From IMG/VR virus record IMGVR_UViG_3300012936_000011, positions 1 through 62,754 of that record: DNA of 62,754 bases, one strand, 5' to 3'. A model generated the notes under the pieces. It saw nothing but the letters and a program-made list of their open reading frames with translations, was not told the origin of the DNA and did not search any database. Made by a program: the position numbers and the translations under genes. Below are positions 1 through 62,754 of the stretch, in pieces; within the stretch, counting starts at the first letter, position 1; each line of letters opens with the position of its first letter. The DNA comes from a virus (taxonomy: Duplodnaviria; Caudoviricetes).

Positions 1-2614
1 TATAAGCACACTTACAGGCAGTGTTAATATTAATCATGCAGGTGGTCCAGGTAGTGGAGTAGTTACAGGTGGTATCAAAACACAAACTGTAGAAATAGGT
101 GACAACTTTATTGGAACTTATGACACTAATGCAAGTGTTGATATTGTTCCAAGCGGTACAGGAACTGTAGAACTAATAACAGCAGGTAAAACAGTAAACG
201 TTGATGGTAATGTACACGCAACAGGCAATATTACATTTGATGGAAATATTTTTATAGGTGGATCGGGTGCAGAAGATAATGTAAGATTCCTTGGAGATAT
301 TGATTCTGATCTAATGCCTGACATTGATGGTACTTACAACATTGGAACAAATGAGAAAAGATTTGATTACCAAACAGAAAATTTATCTGTAGACAGTGTA
401 ATTAATGCAGAAAATGTAACTATTGATGGTATTGAAGTTACACTTTCACAAGGTAACATTTTTTATGTTTCTGTAAATGGTAATGATAGCAAACGTGGTA
501 CTAACCCACAAGGACCTTTAGGAACAATTAAAGAAGCGTTGCGTCAAGCAACTGCTGGTGATACAGTATACATATATGCTGGCGACTATGAAGAAGTATT
601 TCCTTTAGAAGTACCGGCTGGTGTAACAGTAAAAGGTCAAGACTTACGTAATGTAGAAATACGTCCTACAACAGATAATCAAAGTGAAGATGCATTTTTA
701 CTTAACGGCGAAAGTACAGTTGAAAATTTAACAATTAAAAACTTCTTTTATGACAATGCAAATAACAAAGGACACGCATTTAGATTTGCAGGAGATTCTA
801 AAGTAACAACACGTAGTCCTTATATTAGAAATGTTACAGTCATAACACAAGGTAGTGCAACAAGTGCAAGTGATCCAAGAGGCTTTGCAAGTGGTGACGC
901 GGGACGCGGTGCGTACATAGACGGAAGTGTAATGGACCACGATACTAATGAAGCAAGTATGCTTTTCCATAGTGTTACATTTATTTGTCCAGGCGTTGAT
1001 GCTGTGACAATGACTAACGGTGTAAGAGTAGAATGGTTAAACAGTTTTACATATTTTGCAAATAGATCATATCATATTATTAATGGTCCAGGTAGATGGA
1101 GATCAGATAGTGTTTTAATTAAAGGTGGAGAATTACGTTCAATTGGATCAGCAAGTGTATATGGAAATTATGGTATTGTAGCAGATGGTAATGAAACACT
1201 TGCATATTTGATATCACATAACTTTGCCTATGTTGGTACAGGAAAAGATGTTACAAATGATAACACATTAACAGTTGAAGCACAAGAAGTACAAAAATTA
1301 AATGGAGGTACAGTACATTTCCAATCACAAGATCAACGTGGACGTTTTAAAGTTGGTGATAATTTCTTTGTAAACTTAGAAGACGGCACAACAAGTATTG
1401 ATGCTGATGCAGTTGATGCAGTAGGTGTATCAAGTTTACGTGTTACAACTAATAATCAGATTTCATTTATCAATGGTGAAACAATGGAAACTGGAGCATT
1501 AAGAATTTTACCACGTAAAATTAAAAGTGTTGCAGGTCCTATTAACTTTAATAGTCCAAGTAAAGTACATAACTTATTGACAAATACAAGAATGGCAGAA
1601 TTAAGTCTACAAGGAAATTTAGCACTTGGCGGTTCTTTAATTACTTTAGGTGATCAACCAAGCGACACTGTAGATTTTACAACTTCATTTGCACAAGATT
1701 TATATCCAGATACAACAAACACTTACGACTTAGGTACAAATAGTTTACGTTGGAGAAAAGGATATTTTAACGAATTAGCATTAGATAGTTTTAATTTTAA
1801 TGATAATATTATACAAACAAATAATACAAATGAAGATTTAGAATTAAGAGCAAGTGGCAGTGCTAATGTTGTATTTGATAATGTTACTGCCAGATCAAAC
1901 ATATTAGGCTCATACAATGATGATTTAACATTAAGTCCTGCTACAAATTTAAATATGTCAGCAACTAATAATTTAGGACTACCGGTAGGTACAAATGTAC
2001 AACGTAAAGACAATGTAGGTGATTTACGTTACAATACTGATATAGGAATATTTGAAGGTTACAGCGGCGGTAATGTAAGTTTTGACGGTTCTGTATATGA
2101 TACAGATAGAGATACATATATCGACTTATCAAATAATCAATTTGAATTAGTTACAGGTAATGCACGTAACACATTATTCAATGGTGATATATTTCAAACT
2201 ACAAGACTTGATTCACAAAACAGTTTATCTATAGACGGAAACACAATAACAAGTGCTACTCCAAATGCAGATATTCAGTTTTTATCTAATGGATTAGGAT
2301 CTATTGGGCAAGAAGATTTAGTGTTTAAAAACAGCACAATCACTAATACACTTAATACACCGTTTACATTTAGTCTTGCTGACATTTATTCTTATTTGAA
2401 ATTCGATCAAACTATGGGTATTGTTGTACCGTTTGGTGATGATAGTACAAGACCAGGCAGTCCAGAACAAGGTACTTTACGTTTCAATACACAGCGAGGA
2501 TATCTTGAAAGTTGGAACGGAACACAGTGGGTATTAGCGGCAGGTGGTGGTGAATCTGTTACAGAAGAATACGCTGAAAACGTCAACTTCCTTTGGAACG
2601 TTATATTAGGCTAA
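1..2614 (+). CDS. Large virion fibre/appendage protein, 5'-truncated; beta-helix (pectin-lyase-like) domain and repeated fibre segments
   Basis: The frame of ORF 314..2614 is open from base 2 (ISTLTGSVNINHAGG...), so the true start lies upstream of the window. Motif FYVSVNGND..G....PLGTIKEAL..A..GDTVYIYAGDYEE and C-terminal G.LRFNT...LE.W fibre motif. Clear paralog of 2753..6463. Confidence 0.75.
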   Translation, partial: ISTLTGSVNINHAGGPGSGVVTGGIKTQTVEIGDNFIGTYDTNASVDIVPSGTGTVELITAGKTVNVDGNVHATGNITFDGNIFIGGSGAEDNVRFLGDIDSDLMPDIDGTYNIGTNEKRFDYQTENLSVDSVINAENVTIDGIEVTLSQGNIFYVSVNGNDSKRGTNPQGPLGTIKEALRQATAGDTVYIYAGDYEEVFPLEVPAGVTVKGQDLRNVEIRPTTDNQSEDAFLLNGESTVENLTIKNFFYDNANNKGHAFRFAGDSKVTTRSPYIRNVTVITQGSATSASDPRGFASGDAGRGAYIDGSVMDHDTNEASMLFHSVTFICPGVDAVTMTNGVRVEWLNSFTYFANRSYHIINGPGRWRSDSVLIKGGELRSIGSASVYGNYGIVADGNETLAYLISHNFAYVGTGKDVTNDNTLTVEAQEVQKLNGGTVHFQSQDQRGRFKVGDNFFVNLEDGTTSIDADAVDAVGVSSLRVTTNNQISFINGETMETGALRILPRKIKSVAGPINFNSPSKVHNLLTNTRMAELSLQGNLALGGSLITLGDQPSDTVDFTTSFAQDLYPDTTNTYDLGTNSLRWRKGYFNELALDSFNFNDNIIQTNNTNEDLELRASGSANVVFDNVTARSNILGSYNDDLTLSPATNLNMSATNNLGLPVGTNVQRKDNVGDLRYNTDIGIFEGYSGGNVSFDGSVYDTDRDTYIDLSNNQFELVTGNARNTLFNGDIFQTTRLDSQNSLSIDGNTITSATPNADIQFLSNGLGSIGQEDLVFKNSTITNTLNTPFTFSLADIYSYLKFDQTMGIVVPFGDDSTRPGSPEQGTLRFNTQRGYLESWNGTQWVLAAGGGESVTEEYAENVNFLWNVILG

Positions 2615-2626
2615 TAACCAAAATCA

Positions 2627-2634
2627 TATAAATA
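2627..2634 (+). promoter_or_regulatory. T4-type late promoter TATAAATA
   Basis: Exact T4 late consensus in an intergenic gap upstream of a structural gene. Confidence 0.75.
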
Positions 2635-2641
2635 CTATTAA

Positions 2642-2735
2642 TGCAACAATGGCTGGCCAAGCCGTTGCAGGACAAACCGTGGTTAACCAGCGATAGAGAC
2701 ACAAAGTCTGAACAGGTTAGAGGCACAGGATGCCC
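2642..2735 (+). ncRNA. Candidate structured 5' leader RNA (cis-regulatory, riboswitch-like)
   Basis: GC-rich non-coding island between the late promoter and the SD (AGGAG 2742-2746). Several hairpins: TGCAAC..GGCT/AGCCGTTGCA, TGG-TTAA-CCA, AGAC-ACAAA-GTCT, GGCA-CAGGA-TGCC. Confidence 0.45.
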
Positions 2736-2752
2736 GTTTATAGGAGAAGAAA

Positions 2753-5700
2753 GTGGCAGTTGGTCGTATATCTGGTCCGCTTTTAAAGTCAAATTTGCTA
2801 CGTCAAGGCGTAGATTTGGCATTTGAGACGGATCTACTCTACTTAGATGTAAGTAATAGCCGTATTGGGGTGAAAAACGCTACACCTTCTGTAGAATTAG
2901 ATGTAAACGGGTCAGTAAGAATTCAAACATTAGATATATTAGACACTACCTTACCAATCGGTAATGTAACTATAGACGGCAATACTAATACAATATCTAC
3001 AACAGCAAATCAGTTTAACATTGCAACACCAAACTCTGTTATCTATCAAGATAGATTACAAGTAGATGACATTGAGATTGATGGTGCAACTATTCGTGCA
3101 TTAGGAACTAACCAAGATTTAACTTTCCGTCCAAACGGAACAGGAACTATTAATTTCCAAGGTAGCACAAATATCACAGGTAACTTACACGCAACTGGTA
3201 ACATCAGTGCAGACGGCGATATTAACATCGGTGATGATGATACAGACAGCATTACAATTAACGCAGATATAGCAAGTAATTTAACACCAGATGTAACTAA
3301 TACATATTCAATTGGTAGTGCTACTAAAAAATGGTCGCAGGGTTACTTTAATAATTTAACTGCAACAAGCATTACAACACAAGGTTTATCCGTTGGTGAT
3401 TTAGATTTGACTGCGTATCCAGGTAATATTTTATATGTTGCTAAAAATGGTGATGATACACACTCAGGACAACACCCACAAGATCCTTTCTTAACAGTTG
3501 CTAAGGCTTTAAGTGTTGCAACTACAGGTGATACAATTCACATATATCCAGGAGAGTATGAAGAAGTATTTCCTTTAAACGTGCCTGTAGGTGTTGCTGT
3601 AATGGGTGCAGGATTAAGATCTGTTAATATTAAACCTACAGCAGGAACAAACAATAATAATGCATTTGTTTTACAAGGTGAAACAAGTGTTATGGATCTT
3701 ACACTTAAAGATTTTTATTATGATAGTATTAATGATACAGGGTACGGATTTAGTTTTGCAAACAATTTTGAAGTTACGTCAAGATCACCATATATTAAAA
3801 ACGTAACTGTAATCACAAAAGGTAGTGTAACAAGTGCAAGTGATCCAAGAGGTTTTGATCAAGGAGATGCTGGTAAAGGTGCTTATGTAGACGGATCATT
3901 AGCAACTGCAAATTCAAGAGAAGCAAGTATGCTATTCCATGCAGTAACTTTTATTACACCTGGTGTAGATGCTTTGACAACTACTAACGGTGCAAGGATT
4001 GAATGGTTAAATTCATTTACATATTTTGCTAACAGAGGATTGTATGCAATCAACGGAACAACAGGATTAAAAGGTACAGGTAGTACAAGAATTAAATTAA
4101 GTGGACTTGTTGGTACTCCAACAATAGGAGAAACGTTTCAATATGTTGATAGCAATGGTCAAAATGTAAATGCTGTTGTAAACAACGTTGACGGTGACTA
4201 TATTAAACTTAACGGAAATGTTTCCGGCATTGAAACTAAATTTCAACGTGGTGGTAAAACTGTAGTTGCAGAAGGCAACGCACAAATAGATACTGCAATT
4301 AAGAAATTTGGTACAGGATCTTTACTTTTAGACGGGACAGGAGATTATATTGCTGTTGCTAATGATCCAGACTTTGGTTTTGGAACAGGAACCTTTACTA
4401 TTGAAGGTTGGGTATACGCAAACAATGTTTCAGGTACACACGCTTTTGTTGACATGAGATCAGGCACTGCAACAGATTCAGGATTGTATGTGTATGTACA
4501 AGCAGGTACAGTTTATGTTTACCATAACGGAGCAAATCTATTAAGTGGCGGAACATTATCTACAACAACATGGACACATATTGCAGTTTCAAGAACAGGA
4601 ACAACAATTAATTTATATGTAAACGGAGCGAGAGTTGACTCTAATAATTCATTTAACAATGACTTAGGTTTGACAAAACCTCTTAAAATAGGTTCAGCAT
4701 ATGATGCATCTAATTTTTGGAACGGTCATATTGATGACTTTAGAATTTCTACAGTTGCAAGATATACAACAGGAACTTATACTCCTCCATTAAATGAAAC
4801 TGCAAACGATTCAGATACAGAAATACTATTAAGATTTAACGGTGTAGATAGTTCAAGCACATTTATAGATGAAACTTTTGTTTTACAAAATATTGGATTC
4901 GGCGGTGGAGCATATGCAACAGGAATTGAACTTGCAGATTTTACAGACTTTGGTTGTGAAATAAGATCAATTGGTAGTGCTTGTGTTTATGGTAATTATG
5001 GAATCTATGGAGATGGTAATGGTGTTACTATGTACCTTATCTCACACAACCTTGCATACATTGGTAACGGAAAAGAAGTTGACAACGATTCAACAACAGT
5101 TATACAAAGTCAAGAAGTAACAAAACTTAATAGTGCAAAAGTATTTTTTAGTTCAGTTGACCACAAAGGGGATTTTAGAGTTGGAGATATTTTCCATGTA
5201 GATCAAGCAGACGGAACTGTTAACTTTACAAATGCAAACTTTAACATTGACACACTTGAAAGTGTTAGATTTAGCACAGGTGCAAGTACAACAATTATTG
5301 ACGGAGAAAAATTACAAACAGGAAATATTAAATTCAGCGGAAACACTGTTGAAAGTTTAAGTGGAGATTTAAATGTTGATAGTGCTGATGGTATAATTAA
5401 TTTTACTGACGATGTAAACATTACAGGAAACTTAGACGTCACAGGTGATGTAACAATAGGTGGTAACATTACTATTGGTGATGATGCAAGTGATAGCATT
5501 AACATTGTTGCAGGAATTGCAAGTAATCTTGTACCAAGTGAAGATGGAACTTTTGACTTAGGTATTGCAAGTAAAGAATGGAAAAAAGTTTACACAGGCG
5601 AAGCACAAATAGATGATATTAATATTAATACAAATGTAATTCAAACAACAAACACTAACCAAGATTTAGAGTTACGTGCAAGTGGTACAGGAAGTATTAA

Positions 5701-6463
5701 AGTAGATGATTTAAGTTTCAAAGCAAATATTATTAACGCACCAGGAGATATAATTCTTGATCCAGGTAGCGAAACAGTAAAAATTGATTCGACAGGATCA
5801 CTAACATTACCGAAAGGTACAACAGCACAACGTCCAAGTACAGCAGTAAATGGTATGATTCGTTACAACACAGATACAGATGTGTTTGAAGGATACGACG
5901 GAAATTGGATAACTTTAAATGGTGTACGTGATGTTGACCAGGACACTTATATTCTTGCAGAACAAACTCCTGGGTCAGACGATGATACACTGTATTTTTA
6001 TGCAGGTGGATCACAAGTAGCAGATATTAACTCAACACGCTTTAATGTAAACAAAATTGCAGTAGATGACATTGAAATCGAAGGAAATACTGTAAGAACT
6101 GTTACAACTAACGCAGATTTGAACTTAGAAGCGAACGGAACTGGTAAAGTTATTGTAGAAAATTTTGGATTCAATCAAAATTCGATAACTAATACTGTAG
6201 CAGGTGCGGTTACTACTCTTGCTCAAACTGGTACAGGTTACTTCAAAATTGAAGGAACAGGTGGATTTGTTATTCCAGTTGGTACGTTGTCAAATAGACA
6301 TCCTACACCAGAAACAGGAATGATGCGTTTTAACACCCAGGATGACAGAGTTGAAATTTACGATCAAGCAGGTCAGTGGGTTTCAGTTGCAGGTAGTTCA
6401 GGTGCAGTATCTGCACAGGACGCGGAAGAAATTGCAATTAGAATGGCGGTTACGATAGGATAA
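2753..6463 (+). CDS. Large virion fibre protein with beta-helix domain and an inserted LamG/concanavalin-A-like lectin domain
   Basis: 1236 aa, GTG start after AGGAG. LamG-like segment (FGTGTFTIEGWVY...WTHIAVSR...LYVNG...GHIDDFRIS) is inserted into a scaffold shared with the upstream paralog. Confidence 0.8.
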   Translation: MAVGRISGPLLKSNLLRQGVDLAFETDLLYLDVSNSRIGVKNATPSVELDVNGSVRIQTLDILDTTLPIGNVTIDGNTNTISTTANQFNIATPNSVIYQDRLQVDDIEIDGATIRALGTNQDLTFRPNGTGTINFQGSTNITGNLHATGNISADGDINIGDDDTDSITINADIASNLTPDVTNTYSIGSATKKWSQGYFNNLTATSITTQGLSVGDLDLTAYPGNILYVAKNGDDTHSGQHPQDPFLTVAKALSVATTGDTIHIYPGEYEEVFPLNVPVGVAVMGAGLRSVNIKPTAGTNNNNAFVLQGETSVMDLTLKDFYYDSINDTGYGFSFANNFEVTSRSPYIKNVTVITKGSVTSASDPRGFDQGDAGKGAYVDGSLATANSREASMLFHAVTFITPGVDALTTTNGARIEWLNSFTYFANRGLYAINGTTGLKGTGSTRIKLSGLVGTPTIGETFQYVDSNGQNVNAVVNNVDGDYIKLNGNVSGIETKFQRGGKTVVAEGNAQIDTAIKKFGTGSLLLDGTGDYIAVANDPDFGFGTGTFTIEGWVYANNVSGTHAFVDMRSGTATDSGLYVYVQAGTVYVYHNGANLLSGGTLSTTTWTHIAVSRTGTTINLYVNGARVDSNNSFNNDLGLTKPLKIGSAYDASNFWNGHIDDFRISTVARYTTGTYTPPLNETANDSDTEILLRFNGVDSSSTFIDETFVLQNIGFGGGAYATGIELADFTDFGCEIRSIGSACVYGNYGIYGDGNGVTMYLISHNLAYIGNGKEVDNDSTTVIQSQEVTKLNSAKVFFSSVDHKGDFRVGDIFHVDQADGTVNFTNANFNIDTLESVRFSTGASTTIIDGEKLQTGNIKFSGNTVESLSGDLNVDSADGIINFTDDVNITGNLDVTGDVTIGGNITIGDDASDSINIVAGIASNLVPSEDGTFDLGIASKEWKKVYTGEAQIDDININTNVIQTTNTNQDLELRASGTGSIKVDDLSFKANIINAPGDIILDPGSETVKIDSTGSLTLPKGTTAQRPSTAVNGMIRYNTDTDVFEGYDGNWITLNGVRDVDQDTYILAEQTPGSDDDTLYFYAGGSQVADINSTRFNVNKIAVDDIEIEGNTVRTVTTNADLNLEANGTGKVIVENFGFNQNSITNTVAGAVTTLAQTGTGYFKIEGTGGFVIPVGTLSNRHPTPETGMMRFNTQDDRVEIYDQAGQWVSVAGSSGAVSAQDAEEIAIRMAVTIG

Positions 6464-6467
6464 ATTA

Positions 6468-6797
6468 ATGGCAACATTTTTTAAAAATAAAGTAGTAAAA
6501 GAAATAGGAAAAGTTGATGTACCGATCTATGAAGTAGGTCCGAGTGCAAGAGCAACAGTTATTGGATTAAGTTTAGCAAACTTAACAGAGTCAGTAGTTA
6601 GTGCCAATGTTAAAATTGCAGACGATACATCTGTAACAGGTTTCTATTTAAAAGACGTACTTATTCCACCGAACTCAACAATGAAAGTTTTAAACGGTGG
6701 TGAAAAAATTATACTTGCGCCAACAAATATTTTGTTCGCAAGTTCAGACATTGATGCAAGTTTAGATTGCATCTTAAGTTTTGTGGAGATAGTGTAA
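6468..6797 (+). CDS. Small virion/fibre-associated protein
   Basis: 109-aa beta-rich ORF in operon context. Similar to 20543..20860 (YEV(P/G)...A.V..LS..N pattern). Confidence 0.6.
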   Translation: MATFFKNKVVKEIGKVDVPIYEVGPSARATVIGLSLANLTESVVSANVKIADDTSVTGFYLKDVLIPPNSTMKVLNGGEKIILAPTNILFASSDIDASLDCILSFVEIV

Positions 6798-6798
6798 T

Positions 6799-7257
6799 AT
6801 GTCTAACTTCTATGCAGGACAAACTATTAAAGATACAATCATCGATAATCTCGGTGAAAGATATTTTTATGGATTGAGACGCACAGATGCTGGTGAATTA
6901 TTTTTAGGAAAACTTGACCAATTAAGTTTGAATGATACAATTCAAATTAACAAAGAAGGTGATGTTGTAGATAACTTTACTGACTTTGATGAAGGATCAG
7001 AGTTTTTTGAAGGTAGAGATTCTGCACACAACTTAACTTATAAAAATTTAAATTATGAACAATTTCGTTGGGATGATGCAAACTTATTTTATTACGTAAA
7101 TGAAGAAGGCGAACTTGTTGTAAGAATTAACCAAGGTCCAAATGATGGTGCTGTAACATATGCTGGAGATACTATTACAATTATCGACAGTGATAAAGAA
7201 TGGGATAACACCAATCTTACGTTGGACAATAACAATATTACATTCGACCAAACATAG
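6799..7257 (+). CDS. Hypothetical virion protein (paralog of 8752..9120)
   Basis: Shares FYGLRRT..G.L.L...DQ, EFFEGRD..HN..Y.NL.YEQFRWDD.NL.YYV.E.G.LVVRINQ with 8752..9120. Confidence 0.65.
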   Translation: MSNFYAGQTIKDTIIDNLGERYFYGLRRTDAGELFLGKLDQLSLNDTIQINKEGDVVDNFTDFDEGSEFFEGRDSAHNLTYKNLNYEQFRWDDANLFYYVNEEGELVVRINQGPNDGAVTYAGDTITIIDSDKEWDNTNLTLDNNNITFDQT

Positions 7258-7274
7258 GAGAGTAGGAGTAGGAT

Positions 7275-8741
7275 ATGACAAAACAAACAGTAAACGTAGG
7301 TGTTTTGCCCAACGACGGTCAAGGTGATAACCTTAGGGCAGGTGCTACGAAAATCAATAATAACTTTAACGAGTTATATACAGCATTAGGAGATGGAGAC
7401 CAATTAAGTCTTGTAAGTCTTGATGGTATTTTTAATTCGTTTCCAGCAACAGCAACTGGTAGTAACAAAATTACATTTTTATACAACACATTCGGATCGT
7501 TACCAAATCCTACTACGTACGATGGAATGTTTGCAAAAGTTACTGCTGATGATGCTACTTACTATGCTCATAACAATGCTTGGGTCAAACTACTCGACAC
7601 TACTTCTCCGTTATCGTCATTAGGAAATGTTTCAGCAACATCTCCAAGTGATGGACAAGCACTTGTTTATAGTTCAAGCAGTAGTTCATGGGGACCAGGA
7701 ACAGTAGCAGGCGGTGGAGGAGGATCCACAACATTTGGTGGACTTACAGATACTCCAACTAACTTTGCAGGTGCAGGCGGAAATCTTGTAAGAGTTAATT
7801 CAGGTGCAACAGCATTAGAATTTTCAACAACTATTACAGCGGCTGAAGTTGCTAATATTCCAGTAACAGCATTAAGCAATGTTTCTTCAACTGCTCCAAG
7901 TACAGGTGATGTACTTAAATGGGACGGTTCACAATGGGCACCAGGTACTGATATTGCGTCAGGTGGTGCAGGACTTGATGCAGACACACTTGATGGTTTT
8001 GACTCTGCACACTTTTTAGATTATACAAACTTTACAAACACTCCAACATTATTTGGCGGAGCGTTCTTAAACTTAACAGACACACCAAGTGCATTTACTG
8101 GAGCGGCAAATAGATTTGTTAAAGTTAATAGTGCAGGAAATGCATTAGAATTTGTTGTTGATCAATCAACAGACCAAAACTTGTTTGCAACAGTAGCAGG
8201 TGACTCAGGTTCAACAACTGCAAGTGGTTTAACAGACACATTGACTATTGCAGGTGGTACAGATATTGTAACTGAAATGGTTGCTGGAACACTTACAGTA
8301 AACTTTAATGGTACAGTTGGTGCGACAAACTTAAACGGATTATCAGATGTATCTACTGCAAATGCTAAAGTAGGTAGTGTGCCGAAATTCAATGGCACAA
8401 GTTTTGCAATGGACAGTGATGCAAGTATTACATGGACAATTGGTGCTAATGGTGCAAGTGATTACACATTCAGTGGACCAGGTTTTCCAAGTACAACAAA
8501 TGATCCAGTTTTATATTTAATGAGAGGAATGACATATTACTTTATTAATAACAGTGGAGGAAGTCACCCATTTGAAATAAGAGTATCAAATGGTGGCGGT
8601 GCATACAACACTGGAGTTTCAAATAACAATGCGGCAACAGGTGTAATTAAGTTTGTTGTACCAATGGCGGCTCCAAGCACATTATATTATCAATGTACTG
8701 CACACAGTAATATGGGGAACACAATTAACATTGTAACATAG
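7275..8741 (+). CDS. Tail fibre/baseplate-attached protein with a T4 gp9/gp10-like N-terminus and a C-terminal cupredoxin-like domain
   Basis: N-terminus KQTVNVG..PNDGQGDNLRAGATKINNNFNELY; L..L.DV fibre repeats; C-terminal HPF...YYQCTAHSNMG. Confidence 0.75.
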   Translation: MTKQTVNVGVLPNDGQGDNLRAGATKINNNFNELYTALGDGDQLSLVSLDGIFNSFPATATGSNKITFLYNTFGSLPNPTTYDGMFAKVTADDATYYAHNNAWVKLLDTTSPLSSLGNVSATSPSDGQALVYSSSSSSWGPGTVAGGGGGSTTFGGLTDTPTNFAGAGGNLVRVNSGATALEFSTTITAAEVANIPVTALSNVSSTAPSTGDVLKWDGSQWAPGTDIASGGAGLDADTLDGFDSAHFLDYTNFTNTPTLFGGAFLNLTDTPSAFTGAANRFVKVNSAGNALEFVVDQSTDQNLFATVAGDSGSTTASGLTDTLTIAGGTDIVTEMVAGTLTVNFNGTVGATNLNGLSDVSTANAKVGSVPKFNGTSFAMDSDASITWTIGANGASDYTFSGPGFPSTTNDPVLYLMRGMTYYFINNSGGSHPFEIRVSNGGGAYNTGVSNNNAATGVIKFVVPMAAPSTLYYQCTAHSNMGNTINIVT

Positions 8742-8751
8742 GAAACAGATT

Positions 8752-9120
8752 ATGGCAACATTTTATCAAGGAACAGACGTAGGAACAATTCTTAAATCCG
8801 TAAAAGGTAGTAGATTCTTTTATGGCTTACGTAGAACAAATGAAGGTGATTTGTATTTGATAAAATCAGATCAAATGAAAAGTACTGACGGTGTACAAGT
8901 TAACAAACCAGGTGATCCTACAGAAAATTATCCAGATTTTCAAAGAGGCATTGAATTTTTTGAAGGAAGAGATGAAGAACATAACACGTCTTATGCTAAT
9001 TTAAGATATGAACAATTTAGATGGGACGATAGAAATTTAATTTACTATGTTGACGAGCAAGGTAACTTGGTTGTACGTATTAACCAGAATTATGATTTTC
9101 CAGAAGGGGTGTCTCCATAA
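8752..9120 (+). CDS. Hypothetical virion protein (paralog of 6799..7257)
   Basis: 122 aa with the shared YGLRRT and YEQFRWDD motifs. Confidence 0.65.
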   Translation: MATFYQGTDVGTILKSVKGSRFFYGLRRTNEGDLYLIKSDQMKSTDGVQVNKPGDPTENYPDFQRGIEFFEGRDEEHNTSYANLRYEQFRWDDRNLIYYVDEQGNLVVRINQNYDFPEGVSP

Positions 9121-9122
9121 TG

Positions 9123-9130
9123 GTTAAATA
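9123..9130 (+). promoter_or_regulatory. Late promoter variant GTTAAATA
   Basis: TAAATA core in the intergenic gap before the 2073-aa gene. Confidence 0.55.
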
Positions 9131-9159
9131 CAATAGTAACGCAAGAAACGAGAGAATAA

Positions 9160-12100
9160 ATGGCTGAATTTAAGATTGATCGAATTAGGTTTAGATGGAC
9201 AGGCAATTGGCAAACCGCTAAACAATACATCAAAGACGACATAGTTGCGTATGGTGGTAAAACATTTGTTTGTTTAAATGGACATACTTCTGATCCAGAT
9301 TTTTACATTGATTACTTAAACGCAAGTTTACCTAAATGGACACAGATGACAGATGGTTATCAGTGGGTAGATCAATGGACACCAGGAACTTATTACAAAG
9401 TAAATGATATTGTACGTTATGGTGGACAAGTTTATTCAGCAATCGTAGGACATTCAGCAGACAATTATTCACCACCTTCATCAATTACAGAATATGCTGT
9501 AACTATTGGTTATGACAGTGGTGCAGTTACTGATACAGGTTTTGCACAATCACCAACAGGTGCAATTTTCCTTAATGGTACAGAAAGAAATATTGTTACT
9601 TTAAGAAGAGGACATACTTACGATTTTGATCAAGGTGATGCAACTAACGTAAACTTTGGTGGACAAGAACACCCATTAGCATTTAGTAAGTATGAAGATG
9701 GTGACAAACACGAAACTCCGCTAATTGATTATTACACAGACGGACTTACATATTACTTAGACGGTATTGAGACTACTGAAGCAGTTTACCTAAGTACATT
9801 TTCAGCGGCATCAGATAGAAAAATTAGATGGACAATTCCGCAAAATGCACCAGATAAGATTTGGTATTTTGACAGAACTCCAAATAGTAAAGACAAAGGA
9901 AATTATTTAAACATTGAAGATGGTGGAGCAATTGGTACAACTGATTTCGGAAACTGGAAACTTGTTGCAACAGATAATAACTGGAGATTTGATTGGCATC
10001 CACAAGTAATTTATAGAATTGGTGATGTTGTCAAATACGGCGGTATACTTTATCGTTGTTTGACAGAACACACTTCTTCTACTACAGTTGCAGGACTTGA
10101 ACTAAATCTTTCAAACTGGACCGTTGTTACAAGATCGGATCAATGGTTAGGTGATTGGCAACCACGTACAAGATATAAAGCAGATGATGTTGTAAGGTAT
10201 GGCGGTATTACATATCGTTGTATTACAGGACATTTAAGTTCTAATGATGATGCACTTGGCTTAGAAGAAGATAGTACAAGTTGGGAAATTTTTGTTAGTG
10301 GTATAGAATATAAAGAACACTGGATTCCAAGTAGAGACATGAGTGTTGAAACAATTAGTGGCGGTGTTGTAACTATTTCTAATCATGCACTATCAAATGG
10401 TGATTTAATTCAATATACTACTGATGGTACAGCAGGCACAGGTTTAACAGACAATAATTATTATTATGCAAGACTTGTTGACGGCAACACTTTTAAATTA
10501 TATCGTAAAAAAGTAGAAGCACTTGCAGATAGAAATAATTTAAATGTTGAAGGTGGAACAGGCAACGAAATTTTCATTAAAAAAGAAAAATACAAAAAAG
10601 GTGACATTGTAAGATATGGTCCAAGTATGTGGTATTGTGATACAGGTCACAATTCAACAACTACTTTTGCTGAAAGTTTCTTTTCAATTTGGTTACCAGG
10701 TTACGAATACGAACAACAATGGACAGAATTAGAAACATATCAACCGGGTGATATTGTTAAGTATGGTGGATACAGTTATACTGCATTAACAATTAATACA
10801 AATAGTGCGCCAAGTGTAAATGGTATTACACAAGACACAGGTGATTGGGAACTTACTACTCAAGGTTATAGAATGGGTGGACAGGTTAACCAAAATCCAG
10901 ACTTACAAGAAGAAGCATCATATTGGGATATTAGCACAGCATATTTGACTGGTGATGTTGTAAGATTTGGTGGATACCTATACATTGCTTTACGTGATAA
11001 CACAGGCAGTGAGCCAGATGATCAATTACAAACAGTTCAAGTACAAATTACTGTTGGTAATTCAGGATCAGGTAACAAATATTATGTTGATGGAGTTGAA
11101 AACGGAAGCATTAGTATTAATGAAGGTAACACTTATAGATTTATTCAAGATGATGCAAGTAACGTAACACATCCGTTGTATCTAAGTACAACAAGAAACG
11201 GACATCATGATGGCGGTAATTACAATTACGTTGAAAACGGTTTATCATATTGGTTAGATGGTGTACAGGTTGCAGACTTTGCGGCATATGTTTCAGGATT
11301 TAATGCGGCTACTTCAAGATATGTACAATGGATTGTACCAAGAGATGCATATAAAGCAAATTACTTTGTATGTGCTAATCATAATGCAATGTACAACCTT
11401 GGAACTATTACAACTGTATATTCAAATAACTATTGGCAAATTTTAATTGACGGTGATAGATTTAGAGGTAACTGGTCAGAAACAGTAATTGTTAATGCAT
11501 CTCCTGTAACAAATAATTATTACTTAGGTGATATTGTTACATACGCTGGTACATTATATCGTTGTATAAAAAGACATCCTGCATCAAATTCAGGATCACG
11601 TCCAGACTTAGATCCAGCATACACAAATGAAGATTTTTGGCAAGTAGTCATTCAAGGTGGTAACAATAACGTATTACACTACGAAGGTGATATTAGAACA
11701 CACGATGGTACAGATCATGTAAGACTTGGTATAGGTAATCCAGGTGACGCATTAAAAGTAATGGCAAATGATGACCTTAACTGGGAATCATTAGAAAAAA
11801 CAGATAAAGTTTATTTTGTATCTCCAGATGGTATTGATGCAAACACAGCAGGTAGAGGACTATCACAAACATCACCATTTAAAACAATCAAGTATGCTTG
11901 TAACTACATTTTAGAAGATCAAGGAACAAGAGCACCTGCAACAATTCTTGTTAAGACAGGACGCTACCAAGAAATTTGTCCTATAAGTGTACCGGCAAAT
12001 GTTGCTATTGTTGGAGACGAATTACGTTCAACTTTTGTAGAACCTACACCAGAAACTAAAGGTAACGATATGTTCCGAGTACGTAATGGTTGTGGTATTA

Positions 12101-15100
12101 GAAATATGACGTTGTCAGGATTACAAGGTGAGTTTACTGAGCCAGATCAATATTTAATAAAAAGAGTTACTCCAGGAAATGCTTTCGTTGCACTTGATCC
12201 AGGTACAGGACCAGACGATACAAGTGTTTGGGTAACAAGTAAATCAACTTATGTACAAAACGTTTCAACATTTGGTAACAAATGTGTAGGTATGAAAGTT
12301 GATGGAACATTACACAATGGCGGTAATAAATCAATTGTTGCAAACGACTTTACACAAATTATTCAAGATGGTATAGGTTACTGGTGTAACGCAGATGGCT
12401 TATCAGAACTTGTATCGGTGTTTACATATTATTGTTACATAGGTTATCTATGTACTGACGGTGGTAAAGTTAGAGCAACAAACGGTAACAACTCTTATGG
12501 TGAATATGGTTCTGTTGCAATAGGTTACAACTTAGATGAAACTCCTATTTCTGCAAAAATAGACAACTATAGTAAAGAAGCCGAAGTAGCAAAAGTTTAC
12601 AACGATGAAAACAAATTATTTGCTGTAGGATACAGCAACACTGGTACACATTACACAACTGGTACTGTAAATATTACAGGTTCAGGACAAAACGCCGCGG
12701 CCAAATTAACAGAATTTAGAAATGGTTCGGTTACTGAAATTAGAATTACAGATCCAGGTGACTCTTCAAGTGCAGGTGGAGACAATTACACTTACGCAAA
12801 TAACAGAGCACAAGGTGGTAATGAAACAAGTATTCAAATTGCTAACCAAGATGTAAACACTGATGTTTACTATCAAGACAAATTAATTACAATTATTGAA
12901 GGTGAAGGTCGAGGACAATATGCTAAGATTGACACATATGATTGGAACAACGGTGGCGTATTAGGTGTAGCAGTTACAAGTGGAGATGATGCTACATTAA
13001 CTGAAGGTACATATGCTGATATTACACCAACAAGTAGTAGAGCAGATGCAACTGAGCCAACACTTACTATTTCAATTGATGCTTTAGGTGTTGTTACACC
13101 AACAATTACAAATGAAGGTACAGGAAACCAAGAATTAGATACATTAACTATTCAACCAAGCCAAGTAGGTAACACAGGTAATCCGATTGTTTTAAACATT
13201 ACAGCAGTAAGTGCTGGTGACAAAACTGTTACTGTAAAAAGATTAATTGATAATCAACCAGGATGGGAACATTTATTACCAGGTGAACCAATAAAAACTG
13301 TGCTTGATGAAACTACACGTTATGAAATTACATCAAGATTAGAGTTTACTGCTCCAGCATATAGTACAGGTAATGCTACATTACCAACAGGAAGTGCTAT
13401 TGAAGATACAGCGACAAGAATTGTTAATAATAATTATAGAACAGTAATTGTTGGACAAAATACTATTGCATGGACAGAAGATGGTGGAACATTTACTGAA
13501 GCAACAAGTTATCAAGATTTAAATTATGTTGCAGTGTCAAGTGGACAATCACAGTATATGGCAATGGACGCAAATGGTAGACTAAAACAATCTAATGATG
13601 CTTTATCATGGGGCGATGCGGCATCTAACTTATTAAGTTATGGACATACCTTTGTAGACTTAGAATGGGGTAATGGTGTACACATTGCTATTGCATCTGG
13701 TACACAAAACATTTACAGATCAACTAATGAAGCAACAGGTTGGACAGAAGTAAACGCTGGTGTAAGTAATGCAAAATTTATTGCATATGGAAACGGCAAA
13801 TGGATTGTTGCAAACGAAGCAGGCGATACTTGGGAAAGTATTGATGATGGAGCAACTTGGGCATCAGGTGCAGACATTGGTGGTGTACAACATGACGTAC
13901 ATGACTTATGTTTTGGTGCAGGAAGATTTGTTGCGTCAACATTTGATTCACCAAACGATTTATCAACTGTAAATAATAAATTCTTTTACAGTTTCACAGA
14001 TGCAAGTACAGCGGCAAACAATAGTGTTTGGTATGCAGGTTCAGATACAAACGTTGCTGACGCAGTATATATTGATTACTCCATGGGTGTGTTTGTTGGT
14101 ATTACTGAGTCAGGTAATATTATACAATCAGCAGACGGATTGTATTGGGAATCAAAAGGAACACTTGGCGGATCATTTAATGGATTAGCCGCAGGATCAT
14201 ATGGCGATGGACCAGTATTCTTTCCGTTACAATCAGGATCAGTATCAAGCATTAACACAATCAAGACAGGTGCTAAGACAAGAGCAACTATGGACATTGG
14301 CGGTGGTAGAGTAGGTGGATTTATTATTCAAGAGCCTGGATCAGGTTACGGTTCTAATCCTCCAACTATGACAATCATTGACAATGATAATACAAGAAAT
14401 GTAACTTATGATATAAGAATGGCTAACGGAACTGTTGGTCCGATTGAATTTACAAACAGAGGTACAGGTTACCTTAACATTGGTGTTACAGTTACTGGTG
14501 ACGGTTATGCAGACTTGTATCAACTTGGTGATAAAATTGTTGTTAAAGAATTATCAAGAGAACCAGGACCTGGTGATAACTTATACATCACAGGTATTAA
14601 TGATATCTATTATGCTGTACAAGGTGTAACTAACTTAACAGGTAGTGCTCCTAACTTCCAAGCAACACTAACTATTACACCAACAATTGATAGAGCAGAA
14701 TCACCTGAACACGAAACTAATTTAATTATTAGACAAAAATATTCACAGGTTAGATTAACAGGACATGATTTCTTAGAAATTGGTAAAGGTAATTTATATA
14801 CTTCACAGTATCCGTTGCTTACACCAATTGAAGGTTATGACATTAGAGAGTTCCAAGAAACAGAGAACGGTGGTGGTGGTAGAGTATTCTACACAAGTAC
14901 AGACCAAGATGGTAACTTTAGAGTAGGTGAACTATTTAAAGTTGAACAGTCAACTGGTATTGTTTCACTAAATGCAAGTTACTTTGAATTAGATGGACTA
15001 TCAGAATTAAGATTAGGTGGTGTAACACTTGGTGGAACAAACGCTGTTATTAGAGAATTTTCAGTAGATCCTACATTTACTGCAAATAGTAATGAAATTG

Positions 15101-15381
15101 TACCAACACAAAGGGCTATTGCAGGATATATTGACAGTAGAATTAGTGGTGGTGGTACAAACGTTAACGTTAACGCTGTAATCGCTGGTGAAGTAAGAAT
15201 ACAAGGTAACAATATTACTTCAGAAGCAAACAGAAAGATTAACATTACTACACAAATGAACTTCGAAAAACCAGTAGATGGCGATATGGCGGCATTTACG
15301 TATTTCGTACAAGGTACGAACTTTGGATTAGTAGATGAGGGAGATCCTACGACTCCACAAGAGTTCGGGTATGGGAAATAA
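9160..15381 (+). CDS. Giant virion structural/fibre protein: 8 CBM5/12-like repeats, two cupredoxin-like inserts, beta-helix, Asp-box propeller
   Basis: 2073 aa. Repeats of W...Y..(G/D)D.V.YGG..Y.C...H.S; Asp-box motifs (WESIDDGATW, QSADGLYW); C-terminus YSQVRLTGHDFL.IG...GGGRVF.TSTDQDGNFRVG shared with 15424..20529. Confidence 0.8.
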   Translation: MAEFKIDRIRFRWTGNWQTAKQYIKDDIVAYGGKTFVCLNGHTSDPDFYIDYLNASLPKWTQMTDGYQWVDQWTPGTYYKVNDIVRYGGQVYSAIVGHSADNYSPPSSITEYAVTIGYDSGAVTDTGFAQSPTGAIFLNGTERNIVTLRRGHTYDFDQGDATNVNFGGQEHPLAFSKYEDGDKHETPLIDYYTDGLTYYLDGIETTEAVYLSTFSAASDRKIRWTIPQNAPDKIWYFDRTPNSKDKGNYLNIEDGGAIGTTDFGNWKLVATDNNWRFDWHPQVIYRIGDVVKYGGILYRCLTEHTSSTTVAGLELNLSNWTVVTRSDQWLGDWQPRTRYKADDVVRYGGITYRCITGHLSSNDDALGLEEDSTSWEIFVSGIEYKEHWIPSRDMSVETISGGVVTISNHALSNGDLIQYTTDGTAGTGLTDNNYYYARLVDGNTFKLYRKKVEALADRNNLNVEGGTGNEIFIKKEKYKKGDIVRYGPSMWYCDTGHNSTTTFAESFFSIWLPGYEYEQQWTELETYQPGDIVKYGGYSYTALTINTNSAPSVNGITQDTGDWELTTQGYRMGGQVNQNPDLQEEASYWDISTAYLTGDVVRFGGYLYIALRDNTGSEPDDQLQTVQVQITVGNSGSGNKYYVDGVENGSISINEGNTYRFIQDDASNVTHPLYLSTTRNGHHDGGNYNYVENGLSYWLDGVQVADFAAYVSGFNAATSRYVQWIVPRDAYKANYFVCANHNAMYNLGTITTVYSNNYWQILIDGDRFRGNWSETVIVNASPVTNNYYLGDIVTYAGTLYRCIKRHPASNSGSRPDLDPAYTNEDFWQVVIQGGNNNVLHYEGDIRTHDGTDHVRLGIGNPGDALKVMANDDLNWESLEKTDKVYFVSPDGIDANTAGRGLSQTSPFKTIKYACNYILEDQGTRAPATILVKTGRYQEICPISVPANVAIVGDELRSTFVEPTPETKGNDMFRVRNGCGIRNMTLSGLQGEFTEPDQYLIKRVTPGNAFVALDPGTGPDDTSVWVTSKSTYVQNVSTFGNKCVGMKVDGTLHNGGNKSIVANDFTQIIQDGIGYWCNADGLSELVSVFTYYCYIGYLCTDGGKVRATNGNNSYGEYGSVAIGYNLDETPISAKIDNYSKEAEVAKVYNDENKLFAVGYSNTGTHYTTGTVNITGSGQNAAAKLTEFRNGSVTEIRITDPGDSSSAGGDNYTYANNRAQGGNETSIQIANQDVNTDVYYQDKLITIIEGEGRGQYAKIDTYDWNNGGVLGVAVTSGDDATLTEGTYADITPTSSRADATEPTLTISIDALGVVTPTITNEGTGNQELDTLTIQPSQVGNTGNPIVLNITAVSAGDKTVTVKRLIDNQPGWEHLLPGEPIKTVLDETTRYEITSRLEFTAPAYSTGNATLPTGSAIEDTATRIVNNNYRTVIVGQNTIAWTEDGGTFTEATSYQDLNYVAVSSGQSQYMAMDANGRLKQSNDALSWGDAASNLLSYGHTFVDLEWGNGVHIAIASGTQNIYRSTNEATGWTEVNAGVSNAKFIAYGNGKWIVANEAGDTWESIDDGATWASGADIGGVQHDVHDLCFGAGRFVASTFDSPNDLSTVNNKFFYSFTDASTAANNSVWYAGSDTNVADAVYIDYSMGVFVGITESGNIIQSADGLYWESKGTLGGSFNGLAAGSYGDGPVFFPLQSGSVSSINTIKTGAKTRATMDIGGGRVGGFIIQEPGSGYGSNPPTMTIIDNDNTRNVTYDIRMANGTVGPIEFTNRGTGYLNIGVTVTGDGYADLYQLGDKIVVKELSREPGPGDNLYITGINDIYYAVQGVTNLTGSAPNFQATLTITPTIDRAESPEHETNLIIRQKYSQVRLTGHDFLEIGKGNLYTSQYPLLTPIEGYDIREFQETENGGGGRVFYTSTDQDGNFRVGELFKVEQSTGIVSLNASYFELDGLSELRLGGVTLGGTNAVIREFSVDPTFTANSNEIVPTQRAIAGYIDSRISGGGTNVNVNAVIAGEVRIQGNNITSEANRKINITTQMNFEKPVDGDMAAFTYFVQGTNFGLVDEGDPTTPQEFGYGK
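9200..11650 (+). repeat. Eight chitin-binding (CBM5/12-like) peptide repeats interrupted by three inserted domains
   Basis: YIKDDIVAYGG, YKVNDIVRYGG, YRIGDVVKYGG, YKADDVVRYGG, YKKGDIVRYGP, YQPGDIVKYGG, YLTGDVVRFGG, YYLGDIVTYAG. Boundaries approximate. Confidence 0.7.
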
Positions 15382-15388
15382 ACATAAT

Positions 15389-15396
15389 GATAAATA
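15389..15396 (+). promoter_or_regulatory. Late promoter GATAAATA
   Basis: One mismatch to TATAAATA, intergenic. GATAAATA recurs before many genes in this window. Confidence 0.65.
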
Positions 15397-15423
15397 GTAT
15401 TATAATAATGTTAGGAAGCAAAA

Positions 15424-18400
15424 ATGGCTGAATTTAAACTCGGTAGAATTAGATTTATTTGGAAAGGTGCTTGGACATCTGCCAAAGAATACTTCAAAGA
15501 TGACGTAATCCGCTATGGTGGTAGAACTTATATTGTTCAAACAGGCCACATCAGTGGAAATTCTTTCGATGCACAAATCAGCAACTTCAATCTGTTAGCA
15601 GATGGTACAGAATGGAAAGGTACTTGGGCATTATCAACAGTTTATAAACCAAACGATGTTGTTAAGTACGGCGGTCTTCTATACATTGCAAACACAGGAC
15701 ACACTTCAGCATCACTTGCCAGTGACGGACTTGAATTAGATCAAACTAAATGGGATTTATTTGCAGAAGGTTTTGATTGGAAAGGCGAGTGGGGAGTTTC
15801 AGCAAGATACAAAGTAAATGACATTGTACGTTATGGCGGTGTTATGTATCTTTGTACAGAAGAACATACATCGGCGGCAAACCTTGCAGATGGTTTAGAA
15901 TTAGATTCAACTAAATGGGATTTATTTGCAAACGGTTTGACATGGAGAGGTATATGGACAGCAACTACAAGATATAGAGTTGGTGACACAGTACGTTATG
16001 GTGGTCAGGTTTATGTTTGTAACACAGGACATACTGCTGGTGCAACAGACGCAGATGGACTTGAAGCAGATCAAGCAAAGTGGGATTACTTACACAAAGG
16101 TATTGAATACAAAAACGATTGGAACACAGGCGTAAGATACAAAGTAAATGATATCGTCAAGTATGGCGCAGACATTTGGATTTGTACAGCATTCCATACA
16201 TCAGGTGCAACACTTGCGGCTGATGAAAGCAACTGGGCAATTTTTGTTCCAGGATTAGAATTTGAAGATAGTTGGCAGAACAATGTAAACTATCAACCAG
16301 GTGATGTTGTAACTTATGGAGGTTACAGTTATATTGCAATTACAAATAACTATGGAGAAACTCCTTACAACAATGCAACGAACTGGGAATTATTTACAAC
16401 AGGATTTACTTTCCGTGGAAACTATGACAATGCATTTGCTTACAAAGTAGGTGACGTTATACGTTTAGGCGGTTGGACTTACATTGCACTTGCAGACGGT
16501 ACAGGTAACAGACCACCAGACAATGTGTACTGGGATAAACTTAACGAAGGTTTGTTCTGGAAAAGCACATGGCAAGATAATGTTTACTACGACAAAGGTG
16601 ATGTTGTTAGAGGAATCAACAATGTTAACTCTTATGTTTGTGTAGCGGCACATACATCAGAAGATACAGGCGCTGGACAAAATAGACCAGACCAAGATAC
16701 TGCTGGTAACTTTTGGAATTTATTAGCAGGTGGTGCTGAAGTAGGTAACTTAACTACACGTGGTGACCTTGTTTACTACGGTGGTTCAGGTCCAACAAGA
16801 TTACCAGTTGGTGCACCAGGACAAGTATTAAAAGTTAACGAAGCAGGTACGGATCCAGAGTGGGCATACTTTGGTCAAATTGATGCAGTGTATTATACAG
16901 CACTTGACGGTGTTGATGCAGAAGTACCAGCGGCAGGTGTAACACTTGATAAACCTTTTAGAACAGTAAACTTTGGTTTACGTAATATTGAAGAAGGTGC
17001 AAGAAAACCTTATGCAACAAAATTATTAAAAAGAAACAAAGCGTTTATCCAAGACGAAACTATTAGTTGGATTGACACACAAATTGTAAATTCAAGTTCA
17101 CCTTTTACAGGTTCATTTACTTACACAGCGGCAAATTGGCGTAGAGATTTAGGTACATTTATTGATGCACTTATTTGGGATTTGTCACATGGTGGAAACA
17201 GAAAAACAAGAAAAGAAGCACTTGCATATTTTGATGCCGCGGCAGATCAATATTATGTAAGTAACGATGGTGTCACAGCAGAATTTGCGGCGGCACTTAC
17301 TTTTATTACAACTTTAATTGACGATGTAATTACACAAGATGCTCCTGCAACAGATTATCAAGCATTGAGAAGTGTTGCAACACCAACTTTAAGAGTTACA
17401 GATGCTACACTTACAGAAGAATATGATGCACAACAAATACTTGTAAGTCTACGAACTATTGCAACAGCGGCACTAACAGCAGGAAATACAAGCGGTGTAC
17501 CAGCAGAAATAATTGCTAACGACACATTGTTTGTAAAAACAGGATCATTTGCAGAAGTACTTCCAATGGTAATACCAGAAAGTTGTGCAGTTGTGGGTGA
17601 CGAACTACGTTCTACAAAAATTACACCAGCAGGACAATTAACAGGCTCAAGTGATAATACATATTCAATGGCAGGTATTGTACACGCGGCAAGTATTGTA
17701 GATGATATTATTACAAACACTGCAATTACAAGACAAACAGGTAACACAATTACACAAAACGTAGCGGCACCGGCAGGTTCATCGGCGGCTGGAACATATG
17801 CGGCAAATGTTTTAACAGGAATAAAAAATAAAATTGACTTTGTATTAAATGCAAATGGTTCAGATGTAGCCATGACAGGATCTAATACACCAAATAAAAC
17901 AGCAGGATTTACAGATGCTGTTTTAAGAATTGAAGAAAACAAAGAATTAATTGCAGAAGATGTTAACAGATTTATTATTGCTACATATCCTGCTTACACA
18001 GATTATATTTCAGGACCAAATGCAAGTACTTTACAGGCGGCTTGTAAAAGAGACGTAAGAAGATATTTAGAAGCAGTACAGCATGACTTGATTTATACTG
18101 GTAACTACAAAGCACAGAGAGCGGCAGAGCAGTACATTAGAAGTGTAAATGGTTCTACACTTAACGATATGTTCTATGTACGTAACGGAACAGGCTTACG
18201 TAACTGTACAGTACAAGGATTAAATGGTACACTTGGTTCAGTAAACACTTATGGAACTAAACGTCCTACAGCAGGTGCTTATGTATCGTTGGATCCAGGT
18301 TGGGGAACAGCACACGAAGATGTGTGGGTTAAAAACAAATCATGTTATGTACAAAACGTAACAACATTTGGAACAGGATGTATTGGATTAAAAATTGACG

Positions 18401-20529
18401 GTGACTTACACGCAGGTGGTAACGATTCTATTGTTGCTAACGACTTTACACAGGTACTATCAGATGGTATTGGTGTATGGTGTACAAACTTAGGTAGAAC
18501 AGAACTTGTTTCCGTGTTCTCATACTACGGACACATTGGATACCTTGCAGAGAACGGCGGTAAGATACGTGCTACTAACGGTAACAGTTCATATGGTGAA
18601 TTTGGTTGTGTATCAGAAGGTGTTGATGCAACTGAAGTTCCAATTATTGCATATGCAGATAACAAAGATAAACAAGCACAGGTTGGTAAAATTTTAACAG
18701 ACGGTGATAGAATTCTTGCATTAGAATATATCAACGCTGGTAGAGAATACGACACTAATGGCGGTAATGCAGTCATTAATATTACTGGCGACGGTTATGG
18801 TTTAGGAACTGTAACACCAACATACAGAACAGCAGGTGTTATGGAAGTAAGATTGCTTAACACTAATGATGAATTTGGTGGAGAAGATTATAAAACAGCA
18901 GGTAACGCCGCACAGATTGGTAATGCAACACAGATTACAATTTCAAACACTGACACTGCAAGTTCAGGTGAATATGTAGGAATGGCAATTTGGATTGAAG
19001 CAGGACTTGGTGCTGGACAATATGGTTACATTGACACATTCAACTCTGGTACAAAAGTTGCTACTATAAGAAAATATTCAGATGGTACAGCAGGTTGGGA
19101 TCATGTATTAGGTGAAAGTATTTTAAGTTTACTTGACAGTACAACAACTTATGTTATTGAACCAAGACTAACATTTAGTACACCAACAGGTGACGGTTCA
19201 AGTACAAGTGTACAAGCGATTGCAAGAGCAAGAGTACAAGACGGAAAAATTAATCAAATTAGAATTATTGAACCAGGACAAGGTTATGATAATTCAGTAA
19301 CAGTTACTATTACAGATCCAAACAATACAACAGAAGCACCTGTACAAGTAAGAATAGGTGATGGTGTATTAGGACAACCAACTTTTGCTGGAGCAAATAA
19401 CAACGGTAGAGGTATTGGTTATGAAACTGCAACTGCACTTGTTACAGCAACACAAATAGAAGCAAACGTTACAGCAATTACAAAAGCAAATCCTTGTGTA
19501 GTAACTTGTGGTGCTGGACATAATATTACACTTGATGGTACAAAAGTAAATATTTCAGAAGTGTTAGGTATGACACGTTTCTTTGATCCAACAACTTTCT
19601 TTGCAAAAGTTGTAGATGCAAATAACATAGAACTATACGAAGATCCTAACTTATCAGTTGCAATTGATACAACAGCACAAGGAAATTATACAACAGGCGG
19701 TAAAGTCAAACACGGTGGTGGACATATGGATAACTTACAAAGTGGTAAGTTTGTACAAGTGTCCGGTTTACGTAACAAACCAAGAGCAGGTTCAAACGTA
19801 GAATTTACAAATCAACCAAACGTATTTTACAAACTTGTTGCAGTTACAAATTTATTAGGTGGAGCAGATGGTCCATTTACAGCACAGTTACAAGTATCAC
19901 CAGATATTCCAGTAGACAATGCTCCTGCACATTTTGAAAGTGCAGAAGTTAGAATTAGATATTCACAAGTACGTCTAACTGGACATGACTTCCTGGACAT
20001 TGGTACAGGTAACTTTACACAAACGAATTATCCAAACCTTCCACTTCAAGATCCACAACCGGATAATGAAACACAAGAAGGTGGTGGCGGTAGAGTATTC
20101 TTTACATCCACTGACCAAGATGGTAACTTTAGAGTTGGTGGCTTGTTTAACGTTGAACAGTCCACTGGTGTTGCGACATTGAATGCAGATGCATTTAATA
20201 TTTCAGGACTACAAGAACTATCTTTGGGTAATATTGCACTTGGTAACACAGGCGCAACAATCAACGAATTTAGCACCGATGGTACATTCTCCGCAAATAG
20301 CGATAGTATTGTACCAACACAAAGAGCAATTAGAACATATATCACGTCACAGATTGGTGGTGGTGCAAGTACACTTAACGTTAACCAAATTATTGCTGGT
20401 TTAGTACAAATTTCCGGTCAGGAAATTACTACAACAACAGTAGTTCCGATTAATGTTAAAGCCCAATTCAACTTCGTTAAAGGAATTGATGGGGCACCTG
20501 TGGCGCTAAATATGTTTTTGATGGGATAA
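15424..20529 (+). CDS. Giant virion structural/fibre protein (paralog of 9160..15381) with 8 CBM5/12-like repeats and two phycobiliprotein-like helical inserts
   Basis: 1701 aa. Same MAEFK..RIRF.W.G.W start and collinear scaffold as 9160..15381; inserts contain NWRRDLG..I...DL..GGN and AACKRDV..YL..V..DL..TGN. Confidence 0.8.
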   Translation: MAEFKLGRIRFIWKGAWTSAKEYFKDDVIRYGGRTYIVQTGHISGNSFDAQISNFNLLADGTEWKGTWALSTVYKPNDVVKYGGLLYIANTGHTSASLASDGLELDQTKWDLFAEGFDWKGEWGVSARYKVNDIVRYGGVMYLCTEEHTSAANLADGLELDSTKWDLFANGLTWRGIWTATTRYRVGDTVRYGGQVYVCNTGHTAGATDADGLEADQAKWDYLHKGIEYKNDWNTGVRYKVNDIVKYGADIWICTAFHTSGATLAADESNWAIFVPGLEFEDSWQNNVNYQPGDVVTYGGYSYIAITNNYGETPYNNATNWELFTTGFTFRGNYDNAFAYKVGDVIRLGGWTYIALADGTGNRPPDNVYWDKLNEGLFWKSTWQDNVYYDKGDVVRGINNVNSYVCVAAHTSEDTGAGQNRPDQDTAGNFWNLLAGGAEVGNLTTRGDLVYYGGSGPTRLPVGAPGQVLKVNEAGTDPEWAYFGQIDAVYYTALDGVDAEVPAAGVTLDKPFRTVNFGLRNIEEGARKPYATKLLKRNKAFIQDETISWIDTQIVNSSSPFTGSFTYTAANWRRDLGTFIDALIWDLSHGGNRKTRKEALAYFDAAADQYYVSNDGVTAEFAAALTFITTLIDDVITQDAPATDYQALRSVATPTLRVTDATLTEEYDAQQILVSLRTIATAALTAGNTSGVPAEIIANDTLFVKTGSFAEVLPMVIPESCAVVGDELRSTKITPAGQLTGSSDNTYSMAGIVHAASIVDDIITNTAITRQTGNTITQNVAAPAGSSAAGTYAANVLTGIKNKIDFVLNANGSDVAMTGSNTPNKTAGFTDAVLRIEENKELIAEDVNRFIIATYPAYTDYISGPNASTLQAACKRDVRRYLEAVQHDLIYTGNYKAQRAAEQYIRSVNGSTLNDMFYVRNGTGLRNCTVQGLNGTLGSVNTYGTKRPTAGAYVSLDPGWGTAHEDVWVKNKSCYVQNVTTFGTGCIGLKIDGDLHAGGNDSIVANDFTQVLSDGIGVWCTNLGRTELVSVFSYYGHIGYLAENGGKIRATNGNSSYGEFGCVSEGVDATEVPIIAYADNKDKQAQVGKILTDGDRILALEYINAGREYDTNGGNAVINITGDGYGLGTVTPTYRTAGVMEVRLLNTNDEFGGEDYKTAGNAAQIGNATQITISNTDTASSGEYVGMAIWIEAGLGAGQYGYIDTFNSGTKVATIRKYSDGTAGWDHVLGESILSLLDSTTTYVIEPRLTFSTPTGDGSSTSVQAIARARVQDGKINQIRIIEPGQGYDNSVTVTITDPNNTTEAPVQVRIGDGVLGQPTFAGANNNGRGIGYETATALVTATQIEANVTAITKANPCVVTCGAGHNITLDGTKVNISEVLGMTRFFDPTTFFAKVVDANNIELYEDPNLSVAIDTTAQGNYTTGGKVKHGGGHMDNLQSGKFVQVSGLRNKPRAGSNVEFTNQPNVFYKLVAVTNLLGGADGPFTAQLQVSPDIPVDNAPAHFESAEVRIRYSQVRLTGHDFLDIGTGNFTQTNYPNLPLQDPQPDNETQEGGGGRVFFTSTDQDGNFRVGGLFNVEQSTGVATLNADAFNISGLQELSLGNIALGNTGATINEFSTDGTFSANSDSIVPTQRAIRTYITSQIGGGASTLNVNQIIAGLVQISGQEITTTTVVPINVKAQFNFVKGIDGAPVALNMFLMG
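15460..16730 (+). repeat. Eight tandem CBM5/12-like peptide repeats
   Basis: YFKDDVIRYGG, YKPNDVVKYGG, YKVNDIVRYGG, YRVGDTVRYGG, YKVNDIVKYGA, YQPGDVVTYGG, YKVGDVIRLGG, YDKGDVVRG. Boundaries approximate. Confidence 0.75.
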
Positions 20530-20542
20530 AGGAGAAACAACT

Positions 20543-20860
20543 ATGGCATCAGGCAGATTGGGAGCATCAGACTTAACTGGAGCAACTGACACCACCGTTT
20601 ATGAAGTGCCAACTGACAACTATGCAGTTGTTACATTATCGGTGTGTAATAGAGGAAATCAAGCAATTGGCGTTAGAGTCGCTGTTGCGGCCGCAAGTAC
20701 CCCTACAGCGGCAGAATACATTGAGTGGGAGACAGAAGTTCTTGCACACGGTGTACTTGAGAGATCGGGGATAGTAATGGACGCAGGAAAGAAACTTGTA
20801 GTTTACTCAAGTTCTGGAAATGTGAGTGCAGTCGCGTTCGGTATTGAGACTGCGGCATAA
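20543..20860 (+). CDS. Small virion/fibre-associated protein
   Basis: 105 aa, SD AAGGAG; similar to 6468..6797. Confidence 0.6.
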   Translation: MASGRLGASDLTGATDTTVYEVPTDNYAVVTLSVCNRGNQAIGVRVAVAAASTPTAAEYIEWETEVLAHGVLERSGIVMDAGKKLVVYSSSGNVSAVAFGIETAA

Positions 20861-20863
20861 ATA
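20856..20863 (+). promoter_or_regulatory. Late promoter CATAAATA overlapping a stop codon
   Basis: TAAATA core 18 nt before the ATG at 20882. Confidence 0.5.
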
Positions 20864-20881
20864 CAATAGAAGGATAACACA

Positions 20882-21208
20882 ATGCGAAGATACATAACAA
20901 CAACTGGAACCGCTGGTACTGTGTTAAGAAGCACAGGAACAAGTATCACAGCCAATGTGAACGATAGAGTATTATGTACATCAGGAGGTATTACAATTAC
21001 ACTTCCTTTAAGTACAAGTCTTTTAGAAAATGACCATATTCAAATCGTTGACGTAACGGGAGCGTTTGCAAGTTCAAACGTAACTGTGGCACGTAACGGG
21101 GCGAAAATCCAGAATTTATCAGAAGATTTAACATTAGATATTAATAACACAGCGGTAACACTTGTGTATACAGGTGCAACATACGGCTGGATTATTAGCG
21201 GAACGTAA
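20882..21208 (+). CDS. Small fibre connector protein (T4 gp9/gp34-type repeat module)
   Basis: ITITLP.......D.I.IVD..G.F...NVTVARNG.KI....EDL.LD.....V.LVY.....GW, a module typical of T4-like fibre/baseplate proteins. Confidence 0.6.
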   Translation: MRRYITTTGTAGTVLRSTGTSITANVNDRVLCTSGGITITLPLSTSLLENDHIQIVDVTGAFASSNVTVARNGAKIQNLSEDLTLDINNTAVTLVYTGATYGWIISGT

Positions 21209-21222
21209 AATAGGAAAAGCGA

Positions 21223-21954
21223 ATGTCATCACTTAGAAGTTTACTCAGCGACATTGAACCGGCAAAGTCAGGCGTACAGCGTCAATTTTGGGTTTGGAAC
21301 GACAGTACAGGTATTGGAAACGGCGGACGATGCTGTTTATGGACTGTACCGGCAAACACGGTCAATGCCACATTTGAGCTCTGGGGCGGTGGTGGCGGTG
21401 GCCATGGAGGTTGCTGTTGTCAATTCCCAAATAGACCAGCGGCTGGAGGCTCATACGCAATTAGAACGATTCAAACAACGGCGGGATGTCAATATACAGT
21501 CTGTTCAGGCGGTTCAACAGTTTGTTGCTGTTTCGGATGTATAGGAGGAAATGGATATCCAAGTTTTGTAACTGGATCGAGCATTCCAACAACTTGTGCA
21601 CCAGGTGGTTGTGCTGGTAAGGCTTGTTGCTTTACTGACTCATACACTTGTCACCCAAGTTTTGTTTGGCAATGTGGAACAGGTGACTGGGGACTACCTC
21701 AGGTATCTGGAAGTGCAAAAAGATCTCAATATTGTCATAATCAAATGTGGGCCTTTATGGGCGGTACACCATTGTTTGGTCATGCAAGAAGAGGTAGAGA
21801 CTGGTGTGCAGGTAACTTTACCAACACTGGATCTTGTTTCCAATGTTTAGCGGAATTCCCTGGAGGGGGAGGCGGCGGCGGAGCGGCCTGCGGAGAACCA
21901 TGCTGTTGGGGCGGCTGGGGAATGTCAGGTGCGGTAAAAGTTAGTTATAGTTAA
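21223..21954 (+). CDS. Cys/Gly-rich putative fibre-tip adhesin 1
   Basis: 243 aa, 24 Cys by my count. Gly-rich domain framework WTVP......FELWGGGGGG...GGSY...FPGGGG...G.V.V.Y. Confidence 0.65.
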   Translation: MSSLRSLLSDIEPAKSGVQRQFWVWNDSTGIGNGGRCCLWTVPANTVNATFELWGGGGGGHGGCCCQFPNRPAAGGSYAIRTIQTTAGCQYTVCSGGSTVCCCFGCIGGNGYPSFVTGSSIPTTCAPGGCAGKACCFTDSYTCHPSFVWQCGTGDWGLPQVSGSAKRSQYCHNQMWAFMGGTPLFGHARRGRDWCAGNFTNTGSCFQCLAEFPGGGGGGGAACGEPCCWGGWGMSGAVKVSYS

Positions 21955-21974
21955 AGGAATATGGAGAAAAAATA

Positions 21975-22685
21975 ATGGCAAACACATTAATTGAAAAAGA
22001 CTTTACATATGATCTTCCAGATGACTATCTTGCCCAAACAAATGCAGACGGCAAAACCGCAAATGCGAAATATAACGGGCCAGATAAGATTTGGATTTTT
22101 ATAGATAAAGACACAGGACGTAGTGATACATCACGTCTTGTACTAACAGAAGAAGAAAATGGTGCAGACTTTCCTGTACCAGAAGATCAATACAAAGTTG
22201 AAGTAGACTGTGCAAAGGATCCAGTGATTTGTTCACTGTTTGATGCAAAAGTTGAATGGGATACAGTAATTGGTCAAACAAATATTGTTGTTAATCTACC
22301 AGATGGTACAACATACGAAAGACCAGATCCAACTGATGTTGATCACACTTACGAATTAGATGAGTGTGCTTACAACAAAGATGGAACATTAGATGCTACA
22401 ACAGGCAAGTACACAGGTGGTACTTGGACAATGAAATGGAAGCAACCGTGGACATCATGGGATCAGTTAATTATTGTAAGAAACAATATGTTAGCAGGTT
22501 CAGATAGCAAAATTGCAGATGATATGCCGGATGCTACCAAGCAAATTTGGTTAGATTACAGACAAGCATTACGTGATTTACCAGCAACATTTAAGCATGG
22601 TACAGCAGATGAAATTCCAGCATACATGGTGAATTTTCCAGTTGAACCAGGCGCAGATATTGCAACAGTAGAGGACGACGAATAA
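21975..22685 (+). CDS. Tail fibre assembly chaperone-like protein
   Basis: C-terminal RNNMLAGSD.......W.DYRQALRDLP motif of phage tail assembly chaperones. Confidence 0.7.
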   Translation: MANTLIEKDFTYDLPDDYLAQTNADGKTANAKYNGPDKIWIFIDKDTGRSDTSRLVLTEEENGADFPVPEDQYKVEVDCAKDPVICSLFDAKVEWDTVIGQTNIVVNLPDGTTYERPDPTDVDHTYELDECAYNKDGTLDATTGKYTGGTWTMKWKQPWTSWDQLIIVRNNMLAGSDSKIADDMPDATKQIWLDYRQALRDLPATFKHGTADEIPAYMVNFPVEPGADIATVEDDE

Positions 22686-22686
22686 G

Positions 22687-23427
22687 ATGTCAAGTTTAAG
22701 AACCCTATTACAATACGGAACTTCTGCTTCAGGTTCAACACCGTTAAGAAGTTTGAGAGTTTATAACACGAATATTACTTCACAAAACAACGGCGGAAGT
22801 TGTTGTGTGTGGACAGTACCGGCAGGCGCTGACTGGGCTTCATTTGAAGTGTGGGGCGGCGGTGGACCAGGTGCTGGTGTGTGTTGTTGCCAACAAGGTT
22901 GGTCCGGCGGTTCGGGTTCTTATGGTAGACGAATTATTGAAACGTCAGCAGGCGAACAATTTACAATTTGTGCAGGTGGTACTACTTGTTGTCATTCAAG
23001 ATGTTATTCTTGTAAAGGATTTCCAAGTTATGTATGTGGACCAAACGGATTTTGTATGTGTTCATCAGGTGGATCAGAAGCGGCTTCAAAATGTTTTTGG
23101 AGTCAAAACTGTTCATACAGCGGATGTCAAATGTTTAACTGCGGATGTGTTAATGGAGCAACTTTAGCAATTTGTGGTACAACTGGAGGCGGACATGGAT
23201 CTGCTCACTGTGCAAGTGATATGCACCAGTTTATACCAAGTGCACCATTTACATCACATACACGTATGTCAAGAAGCGGTTGTTATAAAACGGATGGTCA
23301 AGGACAAGGTGACCATGGTGTGTTCCCAGGAGGCGGTGGCGCTTCAGGTGTAACGCATAACGAAACTTGTTATTGTGGAGCAAAAGGAATGGGCGGGTTA
23401 GTAACAGTTTACTACACGTCAACATAG
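22687..23427 (+). CDS. Cys/Gly-rich putative fibre-tip adhesin 2
   Basis: 246 aa, 23 Cys; collinear paralog (NGG.CC.WTVP, FEVWGGGG..G.CCCQ). Confidence 0.65.
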   Translation: MSSLRTLLQYGTSASGSTPLRSLRVYNTNITSQNNGGSCCVWTVPAGADWASFEVWGGGGPGAGVCCCQQGWSGGSGSYGRRIIETSAGEQFTICAGGTTCCHSRCYSCKGFPSYVCGPNGFCMCSSGGSEAASKCFWSQNCSYSGCQMFNCGCVNGATLAICGTTGGGHGSAHCASDMHQFIPSAPFTSHTRMSRSGCYKTDGQGQGDHGVFPGGGGASGVTHNETCYCGAKGMGGLVTVYYTST

Positions 23428-23442
23428 GAGTTATAGGATAGT

Positions 23443-24165
23443 ATGTCAACATTAAGAGATTTTTTATTCGGTTACGATGATCCAAAGGCAATTCCAAGAG
23501 AGTTTGCGGTTTATAATACATCTACAACTTCTCCAAACAACGGTGGAAGATGTTGTTTATGGACTGTTCCAGCAGGAAGTGCATATGCGGTTTTTGAAAT
23601 TTGGGGTGGTGGCGCCGCTGGTGACGGTGGATGTTGTTGCCAAATGGGATATCCATCATCAGGTGGAAGTTATGGACAACGTGCATTAGACGTAAGTCCA
23701 GGACAACAATACACAATTTGTGCGGCAGGTTCAACTTGCTGTAGACAAAAAGGAAACTGTCAAATAGGTTGTGACTCATACGTATGTAGATCAGGTAACT
23801 GGTGTGCAAGAGCGTGTGGAGGTAGAGTTTTAAGAACAGAATGTTTCATGTATAGAACGTGTTATTCATGTTGTAGAATGAGATATTGTGTACACGGACA
23901 CAGTGGTATGGACTTTGGAGTTGGATTAACACAAGCGACTTCACAGTTAAGTCAATACTGTCATGATAGAGGTAATATGATGACAACTGGTTCTTATGGT
24001 AACCCAGGATTTAGAAACGGACCTAACGGTTGTTGTGCTTGGGGTGGATCACAAGGCTTTGGACTATTTCCAGGTGGTGGCGGAATGTCAGCACAGGCAT
24101 ATGGTGAAGTTTGTTGTTGTGGATCTCCAGGTGCAGGTGGATTAGTATACGTGGTCTACTATTAA
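23443..24165 (+). CDS. Cys/Gly-rich putative fibre-tip adhesin 3
   Basis: 240 aa, 24 Cys; collinear paralog. Confidence 0.65.
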   Translation: MSTLRDFLFGYDDPKAIPREFAVYNTSTTSPNNGGRCCLWTVPAGSAYAVFEIWGGGAAGDGGCCCQMGYPSSGGSYGQRALDVSPGQQYTICAAGSTCCRQKGNCQIGCDSYVCRSGNWCARACGGRVLRTECFMYRTCYSCCRMRYCVHGHSGMDFGVGLTQATSQLSQYCHDRGNMMTTGSYGNPGFRNGPNGCCAWGGSQGFGLFPGGGGMSAQAYGEVCCCGSPGAGGLVYVVYY

Positions 24166-24178
24166 GAGGAAGAATATA

Positions 24179-25138
24179 ATGGCATATATTAGAAAACAAT
24201 TTAACTATCCTAAACCAGACGAATACCTTGGACAGTTCGATAACGAACAACTTGAAGGAACTCATACATATGAAGGTCCTGAAACAATGTGGGTATTCAT
24301 TGACAATGCAACTAACAGAATTGCTCCAACAGGATACATGGAAGAAGAAGATGGATTAGACTTTAATCCACCAATTAACTTAAGAAAAGTTTTAGTAGAC
24401 TGTAATGAAAATCCAATTATTTGTTCTTTAATGGAACAAGATCATGATGATGAAGAGCATGAAACAATTTCTGAAACATTGCCAAATGGTGTAGAGTATG
24501 TTACATACGCTGATCCTCCACCAGATCATACATATGAAAAATTTGACATTGAATGTAATTCAAATAACGAATTTATTAAAGTAAAGAGTAGCACAAAAGG
24601 TGGAACTCCACACTATCCATGGAAACAGCCACATATTAAATGGCCACACTTACGTAGACACAGAACTTCACTATTAGGTTGGAGTGATGATAAAATGAAT
24701 GCAGATATGCCTGCAGATTTATTAACTGCTTGGAAAGATTATAGACAAGCATTAAGAGATATTCCAGTAAGTTATGGAGACAGTTTTGCTGTTGATATTA
24801 CTGCTGGTGGTTCTAACTACGAAGTAGGTGACAAAATTAAATTTGCAAAAGCAACTTTAGATAATTTTATAATTGCTGACGAACTTATTGCTACTGTAAG
24901 CACAGTAAACAGTGGTGCTATTACTGCAATCACTTTAAGCAGTAACCAAGCAATTAATGATGGTGCAGACATTGTGATGGGTAGAGAAGCAAAAGAATTT
25001 GCTGATGCTACATACACATACGAAGCAAAAGACGGCGGTGCTGACGCAGGTACAGGTGCTAAATTTAAAGTACACAAATGTCAGCGTTATGCGGCTTGGA
25101 AAGTAGACGTTCCACGCTCACCTTGCGGTACTGCATAA
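24179..25138 (+). CDS. Tail fibre assembly chaperone-like protein with an inserted beta-sandwich repeat
   Basis: Paralog of 21975..22685 (Y.GP...W.FID, VDC...P.ICSL, DHTYE, WKQP, YRQALRD.P) plus a GSNYEVGDKI insert. Confidence 0.65.
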   Translation: MAYIRKQFNYPKPDEYLGQFDNEQLEGTHTYEGPETMWVFIDNATNRIAPTGYMEEEDGLDFNPPINLRKVLVDCNENPIICSLMEQDHDDEEHETISETLPNGVEYVTYADPPPDHTYEKFDIECNSNNEFIKVKSSTKGGTPHYPWKQPHIKWPHLRRHRTSLLGWSDDKMNADMPADLLTAWKDYRQALRDIPVSYGDSFAVDITAGGSNYEVGDKIKFAKATLDNFIIADELIATVSTVNSGAITAITLSSNQAINDGADIVMGREAKEFADATYTYEAKDGGADAGTGAKFKVHKCQRYAAWKVDVPRSPCGTA

Positions 25139-25172
25139 GCATTCAATTCTAAGAAAATTTTACACTCGCATA

Positions 25173-25180
25173 CTTAAATA
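25173..25180 (+). promoter_or_regulatory. Late promoter variant CTTAAATA, probably leaderless transcript
   Basis: TAAATA followed by 5 nt then ATG 25186; no SD. Confidence 0.5.
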
Positions 25181-25185
25181 ATTGC

Positions 25186-26019
25186 ATGAGCAATACAGTT
25201 AGGTTTGCGGGTGCTCAAACTCCCGTTACACAAGATTTAAACAAAAATGTCACAGCAATTAAGACAGCAATTGACTGGGCCGGCGATAATAAGTGCGACT
25301 GGTTAATAACACCTGAAGGTTCACTTACCGGCTACTTTCCTACATTTGATTTAACTCCAACTAACGGTATGGCAGACATTGCTAAAGCGGCATACGAAGT
25401 AATCTCATATGCAAACACAAAAGGTTTGGGATTAGCATTAGGCACATTGTGGACAGATACAGAACATAGAGGCACAATTAGAAGAAACCAAATTAGATAT
25501 TATGACAAACAAGGCGAATTTTTAGGTGCAACAAATAAGCAGTATATTGTAGGTGGAGAAGATAGTCCATCACATAGTTGGGATCAAGTATTAGCAGATC
25601 CTCCAGGAACAATTAAAACACATTATCTTGACGGTGTTAGAACAACGGGTATGATTTGTAATGATTTTTGGGGGAATGGATTTAGATTCAACGCTCCAAG
25701 TTTACCTTTATTAGCAAGTGTACATCAATGTTCTGTAATTTTACATAGTACAAATGGCGATAGAGGCAATGATGCTGATCAGTTATGGATGGATTGGCAC
25801 GATGTACATTTACGAATGATGAGTCATGTGTATAGAATTCCTATTATTACTGTTGATAGTTGTTGTGATAAGTTTGGTGAGAACGAACATTTACCTACAA
25901 GTTCACAAAGCGGAGTTTTGGTAAACGGCGAATACGTGGTCAAAGTACCAAGAACAGGACAACAACATTTTTATTGGGATTATTTCAAGAATGAAATTGA
26001 TCTTAAGGACACACAATAA
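25186..26019 (+). CDS. Carbon-nitrogen hydrolase (nitrilase superfamily)
   Basis: Glu-Lys-Cys triad motifs: LITPEGSLTGY, NKQYI, GMICNDFW. Confidence 0.85.
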   Translation: MSNTVRFAGAQTPVTQDLNKNVTAIKTAIDWAGDNKCDWLITPEGSLTGYFPTFDLTPTNGMADIAKAAYEVISYANTKGLGLALGTLWTDTEHRGTIRRNQIRYYDKQGEFLGATNKQYIVGGEDSPSHSWDQVLADPPGTIKTHYLDGVRTTGMICNDFWGNGFRFNAPSLPLLASVHQCSVILHSTNGDRGNDADQLWMDWHDVHLRMMSHVYRIPIITVDSCCDKFGENEHLPTSSQSGVLVNGEYVVKVPRTGQQHFYWDYFKNEIDLKDTQ

Positions 26020-26048
26020 GTAATTAAAACAAAGGATTAACAAACACA

Positions 26049-27020
26049 ATGTCAAAAAGAAACACAGCCTTTTTTATTAATGGTGGAGCAGGTAGAGTTA
26101 TTACTTCAATTCCTGCACTGGAAAAGTATCACGAAGAAAACCCAGATGATAATTTTATTTTAGTATGCGAAGGTGGAACTGATTTTTACAAAGGTCATCC
26201 TGTGCTACACAAAAAAGCATATGATGTATGGCACAAAAACTTATTTGAAGATAAGTTAAAAGATATGAATCTTGTAACACCAGAACCATATAGAGTATTT
26301 GAATATTATAATCAACAAGCAAGTTTAGCACAATGCTATGACATTGAAATAAACAAAAAAGGTGTGCGTGAACTTCCAAGGCCAACATTAAAGTTAAGTT
26401 CACAAGAATTAATGACTGGTCAAAAGTTAATCCAAGAAGTAAAAGAAAAAACTAAAAAAGATAAAGTAATTGTATTTCAAGCATTTGGTAGAGGAACTAT
26501 TCACGAAAACGGAATGATTATTGATCCAAGTGGAAGAAGTTTTGAAGCAGAAAATGCAGTTAACATTATTAAAGAATTATCTAAAACATATGGCATTATC
26601 TTTATGAGTGAGATTGCTATTGAGTTTCAAAAGCACGGAGTGAAGCAACCTGTTGCTATTCCACAAAACATTGAATTAAGATTCTGGGCAGGTATTATGC
26701 AGGCGGCAGATCACTTCCTTGGTTGTGATAGTGTTGGACAGCATATGATCTATGCACTTGATAAAACTGCAACAGTAGTTATTGGCTCTACATTTAAAGA
26801 AAATATTTCATATCCAAACGATGAAAAGTTTGACATTCTTGATATGGGCGAAGGTGCAAGAGTATATTCTCCTATTAGAATTACTCATGATGAATTGTCT
26901 GATAGAACTAACGAAGGTATTATGTTTATGAACGACAAGATTGAAGAAGTTGTTTGTAATTCAGTACATAAGATGATTAAGAATGGAAAACGAGATCCTG
27001 AAGACAAAGAAAAAGAATAG
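26049..27020 (+). CDS. GT9-like glycosyltransferase (ADP-heptose heptosyltransferase fold)
   Basis: N-terminal GGAGRVITSIPAL and C-terminal ADHFLGCDSVGQHMIYALDKTATVVIGST match the WaaC/WaaF patterns (GD....PAL; DSG..H...AL......G.T). Confidence 0.7.
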   Translation: MSKRNTAFFINGGAGRVITSIPALEKYHEENPDDNFILVCEGGTDFYKGHPVLHKKAYDVWHKNLFEDKLKDMNLVTPEPYRVFEYYNQQASLAQCYDIEINKKGVRELPRPTLKLSSQELMTGQKLIQEVKEKTKKDKVIVFQAFGRGTIHENGMIIDPSGRSFEAENAVNIIKELSKTYGIIFMSEIAIEFQKHGVKQPVAIPQNIELRFWAGIMQAADHFLGCDSVGQHMIYALDKTATVVIGSTFKENISYPNDEKFDILDMGEGARVYSPIRITHDELSDRTNEGIMFMNDKIEEVVCNSVHKMIKNGKRDPEDKEKE

Positions 27021-27885
27021 ACTTTTTACCTTTGGCTGTAGTTTTACAATGTATGCTTGGCCAACATATGCAGATATTCTCGGTTCATATTTTGAAGTAT
27101 ATGAAAACTGGGCCTTTCCTGGATTAGGCAATCGTGCTATAGCAGAACGTGTTGCTGAGTGTCATTTAAAAAATAACTTTACTAAAGACGATGTAGTACT
27201 TGTACAATGGAGTACACACGTTAGAAATGACTATCATACTTTCGTTCCTATGGAATACGATCCTAAAAGTTTTTTACACGTTTGGTTTAGACGCAATAAT
27301 CAAATTGGTTGGAAGACACAAGGTAGTATTTTTAATTCTAATAATAGGCAACACATATACAATGATAATTGGTGTAATATATTCTGGGACGAACACAGTT
27401 ATATGATGTATAGTCTAAATGATATGATGCTTACACAAGGCTTACTTGATAGCACAGGTTGTATATGGCGTATGACAAGCATAGGTGACTTTGCAAAAAT
27501 GTGCAGTGATATTCCAGATGCACATGACGAAGATATATCAGATCAACAAAATATATTTGACAGCAAGAAAGAATTTGAAATTTATAAAAATGTTTTAGAA
27601 CATCCTAATTGGTTAGAACCAATTGGTACATATAGTTGGAAAAATAAAGAAAATAGTTATACCTTTGAAGGTGACAAAGGACCTTGGTTAGAAATACATC
27701 CAAGTCATAAACAGCATTTAGATTATGCAGAGAATATTTTAAATTTAGGTATTGACTTATCAGATTATAAAATAAATGTAAGCGAAAAGATAGAAGAAAT
27801 TAAATTAAATGAGTCTAACTTCTTAAGTTTTCAAGAAAAGGTTAGTAAAGCAGTACACCACGAACCAACATATAGGGGCTTTTAA
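26983..27885 (+). CDS. SGNH/GDSL-like hydrolase or acyltransferase 1
   Basis: LFTFGCSFT (block I), PGLGN (block II), VQWS, C-terminal EIHPS. Confidence 0.6.
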   Translation: MENEILKTKKKNRLFTFGCSFTMYAWPTYADILGSYFEVYENWAFPGLGNRAIAERVAECHLKNNFTKDDVVLVQWSTHVRNDYHTFVPMEYDPKSFLHVWFRRNNQIGWKTQGSIFNSNNRQHIYNDNWCNIFWDEHSYMMYSLNDMMLTQGLLDSTGCIWRMTSIGDFAKMCSDIPDAHDEDISDQQNIFDSKKEFEIYKNVLEHPNWLEPIGTYSWKNKENSYTFEGDKGPWLEIHPSHKQHLDYAENILNLGIDLSDYKINVSEKIEEIKLNESNFLSFQEKVSKAVHHEPTYRGF

Positions 27886-28775
27886 TGAAAAGATTATTTG
27901 CATTTGGTTGTAGTTTTACGATGTACGCTTGGCCTACTTACGCAGATTATGTAGGTTATGAATTTGACCATTATGAGAACTGGGGATTTCCTGGTTTAGG
28001 TAATAGGGCAATAGCACAAAGAGTTGCTGAATGTCATGCTAAAAATAAATTTACAAAAGATGATACAATTATTGTACAATGGAGTACACATATTAGAAAC
28101 GATTGGCATACATTTAGAACTGTAGAGTTCAAAGGCAAAAGAGGTGATGCAATTAGAAATACAGATGAAATAGGTTGGAAAACAAAAGGTAGTATTTTTA
28201 ATTACATGAATAGAGAAGTGTGTTATGATGATCATTGGATAGAAACTTTCTGGAATGAAGCAAGTTATTTTATGCATGGTCAAAACAATATTATACAAGT
28301 ACAAGGACTATTAGATAGCATAGGTTGTACATATAGAATGACAACTATAGGAGAAATGAATAGACTTGGTACTGATATGCCAGACGCTCCACAATATGGA
28401 GAAACTACACAAGAAAAAGTAGACATATATGTTGACTTTCCGGCAATGAAAGTATATAATAACACAAATAAAAATTGGTTAGAACCTTTAGGATTGTTTA
28501 GTTGGAAACGTAAAGACGACACATATACATTTTACGATCCTAAAACAAAAAATTACTGGACTGAATTTCATCCAAGTCATTGGCAACATTTTGCTTATGC
28601 CAACGAAATACTCCGTCCAAGTTTGGGGTTACCAAAACAAAATAACGATAAACAAATACATACAATGGAAAAACTTAATCACTTAAAAGATACTAAACAC
28701 GATTTAATTTCTTTTGAAGATGCAATACTTGAAGAAATTGTTGATTATAAACACATTGGGTATATAGGATTTTAA
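27885..28775 (+). CDS. SGNH/GDSL-like hydrolase or acyltransferase 2 (tandem paralog)
   Basis: Near-identical N-terminus FGCSFTMYAWPTYAD...ENW.FPGLGNRAIA.RVAECH; EFHPS; TAATG coupling to the previous gene. Confidence 0.6.
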   Translation: MKRLFAFGCSFTMYAWPTYADYVGYEFDHYENWGFPGLGNRAIAQRVAECHAKNKFTKDDTIIVQWSTHIRNDWHTFRTVEFKGKRGDAIRNTDEIGWKTKGSIFNYMNREVCYDDHWIETFWNEASYFMHGQNNIIQVQGLLDSIGCTYRMTTIGEMNRLGTDMPDAPQYGETTQEKVDIYVDFPAMKVYNNTNKNWLEPLGLFSWKRKDDTYTFYDPKTKNYWTEFHPSHWQHFAYANEILRPSLGLPKQNNDKQIHTMEKLNHLKDTKHDLISFEDAILEEIVDYKHIGYIGF

Positions 28776-28776
28776 A

Positions 28777-30591
28777 ATGAAAAAACCAGACTTATGGATT
28801 GCCGCAATAGCAAGAGGACACAATGCAGGTGTTTGTCTTTTAAAAAACGGTGAAGTAGTATTTTCAATTGAAGAAGAACGTTTAAGTCGTCACAAGTATG
28901 ACGGCGGACCTTTTGCTTCAATGATGAAAATTTTAGAATATACAAATAAATTAGATTATCTTGTAGTAGCACATACGCAAAGTTTGGAAGATACCGCAGG
29001 TAAAGTAGACTTTACAGGTGATGATGTTTACACAGGACTTGCTCGTAAACTTGGTTTAATAAGTCAAGATGCAAAACACTTACCTAAACATCCTCAAGTA
29101 ATTGATTTAAGTTACTATCATCATAAACTACACGCGGCTTTGGCTTTTTACAATTCAGGATTTAATGATGCAGTTGCAGTAATTGTAGATGGAGCAGGTA
29201 CATTCTTCTCTGCACAGTTACAAGGAGAGCAAGGACCATCAACTACACTATGGGAAACAGAAACAATTTTTGACTGTGAATATCCTATAAACTTTAAAAC
29301 ATTATACAAACACTTAGGTACAACTGGTCCATTGACTGGTGCAGAGATGCTTGACTTTAATGCAGACTTTTTTGGTGAAGAAGGTAAAGTTCCTAAAGTT
29401 GTATTAACAGAAACAGCAGGAATTGTTAAAACATATGAAGCAGTAACAGACTACTGTGGTTTTAGTTTTATTGAAGCAGGAAAAACAATGGGATTATTTC
29501 CTTATGGTAAAGAAAACAAAGAAAATATTCCACAGTTGTTTACAAGTAATCAAACAAGTCCGTTGTCTAATAGAAATATTATTATTCCTAACTATCCAAA
29601 CGGTGCTTTTGTAAATAGAAATTATTTTGATTACTTACGTGATAAATTTGATCAAGAAGAAGATGTTACAAAATTAGATAATAGAAGAGATATGGCTTAT
29701 GCTGTGCAAACACAAACACAAAAACAAGTTGCAGATTTAATTAGACAAGCAGTTGCAATGAGTGGCAAGAAAAATGTTGTGTTAAGTGGAGGATATGGTT
29801 TAAACTGTGTGGCAAATTATTGGTATCTTGAAGAATTAAAAGACGAAGGTATAAATTTATACGTTGAGCCAGTCAGTAATGATGCAGGTACAGCAATGGG
29901 TGCGGCTATGTTACAGCACAGAGCAATTACAAAAGACATGACTGTACATCCACAAAAAGAAACATTATATAACGGACCGCAGTACTATTATGAATCTAAT
30001 GAAATAGAAGAGATAGCAAACAAATACAATGGTACAGTAAGTCATGCAGAAAGCGAAGAAGTAGTAGACTTACTTACAAAAAGAAATATAGTTGCTATAT
30101 TTCAAGGACAATCAGAAAACGGTCCAAGAGCATTAGGTAACAGAAGTTTCTTATATGATCCGACAGATCCAGATGGCAAAGATCATGTCAATAAAGTTAA
30201 ACGTAGAGAATATTTTAGACCATTTGCAGGAACAATTCTTGAAGAAGATGTACATGAATGGTTTGATTTGCGTGGTATGAAAAGTTCTCCAACAATGATG
30301 TATGCTGTAAACTGTCAACCAGGTATTGAAGAAAAGATTCCTGCTATTATTCATGTTGATGGAACTTGCAGAATACAAACAGTAAGTGAAGAACAGAACC
30401 CACATTACTATAGTTTAATCCAAGCATTCAAAGAAAAGACAGGCGTACCTATGGTGTTTAATACAAGTTTTAATTTAGGTGGCGATCCTTTAGTAGAAAC
30501 GCTGGATCATGCTGTTGCAACACTGGCTAAATCCGACGTAGAATACCTATATTTGCCTGAATACTCCACACTTATCACTGTGAAAAATTAA
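28777..30591 (+). CDS. Carbamoyltransferase (NodU/CmcH/TobZ family)
   Basis: EEERLSRHKYD, HHKLHA, VDGAG, GKTMGL.PYG, LSGG.GLNCVAN, NDAGTAMGAA, E.GPRALGNRS, KRREYFRPFA, HVDGTCRIQTV, NTSFN. Confidence 0.93.
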   Translation: MKKPDLWIAAIARGHNAGVCLLKNGEVVFSIEEERLSRHKYDGGPFASMMKILEYTNKLDYLVVAHTQSLEDTAGKVDFTGDDVYTGLARKLGLISQDAKHLPKHPQVIDLSYYHHKLHAALAFYNSGFNDAVAVIVDGAGTFFSAQLQGEQGPSTTLWETETIFDCEYPINFKTLYKHLGTTGPLTGAEMLDFNADFFGEEGKVPKVVLTETAGIVKTYEAVTDYCGFSFIEAGKTMGLFPYGKENKENIPQLFTSNQTSPLSNRNIIIPNYPNGAFVNRNYFDYLRDKFDQEEDVTKLDNRRDMAYAVQTQTQKQVADLIRQAVAMSGKKNVVLSGGYGLNCVANYWYLEELKDEGINLYVEPVSNDAGTAMGAAMLQHRAITKDMTVHPQKETLYNGPQYYYESNEIEEIANKYNGTVSHAESEEVVDLLTKRNIVAIFQGQSENGPRALGNRSFLYDPTDPDGKDHVNKVKRREYFRPFAGTILEEDVHEWFDLRGMKSSPTMMYAVNCQPGIEEKIPAIIHVDGTCRIQTVSEEQNPHYYSLIQAFKEKTGVPMVFNTSFNLGGDPLVETLDHAVATLAKSDVEYLYLPEYSTLITVKN

Positions 30592-30603
30592 ATCTACATA
30601 AGC

Positions 30604-30611
30604 GATAAATA
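30604..30611 (+). promoter_or_regulatory. Late promoter GATAAATA
   Basis: Intergenic, upstream of SD GAGG and the ATG at 30629. Confidence 0.65.
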
Positions 30612-30628
30612 TACTAAAGAGGACTATT

Positions 30629-31048
30629 ATGTTTGATATTGGTAAATTTTTCGGTAAAGGGTTAAAGAACACAGTGCTTATGAAAAACGGCACTAATCTA
30701 AGTTACCACGGACCATGGAGAAAGATTACAGAGGATACTCTTGTAGATCGTTGGTTAGTGGGAGATTTTTGTGCGGCAGAATACACTATTGTTGCTGACT
30801 TAGGTACATTTGAAAAAGAAATTATTAAATGTTTAGTAGTTGCGGGACCAAGTACTGCGGAATTAGTTGTTTATGGTAGATCAAATTTAGGTAATCAAAT
30901 TATTGATTTGACTGCTACAGTAAACGACAGTTATGTTAATATTATTGCCAATGCTAAACCATTAGACGACTCTGCTCCAGGACGTGGTGCGAAGTTAGTG
31001 TTTAGTGCAAATTATTACCAAACGCAAAACGTTTTGGTGCCAGCATAA
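30629..31048 (+). CDS. Hypothetical (probably virion) protein
   Basis: 139-aa beta-rich ORF with a late promoter and SD. Confidence 0.55.
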   Translation: MFDIGKFFGKGLKNTVLMKNGTNLSYHGPWRKITEDTLVDRWLVGDFCAAEYTIVADLGTFEKEIIKCLVVAGPSTAELVVYGRSNLGNQIIDLTATVNDSYVNIIANAKPLDDSAPGRGAKLVFSANYYQTQNVLVPA

Positions 31049-31053
31049 GGTAA

Positions 31054-31061
31054 GATAAATA
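31054..31061 (+). promoter_or_regulatory. Late promoter GATAAATA
   Basis: Intergenic, upstream of SD GGAG and the ATG at 31081. Confidence 0.65.
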
Positions 31062-31080
31062 TGCATAGTTGGAGTAAACA

Positions 31081-32118
31081 ATGGCAGTAACTTATAACCC
31101 GTTCGAATCAGAGCAAGGCTTTAAAAGTCCTGGGTTCACAGTCGATAACGAAGGTAATGTTACACTAAAAAGTCTGACATATCTTGATCCTGAAGAAACA
31201 ATCGTAACAGACAGATTATATTTTAACCAATCAGGTACAGGTGAAAGTGCAAACTTTACACAGGATGGTGTTTTTTCAGAAGGATCATCAGTATTACGAG
31301 AAAATCCACCACTTTCGTTAGTGCGTGGTACAACTTACAGTTTCAATTTAAATAATTTTGCATTCCTTACTTGGAATATTTTTCAAGTAGATTTAACAGG
31401 TAATAGTGCAATACAAATTAATGGTATTCCTGTAGTTACTTATAATGATGGTGTAACTTATAAAACAAGTGATACATCTGAAGAAGTACTATCTGGAGAA
31501 CAAGCACAAGGTAAAACTACTGGTGTATTTTTCTTTGAAGTACCTGCGTTAGCACCAGACACATTGTATTATGCAACAGGTGACGGAACAGTTTATGGTA
31601 CTATTACAACTGCTGATCCAACTATAACAGGTATTGGTAGTTTTAGCAGTTTAAATGTTATTGGTGATGTTACTTTTACAGGACAAGATGCAGATTTAGT
31701 TTTAGCACCACAAGGTGCATATGGTACAGTAACTATAAATCCAGCAGGACAAGGTACATTAAGCAATATGTATGTAAATGCATTAACGCTTAATGCAACA
31801 GATACAGTTAATTTAAGTCCAATTGATGATAATGTTACTATTAGTCCAAGCGGCACAGGACAACTTACATTAAACAGTGGTGTACAAGGTACAATAAATA
31901 ATATGTCAATAGGACAAACCACTGCAAGAGATGGATCGTTCTTAGCGTTAAATGCTGAAAATGGGTTAAATAATACAGTGATAGGAAACGTTACTCCTAA
32001 GGATGCAACGTTTAATCAAGCAACAGGAAGAAATGCACCAGTGACAAGTCAACATTTAACAAACAAAAAATACGTAGACAATACGGCAACAGCATTAGCA
32101 GTTGCATTAGGAGTATAA
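31081..32118 (+). CDS. Fibre protein with a degenerate cupredoxin-like domain
   Basis: LSLVRGTTYSF...FEVP..APDTLYY without the Cys/His/Met ligands; C-terminal HLTNKKYVD...ALAVALG fibre motif. Confidence 0.65.
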   Translation: MAVTYNPFESEQGFKSPGFTVDNEGNVTLKSLTYLDPEETIVTDRLYFNQSGTGESANFTQDGVFSEGSSVLRENPPLSLVRGTTYSFNLNNFAFLTWNIFQVDLTGNSAIQINGIPVVTYNDGVTYKTSDTSEEVLSGEQAQGKTTGVFFFEVPALAPDTLYYATGDGTVYGTITTADPTITGIGSFSSLNVIGDVTFTGQDADLVLAPQGAYGTVTINPAGQGTLSNMYVNALTLNATDTVNLSPIDDNVTISPSGTGQLTLNSGVQGTINNMSIGQTTARDGSFLALNAENGLNNTVIGNVTPKDATFNQATGRNAPVTSQHLTNKKYVDNTATALAVALGV

Positions 32119-32123
32119 AATAA

Positions 32124-35100
32124 ATGGCAAAGCGTAAGATTAACGATTATATATTCCATACAGGTATTCCTTACAGTGAAAATCGCCGACCTAATGCATA
32201 TTATTTGATTCAAAACAACGTTGAATTTCTTAAAGATGAAACAAGAGCATACATTAATGCAGAAATTGCTATTGCTGTACAATATACTCCAACAGGTGCA
32301 GTATACGAACCAACTACAGGTGACTTGACAATTACCCTTGGATCAGGACATAATTTAAATCCTGGATCTTTTATAAAAATTTCCGATGGTGCATTAACAT
32401 TTACGCCTGCTTTAAATATTCCAGCAACTAAAATTTGGCTTGTTAAAAGTGTAACAGCAGATAGTGTTACAATTAATATTCCACCAAATGATGTTACTGC
32501 AAGAACATTTAGCAGTGCGGCAAGTAATGGTGTTGAAAATGTATTTTACAATTACACAAATGACAGTAATGACAAGTGTGAAAGAGATATGGGATACAAC
32601 CTTATTGGTGGCGATCCTAAAAATCCTGTTCAAGACCAACCAGGCGGTTTACTATTTGATCTAAGATACAACGGTAACGAACAAGCACGTTATCTTGCTT
32701 CTACATATTGGGACGGTGCTATTCCGCAAATTGATGGTGACAGAAATCCAGAAAGAGCGGCAAAACAATTTTGTGCTTGGTTGATTAAAAATTATATTTT
32801 AGATAATGTAGCATATACAACAAAACAATCACCAGTAGTAACAACACAACATATTAATACAGAATATGTTGCTGAATCTTCAGCAGATGCACAGGTTGAT
32901 AAAGTTTTAACAGATACTATCGGTGAAGTAATTTACTTTGGTACTGATGTGATGCCAGATTTTCATCGTGCAGAAATAAGTAGAGCAATTTTTCCAACAA
33001 AAGTTACACAAGATAATTTACTTTTAATTACAGATACAACTGTTAATTCAGTTTTGTTTAACTTTAGTGATGGAAGTAAAGGTGCTGATGTAAAATACGC
33101 TTATGAATCAGTTGAATTTACACCAACATACTTTTACTTTCAAAAATTTCTTGAAACAACTGATACAATTACACAAGTATTATTTGATACAAGTACAGAA
33201 ACAGAAGAATTTCTTCAAAACGCAAGAACATTACTTTCAAACAACAAAGAATTTGTAAAAGATGAAGTACGTGCTTGGGTTGCAGATCAAGTTACAAATG
33301 CATCAGCAGGGAGTATCTGGCAAGGATACACTTATAGTGGACCTGCTGTTGAAAGAGATACAGGATTAAATGTAGATAATATTATTGCAGATATGCAATA
33401 TGGCGGAAATAAAAATGTAAGATTGAAAGCGGCACAATATTGGAAGGGTCCTACTCCACAAATTACAGGTTCACGTGAACCAGAAATTGCATATAATAAT
33501 TTCATGCGTGATTTAATTAATAATTACATTCTTAAAAAATTAGTTTATCCTACCAAACAAACAGGTACTCCAGAAACTACACAATACTTTTTAGGATTTG
33601 ACAGTGAATTAGGAGCAGACACTCGTGTAACAGAATCTGTCAAAATTATAACAGATGTAATTCAAAATGGATTAGAATTTTTACCATCAGAAAATGCTCC
33701 GATTGTTTGGAACGAAAATGATACACTACAAATTTTTGTAGATCAAGGTGATCTAAAAACAAGACCTTATGATTTTGGTACTGATGCAATTGAAAGACAA
33801 AGAGTTGCAAACTCTTTATCCATGCTTGATGCTGACTTTGAATATGGTTTACAGCCTACGAAGTGGCAAGCCATTGGTACAATGCGTGGATATCCATCGA
33901 CATATGAAGTACCAGGTACAGATACAGCAGTTGCAAGTGTAACTACAGATGCATCAACAGGCAGTAGCGGAGTTGGTCAATCATTAATTAGTGTTACTAC
34001 AGTTGGACCACATGGTGTTGAAGCAGGTAACCCAATAACAATTAGAGGATTAGATGGTTCTGTTGCAGGTAACGGTCGTGCTGAAGGTACATTTATTGTT
34101 AATACAGTACAGGATAATACAACTTTCACTTACTATGCAAAAGCAAAAGTTGGTGTAAGTGCAGGAACAACGTTACAAACATTTTATACTATTTTAAGAC
34201 AAGCGGCATTTTACACAGGTGCGGCAATACAAGGTGACACACCTTCATTTGCAATTACTACACAAGGTTCGTCAGGTTCATTTACACTTGCACTTGGAGT
34301 AGACACTGGTGAAGATAGATTAGCATTTACAGGTACTGCACCAAACATAGGTGCTCCACTACAAGCAGTAGGTGGTGGTATTCCTCTTGGTTCTCAGGTA
34401 ACTGGTATAACTGGCACAGGTTCTATTATTACAACGCCTGTTCTTACATCAGACATTGCACAAGGATCATTTACAGTAGCAGTAGAAGACAGTGCGGCAG
34501 TACAAGTAGGTAGTGCTATTGATAGAGGTGACGGTGTAGCGGCATTCGTTACAAATGTTGTAGGAAATGATCTTACAATTAGTAGTGCAACTTCAAGAAC
34601 ACTTGTAGGTAACACAGTTCTTTATCAAGGACTAACAGGTACCAATGACACTTCAATTGGTAATGGAGCAAGTTTTGATGTTACAAGAACAAACGGTGTA
34701 TATTCAACAGTATTAAATGCTTCAGGACAAGATTACAAAGTTGGTGACAGAATTATTATTAGTGGTGGTCAACTTGGTGGGTTAGACACAACAAACGATT
34801 TAAAAATTTTAGTAGACACTGTTGATACAGGTGGTGAAATAACTGGATTCACTGAGTCAGGTACTGGGTTTGATGGTACTGGATCGTTCTTTGGCTTATC
34901 AGGCGAACTACAAGGTAACATTGGTGCAAATCCTGTATTTGATATTACATATACAAACAATGCATATACAGTTTCTGTTGCATCTCCAGACACATCACAA
35001 AACTATACAGTAGGTGATAGAATTAAAATTGACGGATTTGAATTAGGCGGACAAAGTGTAACTAATGATTGTTTCGTAACTGTGACAGGTGTTGGTGCTG

Positions 35101-38100
35101 GTGGAGCAATTACTTCTGTAACAAGTTCAGGAACAGCAGTTGATGCTGATGTATCTTATTCATCTCCACCTAAGACTACAACAACAGTAAGTGGTGTTGA
35201 TGCAGACTTTAACATACAAAGAATTGGTACAGCCTATACAATTAACTTAACAAATGCAGGATCAGGATATCTTGCTTCAGAAACATTCACAGTATTAGGT
35301 TCTGATGTAGGTGGTGTTGACGGTGTAAACAATGTTACAATACAAATTACAACAGTTGACGCTGGAGGAGCAATTACAGGTACAAATGTTACAGGAACAG
35401 CAAATAACTCTAAAACTTATGGTTATGTTAATTTAGGAACAAATGTTATTGGTAGTGGTGCACAGTTTCAGATTGATTTAGCAACAGGAACATATACAAT
35501 TAATATTGAAAGTGCTGGTAGCAATTATGGTGTAGACCAAGAAATTTTAGTAAGAGGTACAGATGTAAGTGGAGCAAGTCCAGACAACGATATTACTATA
35601 ACAATTACAAGTGTAAATCCAAGTGATAACGGAATATCAGGTATATCATTTACAGGAACAGGAGCAACAGGTAGTGGAAGTTACGTAAATATTCAAGGTA
35701 ATAATGATAGTAATAGCGGTAGTAACGCAACGTTTGATATTACACGTTCAGGCGGCACATATAGTTTAGTAGTTGCAACCGACGATGGTTCAAGTTATCA
35801 AGTTGGTGATAGAATTGTTATTCCAGGAGACCAGTTAGGTGGCCAAACTCCTACAAATGATTTAGTATTAAGAACTACATTAGAATCTACTGAAGGTAAT
35901 TTTATAGGCATTGATGCACAAGGAACAGCAGTTGCTGGTGAAACATTGAACTTATACAGTGCATTAACAATGACAGAAGAAACTACATCAGCAATAAATC
36001 AAGCAACAGTAATTACTTACAGTGCATTAGCAAGTGTTAGAGTAACATTTGGTACACCACATGGACTTGTACCAGGAGATAGTTTTGCAATTACTATTTC
36101 ATCAGACGATGGTGTAAACAATCACGCACTTGCGGCAGGACCATTTAGTGCTACAGCAGTACCTTCAGCAACACAACTTGAATATCAGTGTAGATCACCA
36201 GGATTTATTGATACAACATCAGATCAGCAAATTACTGGTAACGTGTATCCAAGACCAGATTCGTTCTTTATACACAGACCATATGATGGTGGTGTGCAGT
36301 TAGGAACAGGCGGTCCACAACACGGTGCTCAAGCAATTAGACAGAGTAAAAAATATATTAGATATCAATCAGGTAAAGGTATCATGTATACAACTGGTGC
36401 TTTATTTGCTCCAAGTTATAACATTTTAACTATTACAGCAGACGGTAACACACCAGGTAGTATTATTACTGTAACAACTGACGAAACAGAACACGGTTTA
36501 CAAGTAGGAGGCGGTATTAAACTTATTGGTATTGACACTGTAGGATATAATGGAGATTATATTGTTTCTGATGTTAACGATGAAAACACATTTGAAGTAG
36601 TTGCAAGTACAGCATTAGGTTCACTTACTCCAGAAATAAGTTCAGAAGCACAAGTTTCATTAAGAACGTTTCATGGTGCAACAGTACGTTCGGGTGCATT
36701 TGATGATCAAAACGGTATTTTCTTTGAATATGATGGTACACAATTCAGTGCTGTACAAAGAACTGCAACTTTACAATTAGCAGGTGTTGTTGACATTGAT
36801 GTTGACTCTAATACTTGTACAGGTGTAGGAACAAGATTTAGAGAACAATTAAAAGCAGGTGATAGAATTGTGCTTAAAGGAATGACACACGTTGTAACGA
36901 CAGTTGTGTCTAATACATCAATGTATCTTGCACCTGACTTCCGTGGTGTTACAGACGTAAGAGCAAGTAAAATTTGTTTAGTAAGAGATAAAAAGACAGA
37001 ACAAAAAGACTTTAACAGAGATAGAGGTGACGGTACAGGACCAAGTGGATACAACATTGACATTAGTAAGATGCAGATGGTTGGAATTCAGTACAGTTGG
37101 TACGGTGCTGGATTTATTGACTATATGCTTAGAGGAGCAGATGGTAACTTTGTGTTCATGCATAGAATGAGAAACTCAAACGTTAACACAGAAGCATTTA
37201 TGAGAACTGGTAATATGCCGGTTAGATATGAAATTACAAACGAAGGTCCTGTTGGTAAACTTGCAAAAGACATTACAAGCACAGATACTACTATACCACT
37301 ACAAGATGCTTCATTCTTCCCACCAGAAGGAGGAACAGTTTACATTGATGCAGAAATGATACGTTTCACAGGCATTGATGGTAAAAATTTAACTGGTTGT
37401 ACAAGACAAACAACTATGACAAACTTTGCCGCTGGTGCTACAAGAACATACACTGGTGGTACAGCAGACTCACATACAAGAAATACTGGGGTGGTATTAA
37501 TTAGTAATACTGCTTCACCAAACATATCACACTGGGGTTCAGCATTTATTACAGACGGTGGTTTTGATTCAGATCGTGGATATTTGTTTAGTTACAAATC
37601 AACTGGTGTTGAGGTAAGTACTACAAGAAACAGTTCATTCTTATTAAGACTTGCACCGTCGGTATCCAACGCACTTGTTGGTGACTTAGGTGAACGTGAA
37701 CTTTTAAACAGAGCACAGTTACTACTTGAAGGTCTTGAAATTACAACTGATCCACCTCAAGCAAGTGATACAGGTGGTATTATTGTTGAAGGAATATTAA
37801 ATCCTCAAAACTATCCATTAAATCCAAATGATGTTGGTTGGCAGGGACTGTCCGGCCTTGCACAAGGTGGCCAACCAAGTTTTGCACAGATTGCTCCGGG
37901 CGGATCTGTTAACTGGAACTCAGGTGATGTTCCAGTTACGGCTCAAGTAACTACTCAAGCACCTATTACTGCAAACGTTATTGCAAAAGATAGAGGTTAT
38001 AGCGCCAGCAATAGATATTGGGATAACGGTTTAACAAATGGTAGAAATAGATTCTTTGTACTTGATAGTTTCTATCAAGCAAATCAAGCACTATTTGAAC

Positions 38101-38735
38101 CCGGTATTGGAGTACAAAGTGCTTCAGGAAATTATTTTCCAGCAGGTACTACAATAACTTCAATATCAAGTTACACATGGAGCTCAAATGGTTTCGGCAA
38201 TGTAAGACACATCTTTACTTCTTCTGCTCCTACTTCAAACGTAACAGGTGATGTTCCAATAGTGCTTTCAAAAACATTTAAAGGTGCACCTACTAATAAT
38301 ATTTTCTTTGAAAAAACCGATTATGATAGTGCTGGTGTTGTACAAGGTACAGTTGTTAGTGATTCAAGATTCCCTGCAGGAACACAGGTTTCTACAGTAT
38401 CATTAAGGACTTATGGTGCTACACAATATTATGATGTTACATTTAACCAGTCAACAGATAACCAAGCAATAACCGCTGGTACTACAGACATAGAATTTGA
38501 GTTTGTGCAACCTCCATATGCACAACCAGGAGAAACTATCTTCTCATTTATTGCACAGCCTGGAGAAAGATCAACATTGGATCTTGCATTTATTAAAGAA
38601 TTAACAAATACTACCTTAGGTGGTAGAGGTACTTTCCCGAATGGACCAGACGTATTAGCAATTAACGTTTATAAAACAAGTGGTTTAGATATTAACGCCA
38701 ATATTGTTTTAAGATGGTCAGAAGCACAGGCTTAA
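32124..38735 (+). CDS. Giant virion structural protein with two phycobiliprotein-like helical domains and five beta-sandwich repeats
   Basis: 2203 aa, Gly/Thr/Ser-rich. DKCERDMGY and AVERDTG..V...DM.YGGN helical domains; five G..Y.VGD.I.I.G..LGG....ND repeats. Confidence 0.75.
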   Translation: MAKRKINDYIFHTGIPYSENRRPNAYYLIQNNVEFLKDETRAYINAEIAIAVQYTPTGAVYEPTTGDLTITLGSGHNLNPGSFIKISDGALTFTPALNIPATKIWLVKSVTADSVTINIPPNDVTARTFSSAASNGVENVFYNYTNDSNDKCERDMGYNLIGGDPKNPVQDQPGGLLFDLRYNGNEQARYLASTYWDGAIPQIDGDRNPERAAKQFCAWLIKNYILDNVAYTTKQSPVVTTQHINTEYVAESSADAQVDKVLTDTIGEVIYFGTDVMPDFHRAEISRAIFPTKVTQDNLLLITDTTVNSVLFNFSDGSKGADVKYAYESVEFTPTYFYFQKFLETTDTITQVLFDTSTETEEFLQNARTLLSNNKEFVKDEVRAWVADQVTNASAGSIWQGYTYSGPAVERDTGLNVDNIIADMQYGGNKNVRLKAAQYWKGPTPQITGSREPEIAYNNFMRDLINNYILKKLVYPTKQTGTPETTQYFLGFDSELGADTRVTESVKIITDVIQNGLEFLPSENAPIVWNENDTLQIFVDQGDLKTRPYDFGTDAIERQRVANSLSMLDADFEYGLQPTKWQAIGTMRGYPSTYEVPGTDTAVASVTTDASTGSSGVGQSLISVTTVGPHGVEAGNPITIRGLDGSVAGNGRAEGTFIVNTVQDNTTFTYYAKAKVGVSAGTTLQTFYTILRQAAFYTGAAIQGDTPSFAITTQGSSGSFTLALGVDTGEDRLAFTGTAPNIGAPLQAVGGGIPLGSQVTGITGTGSIITTPVLTSDIAQGSFTVAVEDSAAVQVGSAIDRGDGVAAFVTNVVGNDLTISSATSRTLVGNTVLYQGLTGTNDTSIGNGASFDVTRTNGVYSTVLNASGQDYKVGDRIIISGGQLGGLDTTNDLKILVDTVDTGGEITGFTESGTGFDGTGSFFGLSGELQGNIGANPVFDITYTNNAYTVSVASPDTSQNYTVGDRIKIDGFELGGQSVTNDCFVTVTGVGAGGAITSVTSSGTAVDADVSYSSPPKTTTTVSGVDADFNIQRIGTAYTINLTNAGSGYLASETFTVLGSDVGGVDGVNNVTIQITTVDAGGAITGTNVTGTANNSKTYGYVNLGTNVIGSGAQFQIDLATGTYTINIESAGSNYGVDQEILVRGTDVSGASPDNDITITITSVNPSDNGISGISFTGTGATGSGSYVNIQGNNDSNSGSNATFDITRSGGTYSLVVATDDGSSYQVGDRIVIPGDQLGGQTPTNDLVLRTTLESTEGNFIGIDAQGTAVAGETLNLYSALTMTEETTSAINQATVITYSALASVRVTFGTPHGLVPGDSFAITISSDDGVNNHALAAGPFSATAVPSATQLEYQCRSPGFIDTTSDQQITGNVYPRPDSFFIHRPYDGGVQLGTGGPQHGAQAIRQSKKYIRYQSGKGIMYTTGALFAPSYNILTITADGNTPGSIITVTTDETEHGLQVGGGIKLIGIDTVGYNGDYIVSDVNDENTFEVVASTALGSLTPEISSEAQVSLRTFHGATVRSGAFDDQNGIFFEYDGTQFSAVQRTATLQLAGVVDIDVDSNTCTGVGTRFREQLKAGDRIVLKGMTHVVTTVVSNTSMYLAPDFRGVTDVRASKICLVRDKKTEQKDFNRDRGDGTGPSGYNIDISKMQMVGIQYSWYGAGFIDYMLRGADGNFVFMHRMRNSNVNTEAFMRTGNMPVRYEITNEGPVGKLAKDITSTDTTIPLQDASFFPPEGGTVYIDAEMIRFTGIDGKNLTGCTRQTTMTNFAAGATRTYTGGTADSHTRNTGVVLISNTASPNISHWGSAFITDGGFDSDRGYLFSYKSTGVEVSTTRNSSFLLRLAPSVSNALVGDLGERELLNRAQLLLEGLEITTDPPQASDTGGIIVEGILNPQNYPLNPNDVGWQGLSGLAQGGQPSFAQIAPGGSVNWNSGDVPVTAQVTTQAPITANVIAKDRGYSASNRYWDNGLTNGRNRFFVLDSFYQANQALFEPGIGVQSASGNYFPAGTTITSISSYTWSSNGFGNVRHIFTSSAPTSNVTGDVPIVLSKTFKGAPTNNIFFEKTDYDSAGVVQGTVVSDSRFPAGTQVSTVSLRTYGATQYYDVTFNQSTDNQAITAGTTDIEFEFVQPPYAQPGETIFSFIAQPGERSTLDLAFIKELTNTTLGGRGTFPNGPDVLAINVYKTSGLDINANIVLRWSEAQA
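34640..35930 (+). repeat. Five tandem ~90-aa repeats in the 2203-aa protein
   Basis: GQDYKVGDRIII, SQNYTVGDRIKI, GSGYLASETFTV, GSNYGVDQEILV, GSSYQVGDRIVI. Boundaries approximate. Confidence 0.7.
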
Positions 38736-38769
38736 TTTTCTATTAAGCCATACATCGAAAGGATATCCA

Positions 38770-38949
38770 ATGCGTAGAGGACAAGGTAAAGACGTCGCGG
38801 AATATATCGAAGTACGTATTCAACAAATCAAAGAAGATATGGACAAAGCAACAGATCCATATGATAAACAATGGTATAATAGAATTATATCTGAATTAAA
38901 TTGGGCAAGAAGTCCACATCACAACTGTTATATTGAATACGAACGTTAA
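38770..38949 (+). CDS. Small hypothetical protein (59 aa), absent from the ORF track
   Basis: My translation: MRRGQGKDVAEYIEVRIQQIKEDMDKATDPYDKQWYNRIISELNWARSPHHNCYIEYER*. SD-like AAGGA upstream; fills the gap exactly. Confidence 0.6.
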   Translation: MRRGQGKDVAEYIEVRIQQIKEDMDKATDPYDKQWYNRIISELNWARSPHHNCYIEYER

Positions 38950-39362
38950 TCAAGTTTAACGTCTGATGGAATATCTGGAGCCTTTGGCTTTTCTTTGGAT
39001 TTTTGACTGTCACCTGGAATAATCCTGTAATTATCTTCCACAGAATCAGGCGTACTTACTTCACTTACACTGCTGTTATCAACTAATGCTGTAAGTTGAT
39101 GTGGTTGTAATGGAGGATTGTGCCAAACATCACCAACATTCAACTCTTTCTGATAAAGTACAGCGTCTTTTGTGTCAATCCATGCTACTTGAAACTTACC
39201 TGCATTGACAAACCAAGTTTCATCCTTCTCTTTATGGAAATGCATGGAGAATTTATTGCCTGCTTTTTCAAATACCATAATTTTTCCACAATATTTGTCG
39301 TTGGTTGCCCATATTAATTCGTAACCCCAACCTTTATCAACTTTACCTTCAAGTCGGCTCAT
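38946..39362 (-). CDS. Cupin-domain protein (sugar-phosphate isomerase-like)
   Basis: KGWGYE.IW, SMHFH..K.ETW, PH metal-binding cupin motifs. Confidence 0.75.
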   Translation of the reverse strand: MSRLEGKVDKGWGYELIWATNDKYCGKIMVFEKAGNKFSMHFHKEKDETWFVNAGKFQVAWIDTKDAVLYQKELNVGDVWHNPPLQPHQLTALVDNSSVSEVSTPDSVEDNYRIIPGDSQKSKEKPKAPDIPSDVKLD

Positions 39363-40060
39363 TTTTTACTCCATTTATCTTTAAATTTTTTATATGCGCC
39401 TCTAAATTTACTTTGAAAAATCATATTACTAACAAAACTTGCACGATATTTGTCTTCGTCCTCGTCTTGCACAGTAGTTTCCAAGTCTGTAAGTTTAATT
39501 GGAACATACATTGCCAAAGGTGTACCTTTTTCAATTAAAAATTCACCTTCTTTTTTAATTAGCAGTTGTTGATTAATCTGATGACTCCATTCGGTATGTG
39601 TTACACCAGGCATACATTCAAATATTTCATTAAATTCATAAAACATTGGTAATTGCATCATTGCCCAACCTGGACTTGTACGCACACGCCAAGGACAATC
39701 AGTTTTTGCAACCACTAAAAACTTATTTTTCACATTTTCAGGTAAATGATCTCTAAACTGATTACCATAATGTAAACTCATTGTAAAATCTTCATTGCTT
39801 GAATGCCATGCAAAGTTTTCTTTATCTATTTTTAAATGAAAATCACACCACATAGTAACAACATAGGCATTTTTATAGTAATCAACAAAGCCTGGACAAT
39901 TTTTTAAGGTGCCTTTATCTTTGAAGTTGTCTTCCTCGAGAAATTTAGGCATATCTTTAAACCATGTAGGTATAAATTTGGTTGCATTCTGTACTGGCTC
40001 TACTTTTGCCAGTCCGGGCACTACACTCCACCATTCAACTTTACAATTATTTTGACTCAT
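39359..40060 (-). CDS. Conserved phage hypothetical protein (possible dUTPase-like beta-clip fold)
   Basis: 233 aa; K.CPG..D, PW...T.PGW, PG...T, I.KGTPLA motifs; overlapping start/stop coupling with both neighbours. Confidence 0.5.
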   Translation of the reverse strand: MSQNNCKVEWWSVVPGLAKVEPVQNATKFIPTWFKDMPKFLEEDNFKDKGTLKNCPGFVDYYKNAYVVTMWCDFHLKIDKENFAWHSSNEDFTMSLHYGNQFRDHLPENVKNKFLVVAKTDCPWRVRTSPGWAMMQLPMFYEFNEIFECMPGVTHTEWSHQINQQLLIKKEGEFLIEKGTPLAMYVPIKLTDLETTVQDEDEDKYRASFVSNMIFQSKFRGAYKKFKDKWSKK

Positions 40061-40871
40061 GTATCCATTCTTGTGGTCTTATAAAACTGTGATCTATGTG
40101 ATCCAGTAATTTTTTATTGTTACTGCAAGTATATGCTTGGTAATGACTTTTTAAGTTGTCTGGCATTGGAATAATTTCTATAGTTGCATTGTATTTTTTT
40201 GCAACAGTATCTGCAATAGTTTTAAAACTGGTTGCGGTGCCAGTTCCTAAGTTAAAAATACCACTTACGTCTTGTTCTAACATTTTTTCATGCACCAAAC
40301 ATACGTCTTGTACACTTATAAAATCACGTAGATAGTTTTCGCTATTCTCAAACAATTTTATTACGCCTGTTTCTTTTGCTTGTTTGGTAAATTTAGTAAT
40401 TGGACTTGCTTGATTACCTTTATGGTCTTCATAATTACCATATACATTGAAATAACGGAAACCTTGTATGTTAATTTTAAAGTCATTAGCATAATCTCTA
40501 ACCCATCTATCAATAAGGTACTTACTCCAAGCATAAGCATTCATAGGATAACACATACTGTCCTCAGAAAAGCCGTCTGTACCATGTCCATACACACTTG
40601 CCGAACTTGAGAACTGCAAACTGGTACCCATCATGTCACAAATTTCAATTAATTTCATTGTCCATTCGTAATTTTGTTTCAGTATTTTTTCAACATCTGT
40701 TTCTGTTGTGCTTGAAATAGCACCACAGTGAATAACACGGTCATATTTTTGTGCATCTGGAAATCTGTTTTCTTGCCATTCCCAACCTTCAACTTCGTGT
40801 CCTTTGTATTGTAGATAAGAGGCAATATTTTTGCCAATAAATCCTTCATGTCCTGTAACTAATATTTTCAT
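40047..40871 (-). CDS. hldD: ADP-L-glycero-D-manno-heptose 6-epimerase-like extended SDR
   Basis: ILVTG..GFIG, GAISSTTE.D, SSASVYG, P.NAYAWSK (YxxxK), FRYFNVYG..E.HKG.QAS, RDFI.V.D, YQ.YT; directly downstream of hldE. Confidence 0.85.
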   Translation of the reverse strand: MKILVTGHEGFIGKNIASYLQYKGHEVEGWEWQENRFPDAQKYDRVIHCGAISSTTETDVEKILKQNYEWTMKLIEICDMMGTSLQFSSSASVYGHGTDGFSEDSMCYPMNAYAWSKYLIDRWVRDYANDFKINIQGFRYFNVYGNYEDHKGNQASPITKFTKQAKETGVIKLFENSENYLRDFISVQDVCLVHEKMLEQDVSGIFNLGTGTATSFKTIADTVAKKYNATIEIIPMPDNLKSHYQAYTCSNNKKLLDHIDHSFIRPQEWIHESK

Positions 40872-42130
40872 ACTTGCTTTTGTTTCTTTATTTCATCAAT
40901 TAATTGTGTTGTTGATACATTTTCTATATATGGAAAAATTTTAGTTGGAAATAATTCATGTCCTACTACAGTATCAATTGTATAATCACCACCTTTTATT
41001 ACCAAACCAGGATTTACTTTTTTAAGTGCTTCTAATGGAGTGTCTTCATCGAATATGATTACTTCATCAACCCATGGTAATAACTCTAAATTCATTTTTC
41101 TTTGTAGTTGTGTGTTTATAGGTCTGTCTTCGCCCTTCAATCTTTTAGTACTTGCATCACTGTTTATACCTACTACTAATTTTTGTCCTTGTTGGCTTGC
41201 AAATTTAAGTAATTTAAAATGTCCTTCATGTAAAATATCAAACACACCATTAGTCCAAACAACTTTAGGCTTTAAATCTTCTTGTGTTATTGTAACAACA
41301 CCTCTACGTTCAACACTTCTTGCCGCGGCGTAACAAGCAAGTTTACAGGTTTCAAAAATATTCCAACCTTGTTCTACACCATATGCGATCACAGCAAGTA
41401 CAGTATCTCCTGCACCTGTAACATCTGCAACTTCTTTTACTTCTTCTTTAAAATGTTGGTATTCTCCAGCAATGTTTAAAACGTGCATTCCGTTTTTACC
41501 ATCAGTAACTACTAACCATTTCCAATCATGTTCTTTCATTGCAAATAAAGCAACTTCCCTGTTAAATTTTCCAAACCATTCTTTATATTCTTTCATGTTA
41601 GGTTTTACAAGAAATGCACCTTTGTAAAATTCTGATTCTTGTTTAGGATCTACTAAAACTGTTGGGGTTTTTTCAAGTATTTTTGCTACTGTATCTTTGC
41701 GAACAGTGCCTTTATTGTAATCACTTACACAAACAATATCATCTTCTTTTAAACTTGTAACTAATCTTTCTTGTGCTGAAGTCCATTTGTATTTTTCTTC
41801 TCTATCCCACCTCATAATATGTTGACCACCTTGACCAACAAGTCTTGTTTTTGTTGTGGTAACATTTGCGTCAGAAGTAGTGCTTACATTAAGTTTGGTT
41901 TTTTCTAAAATTTCAAGAAGTTTGTAACCGTCTTTATCTTGTCCTATTGCACCATATAAATCTACTTCTCCGTTGACAGAAGAAATGTTTAGTGCAAGAT
42001 TACCTGCACCACCTACACTGTATTTTTGACCTTTTTCTTTAAGAATTGGAACTGGTGCTTCTGGACTTATTCTTTTAGCGGAACCATAAATCCAGCGATC
42101 TAACATTATGTCGCCATACACTTTGATCAT
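40868..42130 (-). CDS. hldE: Bifunctional heptose-7-phosphate kinase / heptose-1-phosphate adenylyltransferase
   Basis: GDIMLDRW..G...RISPEAPVP, GGAGN.A, SDYNKG, VDPK, DVTGAGDTV (PfkB kinase) fused to TNGVFDILHEGH...GINSD.S..RLKG..RP, KGGDY. Confidence 0.93.
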   Translation of the reverse strand: MIKVYGDIMLDRWIYGSAKRISPEAPVPILKEKGQKYSVGGAGNLALNISSVNGEVDLYGAIGQDKDGYKLLEILEKTKLNVSTTSDANVTTTKTRLVGQGGQHIMRWDREEKYKWTSAQERLVTSLKEDDIVCVSDYNKGTVRKDTVAKILEKTPTVLVDPKQESEFYKGAFLVKPNMKEYKEWFGKFNREVALFAMKEHDWKWLVVTDGKNGMHVLNIAGEYQHFKEEVKEVADVTGAGDTVLAVIAYGVEQGWNIFETCKLACYAAARSVERRGVVTITQEDLKPKVVWTNGVFDILHEGHFKLLKFASQQGQKLVVGINSDASTKRLKGEDRPINTQLQRKMNLELLPWVDEVIIFDEDTPLEALKKVNPGLVIKGGDYTIDTVVGHELFPTKIFPYIENVSTTQLIDEIKKQKQV

Positions 42131-42131
42131 T

Positions 42132-42569
42132 TTATTCCTCTAATAAGTTAACTAACTCAAATACTGTTTCTAATTTTGTAATGTTGGTTTTATTTTGCAA
42201 AGTGTTACGTAATCCTTGGTGTAAAGGCTTTGGCCATTTACCAAAACTTGCCCAAGCATAACCATCATGTTCTTCGTTAAGGTCTGGTAAAAATTCATCT
42301 TTTACTACAACAAGGTATGTGTGAAAATTAAACTTCTCGTCTGAACTTATGAAAGTTTCTAATGGAATGTGTTTTACAATATTTGGTACTTCACCAATTT
42401 CTTCTTTGATTTCTCTGCTTAATGCAGAGAACGGTGTTTCATTGGTCGTATTTTTACCACCAACTAATCCCCAAACATTGTTTTGTTTGGTTTGTGTTCT
42501 ATGTAAGAATAGAAATCTTCGAGTTTTAAGGGCGTAGAATAGTGCGCCACTACACGTAATCTTCTGCAT
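42132..42569 (-). CDS. NUDIX hydrolase
   Basis: Nudix box GGKNTTNETPFSALSREIKEEIG. Confidence 0.85.
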   Translation of the reverse strand: MQKITCSGALFYALKTRRFLFLHRTQTKQNNVWGLVGGKNTTNETPFSALSREIKEEIGEVPNIVKHIPLETFISSDEKFNFHTYLVVVKDEFLPDLNEEHDGYAWASFGKWPKPLHQGLRNTLQNKTNITKLETVFELVNLLEE

Positions 42570-42578
42570 ACATATAAT

Positions 42579-42586
42579 TATTTAAA
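42579..42586 (-). promoter_or_regulatory. Late promoter variant TTTAAATA (minus strand) upstream of NUDIX-hldE-hldD
   Basis: TAAATA overlapping the gp15 stop, 9 nt before the ATG at 42569; no SD. Confidence 0.45.
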
Positions 42587-44000
42587 ATTGTATGCGCCAG
42601 GTTCCGTTTCGATATTCACCTTCAAAGGAAAGTATCCATTCACTGCCTGTCCATTTATATTGAACACCAGTATTTAGATTGGTTGTGTATTTGACTTCTT
42701 TTTCTGTACTTGCATCAAATAGAATAACCCATTTAGAGCCATCCCATTCAACAATATCATTTTCACTTGCAACAAAGTCAGTATTGTCAGAAGCCTTCCA
42801 AGCATCAGCACCATCTACGTTGTTAATATCACCAATACCGCCTGTTAGTAAAATTCTTGTACCTTGTTTTTTCACTGTTGTTGGATTAAATGTTTTAGGA
42901 TCTATGATAAAATCAATTTTATTTCTATCACCTGTTGAACCATTTATAATTGTATCACTTGGAATAGTGTCTTGATCCCAAGTTATAGATAATTTTGTTT
43001 CGTCAGTTGCGTTGACTGCAACTGCACCATTTATACTTTGTGGTAAGTCTTGTCTTACAAGTTGTAGTTGACTTAACCCTGCACTAAAATCTCCAGGTAG
43101 TGCTTCTAAGAATCCATTCCAGTTAGTGTTACCAACGACACCTTTGTGTATTAGTTGTGCCTCATTACCTAACACAAGTAAATCATAGTCGTTGTATGCT
43201 GTAATAGATAAACCTGCTGTATCGGCTTTATCAGCAGTTTTGTCTTTGTCTTTTTGGTATGGACGTTCTCCATGTTCGTCGTTGTATGCTTTAAGTTCTG
43301 GAAAACTTTTTCCTAAGTCGATAGTTCCTGTTTCTTCATTAAAAATACTCATTATTACACTTGTAATTACACCAAGTTTTTTAACCTTTGCAGGAGGACT
43401 TATAAAGATAGGTGTTTTAAATCCTAATGTTGCTACATCTATTTCTGATTCTGTACCAACTGGTATACTTCTTCCACTAAAGTTAACAGTTTCTAATTCA
43501 ACTACACTTAAACTTGTCCAGTCTACGTAGTTGTCTGTTGTTTGTATTTCTAAACTTGGATTAAACAGCATTAATATCTGTTCCATAATTTGTAATTTTT
43601 GATCTGTGTTAGTTGACCATATATCAGCATTGACTGTAAGCGAATATGGTGTAGGTGCTAAACGTTCTACAGTAACATTTTTACCTTGTGTGTTTAAATA
43701 TTCTTTGCCGGTATCATCGTATGCACGTTCACGTAAATGTACTTTACCTGTGTAAGTAGCATCCATAAGTCTATCACGATCCATTTCTAATCCAGTCATG
43801 TATACTGCAATACGTGGGGCACTCGGAACTTTGTTTTCTGAATTGTCCCTCATTATGTGTCCTACTTGTCTTGTAATGTCTCCATACATCACAGGTATTT
43901 GCACAAGTTTACCATCACCGTCTTTATAAGAAAAATTACTCATCAGTCTTATCAACTGAGTAATATATCTTCTTATTTGTCCGTCATAAAAATGTTGCAT
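42582..44000 (-). CDS. gp15: Tail terminator / proximal sheath stabiliser (T4 gp15-like) with a C-terminal extension
   Basis: HFYDGQIRRYI.Q...F, IPV.YG, PRIA, PTPY.L...DIW..N.DQ.LQI.EQIL..FNP; follows the gp14-like gene. Confidence 0.75.
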   Translation of the reverse strand: MQHFYDGQIRRYITQLIRLMSNFSYKDGDGKLVQIPVMYGDITRQVGHIMRDNSENKVPSAPRIAVYMTGLEMDRDRLMDATYTGKVHLRERAYDDTGKEYLNTQGKNVTVERLAPTPYSLTVNADIWSTNTDQKLQIMEQILMLFNPSLEIQTTDNYVDWTSLSVVELETVNFSGRSIPVGTESEIDVATLGFKTPIFISPPAKVKKLGVITSVIMSIFNEETGTIDLGKSFPELKAYNDEHGERPYQKDKDKTADKADTAGLSITAYNDYDLLVLGNEAQLIHKGVVGNTNWNGFLEALPGDFSAGLSQLQLVRQDLPQSINGAVAVNATDETKLSITWDQDTIPSDTIINGSTGDRNKIDFIIDPKTFNPTTVKKQGTRILLTGGIGDINNVDGADAWKASDNTDFVASENDIVEWDGSKWVILFDASTEKEVKYTTNLNTGVQYKWTGSEWILSFEGEYRNGTWRIQF

Positions 44001-44170
44001 TATTTTTTACACCCACAATCATTAAGGAAGAAATGTACAACTGCCATTGTAAACCACATCCATGTCATTTCACTAATACCAAATAAACTATTTCCATGCA
44101 TACCCATATCTTTTGCTAAAAAAATTACGCCAAAAATTCCAAAAATTAATCCTGCTATATTGTGTTTCAT
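44000..44170 (-). CDS. Small two-TM membrane protein (56 aa), absent from the ORF track
   Basis: My translation: MKHNIAGLIFGIFGVIFLAKDMGMHGNSLFGISEMTWMWFTMAVVHFFLNDCGCKK*. TAATG overlaps at both ends couple it to gp14 and gp15. Confidence 0.7.
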   Translation of the reverse strand: MKHNIAGLIFGIFGVIFLAKDMGMHGNSLFGISEMTWMWFTMAVVHFFLNDCGCKK

Positions 44171-45333
44171 TAATTATCCGCCTTAGGTTTTAGTGCTTGA
44201 CTTAAACTTTGTCTTTCTTTAATAGTTTCACCACCAATAGTAGTTGATGTTGTATTATTAATATGTGATGTTTTGTAAGTTTGTCTATCGTTTGTATTAG
44301 TCATAGTCATACGTACATTGTCTTCTTGTTTGACCCAACGTGTACCGTCGTATCTAAATAATCTATTTGGCATAAAATCTGTCCTTAAGAAAAAATCTCC
44401 TTTTGCCTGTGATAAAGGAAATGAACTACCAAAGCCAAATTCTTCACCGTTAGCAGGAATACCATCACCTATTAAGTAACCTTGATAACCTTCTCTTTCA
44501 GGCGTTTGATTTACTCTACTTGCATCTAAGTTTCCGCTGTTTACACTTGCATCAATTTGAGTTTCATCAGCAGTAACAAGTTCTGGTTTGCCTTCTTTGT
44601 CAACTTGCAGTGTATATAGATGTGAAGTATCATAACCTGACTTAGGTGCATCTGCTTCTGCTTGTTGTATAATAGCATTATTAACTTGCATTTCTTTTTC
44701 GTAGTTAGAAAGCACATCACGTAGTGTTTGTGAACTGCCTTCTTCTGCCGGTAAATCAAGTATTTCTTTGAATTCTTGTGAGTCAACTATTTGTTTAAGT
44801 TTTACTCTATATAAGTGCGGATACCAACTTTGTGAAAATCCTTCTGCCGCTCTGTTTACATCTTCAACTACATAAAATCTCTTAAGTGCAACGTTATGAT
44901 CATTCAATGCGTGTTCATCTATTAAGTGTGGTAATTCAAATACATCACCTGCCATTACTTTTCTACCAAGAGTGTTAACACTATAGTTGATAGGTATTGT
45001 CATAAACAATGTATCATTTGTAAGAAACAGTCCAAATTGACTCATATCAAAGTCAACATCTTGTACGTTGTAGATTCCGCGTAATACGTAAATGTCTGGA
45101 TCATACTTTCTATCACGGTTTTCCATGAAAAGCATATCCTGAATATTAGTTTCTTTTACAGCATCGTATTTTGGCTGAGTAGGAGTTGCGTCTGCTTCAT
45201 CAGGATTTTTTGGTCCTAAATACTTGTGTACAAATACGTCTGTTCCGCCCACAGTGAACATTTCCGTGATAGTTTTATCAAGGAATCTGTAGTCTTCGCC
45301 TCTCTCTGGCTTATATAAACTGATTCTCGGCAT
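44170..45333 (-). CDS. gp14: Neck protein / head closure (T4 gp14-like)
   Basis: LFMENRDRKYD, FDMSQFGLFL.ND, GRK.M.GDV.ELPH. I place the start at MPRISLY (45333), 8 nt after a late promoter, rather than at 45357. Confidence 0.7.
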   Translation of the reverse strand: MPRISLYKPERGEDYRFLDKTITEMFTVGGTDVFVHKYLGPKNPDEADATPTQPKYDAVKETNIQDMLFMENRDRKYDPDIYVLRGIYNVQDVDFDMSQFGLFLTNDTLFMTIPINYSVNTLGRKVMAGDVFELPHLIDEHALNDHNVALKRFYVVEDVNRAAEGFSQSWYPHLYRVKLKQIVDSQEFKEILDLPAEEGSSQTLRDVLSNYEKEMQVNNAIIQQAEADAPKSGYDTSHLYTLQVDKEGKPELVTADETQIDASVNSGNLDASRVNQTPEREGYQGYLIGDGIPANGEEFGFGSSFPLSQAKGDFFLRTDFMPNRLFRYDGTRWVKQEDNVRMTMTNTNDRQTYKTSHINNTTSTTIGGETIKERQSLSQALKPKADN

Positions 45334-45341
45334 AGTACTTG

Positions 45342-45362
45342 TATTTATCGTTCGCATAAATA
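45342..45362. promoter_or_regulatory. Back-to-back divergent late promoters (GATAAATA minus 45342-45349; CATAAATA plus 45355-45362)
   Basis: Sequence TATTTATCGTTCGCATAAATA lies between the divergent gp14 and gp13 genes. Confidence 0.65.
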
Positions 45363-45381
45363 CTAATGGAGACGTTGAAAT

Positions 45382-46140
45382 ATGGCAAGTTTACAAACAC
45401 AAAAGCAAGAAATATTCGATTACGTAAGTGCTATGCTTGGCGGTGGTATGGTAGATGTGGAGTTAGATCCACAGCACTACGAAATAGCACTGAAATCAAG
45501 TTTAGACAAATTTCGTCAGAGAAGTGATAATTCAGTAGAAGAAAGTTATGCATTCTTAGAAACAGTAATTGATCAGAACGATTATACGCTGGATGAAAAT
45601 ATTGTTGAAGTAAGACAAATTTTTAGACGCTCAATAGGTTCACGTACAGGTGGAGGAGATGGCGGAACATTGTTTGAACCATTCAACCTTGCTTACACAA
45701 ACACTTATCTTTTATCAAGTTCTAACATGGGCGGACTTGCAACATACAATTTATTTGCAGGATACCAAGAACTTGTAGGACGTATGTTTGGATCATTTAT
45801 GGAATTTAAATGGAACACAACAACAAAGCAACTTACAATTCTACAACGTCCAAGAGCAGAAGAAAATCTACTTCTTTACGTATATAATCACAGACCAGAT
45901 TCAGAACTTTTCAAAGATTATCTTGCAAAACAATGGATCAAAGATTATACACTTGCAAAGTGTAAGTTTATGTTAGGCGAAGCACGTAGTAAATTTGCTA
46001 CTATTGCTGGCCCACAAGGTGGATCAACTCTTAATGGTGATGCACTAAAAGCAGAAGCAACCGCTGAAATGGACAAACTTGAAGAAGATCTTAAAATGCA
46101 AGTAGCAGGCGGTGTAGGCTACGGCTTTACAATTGGCTAA
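45382..46140 (+). CDS. gp13: Neck protein / head-tail adaptor (T4 gp13-like)
   Basis: LGG..VDVEL...H...A, W.KDY.LA..K..LG..R.KF..I.GP.GG..LNG..L..EA..E...LE. Confidence 0.85.
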   Translation: MASLQTQKQEIFDYVSAMLGGGMVDVELDPQHYEIALKSSLDKFRQRSDNSVEESYAFLETVIDQNDYTLDENIVEVRQIFRRSIGSRTGGGDGGTLFEPFNLAYTNTYLLSSSNMGGLATYNLFAGYQELVGRMFGSFMEFKWNTTTKQLTILQRPRAEENLLLYVYNHRPDSELFKDYLAKQWIKDYTLAKCKFMLGEARSKFATIAGPQGGSTLNGDALKAEATAEMDKLEEDLKMQVAGGVGYGFTIG

Positions 46141-46147
46141 AAATCAC

Positions 46148-46176
46148 TTGACATCACAGTAAAAAGATCATATACT
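46148..46176 (+). promoter_or_regulatory. Sigma70-type early/middle promoter
   Basis: TTGACA-17 nt-TATACT upstream of the dNMP kinase gene. Confidence 0.8.
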
Positions 46177-46202
46177 ATATACTTCAATTAAGGAATAGTA
46201 TT

Positions 46203-46814
46203 ATGGTAATAGGTATTTGTGGTTTAATCGGTAGTGGTAAAGACACTGTTGCACAATTTTTAATAAACAATCATAACTTTGTAAAAATTAGTTTTGCGGA
46301 TAAACTTAAAGACGCAGTTGCTACAATGTTTAATTGGAATAGAGAATTGCTTGATGGTAAAACTGATAAATCAAGAGCATGGCGTGAGCAAATAGATCCA
46401 TATTGGACAGCAGAAACTGGCAGAGAAATAACTCCAAGACTTGTATTACAAGAATTTGGAACAGAATGTATGCGTGAAGGCTTTTTTGATGGTATTTGGG
46501 TAAGCATTACTAAAAAGCATATAATTGACAATCCTAATACTAACTTTGTTATTCCTGATGTACGTTTTCCAAATGAAGCAAAAATGCTATATGAAATTGG
46601 AGGCGAAGTTTGGCGTGTAAAACGTGGGCAAGATCCAGTTTGGTTTAGAATATATCAAGATGTTGGTGTAGAACCTAAAGATGTACATTCAAGCGAATGG
46701 GCATGGGCTCATACAAAGTTTACAAATACAATCGAAAATAACGGAACACTTGAACAACTTAAAAATCAGGTTCAAGATCACCTTGTTTCCAACGGGCGCC
46801 TACTCGCTGGATAG
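46203..46814 (+). CDS. gp1: Deoxynucleoside monophosphate kinase (T4 gp1-like)
   Basis: IGICGLIGSGKDT P-loop, SFAD.LKD, TPR..LQ.FGTE, IPDVRFPNE, H.SE. Confidence 0.9.
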   Translation: MVIGICGLIGSGKDTVAQFLINNHNFVKISFADKLKDAVATMFNWNRELLDGKTDKSRAWREQIDPYWTAETGREITPRLVLQEFGTECMREGFFDGIWVSITKKHIIDNPNTNFVIPDVRFPNEAKMLYEIGGEVWRVKRGQDPVWFRIYQDVGVEPKDVHSSEWAWAHTKFTNTIENNGTLEQLKNQVQDHLVSNGRLLAG

Positions 46815-47097
46815 CAATTTGGCAATTAGCACATATAGTTTTTAAATTATTAGGGCGACAGTTCTGTAAATCCCCATCTATATGATACACCCGCAACTGT
46901 TCCTTGTATGATGCTTTAAAATTACATTTTTCACAATGATCTTTTTGTCTATATCCTGCCAAGTACCAACTTGGTTTACCTCGTTCTTTGCCTTTGTTAC
47001 GTAAGCAAGTGTCACACTGAGTCCTATAAAAGGTTTTATTACCTTTCTTATAATTAACCGCTACAGGGCGTTTACCGCATTTACATAAAGGACGCAT
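46759..47097 (-). CDS. HNH-like endonuclease with Zn-ribbon motifs
   Basis: CKC, CDTC, CEKC, L.VYHIDGD..N....NL.TICANC. Confidence 0.75.
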   Translation of the reverse strand: MRPLCKCGKRPVAVNYKKGNKTFYRTQCDTCLRNKGKERGKPSWYLAGYRQKDHCEKCNFKASYKEQLRVYHIDGDLQNCRPNNLKTICANCQIAIQRVGARWKQGDLEPDF

Positions 47098-47101
47098 ACT
47101 G

Positions 47102-47109
47102 TATTTACC
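47102..47109 (-). promoter_or_regulatory. Late promoter variant GGTAAATA (minus), leaderless HNH transcript
   Basis: TAAATA-CAGT-ATG on the minus strand. Confidence 0.45.
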
Positions 47110-47164
47110 ATACCTTTTTTTGCCCTTTTAACCTTATTATTTTGGTGTGAATATATTAGTTCTG

Positions 47165-47172
47165 TATAAATA
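47165..47172 (+). promoter_or_regulatory. T4-type late promoter TATAAATA
   Basis: Exact consensus upstream of the sheath gene; SD AGGAG follows. Confidence 0.8.
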
Positions 47173-47202
47173 CATATAATAAGTTCAACAGGAGAACACA
47201 AG

Positions 47203-50200
47203 ATGGCAAACTTAATATCACCAGGTGTACAAGTCAGCGTAATAGACGAAAGTTTTTACACACCCGCTGAACCAGGTACTACCCCAATGGTTTTTGTTGC
47301 TACTGCACAAGACAAAGCAAACGCAAGTGGCACAGGAACAGCAAGAGGAACTACAAAAGCAAACGCTGGCGTACCGTTCTTATTAACTTCACAAAGAGAT
47401 CTTTCAGAAACATTTGGAGATCCATTATTTTATACAGATTCAAACAACAATCCGATACACGGTGGCGAATTAAACGAATATGGTTTACAAGCGGCTTACA
47501 GTTACTTAGGTGTTAGTAACAGAGCATTCGTTGTTAGAGCGGATATTGACTTAGGCGAACTACAAGCAACTGCTAACGCACCAGCGGCGAATCCAGCAGA
47601 TGGCACATACTGGTTCGATACACAAGTTTCAAGAGTTGGTATTTTTGAATGGAACGGCAATGCTGTTACAGCAACAGGCGGACAAACATTCACTAACAAA
47701 ATTCCAACTGTAATTACAGATGCAACAAAATTAGTAGGCGGACAAGCAACTGGCGCACCAAAATCTTCTGTTGGCGCAGTAGGCGATTACGTCGTTGTTG
47801 CAACTACAACAATTAACAAAGTATTCTACAAGAATGCCTCAGGAACATGGGTCAAAGTAGGTACAGACGCTTGGGTTTCATCTTGGCCTACAGTAGTTGG
47901 TACTGCAAGTAATCCAACAGTAACTGGTGGACAAACTATAGTAATTAATAGTCAAACTATTACTTTCTCAGGTACTTCATTAGCAGACGTAGTAAGTGAT
48001 ATTACATCAGGCACACCAGCAGGTATTACAGCAGAAGCAGTAGACGCAAAATTACACATTAAGTCTACAGGTGCTCAAGTTGTTATTGCGGCAGGTACTG
48101 CAAACTTGGATGACTTAGGTTTAACAGCAGGAACTTTTAATGCTCCAGCATTAAGCGTTGGTCCACATACAAGTATTCCAGAGTTTAAATCAACAGACAC
48201 TAATCCAAGACCAACAGGTTCAATTTGGTTTAAAACTACAGATTCAAACTTAGGTGCTAAACTTTCAGTTAAAGAGTGGAACGCAGAAACTAACTTATGG
48301 GACAAGAAAAATGTTCCAATTTACGAAAACAATGCAACTGCACTGAAGAACTTAGATTCAACAGGCGGTGGTATTAACTTATCAGTTGATACTTACTATG
48401 CACAGTCAAACGTAACTGAAGCATCAGACAAAGAGTTTGATTTTAAAATATTCAAACGTGTTAACACAGGTGCAACTAATATTGTATCAGGAATAATTGG
48501 CTTAGGTACTATTGCAGGTGGTTCATACAATTTCACATTAAGTGAAAGTACTACAAACTCAGCAACAATGAGTGCACCAGTACAAGTTACATTTACAGCG
48601 GCAGGCGATGACACAGATGCTGACACTATTGCAGGTGCAATTAACAGTGCAGGCTTTACAAACATTGTAGCAAGTGTAGACGCAAGTAACAGAATTGTAA
48701 TTTCACACAATGACGGTGGAGAAATTAGAATTGTTGATACAAGTGGAGCACTTACATTAGCAGGTTACACTCCTTACGTAGATGCTAACACTGGTACAGG
48801 TAACTTATACTTTGTTCCAGGAACAGACAATAACACTAATCCTAAACAGTATATGGCTTCAAATTGGCAAGTACTATCATACACTGCAAGTGACGATGCA
48901 CCAAGTGCATTAGCATTAGACGGTCAACTATGGTACAATTCAATTGTTGACGAGTGTGATATTTTAATTCACAACGGTACTGACTTTGTAGGTTATCAAA
49001 ACTATGTATCAGGAAGTGTAAACTTTAGCAATACAGATCCAAATGGTCCAATTGTTTCAGCAACTGAGCCAACTGTACAATCAGATGGCACAGGACTTGT
49101 AACAGGTGATCTTTGGGTTTCAACAGCAGACTTAGAGAACTATCCAGCAATTTATCAATACAACGATACTACAAAAGAATGGGTATTAAGAGATAGTTCA
49201 GATCAATCAACAGACAATGGTGTATTGTTTGCAGATGCAAGATACAATACAGCAGGTGCTAATAGCGGTACAGCAGGTTCAATCAAAGACTTACTTGCAA
49301 GTAACTATAAAGACCCGGATGCTCCAGATCCAGCATTATATCCAAAAGGTATGTTGCTATGGAACTTAAGACGTTCTGGCTTTAATGTTAAGAAATTTGT
49401 ACGTAACTATGTTAACCTTGCAAATGACAACATCAGAAACGGTGACGAGTCAATGGCGGCATACTATCCACACAGATGGGTAACTGAAAGTGCTAACCAA
49501 GAAGACGGTTCAGGTACATTCGGTCGTAAGGCTCAGCGTAAAGTTGTTGTACAGGCTTTACAAGCATTAATGAATAGCAACCAAGACATTAGAGATAATG
49601 AATCAAGAATCTTTAACTTACTTGCTACACCAGGTTATCCAGAACTAATTGGAGAAATGGTATCCTTGAACAATGATAGAGGCTTAACAGCATTTATCGT
49701 TGGTGATAGTCCAATGAGATTAGCAAGTGATGCTACAGGAATCAATAACTGGGCAACAAACGTAAACGGTGCAGTAGAAGATAATGATAACGGCTTGGTA
49801 ACAGCAGATGAATACTTGGGTGTGTTTTATCCACAATTATTCACAAGTGATAACGCAGGTAACAATGTAGTTGTTCCAGCATCACATGGTATACTTAGAA
49901 CGATTGCATTAAGTGATCAAGTATCGTTTCCATGGTTTGCTCCAGCAGGTACAAGACGTGGTGGTATTACTAACGCTTCAAGTGCAGGCTTCATTAACGC
50001 AGAAGGCGAATTTAAAACTGTAGCACTTAACGAAGGTCAAAGAGACACATTATACAGCAACAAAGTAAATCCGATTACGTTTTTAACTGGTGCTGGACTT
50101 GTAAACTTTGGTCAAAAAACAAGAGCGAAAAACGCAAGTTCTTTAGATAGAATTAACGTTGCAAGATTGGTGATTTACTTAAGATCACAATTAAACAAAC

Positions 50201-50463
50201 TTGCTAAACCTTATATCTTTGAACCAAATGACAAGATCACAAGAGATGAGATTAAACAACAAGCAGATAGTTTAATGTTAGAACTTGTTGGTCAAAGAGC
50301 GTTATATGATTTCTTAGTAGTGTGTGATGAATCAAACAACACACCTTCAAGAATTGATAGAAACGAGTTATACGTAGACATAGCGATTGAACCAGTGAAA
50401 GCAGTAGAATTTATTTACATTCCACTAAGACTTAAAAACACTGGAGAAATAGCGGGCCTATAA
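47203..50463 (+). CDS. gp18: Contractile tail sheath protein (enlarged)
   Basis: LISPGVQVSVIDES, PWFAPAGTRRG, RDTLY.NKVNPI, GQKT...S.LDRINVARL, FEPND..TR, VCDESNNTP..IDRNEL.VDI.IEPVKAVEFIYI. Confidence 0.95.
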   Translation: MANLISPGVQVSVIDESFYTPAEPGTTPMVFVATAQDKANASGTGTARGTTKANAGVPFLLTSQRDLSETFGDPLFYTDSNNNPIHGGELNEYGLQAAYSYLGVSNRAFVVRADIDLGELQATANAPAANPADGTYWFDTQVSRVGIFEWNGNAVTATGGQTFTNKIPTVITDATKLVGGQATGAPKSSVGAVGDYVVVATTTINKVFYKNASGTWVKVGTDAWVSSWPTVVGTASNPTVTGGQTIVINSQTITFSGTSLADVVSDITSGTPAGITAEAVDAKLHIKSTGAQVVIAAGTANLDDLGLTAGTFNAPALSVGPHTSIPEFKSTDTNPRPTGSIWFKTTDSNLGAKLSVKEWNAETNLWDKKNVPIYENNATALKNLDSTGGGINLSVDTYYAQSNVTEASDKEFDFKIFKRVNTGATNIVSGIIGLGTIAGGSYNFTLSESTTNSATMSAPVQVTFTAAGDDTDADTIAGAINSAGFTNIVASVDASNRIVISHNDGGEIRIVDTSGALTLAGYTPYVDANTGTGNLYFVPGTDNNTNPKQYMASNWQVLSYTASDDAPSALALDGQLWYNSIVDECDILIHNGTDFVGYQNYVSGSVNFSNTDPNGPIVSATEPTVQSDGTGLVTGDLWVSTADLENYPAIYQYNDTTKEWVLRDSSDQSTDNGVLFADARYNTAGANSGTAGSIKDLLASNYKDPDAPDPALYPKGMLLWNLRRSGFNVKKFVRNYVNLANDNIRNGDESMAAYYPHRWVTESANQEDGSGTFGRKAQRKVVVQALQALMNSNQDIRDNESRIFNLLATPGYPELIGEMVSLNNDRGLTAFIVGDSPMRLASDATGINNWATNVNGAVEDNDNGLVTADEYLGVFYPQLFTSDNAGNNVVVPASHGILRTIALSDQVSFPWFAPAGTRRGGITNASSAGFINAEGEFKTVALNEGQRDTLYSNKVNPITFLTGAGLVNFGQKTRAKNASSLDRINVARLVIYLRSQLNKLAKPYIFEPNDKITRDEIKQQADSLMLELVGQRALYDFLVVCDESNNTPSRIDRNELYVDIAIEPVKAVEFIYIPLRLKNTGEIAGL

Positions 50464-50466
50464 TAT

Positions 50467-50474
50467 GATAAATA
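50467..50474 (+). promoter_or_regulatory. Late promoter GATAAATA
   Basis: Between the sheath and tube genes; SD AGGAG follows. Confidence 0.65.
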
Positions 50475-50493
50475 AAAGTAATAGGAGCACATA

Positions 50494-51123
50494 ATGGCAA
50501 TTTCATCACTCTCAAGATTAACAGTGCCTTTGGACAGCAACGCAAGTGCAAGTTCACAAGGTTTGTTAATGCCAAAACTGCAATACCGCTTTAGGGTATC
50601 GCTGGAAAATTTTGGTGTATCAACACCAACTACTGAACTAACAAAACAAGTAGTTGACGTAACCAGACCCAATGTAACATTTGAACAAATTACTCTTGAT
50701 GTTTACAACTCAAAAGTATATTTGGCAGGTAAACATACTTGGGAACCAATCACACTTAACTTACGTGAAGACGTATCCAACAATGTACAAAAACTTGTTG
50801 GCGAACAGTTACAGAAACAGTTCGACTTCTTCGAACAGTCAAGTGCGGCAAGTGGCGCGGACTACAAATTCGTTACAAGAATCGAAATTTTAGACGGTGG
50901 TAACGGAAATAACACAGCAGGTGTATTAGAGACTTTTGAATTGTACGGTTGTTATCTTGAGAGTGCAAACTACAATACATTAGCATATGCAACATCAGAT
51001 GCTGTTACTGTTAACCTCAACATTAGATACGACAACGCAATTCAAACACCACAAGGAACAGGAATTGGTACTGCTGTAGGCAGAACTGTAAACACTCTTG
51101 TAACTGGTGGCGGTGCTGTATAA
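50494..51123 (+). CDS. gp19: Tail tube protein
   Basis: Follows the sheath gene; PKLQYRFRV, RP.V.FE, YLAGKHTWEPIT, L.GC......Y..L.Y, L.IRYDNA. Confidence 0.85.
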   Translation: MAISSLSRLTVPLDSNASASSQGLLMPKLQYRFRVSLENFGVSTPTTELTKQVVDVTRPNVTFEQITLDVYNSKVYLAGKHTWEPITLNLREDVSNNVQKLVGEQLQKQFDFFEQSSAASGADYKFVTRIEILDGGNGNNTAGVLETFELYGCYLESANYNTLAYATSDAVTVNLNIRYDNAIQTPQGTGIGTAVGRTVNTLVTGGGAV

Positions 51124-51148
51124 CAATTAGTTTAGTTTATAAACATGG

Positions 51149-51172
51149 AAAAGGCGCTTCGGCGCCTTTTTT
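51149..51172 (+). terminator. Rho-independent terminator with a C(UUCG)G tetraloop
   Basis: AAAAGGCGC-TTCG-GCGCCTTTTTT. Confidence 0.9.
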
Positions 51173-51196
51173 ATTATCTACCCATATATTAATATA

Positions 51197-51204
51197 GATA
51201 AATA
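51197..51204 (+). promoter_or_regulatory. Late promoter GATAAATA, leaderless
   Basis: GATAAATA-TTAGT-ATG(51210); no SD. Confidence 0.65.
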
Positions 51205-51209
51205 TTAGT

Positions 51210-52568
51210 ATGGCAAATAAGTTAACTCCATTCCTTAATAATTTAGTACAAGGTGCTTTGAATCCTAAAGGCAACCTTGGTGATTACCAACACGCGGCAC
51301 GTTTATATGTAGATGACGCATTTAAGTATGCACCAAAGGTAAAGTTTCTTTATCATGTTGCATTTAATATAAATCCAAACGCGGCGGCAGTAATACCACA
51401 ACTTACAACCAAGCATCAAAACACAATCAATATGCTTGTTAAAAGTGTTGACTTACCTAAGTATGATATTACAACAGAAGTCAAACACGCATACAATAGA
51501 AAAAGATTGTTACAAAAACGTATTGACTACAGTCCATGTAATATTACTTTCCATGATGACAACTATGGTGTAACAACTGCGATGTGGGAAGCATACTATA
51601 GATATTATTACAGAGATGGAAACTATGCAAGTGTTGACCAAGCAGGTTCACCTAATCCCAGTGAAGTGAAACCTTATAACAGAGCAAACATATATGGTAA
51701 AGATGAACAAAACAAAAACAGATATGGTTTTGACAATGACAGTTACGAACCATTCTTTAATAACATTATCATTTATCAAATGTCAAGAAAACGTTACACT
51801 GCTTACACACTTGTAAATCCTTTGATACAAAGTTGGCAACATGATACAATGGATCAAGCGACAAGTGAAGTTGTACAAAGTACAATGCAAGTTGGTTTCG
51901 AAACTGTGTTCTATTCAAGAGGACCAGTTACAGAAGGTTCAGCACCAAAAGGATTTGCAACAGAACATTATGATAAAACACCAAGTCCATTATCATTAGG
52001 TGGTGGAGGAACATCAAGTTTATTTGGTGTTGGCGGTGTTGCTTCAGGAGCCGCAGATGTGTTTGGTGATATTACAAGCGGTAATGCATTTAAATCTCCA
52101 GGAGCATTGTTAGGTACAGTTTTAAAAGCGGCCAACACAGCAACAAATGCAAAAAGTTTAAGTTCAGCAGGTTTAAGACAAGAAGGCTTTGGAATAGTCA
52201 AAGGTGCTTTAGGAGATGTAGGAGGACTTAATGTTGGCGGAGTAGCAAATAGTTTGTTTCCTAAGAATGGAGGCAACGGCGGATTAAGTAGTATTACAAA
52301 AGCAGTAGCAGGTGTTAGTGCTGTAGCAACTGTACAAAAATTAGCAAACAGCACAAGTGTTTCAGATGTTAGAAAAACATTAGAGAATGATCAAGACGCA
52401 TTAGATTCACTTACAAAATCAACAACGTTTAAAAAAGATCATTTAACATCAGGCGGTGATGCAAGTGTTAATGCAATTAACCAAGCCTGGGATAATGCAA
52501 GTTCTGCGGCTAAGGCGGCGGCTAATAGTAAAACATTAGATGACTTGCCAAACATATTGAGTACATAA
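51210..52568 (+). CDS. Tail-tube-fold protein (baseplate-tube junction, gp48/gp54-like) with a Gly-rich tail
   Basis: VKSVDLPK......YNRKR.....I.Y.P..ITFHDD, L.NP.I....HD..D; adjacent to the tube gene. Confidence 0.6.
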   Translation: MANKLTPFLNNLVQGALNPKGNLGDYQHAARLYVDDAFKYAPKVKFLYHVAFNINPNAAAVIPQLTTKHQNTINMLVKSVDLPKYDITTEVKHAYNRKRLLQKRIDYSPCNITFHDDNYGVTTAMWEAYYRYYYRDGNYASVDQAGSPNPSEVKPYNRANIYGKDEQNKNRYGFDNDSYEPFFNNIIIYQMSRKRYTAYTLVNPLIQSWQHDTMDQATSEVVQSTMQVGFETVFYSRGPVTEGSAPKGFATEHYDKTPSPLSLGGGGTSSLFGVGGVASGAADVFGDITSGNAFKSPGALLGTVLKAANTATNAKSLSSAGLRQEGFGIVKGALGDVGGLNVGGVANSLFPKNGGNGGLSSITKAVAGVSAVATVQKLANSTSVSDVRKTLENDQDALDSLTKSTTFKKDHLTSGGDASVNAINQAWDNASSAAKAAANSKTLDDLPNILST

Positions 52569-52569
52569 C

Positions 52570-52935
52570 ATGAGTAATATTCCATCAGTATCAGCAGGCG
52601 ATAGCACACAAGAAGTAAAAGAATTTTTTGATCAATATTTTACAAAAAAAATTAGTTTTCCTTCTAACCAAGTAGATGCTGTTGTTGGCTTTTTTGAATC
52701 AAGAGGCTTTGCAAGAAGTTCTGCAATAAGTGTAGGAACTGTTTTAATGCAACAAGCAAGATTAGATGACGTAAATGTTTTTCAATTGCTTGACACGTTA
52801 AAGAAACAAGACAACATTCAGTTAAGTAATGTTGTAACAGAAGTTTTAAATTATAATAGACAAAAAATATCTACATTAGGTTACAAAGTTTCAAACACAG
52901 AGAATAGAATAGAAGCAAGAAACATAGAGGTGTAA
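52570..52935 (+). CDS. Hypothetical protein
   Basis: 121-aa ORF tightly packed in the operon. Confidence 0.6.
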   Translation: MSNIPSVSAGDSTQEVKEFFDQYFTKKISFPSNQVDAVVGFFESRGFARSSAISVGTVLMQQARLDDVNVFQLLDTLKKQDNIQLSNVVTEVLNYNRQKISTLGYKVSNTENRIEARNIEV

Positions 52936-52936
52936 C

Positions 52937-53374
52937 ATGGCCAAGTTTGCCCAAGGACGTTACAATCTTAAACATCCTGACAAATATATAGGAAGAAAAA
53001 CTCCACTGTATAGAAGCAGTTGGGAATTTGCTTTCATGAAATTTTGTGATGAAAATCCTAATGTTGCAAAGTGGGCCAGTGAATCTGTAAAGATTCCTTA
53101 TAGAAATCCTTTAACAGGAAAAGCAACTGTATATGTTCCTGATTTTTTCATTTCATATGCTGATAGAAACGGTAAACAACGAGCAGAACTAATAGAAGTA
53201 AAACCAGATAACCAAACTACATTAGAGAGTGCAGGTCGTAACAAATATAAACAAGCACAAGTAGTACTGAATATGGCAAAATGGGAGGCCGCAAAGAAGT
53301 GGTGTAAAGACAAAGGCCTATATTTTAGGGTGGTTACAGAGAAAGACATTTTTCATTCCGGCAAAAGAAAATAA
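52937..53374 (+). CDS. gp4: Head completion nuclease (T4 gp4 / TnsA-like)
   Basis: KY.G....YRSSWE..FM.FCD.NP.V..W.SE...IPY..P......Y.PDF...ELIEVKP..QT...N.AKWEAA..WC. Confidence 0.9.
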   Translation: MAKFAQGRYNLKHPDKYIGRKTPLYRSSWEFAFMKFCDENPNVAKWASESVKIPYRNPLTGKATVYVPDFFISYADRNGKQRAELIEVKPDNQTTLESAGRNKYKQAQVVLNMAKWEAAKKWCKDKGLYFRVVTEKDIFHSGKRK

Positions 53375-53382
53375 GATAAATA
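53375..53382 (+). promoter_or_regulatory. Late promoter GATAAATA
   Basis: Intergenic, before 53408. Confidence 0.6.
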
Positions 53383-53407
53383 ATATTAGCAGTTAATAGA
53401 GATATAC

Positions 53408-53905
53408 ATGACTAAGAAATTAGAAGAATTACTGAATATGCCAGAGAGTCAAGAGATTATCGAAGCAGAGAAAAAAGACTCTAAAAAAGAGGCTAAAAAA
53501 TCTGCTATTGTAGAACAAGAAGAAACTTCACGTAATATAGCAGAACTTGATAAGATTACAGCCGCTTTACCACAAGTAAAAGGCTTGGGTGAAATGGCAG
53601 ATAAAGAACTTAATGAAGTATCAGATAAAGCAATGCAGGCTTATGAAGATTTAATGGATTTAGGTATGAATGTAGAATCGCGTTACAGTGGTAGAATATT
53701 TGAAGTAGCAGGTAATATGCTAAAAACTAATTTAGATGCCAAAACTGCTAAATTGGATAAGAAATTAAAGATGGTAGAACTGCAACTTAAGAAAGAAAAA
53801 GCAGATAAAGACGCAGGAAACGATGATAATGTAATGTCTGGGGACGGATATGTTGTTACAGATCGTAATAGTTTACTTGAAAAATTGAAAAACATGGATA
53901 AATAA
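53408..53905 (+). CDS. gp16: Terminase small subunit (T4 gp16-like)
   Basis: Helical protein with RIFEVAGNMLK resembling the gp16 R.YEVA...IK motif; lies upstream of the large terminase. Confidence 0.6.
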   Translation: MTKKLEELLNMPESQEIIEAEKKDSKKEAKKSAIVEQEETSRNIAELDKITAALPQVKGLGEMADKELNEVSDKAMQAYEDLMDLGMNVESRYSGRIFEVAGNMLKTNLDAKTAKLDKKLKMVELQLKKEKADKDAGNDDNVMSGDGYVVTDRNSLLEKLKNMDK

Positions 53906-53915
53906 GTACAGTAGG

Positions 53916-54491
53916 ATGAGTAATATGAAATTTAACGAATATTTAACTGAAGCATATAACAACAAGCAATACGAATTTAAGATTGGTGTTGCTGGCGATA
54001 ATGAAGGTCTTGCAGATAAGATGGAAACTGCTCTAAGAAAGTTTGGATTAGTAAATCTTACTCCTGGTAAAAAGACACCTATTCAAGAACGCCCACTGGA
54101 TTTTCCACAGTTACAAAATATGGAAGTAACTTATTACGAAGCAACGATTACATATCCTACACACGCAGAATCATTGCAGGAATATTTAGGTTATAACATA
54201 GGAAAATCACAATCACACATTATGGTACGTAACATGAACGCTCCGCAAGAAGCATATCAAGAAGTAAAAGACAATGCACCATATGATATCAAACTTACAA
54301 AAGAAGATATGGGTGGTGAGTCTGCACAGAAAGATGTTGCGGGAACAAGAGTTATGGACCTTCTTAAAGAATTAGAATCTGTACGTAGTGAGCGTACTAA
54401 CAGTCCAGTAGAGAGTGTTAAAGCAGATGCTGAACAAAAGCAAATGGATGCTACTGCTGAAATAGGAACAAAAAGTCCAATAGGGAGTTAA
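53916..54491 (+). CDS. Hypothetical late protein
   Basis: 191 aa; late promoter GATAAATA at 53897-53904. The true start may be the ATG at 53925. Confidence 0.6.
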   Translation: MSNMKFNEYLTEAYNNKQYEFKIGVAGDNEGLADKMETALRKFGLVNLTPGKKTPIQERPLDFPQLQNMEVTYYEATITYPTHAESLQEYLGYNIGKSQSHIMVRNMNAPQEAYQEVKDNAPYDIKLTKEDMGGESAQKDVAGTRVMDLLKELESVRSERTNSPVESVKADAEQKQMDATAEIGTKSPIGS

Positions 54492-54493
54492 TT

Positions 54494-55321
54494 ATGAAAT
54501 TAGAAGAAATCTACAAAAAAATAGAGGCGTTGGACGAAGCATTAAAAGAAACGGCATCAGCGTCTATTAACATGAGCGGTGACACTGCTGAAGACGTAAT
54601 GAAGTTGATGAATGCATTAAAAGGCGAGAGCCCTGCAAAAGATATTGCAGACATTCCTACAACAATCAAAAAACTTGAACCAATGGATAAACCAATGGGA
54701 CCTCCAATGGATCCACATGATAACATGGTATCAATGATGGATATTGTTAAAGACAAACCGGAGCCAATGGATATGCCAATGCCAGGCTGTGAAGACGAAG
54801 TTGCTCAAGAAGCAGACTACGAAAACGAGCCAGATGAAAAATATCAAGACCAACACTACATGACTAAAGATTTATCAGGTGGTAGTGAAATGGGTCAAAA
54901 GAAATCATTTCCAAAAGTTGCAGGCGGAGATAATCCAATGGCACTTGAAGATGAAATTAAAGCAGAACTTTCAAGCAAGTTAGCAGAATTCATGAAAGAA
55001 GCAGTTTGCGATAAATGTGATGACGATGACTGTGAAGGTGACTGCGATGAAGATAGAGCAGATGAAGGCAAAATGCCAGCGGGATTAAAAGCATATCACG
55101 ATAAGAAAAAAGGCAAAAAGTCTGACGATAAAGAAGACAAAGAAAAAACAAACGAAGCAAAAAAAGACGACAAGGGTAAAAAAGTACAATTACCAAGCGG
55201 TAAAGAAATGAAAAAATGCAAAGACGACGGAATGTCTAAAGCAGAAATCATGAAGAAATATACAGAGATGGGTTGTGAAGGAAAACAACTTGAAAAACTG
55301 TATGCCGCTCATTGTATGTAG
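54494..55321 (+). CDS. Highly charged low-complexity protein, possibly an internal head protein
   Basis: 275 aa, D/E/K/M-rich, late operon, followed by a terminator. Confidence 0.55.
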   Translation: MKLEEIYKKIEALDEALKETASASINMSGDTAEDVMKLMNALKGESPAKDIADIPTTIKKLEPMDKPMGPPMDPHDNMVSMMDIVKDKPEPMDMPMPGCEDEVAQEADYENEPDEKYQDQHYMTKDLSGGSEMGQKKSFPKVAGGDNPMALEDEIKAELSSKLAEFMKEAVCDKCDDDDCEGDCDEDRADEGKMPAGLKAYHDKKKGKKSDDKEDKEKTNEAKKDDKGKKVQLPSGKEMKKCKDDGMSKAEIMKKYTEMGCEGKQLEKLYAAHCM

Positions 55322-55362
55322 GCTTCTACTATCCAAAACAATACTTTAATCAAGTACAACTC

Positions 55363-55390
55363 AAATAGGCCCTCAGGGGCCTATTTTTTT
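55363..55390 (+). terminator. Rho-independent terminator
   Basis: AAATAGGCCC-TCAG-GGGCCTATTTTTTT. Confidence 0.9.
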
Positions 55391-55391
55391 G

Positions 55392-55399
55392 AGTAAATA
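55392..55399 (+). promoter_or_regulatory. Late promoter variant AGTAAATA, near-leaderless terminase transcript
   Basis: Directly after the terminator; TAAATA-7 nt-ATG(55407); no SD. Confidence 0.55.
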
Positions 55400-55406
55400 G
55401 TTTACA

Positions 55407-56999
55407 ATGGCAAATAAAAGTTTAGATGGCGTATTAACCAAAAAAGCACATACACGTGAACAGTTTACCAATGAACAAATTGGAGACTTGTCTAATTGTA
55501 TGGATCCGCATGAAGGTTATTTAAATTTTGCAAAAACATTTGCGTACATTCAACATCCTGTAAAAGGCAAGTTGTTGTTTGAACCATATGACTATCAAGT
55601 AGAATTAATGAAAAGTTATCATGACCATAGATTTAATGTTAATATGCTTCCAAGACAAACAGGTAAAACAACTTGTGCCGCAGTTTATCTAACTTGGTAC
55701 GCTATGTTTCATCCAGACCAGACTATACTTATTGCGGCTCACAAGTATTCAGGCGCACAAGAAATTATGCAACGTATAAGATATGTTTATGAAATGTGTC
55801 CTGATCATGTTAGAGCAGGTGTTATAAATTATAACAAAGGTTCAATAGAATTTGAAAATGGTAGTAGAATTGTAAGTGCAACTACAACAGGTAACACTGG
55901 TAGAGGTATGTCTATATCATTACTATACTGTGATGAGTTTGCATTTGTTAATCCTAATATAGCAGAAGAATTTTGGACTTCTATATCTCCTACACTTGCA
56001 ACAGGTGGTCGTGCTATTATTACAAGTACACCAAACTCAGACGAAGATACATTTGCAGTTATCTGGAAAGAGTCGCAAAATAAATTTGATGCTAACGGTA
56101 ACGAACAAGAGTTAGGTTCAAACGGATTTCATGGATACACTGTAGGCTGGGAAGCACACCCAGATAGAGATGAAGAATGGAAAGAAACAGAAATAGGACG
56201 TATTGGCGAAGAAAGATTTAGACGTGAGTATGGTTGTGAATTCCTTGTATTCGATGAAACACTTATTAATAGTATAAAACTTGCTTCACTGCAAGGTGTT
56301 GATCCAATGGAGAATATGGGACAAACACGTTGGTATAAAAAATTAGATAAAAAAATGACATACAGCATTTCACTTGATCCTGCAATGGGTACAGGTGGAG
56401 ACTATGCCGCAATCCAAGTATTTGAATTACCAAGTTATTCACAAGTTGCAGAATGGCGACACAATCAAACAGCAATACCAGGACAAGTAAGAATATTAAA
56501 AGACATTGCAAATTATATTAATGATTTTTGTCAAGCACCTGCGGCAAACAATATATACTGGAGTGTTGAAAACAATAGTATTGGTGAAGCAGTACTAATT
56601 GTAATAAATGATGTAGGCGAAGAAAATATACCAGGATTATTTGTAAGTGAGCCTATTAGAAAAGGACATATTAGAAAATTTAGGAAAGGATTTAATACAA
56701 CGCATAGAACAAAAATTAGTGCTTGTTCAAAACTTAAAAACATGATTGAAAATGACAAAATGTCTATCAAAAGTAAAGCACTAATATCAGAACTTAAGGC
56801 ATTTGTAGCAAGTGGTACTGGATATAAAGCAAAAACAGGCGAAACAGATGATCTTGTTAGTGCTGTGCTGTTGAATATTCGCATGATGGGCGTTTTAAAG
56901 GATTGGGATCCACGGGTTTACAACTCTTTTCGCTCAACTGACGGTGATGATGACGATTATGACCCACCTATGCCAATATTTGTAACAGGCGTTTATTAG
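55407..56999 (+). CDS. gp17: Terminase large subunit
   Basis: Walker A LPRQTGKT, Walker B LLYCDEFAF, motif III ITSTPN, nuclease acidic residues SLDPAMG..GDY, VENN..G, DDLV. Confidence 0.95.
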   Translation: MANKSLDGVLTKKAHTREQFTNEQIGDLSNCMDPHEGYLNFAKTFAYIQHPVKGKLLFEPYDYQVELMKSYHDHRFNVNMLPRQTGKTTCAAVYLTWYAMFHPDQTILIAAHKYSGAQEIMQRIRYVYEMCPDHVRAGVINYNKGSIEFENGSRIVSATTTGNTGRGMSISLLYCDEFAFVNPNIAEEFWTSISPTLATGGRAIITSTPNSDEDTFAVIWKESQNKFDANGNEQELGSNGFHGYTVGWEAHPDRDEEWKETEIGRIGEERFRREYGCEFLVFDETLINSIKLASLQGVDPMENMGQTRWYKKLDKKMTYSISLDPAMGTGGDYAAIQVFELPSYSQVAEWRHNQTAIPGQVRILKDIANYINDFCQAPAANNIYWSVENNSIGEAVLIVINDVGEENIPGLFVSEPIRKGHIRKFRKGFNTTHRTKISACSKLKNMIENDKMSIKSKALISELKAFVASGTGYKAKTGETDDLVSAVLLNIRMMGVLKDWDPRVYNSFRSTDGDDDDYDPPMPIFVTGVY

Positions 57000-57006
57000 A
57001 TAAATA
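56999..57006 (+). promoter_or_regulatory. Late promoter GATAAATA, leaderless
   Basis: GATAAATA-TTAAT-ATG(57012); no SD. Confidence 0.65.
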
Positions 57007-57011
57007 TTAAT

Positions 57012-58988
57012 ATGATAAACTTGGAGAAAATTGCAGAAGAACTGTTTAACAAGATTCGTGGACGTTATCCGTCAATTACCATTGGTGATGATGAATCTAC
57101 TATTACTAATGTTCCTTCTAAAGCACGATTTTTTGACTTTGACTTTAAAGAAGGAGTTAAAGTAAGTGTAACATTAGACGAAAACAGTTTAACAATGCTA
57201 TATAACAACGACTTAATTGAAAAGAGCGAAGATACTGTAAGAAGTAACTGGTACAATTTTATGAAAGAAATGCGTACATTTGCAAAGAAGCGTATGTTAA
57301 ATTTTGACACAAGAGATATAACAAAATCAAATTTAGATAAAAGAGATTATCAATATCTATCTACAAACAGACCCGGAGAAAATACAATGAGTGAAAGTAA
57401 AATGTACGGAACTTCGAAAACAAGTTTCCAAGACATTGGTAATGCAAAGTTGATTGTTAAGCATAGAGGCCCAGTTGACTTTGAAAATCCAGCAGGAAGA
57501 ACACATAACATAGACAGCATTTATATAGAAAGTGCTGAAGGAGAAAGATACAAGTATCCTTACAGACATCTTAATGGTGCAAGAGCAATGGCTACACACG
57601 TAAGTGAAGGCGGAAAACAGTATGACGATTTTGGAAAGCACATCGTATCACTCAGCGAAGAACTTTCTAAATTACGTACATTTAAAACTTACATGAATCG
57701 TTCAGCAGTAATGGCAGAGGGTCTTGCCGGATACATGGACATTGTGAACAATAGAATTGATACAGTAAAAGAAACAGTTCATAAATTACAAAGAGAAAAC
57801 TTTTATAAAGAAGCATTTGAAAACTTTGAATCTAAAGTGCTTGAAGAAGTTCCAGAAGATGTAAGTTCTAATTGGATTGATGAATTAACTATCAAACAAT
57901 TTAACGAAGATTTAAAAAGTGTATTTCCTTACATTTACAATCTTGTTAAAGAGAACACAAAGACTACACAAGTTTCACCAGAAGATTTATTAGGTGAAGA
58001 TGAAATAGAAGAAGGTGCAGTCAAAAGAGCAATGGAAGATGATGCTGAAAGCATGAGTAAAGAAGAGTTTATGAAAAAGCATGGTGGACCAAACGCAGAC
58101 GATGAAGGCGCATCTGAATTCTACGACAACTATAATGGCACTGAAGACGAAAGTCTTGATATGGAAAATAACTTTGCTTCACACTTAGACAATGTAATTG
58201 CAACGTCTAAACATGAGCAAGGTCCAAACGAAGTATCAAGCATGGGTATGAACAAATACGGACTTGCGGCTAAAAAAGAAGGCGGTAAATTTATTTCTTA
58301 CAAAGATGGTGAAGTAACAGGTGAGTTTGATTCAATGGAAGAACTTGCTAAACATCAACAAGAACTAATACAAGATGAGTCAGCAACTTTTGAAGGAAAT
58401 GAGTTTGCACAAAAAGTACGTGAACTTAAAGCCAAAGGTGCAAAGCCAGGAACTAAATTTAAAACATCAGATGGTGAAGAACACACATTAGAATCAGCAA
58501 TTGAAGCGGCTGGTTTAGATATTTTAGAATTTTGGTCAGAAGACGAACTTGAAGAAAGTGGCATTATGTACAAAGCAGGCGTTAAAAAATATGGCAAGGA
58601 CGGAATGAAAAAGATCCAAAGTGCCGCTGGTAAAGGTGCAAGTGCAGAAGAAATTGGCAAAATTAAAGATCAACATAATAAGAAAAAAGAATCTGATGAT
58701 GACACAATGGATGTCAAAATGACACCAGACGGAGGCATTCAGAAAGTAGATGCACAGGACAAGTTACATCAAAAGGAAGAAGAATTACCTTTAGAAGAGT
58801 TTATCAAAGGACACTTTGATTACACTACTAATCAATTCCCTAAAGGTGAAACGGCTGTAATGACAGCAGTTGAAAAGAAGTATGGTGAAGAAGCAATTAG
58901 AAATGCAACTGAAATCATGCAGGAGTTGGTTACAAATCAAGACGAAGAGATGAATAGAATCAAAACTTTAGCAGGTTTGGAATACTAA
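57012..58988 (+). CDS. Large acidic late protein of unknown function (possible head-core/internal protein)
   Basis: 658 aa; globular-looking N-terminal half, acidic modular C-terminal half ending RIKTLAGL. Confidence 0.6.
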   Translation: MINLEKIAEELFNKIRGRYPSITIGDDESTITNVPSKARFFDFDFKEGVKVSVTLDENSLTMLYNNDLIEKSEDTVRSNWYNFMKEMRTFAKKRMLNFDTRDITKSNLDKRDYQYLSTNRPGENTMSESKMYGTSKTSFQDIGNAKLIVKHRGPVDFENPAGRTHNIDSIYIESAEGERYKYPYRHLNGARAMATHVSEGGKQYDDFGKHIVSLSEELSKLRTFKTYMNRSAVMAEGLAGYMDIVNNRIDTVKETVHKLQRENFYKEAFENFESKVLEEVPEDVSSNWIDELTIKQFNEDLKSVFPYIYNLVKENTKTTQVSPEDLLGEDEIEEGAVKRAMEDDAESMSKEEFMKKHGGPNADDEGASEFYDNYNGTEDESLDMENNFASHLDNVIATSKHEQGPNEVSSMGMNKYGLAAKKEGGKFISYKDGEVTGEFDSMEELAKHQQELIQDESATFEGNEFAQKVRELKAKGAKPGTKFKTSDGEEHTLESAIEAAGLDILEFWSEDELEESGIMYKAGVKKYGKDGMKKIQSAAGKGASAEEIGKIKDQHNKKKESDDDTMDVKMTPDGGIQKVDAQDKLHQKEEELPLEEFIKGHFDYTTNQFPKGETAVMTAVEKKYGEEAIRNATEIMQELVTNQDEEMNRIKTLAGLEY

Positions 58989-59012
58989 TTCACTTTTTTG
59001 ATAAAGTTTCAC

Positions 59013-59041
59013 TTGACTTTATAAGTAAGTTTGTGTATAGT
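59013..59041 (+). promoter_or_regulatory. Sigma70-type early/middle promoter
   Basis: TTGACT-17 nt-TATAGT; shares the TCACTTGAC context with the promoter at 46148. Confidence 0.75.
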
Positions 59042-59106
59042 ATATATTATGTGCTACACACAATCAAGGCACACAACAGCCAAAGGCAAATATAGGAGGC
59101 TTAATT

Positions 59107-60114
59107 ATGGCAACACTCGCAGAAATTAGAGCGAAACTTAAAGAACAGGAATCACGCACAGGTGGTTCTGATAATCGAAGCGGCGGCGACAACGCAATTT
59201 ACCCATTTTGGAACTTGAAGGAAGGCGAACAGTCAACTGTACGTTTCTTACCTGATGGTGACACAAGTGCGGATTTCTTTTGGAAAGAACGTTTGATGAT
59301 CAAACTTCCTTTCGCAGGAATCAAGGGTGAAACTGACAGCAGACCAGTTCAAGTACAAGTACCATGTATGGAAATGTATGGTGATTCTTGTCCAATCTTG
59401 AGCGAAGTACGTGGTTGGTTTAAAGATCCATCACTTGAAGATATGGGAAGAAAGTATTGGAAGAAAAGAAGTTACATCTTCCAAGGCTTTGTAACAGAGA
59501 ATGGTCTTAACGAAGACTCTACTCCAGAAAATCCAATTCGTAGATTTATTATTGGTCCACAAATTTTCCAACTTATTAAATCTGCATTAATGGATCCAGA
59601 TATGGAGGAACTACCAACAGATTACACTTCAGGTGTAGACTTTAGAATTATTAAAACTTCTAAAGGTGGTTATGCAGACTATTCAACTTCTAACTGGGCT
59701 CGTAGAGAGCGTCCACTTACAGACGAAGAAAAAGCATCAGTTGACAAGCATGGCTTGTTTAACTTGAATGACTTCCTTCCGAAGAAGCCAGGTGATGTTG
59801 AAGTAAAAGTTATGCAGGATATGTTCCAAGCATCCGTAGATGGTGAGGCATATGATGCAGAACGTTTTGGTCAGTATTTCCGTCCAGCGGGAATGGCGGC
59901 AAGAACAGGTGATCCAAATGCGGCGGCAAGTAAAAATGCAACTGCAACAAGTCAAAGTGCTCCGGCAACTGAGACTGCTCCTGCTCCAGCGGCAACTGAG
60001 GCTCCAGTAGCACAGGCAGAAACTGCTCCGGCGGCAACTGCAACGGCGGCTCCAGCAACTGACAACAAAGCGGAAGACATTTTAGCAATGATCCGCAATC
60101 GTCAAAACGGTTAA
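59107..60114 (+). CDS. gp32: Single-stranded DNA-binding protein (T4 gp32-like)
   Basis: VRFLPD, C......CPI, YWKKRSY, IGPQIF, TD...G.DF...KT.KG.YADY..S; Ala/Pro/Thr linker and acidic tail; upstream of uvsX. Confidence 0.88.
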   Translation: MATLAEIRAKLKEQESRTGGSDNRSGGDNAIYPFWNLKEGEQSTVRFLPDGDTSADFFWKERLMIKLPFAGIKGETDSRPVQVQVPCMEMYGDSCPILSEVRGWFKDPSLEDMGRKYWKKRSYIFQGFVTENGLNEDSTPENPIRRFIIGPQIFQLIKSALMDPDMEELPTDYTSGVDFRIIKTSKGGYADYSTSNWARRERPLTDEEKASVDKHGLFNLNDFLPKKPGDVEVKVMQDMFQASVDGEAYDAERFGQYFRPAGMAARTGDPNAAASKNATATSQSAPATETAPAPAATEAPVAQAETAPAATATAAPATDNKAEDILAMIRNRQNG

Positions 60115-60123
60115 TAGAAGTGT

Positions 60124-60147
60124 AGTAGGGGTGTAACAGCCCCTACT
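60124..60147 (+). terminator. Intergenic hairpin (weak terminator or mRNA-stabilising stem)
   Basis: AGTAGGGG-8 nt-CCCCTACT with only a poor U-tract. Confidence 0.5.
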
Positions 60148-60165
60148 TAATATTAAGGAGATACA

Positions 60166-61248
60166 ATGGCTAATAAAGCATTTGACGTTTCTAAGTTTCG
60201 TAAAAACTTAACTAAATCGATCACAGGAATGAGTGCAGGATTTAATGATCCGACTGATTGGATTAGTACAGGAAACTATGCACTCAATTATCTTGTAAGT
60301 GGTGACTTCCATAAAGGTGTTCCGCTTGGTAAGGTAACAGTATTTGCAGGCGAATCAGGCGCAGGTAAATCTTATATTTGTGCAGGTAACATTGTTAAGG
60401 CCGCACAAGAACAAGGTATCTTTGTAGTACTTGTTGACTCAGAGAATGCCCTTGATGAAAGTTGGCTACACGCATTAGGTGTTGACACAAGTGAAAGTAA
60501 ATTACTTAAACTTAATATGTCAATGATTGATGATGTTGCAAAAACAGTTTCAACATTTATGGATGATTACAAAGCAATGGACGAACAAGAACGTCCTAAA
60601 GTATTGTTTGTAATTGACTCATTGGGTATGTTGTTGACTCCAACAGACGTTGACCAGTTTAATAAAGGTGATATGAAGGGTGACATGGGTAGAAAACCTA
60701 AGGCACTTACTGCACTTGTAAGAAACTGTGTTAATATGTTTGGTTCACACAACGTAGGACTTGTAGCAACTAATCATACATATGCATCGCAGGATATGTT
60801 TGATCCAGATGATAAGATTAGTGGTGGACAAGGATTTATATATGCTTCAAGTATTGTAGTAGCAATGAAAAAATTGAAACTAAAAGAAGATGAAGCAGGT
60901 AATAAGATTAGCGAAGTGCGTGGTATCAGAGCAGGTTGTAAAGTAATGAAGACTCGTTATGCAAAACCTTTTGAAGGCGTACAAGTTAAAATTCCTTATG
61001 AAACAGGTATGAACCCTTATAGTGGACTTGTTGATTTGTTTGAAAAGAAAAATATGCTTGTCAAAGATGGTAACAGACTAAAATATGTTTCAAGTGCTGG
61101 CGAAGAAATTAAAGAATATCGCAAGGCATGGGAAGCAGGCGGTGACCTACTTGACAAAGTCATGATTGACTTTGCTAAACAATCCGATGAGGTAACTACA
61201 GAAGAAGACACACCTGTCGAAGAAGTAGAACCAGTTACTGAGGAGTAG
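60166..61248 (+). CDS. uvsX: RecA-like recombinase
   Basis: ISTGNYALN, GESGAGKS, DSENALD, VIDSLG, TNHTY, SGGQG..Y.SS. Confidence 0.93.
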   Translation: MANKAFDVSKFRKNLTKSITGMSAGFNDPTDWISTGNYALNYLVSGDFHKGVPLGKVTVFAGESGAGKSYICAGNIVKAAQEQGIFVVLVDSENALDESWLHALGVDTSESKLLKLNMSMIDDVAKTVSTFMDDYKAMDEQERPKVLFVIDSLGMLLTPTDVDQFNKGDMKGDMGRKPKALTALVRNCVNMFGSHNVGLVATNHTYASQDMFDPDDKISGGQGFIYASSIVVAMKKLKLKEDEAGNKISEVRGIRAGCKVMKTRYAKPFEGVQVKIPYETGMNPYSGLVDLFEKKNMLVKDGNRLKYVSSAGEEIKEYRKAWEAGGDLLDKVMIDFAKQSDEVTTEEDTPVEEVEPVTEE

Positions 61249-61253
61249 TATAT

Positions 61254-61481
61254 ATGGACAGTTCACAAGTTGTAGATACATGGAATCTTTTTAAAGAGCA
61301 TACAGACAAAAAACATCTTGAAACACTTGCAGAAAGATATATTGATCTTTTGGCAGACTATGGTGTAAGTGATGAGGCTCTGAAAGAATCTTTAGGAACG
61401 TGTGATCATTTAGATGCGGCAATTAATTACTATCTGGATATCGACGAAGAATTAACTGCCGACGATGACGACTGGGATTAA
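61254..61481 (+). CDS. Small acidic hypothetical protein
   Basis: 75 aa, SD GAGGAG, between uvsX and uvsY. Confidence 0.65.
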   Translation: MDSSQVVDTWNLFKEHTDKKHLETLAERYIDLLADYGVSDEALKESLGTCDHLDAAINYYLDIDEELTADDDDWD

Positions 61482-61483
61482 TT

Positions 61484-61936
61484 ATGTGGTATAGTAAAAT
61501 ATCAAAAGATATTAGCCATATACCAGATGCAGTCAAATACTATGAAGACGAATTGGTTGAAGCGAAGAAGGAAGTTCGAATCTATGGTAACATAGAAAAG
61601 GCGGCGGCAACAATGCCTGGACTTGTTGAGCATCGCTTCAACCAACTTCAAGAGTTAGAAGCAATATTAGAATATCTTAATATTGAACTAAGAAGATTAA
61701 GAAGCAGTTTTTTTAAAAAGTATCTTGAAAATTATCAACGTGCATTGAGTAGCAGAGACGTAGAAAAGTATGTAGACGGCGAAGCAGATGTAGTTGATTA
61801 TGAAAAAATTATTAATGAGTTTGCTCTTATGCGTAACAAGTATTTAGGTATTTGTAAAGGACTTGATCAAAAGCAATGGCAAATTACTAATATTACAAAA
61901 CTAAGAGTAGCAGGAATGGAAGACGCATCAGTATGA
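61484..61936 (+). CDS. uvsY: Recombination mediator
   Basis: Helical 150-aa protein; L...DVEKYVDGE.D, KGLD.K.WQI.NI.KLR.AG; position after uvsX. Confidence 0.8.
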   Translation: MWYSKISKDISHIPDAVKYYEDELVEAKKEVRIYGNIEKAAATMPGLVEHRFNQLQELEAILEYLNIELRRLRSSFFKKYLENYQRALSSRDVEKYVDGEADVVDYEKIINEFALMRNKYLGICKGLDQKQWQITNITKLRVAGMEDASV

Positions 61937-62643
61937 AGCAGTTAAACAATGGTTGGTGGGTTCCGGACAGTGAAATAAAAATCACAAGTCATGTTGCTGA
62001 TAACGAAGATCAAAATAACCCAACCTATGAACAACGTGTAAGAGACAAAGTAAAAGATAACATTACAGAATTTAAAACTTTTGTTGACGTTGGTGCTAAT
62101 ATTGGTATCTGGGCATATCCATTTAAAGATTTATTTGAAAACGTAATTTGTTATGAACCAAGTCCACGTAATTTAGAGTGTCTACGCAAAAATATGCAAG
62201 GCACTGTTGACATACGTGAATATGGTCTTGGTAATGAAAACAAAGAGGCAGAATTTGTAGATAGTGCAGACAACTGCGGTAATGCACATATTGTAGACAA
62301 AAAGAAAAAACATTCATATACAATTAGAGTAAAAAAATTAGATGACGAAAATTTACAGTCATGTAGTTTAATTAAAATTGATGTGCAAGGCTATGAATGG
62401 CCTGTGATACAAGGTGCAAAAAACACAATAGAAAAGTTTAGACCATGGGTAGTGTTTGAACCTAATCAAGACGTAAATGAAATGATTGCTTACTTTCATA
62501 GTTTAAGATATCATCCTATTTTAGTAAAAAGCAAAACGTGTTATATATTTGCTCCAGAAGAAAATACTGCACAGGACATTGTAGGTCTTAATGCATATCA
62601 ACAAAAAATTGATGTCATTAGAGAACTATACAATGAGTATTAA
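61933..62643 (+). CDS. FkbM-family SAM-dependent methyltransferase
   Basis: FVDVGANIG, YEPS..N, LIKIDVQGYE..VIQGA..TI....P....E. Confidence 0.88.
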   Translation: MKQLNNGWWVPDSEIKITSHVADNEDQNNPTYEQRVRDKVKDNITEFKTFVDVGANIGIWAYPFKDLFENVICYEPSPRNLECLRKNMQGTVDIREYGLGNENKEAEFVDSADNCGNAHIVDKKKKHSYTIRVKKLDDENLQSCSLIKIDVQGYEWPVIQGAKNTIEKFRPWVVFEPNQDVNEMIAYFHSLRYHPILVKSKTCYIFAPEENTAQDIVGLNAYQQKIDVIRELYNEY

Positions 62644-62754
62644 ACACGAAGCAACACATTGGCACAAAAAGAAGTTAGGTACTTGGCCTGACATAGATAA
62701 TCCAAAAACATTCAATGAAAAAATTGCTTGGTTGAAAATCTACGATCAAGACAA
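62633..62754 (+). CDS. TupA-like ATP-grasp amidoligase, 3'-truncated by the window end
   Basis: My translation: MSIKHEATHWHKKKLGTWPDIDNPKTFNEKIAWLKIYDQD. NPKTFNEKI.WLK.YD is the typical N-terminal motif of TupA-like ATP-grasp proteins. Confidence 0.7.
   Translation, partial: MSIKHEATHWHKKKLGTWPDIDNPKTFNEKIAWLKIYDQD

Follow-up and report, generated by a model that had tools for sequence, protein, structure and literature searches.

The stretch of viral DNA analysed here (the window; 62,754 nucleotides, IMG/VR record IMGVR_UViG_3300012936_000011) encodes several copies of a helical module that, among known proteins, is closest to the bilin-binding globins (phycobiliproteins) in both fold and sequence. 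The module is a repeated building block of phage tail-fibre and baseplate proteins, and is carried by T4-like cyanophages and by a related group of ~320-kb myoviruses that includes the window. Phycobiliproteins serve cyanobacteria and some algae as antenna pigments; distant relatives in other bacteria have only recently been found. As the phycobiliprotein fold is accompanied by a retained pigment-attachment motif, the tails of some aquatic viruses may be pigmented. The best overall explanation, to which we give a probability of roughly 40%, is a phage phycobiliprotein-type module with a bilin attached to those copies that retain the cysteine; there is no chromophore evidence. A phycobiliprotein relative that keeps the Cys, Arg and Asp triad is a common tail repeat of abundant aquatic phages, culturable ones included. 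Even if it were purely structural, a photosynthesis-type fold would have been reused in the virus particle, and the module gives many giant 'hypothetical' virion proteins a partial annotation.

Two modules (A and B) are located in a 2203-residue protein, and others in a 1701-residue tail-fibre protein. The relevant features of the window are:

32124-38735, plus strand: open reading frame for a virion structural protein of 2203 amino acids, with two phycobiliprotein-like modules at the N-terminus; the rest matches phrog_5838.
32172-32273, plus strand: N-terminal helices of module A (model helices 23-30 and 33-50; profile positions 4-54).
32274-32561, plus strand: inserted beta-barrel of FCCH type, residues ~51-146, in the loop that joins helix B to the Cys helix.
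32568-32942, plus strand: C-terminal part of module A (Cys helix 149-160; further helices 176-182, 186-193, 208-225 and 254-272).
32577-32588, plus strand: C-x-R-D triad, C152-E153-R154-D155, aligning with the bilin-binding Cys-x-Arg-Asp of alpha-phycocyanin.
32604-32648, plus strand: extra loop of ~15 residues (161-175, G-G-D-P-K-N-P-V-Q-D-Q-P-G-G), interrupting the Cys helix.
33195-33671, plus strand: module B, of canonical length, in the same 2203-residue protein (profile E 4e-55), with Val for Cys (V-E-R-D).
16990-17484, plus strand: module in the 1701-residue tail-fibre protein (profile E 2.5e-32), with Trp for Cys (W-R-R-D).
17893-18186, plus strand: second module in the 1701-residue protein (profile E 7e-15, positions 7-86 only), with Cys kept (C-K-R-D).

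Residues ~17-273 of the 2203-residue protein constitute a single copy of the ~150-residue helical module (module A), which is interrupted by an FCCH-type beta-barrel after helix B and before the Cys helix. A preliminary description of this DNA had placed a module at 32190-32807, with a separate beta domain in the loop ahead of the Cys helix. The string of residues that it quoted was reproduced by translating that range, and the Cys codon at 32577-32579 is indeed TGT, residue 152 of the open reading frame. The module is therefore present, but the range given was too short, as the final helix (residues 254-272) extends to about 32942. The beta domain was also borne out, being a ~96-residue insert (51-146) that is all beta in the model; its length differs from orthologue to orthologue. 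Cys152 and the K-C-E-R-D-M motif (here K-C-E-R-D-M-G-Y) are invariant in all 13 aligned orthologues. The loop at 161-175 is found only in module A and its orthologues and was modelled with lower confidence (block pLDDT 65-78); helix E of module A is broken just past the motif, so the pocket could be spoiled.

When a profile built from the family was searched against the six-frame open reading frames of the window, five significant pieces were found, with module A represented by two pieces parted by the insert, at 32172-32336 (E 1.3e-10) and 32496-32942 (E 1.6e-31). An additional weak piece was located at 17614-17850 (E 0.005). As all four copies named in the preliminary description gave significant matches, they belong, as it had proposed, to one family, far beyond chance. 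The Cys is kept in two of these four copies (module A and 17893-18186), and the other two carry Val or Trp and retain Arg-Asp.

Both modules were modelled (module A, pLDDT 89.4 and pTM 0.86; module B, pLDDT 90.3 and pTM 0.87). In an independent comparison of module B with 48,161 chains, the top four matches were allophycocyanin (14.3), phycoerythrin (13.9), an allophycocyanin-like chain (12.8) and the bilin domain of ApcE (12.6), and the globin-like fold of phycobiliproteins (helices A-H) is present in the module. Identity in the structural alignments to phycobiliproteins was 6-14%, and the Foldseek E-values were weak (best 0.055, none at 0.001). The alignment of module B to phycobiliprotein chains begins only at chain residue 29-31, leaving unmatched the N-terminal X-Y helical hairpin, from which the alpha-beta monomer of phycobiliproteins is built. 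That of module A begins at residue 17-18, yet its first 20 residues have a pLDDT of 46-58.

At the level of sequence, the phycobiliprotein family PF00502 (gathering cut-off 22.2 bits) was found above the cut-off in all three relatives that were re-scanned (29.5, 39.6 and 36.1 bits) and at E <= 0.01 in 7 of 100 non-redundant modules. Neither module A nor the whole 2203-residue protein matched PF00502 at E <= 1, and the sole match in the record, at 17914-18093 within the second module of the 1701-residue protein, was below the cut-off (14.6 bits, E 9.3e-4). Single-sequence searches against PDB sequences, with residues 1-525 and with a relative (P0080), returned nothing relevant. With the family profile searched against 177,635 PDB sequences, the six best matches were all alpha-phycocyanin (E 0.011-0.78), and the family Cys, Arg and Asp fell on Cys84, Arg86 and Asp87. 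In a profile comparison by hhalign against 138 cyanobacterial alpha and beta sequences, the family was matched with a probability of 80.1% (E 1.4e-5, 90 columns), again with the two Cys-x-Arg-Asp columns superimposed, and the reversed controls failed (0.1%, E 0.44 and 0.69). An alignment of module A orthologues only was matched to phycobiliproteins over just 24 columns (46%, E 2e-4). The likeness to phycobiliproteins, initially suggested from the motif, is thus supported by the fold searches, by PF00502 in relatives, by the profile matches in PDB sequences and by the HMM-HMM comparison with its controls.

Of the 479 aligned hits, 401 carry the Cys, and so do 90 of 100 non-redundant modules. 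Every one of the 401 Cys-bearing modules kept both Arg and Asp, while among the 76 modules without Cys all three residues were lost in 42 and Arg-Asp was kept in only 18. The Cys, Arg and Asp are therefore kept or lost as a unit. We infer that this triad is probably a working ligand site and not a relic. From the analogy with phycobiliproteins, the likeliest ligand would be a linear tetrapyrrole joined to Cys152 by a thioether and held by Arg154 and Asp155, an assignment that must stay tentative in the absence of a binding test. Cys-retaining copies could then act as pigment-bearing beads along the fibre, while the copies without Cys (33195-33671 and 16990-17484) would have no ligand, or only a non-covalent one. 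The bilin could come from the host or from a phage haem oxygenase and bilin reductase, and it might be attached by a CpeT-type lyase of the phage where one is present, or otherwise without a lyase, as reported for some cellular globins (see below). If the site does bind a bilin, it would provide a viral substrate for phage cpeT, hemO and pcyX.

The family is large (1556 clusters), and a single protein can have as many as 37 matched stretches; in a set of 122 proteins, each had between 1 and 17 module domain hits. The module-bearing proteins are 1,000-6,000 residues long and include fibre, gp7-like baseplate and other virion proteins. The module therefore occurs on different scaffolds, which agrees with the earlier suggestion that it is mobile among virion proteins. 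Other borrowed domains in the fibre proteins of the window include CBM_5_12 repeats and FCCH-type barrels.

In cultured phages, the module was found only in tail-fibre and baseplate proteins of cyanophages, and when 50,697 phage records were searched by tblastn with two queries, only cyanophages were matched (137 and 12 records). Culturable phages with the module include S-PM2, Syn1, Syn9, P-HM1/2 and P-SSM4. The region had no match among phage records by megablast. The only complete relative of the window (G002) has a genome of 322.5 kb and a TerL 60% identical to that of the window, whose record covers only ~18% of a genome. The clade of the window cannot be called cyanophage, because none of the five large related records had CpeT or a psbA-type reaction-centre gene. 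No published description of the module was found in the literature searched, but phage globins or these contigs might already be included in the supplementary tree of bilin biosynthesis-associated globins of PMC10151467 or in the contig lists that accompany PMC11480375.

Three leads suggest a pigment, none of which is proof: the co-occurrence with CpeT, the bilin genes of G002 and light-dependent adsorption. CpeT (PF06206) was found in all 16 module-bearing cultured genomes and in none of the six module-free ones (22/22 concordant). However, this represents only ~3 independent contrasts: on a quick TerL tree, S-SSM7, P-SSM2 and S-SM2 cluster with one another. In S-PM2, Syn1 and S-RSM4, cpeT is located 0.7-1.5 kb upstream of the module-bearing fibre gene on the same strand. 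Phage CpeT is said to have been the subject of work by Gasper in 2017; no relative of S-PM2 CpeT was found in our search of bacterial genomes. In G002, no CpeT was found although modules are present; its haem oxygenase and PcyX-like reductase genes are adjacent, in a bilin cassette at 32-33 kb, with the modules ~160 kb away at 193-197 kb. A search of the partial window record found neither CpeT nor bilin reductase, haem oxygenase being outside that search.

Modules were present in 6 of 10 reductase-bearing viral records of at least 95 kb, and five reductase-bearing records with first-look candidates had no module even at E <= 1. Reductase and oxygenase were missing from 45 of 46 module-bearing viral records, these 45 being just 3-62% complete. 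P-SSM2 and the pelagiphage Mosig both have the two bilin enzymes and no module. As Mosig carries hemO and pcyX without a module (cut at E <= 0.01), an obligate coupling of bilin synthesis genes to modules was rejected.

For the third lead, published work shows that light is needed for adsorption by S-PM2 (9 modules), P-HM1 (4) and P-HM2 (4), while P-SSM2 and P-SSP7, both with no modules, adsorb in the dark, P-SSM2 less well. With five phages from ~4 independent lineages, one of them a podovirus, this support is anecdotal. A bilin-binding site would be a candidate for light-gated adsorption, and hence for the daily rhythm of cyanophage infection. A more specific proposal is that the Cys-retaining modules are bilin photoreceptor beads on tail fibres and baseplate that make adsorption light-dependent, which we regard as unlikely on present evidence. 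In that case, a CpeT-type lyase encoded by the phage itself might load the modules of cyanomyoviruses, and those of the ~320-kb myoviruses might be loaded without a lyase, using bilin made by the phage haem oxygenase and PcyX. If true, it would explain the role of phage cpeT, the light-only adsorption of some cyanophages and bilin synthesis by phages of non-photosynthetic hosts, which is termed 'still enigmatic' in PMC11480375.

The main alternative to a bilin-bearing module is that a phycobiliprotein-type fold was captured and is now a rigid bead or spacer in fibres without any ligand, which is a credible possibility. The triad and other conserved residues (the near-invariant Asp of D-L-x-Y-G-G-N, an Asn and a Tyr) would then form a buried polar and aromatic network replacing the bilin. 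Many borrowed domains make up phage fibres, as the CBM_5_12 repeats and FCCH-type barrels of the window illustrate, and the family has conserved positions of its own (Asp in 457/469 and Asn in 420/466) that are absent from phycobiliproteins. The Cys-less copies in the window, the modules of G002 without a lyase, the separate occurrence of bilin genes and modules, and the lack in module B of a match to the hairpin used for phycobiliprotein assembly also fit a spacer. However, the three residues that hold the bilin in phycobiliproteins are kept at 84-98% across modules that are only ~20-28% identical overall, and they are lost together. Furthermore, a ligand-free spacer leaves the co-distribution and synteny of cpeT unexplained.

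Another, doubtful possibility is that the site is functional with a different partner, the Cys forming an inter-subunit or inter-module link, or the site holding a metal or other small ligand, which stabilises or regulates the fibre. Virions are exposed to an oxidising medium, and the presence of exactly one Cys in 98 of 153 modules and the co-conservation of the triad would be compatible with this. On the other hand, the motif matches the bilin site residue for residue, and the family profile contains neither a second conserved Cys for an intramodule disulfide nor a haem-ligating His column. A chance likeness between phycobiliproteins and an unrelated bundle of helices, such as one akin to head-tail adaptor proteins, is very improbable as an account of the module. 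Helical folds can reach high Z by chance, the Foldseek support was weak, and ESM Atlas features pointed to clusters of head-tail connectors or adaptors, some of them containing E1_FCCH (135/256 features shared, scores <= 0.91). These Atlas matches are below the tool's own reliability marks and were judged to be due to the FCCH-type insert, while sequence and fold independently gave the same family and register and the reversed profiles failed.

Compared with the alpha and beta subunits of phycobiliproteins (PF00502), the module has C-x-R-D in the same helix and register, with module A (C152-E-R154-D155) meeting the motif at the alpha-84/beta-82 position, and a similar G-G-(T/N) turn after the motif, and some relatives pass the Pfam cut-off. 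However, phycobiliproteins are free subunits of 160-185 residues that assemble into discs, whereas the module is a repeat inside virion proteins, and they lack the ~96-residue barrel and ~15-residue loop of module A. ApcE, the phycobilisome core-membrane linker, is a cellular antenna protein with one bilin domain; the phage module differs in being on the virus particle, in many copies and with a different inserted domain. The bilin biosynthesis-associated globins (BBAGs) of Rockwell and co-workers (2023, PMC10151467) are distant phycobiliprotein relatives outside light harvesting, some of which have CXRD and bind bilins without a lyase, their function being unknown. The CXRD motif of some BBAGs is shared by the module, and G002 encodes a haem oxygenase and bilin reductase. 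However, BBAGs are small, cellular and encoded beside these bilin genes, an arrangement seen neither in G002, given the distance to its cassette, nor in the partial window record, in which no reductase was found.

The insert of module A resembles the FCCH domain of ubiquitin-activating enzyme E1 and the beta-barrel domain of phage endosialidases but, unlike these, it is nested inside a globin-type domain.

The window comes from a T4-like myovirus and represents its structural region, with genes for baseplate wedge, a gp9-like connector, sheath, tube and large terminase together with a Nol-like carbamoyltransferase, and it encodes two more giant fibre proteins besides the 2203-aa protein. The IMG/VR record (62,754 bases) was estimated to be 18% of a genome. 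Translation of the 2203-aa gene reproduced exactly the string quoted for 32190-32807 in the preliminary description, and the Cys codon of its first module (copy A, Cys152) was TGT at 32577-32579. A profile of the module, a helical domain of ~150 residues, was built iteratively from five seed modules and gave 573 domain hits across the 122 proteins examined (1-17 each). As this family profile recovered each of the four copies named in that description from the window ORFs, the copies are real.

The 2203-aa gene and module copies in the window (E-values: family profile, six-frame ORFs)
32124-38735, plus strand: ORF of 2203 residues (translation); virion structural protein in PHROGs, phrog_5838
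32172-32336 and 32496-32942, plus strand: halves of copy A, split by its insert; E 1.3e-10 and 1.6e-31
33195-33671, plus strand: copy B, second module of the 2203-aa protein; E 4e-55
16990-17484, plus strand: module in the 1701-aa tail-fibre protein; E 2.5e-32
17893-18186, plus strand: second module in the 1701-aa protein; E 7e-15
17614-17850: weak module remnant; E 0.005

The model of copy B (100-sequence alignment) had six helices, with pLDDT 90.3 and pTM 0.87. Foldseek against the PDB returned phycobiliproteins first and haem globins next (TM-scores 0.52-0.63), with weak E-values (best 0.055, none down to 0.001). Because phycobiliproteins ranked top in the structure searches, the module fold, as predicted, is a globin with phycobiliproteins nearest and a gradual fall-off to other sensor-type globins.

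Independent structure search with the copy B model (48,161 representative chains)
Rank 1: allophycocyanin, 14.3
Rank 2: phycoerythrin, 13.9
Rank 3: allophycocyanin-like chain, 12.8
Rank 4: ApcE bilin-binding domain, 12.6
Lower ranks: sensor globins, 12.1 and 11.6
Lower rank: RsbR, 10.8
Lower rank: photocobilin proteins, 10.0

Copy A was modelled over 273 residues from a 111-sequence alignment (pLDDT 89.4, pTM 0.86); strands at 58-139 lay between helices 23-50 and the Cys helix (149-160), which was followed by a poorly defined loop (161-175) and four helices, the last ending at 272. From this layout, the earlier proposal of a beta domain placed within the loop that precedes the Cys helix was borne out.

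No Pfam match of copy A to PF00502, the phycobilisome protein family, was found at E <= 1, and the best PF00502 score in the whole window record was 14.6 bits (17914-18093). A precomputed PF00502 label was carried by 5 among 120 listed relatives of the N-terminus of the 2203-aa protein; re-scanning three of them gave 29.5, 39.6 and 36.1 bits (cut-off 22.2), within modules of the family. A non-redundant set of 100 full-length modules (pairwise identity <70%) was selected from the 153 that the window and 46 viral contigs yielded, excluding locus L020, which duplicates positions 16414-19593 of the window. PF00502 matched seven of these modules at E <= 0.01, and no other Pfam family matched more than one. 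The 100-module profile found ten of 177,635 PDB sequences at E <= 10; the best six were alpha-phycocyanin without exception (E 0.011 to 0.78), followed by four neuraminidases (E 1.4-1.6). Alignment to alpha-phycocyanin placed the module Cys on Cys84, Arg on Arg86 and Asp on Asp87.

Profile-profile comparison by hhalign (phycobiliproteins: 138 distinct alpha and beta ORFs, 80 cyanobacterial loci)
100 modules against phycobiliproteins: 80.1% probability, E 1.4e-5, 90 columns
100 modules against reversed phycobiliproteins (control): 0.1%, E 0.44, 13 columns
Reversed modules against phycobiliproteins (control): 0.1%, E 0.69, 27 columns
100 modules against alpha subunits only: 89.5%, E 2e-6, 24 columns
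100 modules against beta subunits only: 34.7%, E 4e-4, 63 columns
Copy A orthologues only against phycobiliproteins: 46.4%, E 2e-4, 24 columns

Both the original observation and the reading of the module as a phycobiliprotein-like family stand. We put the probability that modules and phycobiliproteins share ancestry and fold at about 0.9, and the module represents a large branch of the bilin-binding-globin kind that is new and carried by phages. A search of the accessible literature, which did not cover supplements, found no published account of phage particles containing a phycobiliprotein-type domain.

The Cys, Arg and Asp of the C-x-R-D motif were well kept in the 573 hits (401/479, 419/478 and 435/477, respectively), as were a second Asp (457/469), an Asn (420/466) and a Tyr (425/466). 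Among the non-redundant modules, 90 had the Cys, 96 the Arg and 98 the Asp, and in the 13 copy A orthologues Cys152 and K-C-E-R-D-M were invariant while insert length varied. In the 477 hits aligned at all three positions, 401 had the whole triad and no Cys-bearing module was without Arg or Asp; the 76 Cys-less modules comprised 42 without the whole triad, 16 with Asp only and 18 with Arg-Asp. These counts take in orthologous copies, so independence is overstated. In the window, Cys is kept in two copies (C-E-R-D, C-K-R-D) and replaced in two (V-E-R-D, W-R-R-D). A disulfide within the module is not the rule, as exactly one Cys was found in most modules (98/153). According to the accessible part of the work of Rockwell and co-workers (PMC10151467), CXRD is the phycobiliprotein attachment motif, and some bilin biosynthesis-associated globins (BBAG) bind bilins without lyases. 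In the absence of functional data, we lean towards the triad being a working site; that it binds a bilin is possible but tentative without binding data, and a role in light sensing, also without functional data, is unlikely.

The family profile matched 1556 representative clusters among 1.84 billion proteins at E <= 0.001 (1213 at E <= 1e-10, 694 at E <= 1e-30), with up to 37 matched stretches in single proteins. By tblastn, a canonical module matched 137 of 50,697 phage records, every one of them under the name Synechococcus phage, Prochlorococcus phage or Cyanophage, and the N-terminus of the 2203-aa protein matched 12, all Synechococcus phages. The matched genes were annotated as short tail fiber protein, gp7 baseplate wedge or virion structural protein, the fold was matched by BFVD models of tail proteins (S-CAM1, S-WAM2, S-PM2, S-ShM2 and others), and K-C-x-R-D was kept in module copies of cultured phages. 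Judged from sheath and terminase identities, the window lineage is distinct from these cultured cyanophages: its sheath shares 53-62% identity with that of G002, a complete related phage genome (322.5-kb, terminal repeats), and its terminase is 60% identical to G002 but only 34-37% to cyanomyoviruses. The S-ShM2 terminase match was broken by one TGA and one TAA, for which an intron, a split gene or a sequencing error is possible. No psbA-type genes were found in G002 and four other large related records.

Gene content, gene order and published adsorption phenotypes offer leads, none of them proof, on a link to bilins. G002 has haem oxygenase and PcyA/PcyX-like reductase genes side by side, the only such pair in 46 module-bearing records, the remaining 45 being only 3-62% complete. 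Adjoining this pair (G002 31528-34911) are genes for a ClpS-like adaptor and an IbpA/IbpB-like small heat-shock protein. In reverse, of 75 viral records with a relative of the G002 reductase, the 40 larger (roughly 30 kb and up) were searched and six had modules (6/10 at 95 kb or more, 0/30 smaller); two of those with modules look like a single phage, and these records are probably one clade. The accessible part of a 2024 study (PMC11480375) calls phage hemO and reductase cassettes 'still enigmatic' and names BBAG-type globins as one possible partner. Against simple coupling stand Mosig and P-SSM2, in which no modules were found though both encode both bilin enzymes. In Mosig, three 2OG-Fe(II) oxygenase genes adjoin hemO-pcyX.

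Twenty-two cultured genomes (four via module hits, six via reductase hits including pelagiphage Mosig, twelve by accession) were surveyed for CpeT-type lyases (PF06206). Modules were present in 16 and absent from six. PF06206 matched at E <= 0.001 in 13 of the 16, and the other three had a 145-155-residue ORF with a summed score above the cut-off, one annotated cpeT; none of the six module-free genomes had a candidate. The naive Fisher value was 1.3e-5 (relaxed criterion) or 1.1e-3 (strict). On a quick TerL tree, S-SSM7, P-SSM2 and S-SM2 cluster as one, with S-CRM01 and Mosig on isolated long branches, so only ~3 contrasts are independent, and no CpeT was found in module-bearing G002. In S-PM2, Syn1 and S-RSM4, cpeT lies 0.7-1.5 kb upstream of a module-bearing giant fibre gene on the same strand, with a 2OG-Fe(II) oxygenase gene between them in S-PM2 and Syn1.

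Module counts (this analysis) and adsorption phenotypes (accessible parts of PMC6628666 and PMC2984593)
P-HM1: 4 modules; no dark adsorption
P-HM2: 4 modules; no dark adsorption
S-PM2: 9 modules; light-dependent adsorption that does not rely on host photosynthesis
P-SSM2: 0 modules; adsorbs in the dark, more poorly than in the light
P-SSP7: 0 modules; adsorbs in the dark

Elsewhere in the window, the Nol-like carbamoyltransferase (28777-30591, plus strand; E 2.3e-162) lies within the tail gene block, directly upstream of the 2203-aa gene. The 1701-aa protein (15424-20529, plus strand) has seven N-terminal CBM_5_12 carbohydrate-binding repeats (E 1e-32) and, at residues 1356-1429, a weak match to E1_FCCH, the same barrel type as the copy A insert. 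Between the fibre genes (21223-28775, plus strand) are eight consecutive ORFs of 236-323 aa, several matching function-unknown PHROGs and two weakly matching a tail-fibre-assembly family (phrog_9740 / phrog_4912); these ORFs may encode fibre accessory proteins that are paralogues of one another. The C-terminal third of a 420-aa ORF (40868-42130, minus strand) resembles heptose 7-phosphate kinase / heptose 1-phosphate adenylyltransferase (phrog_7878, E 8e-29). Borrowed domains, photosynthesis-type ones among them, seem to accumulate in giant virion proteins. P0094, a 2331-aa relative of the 2203-aa protein, has a precomputed plastocyanin-type copper-binding domain (PF00127; "plastocyanin" in one source), and other relatives carry PF13385 or PF13599 labels.
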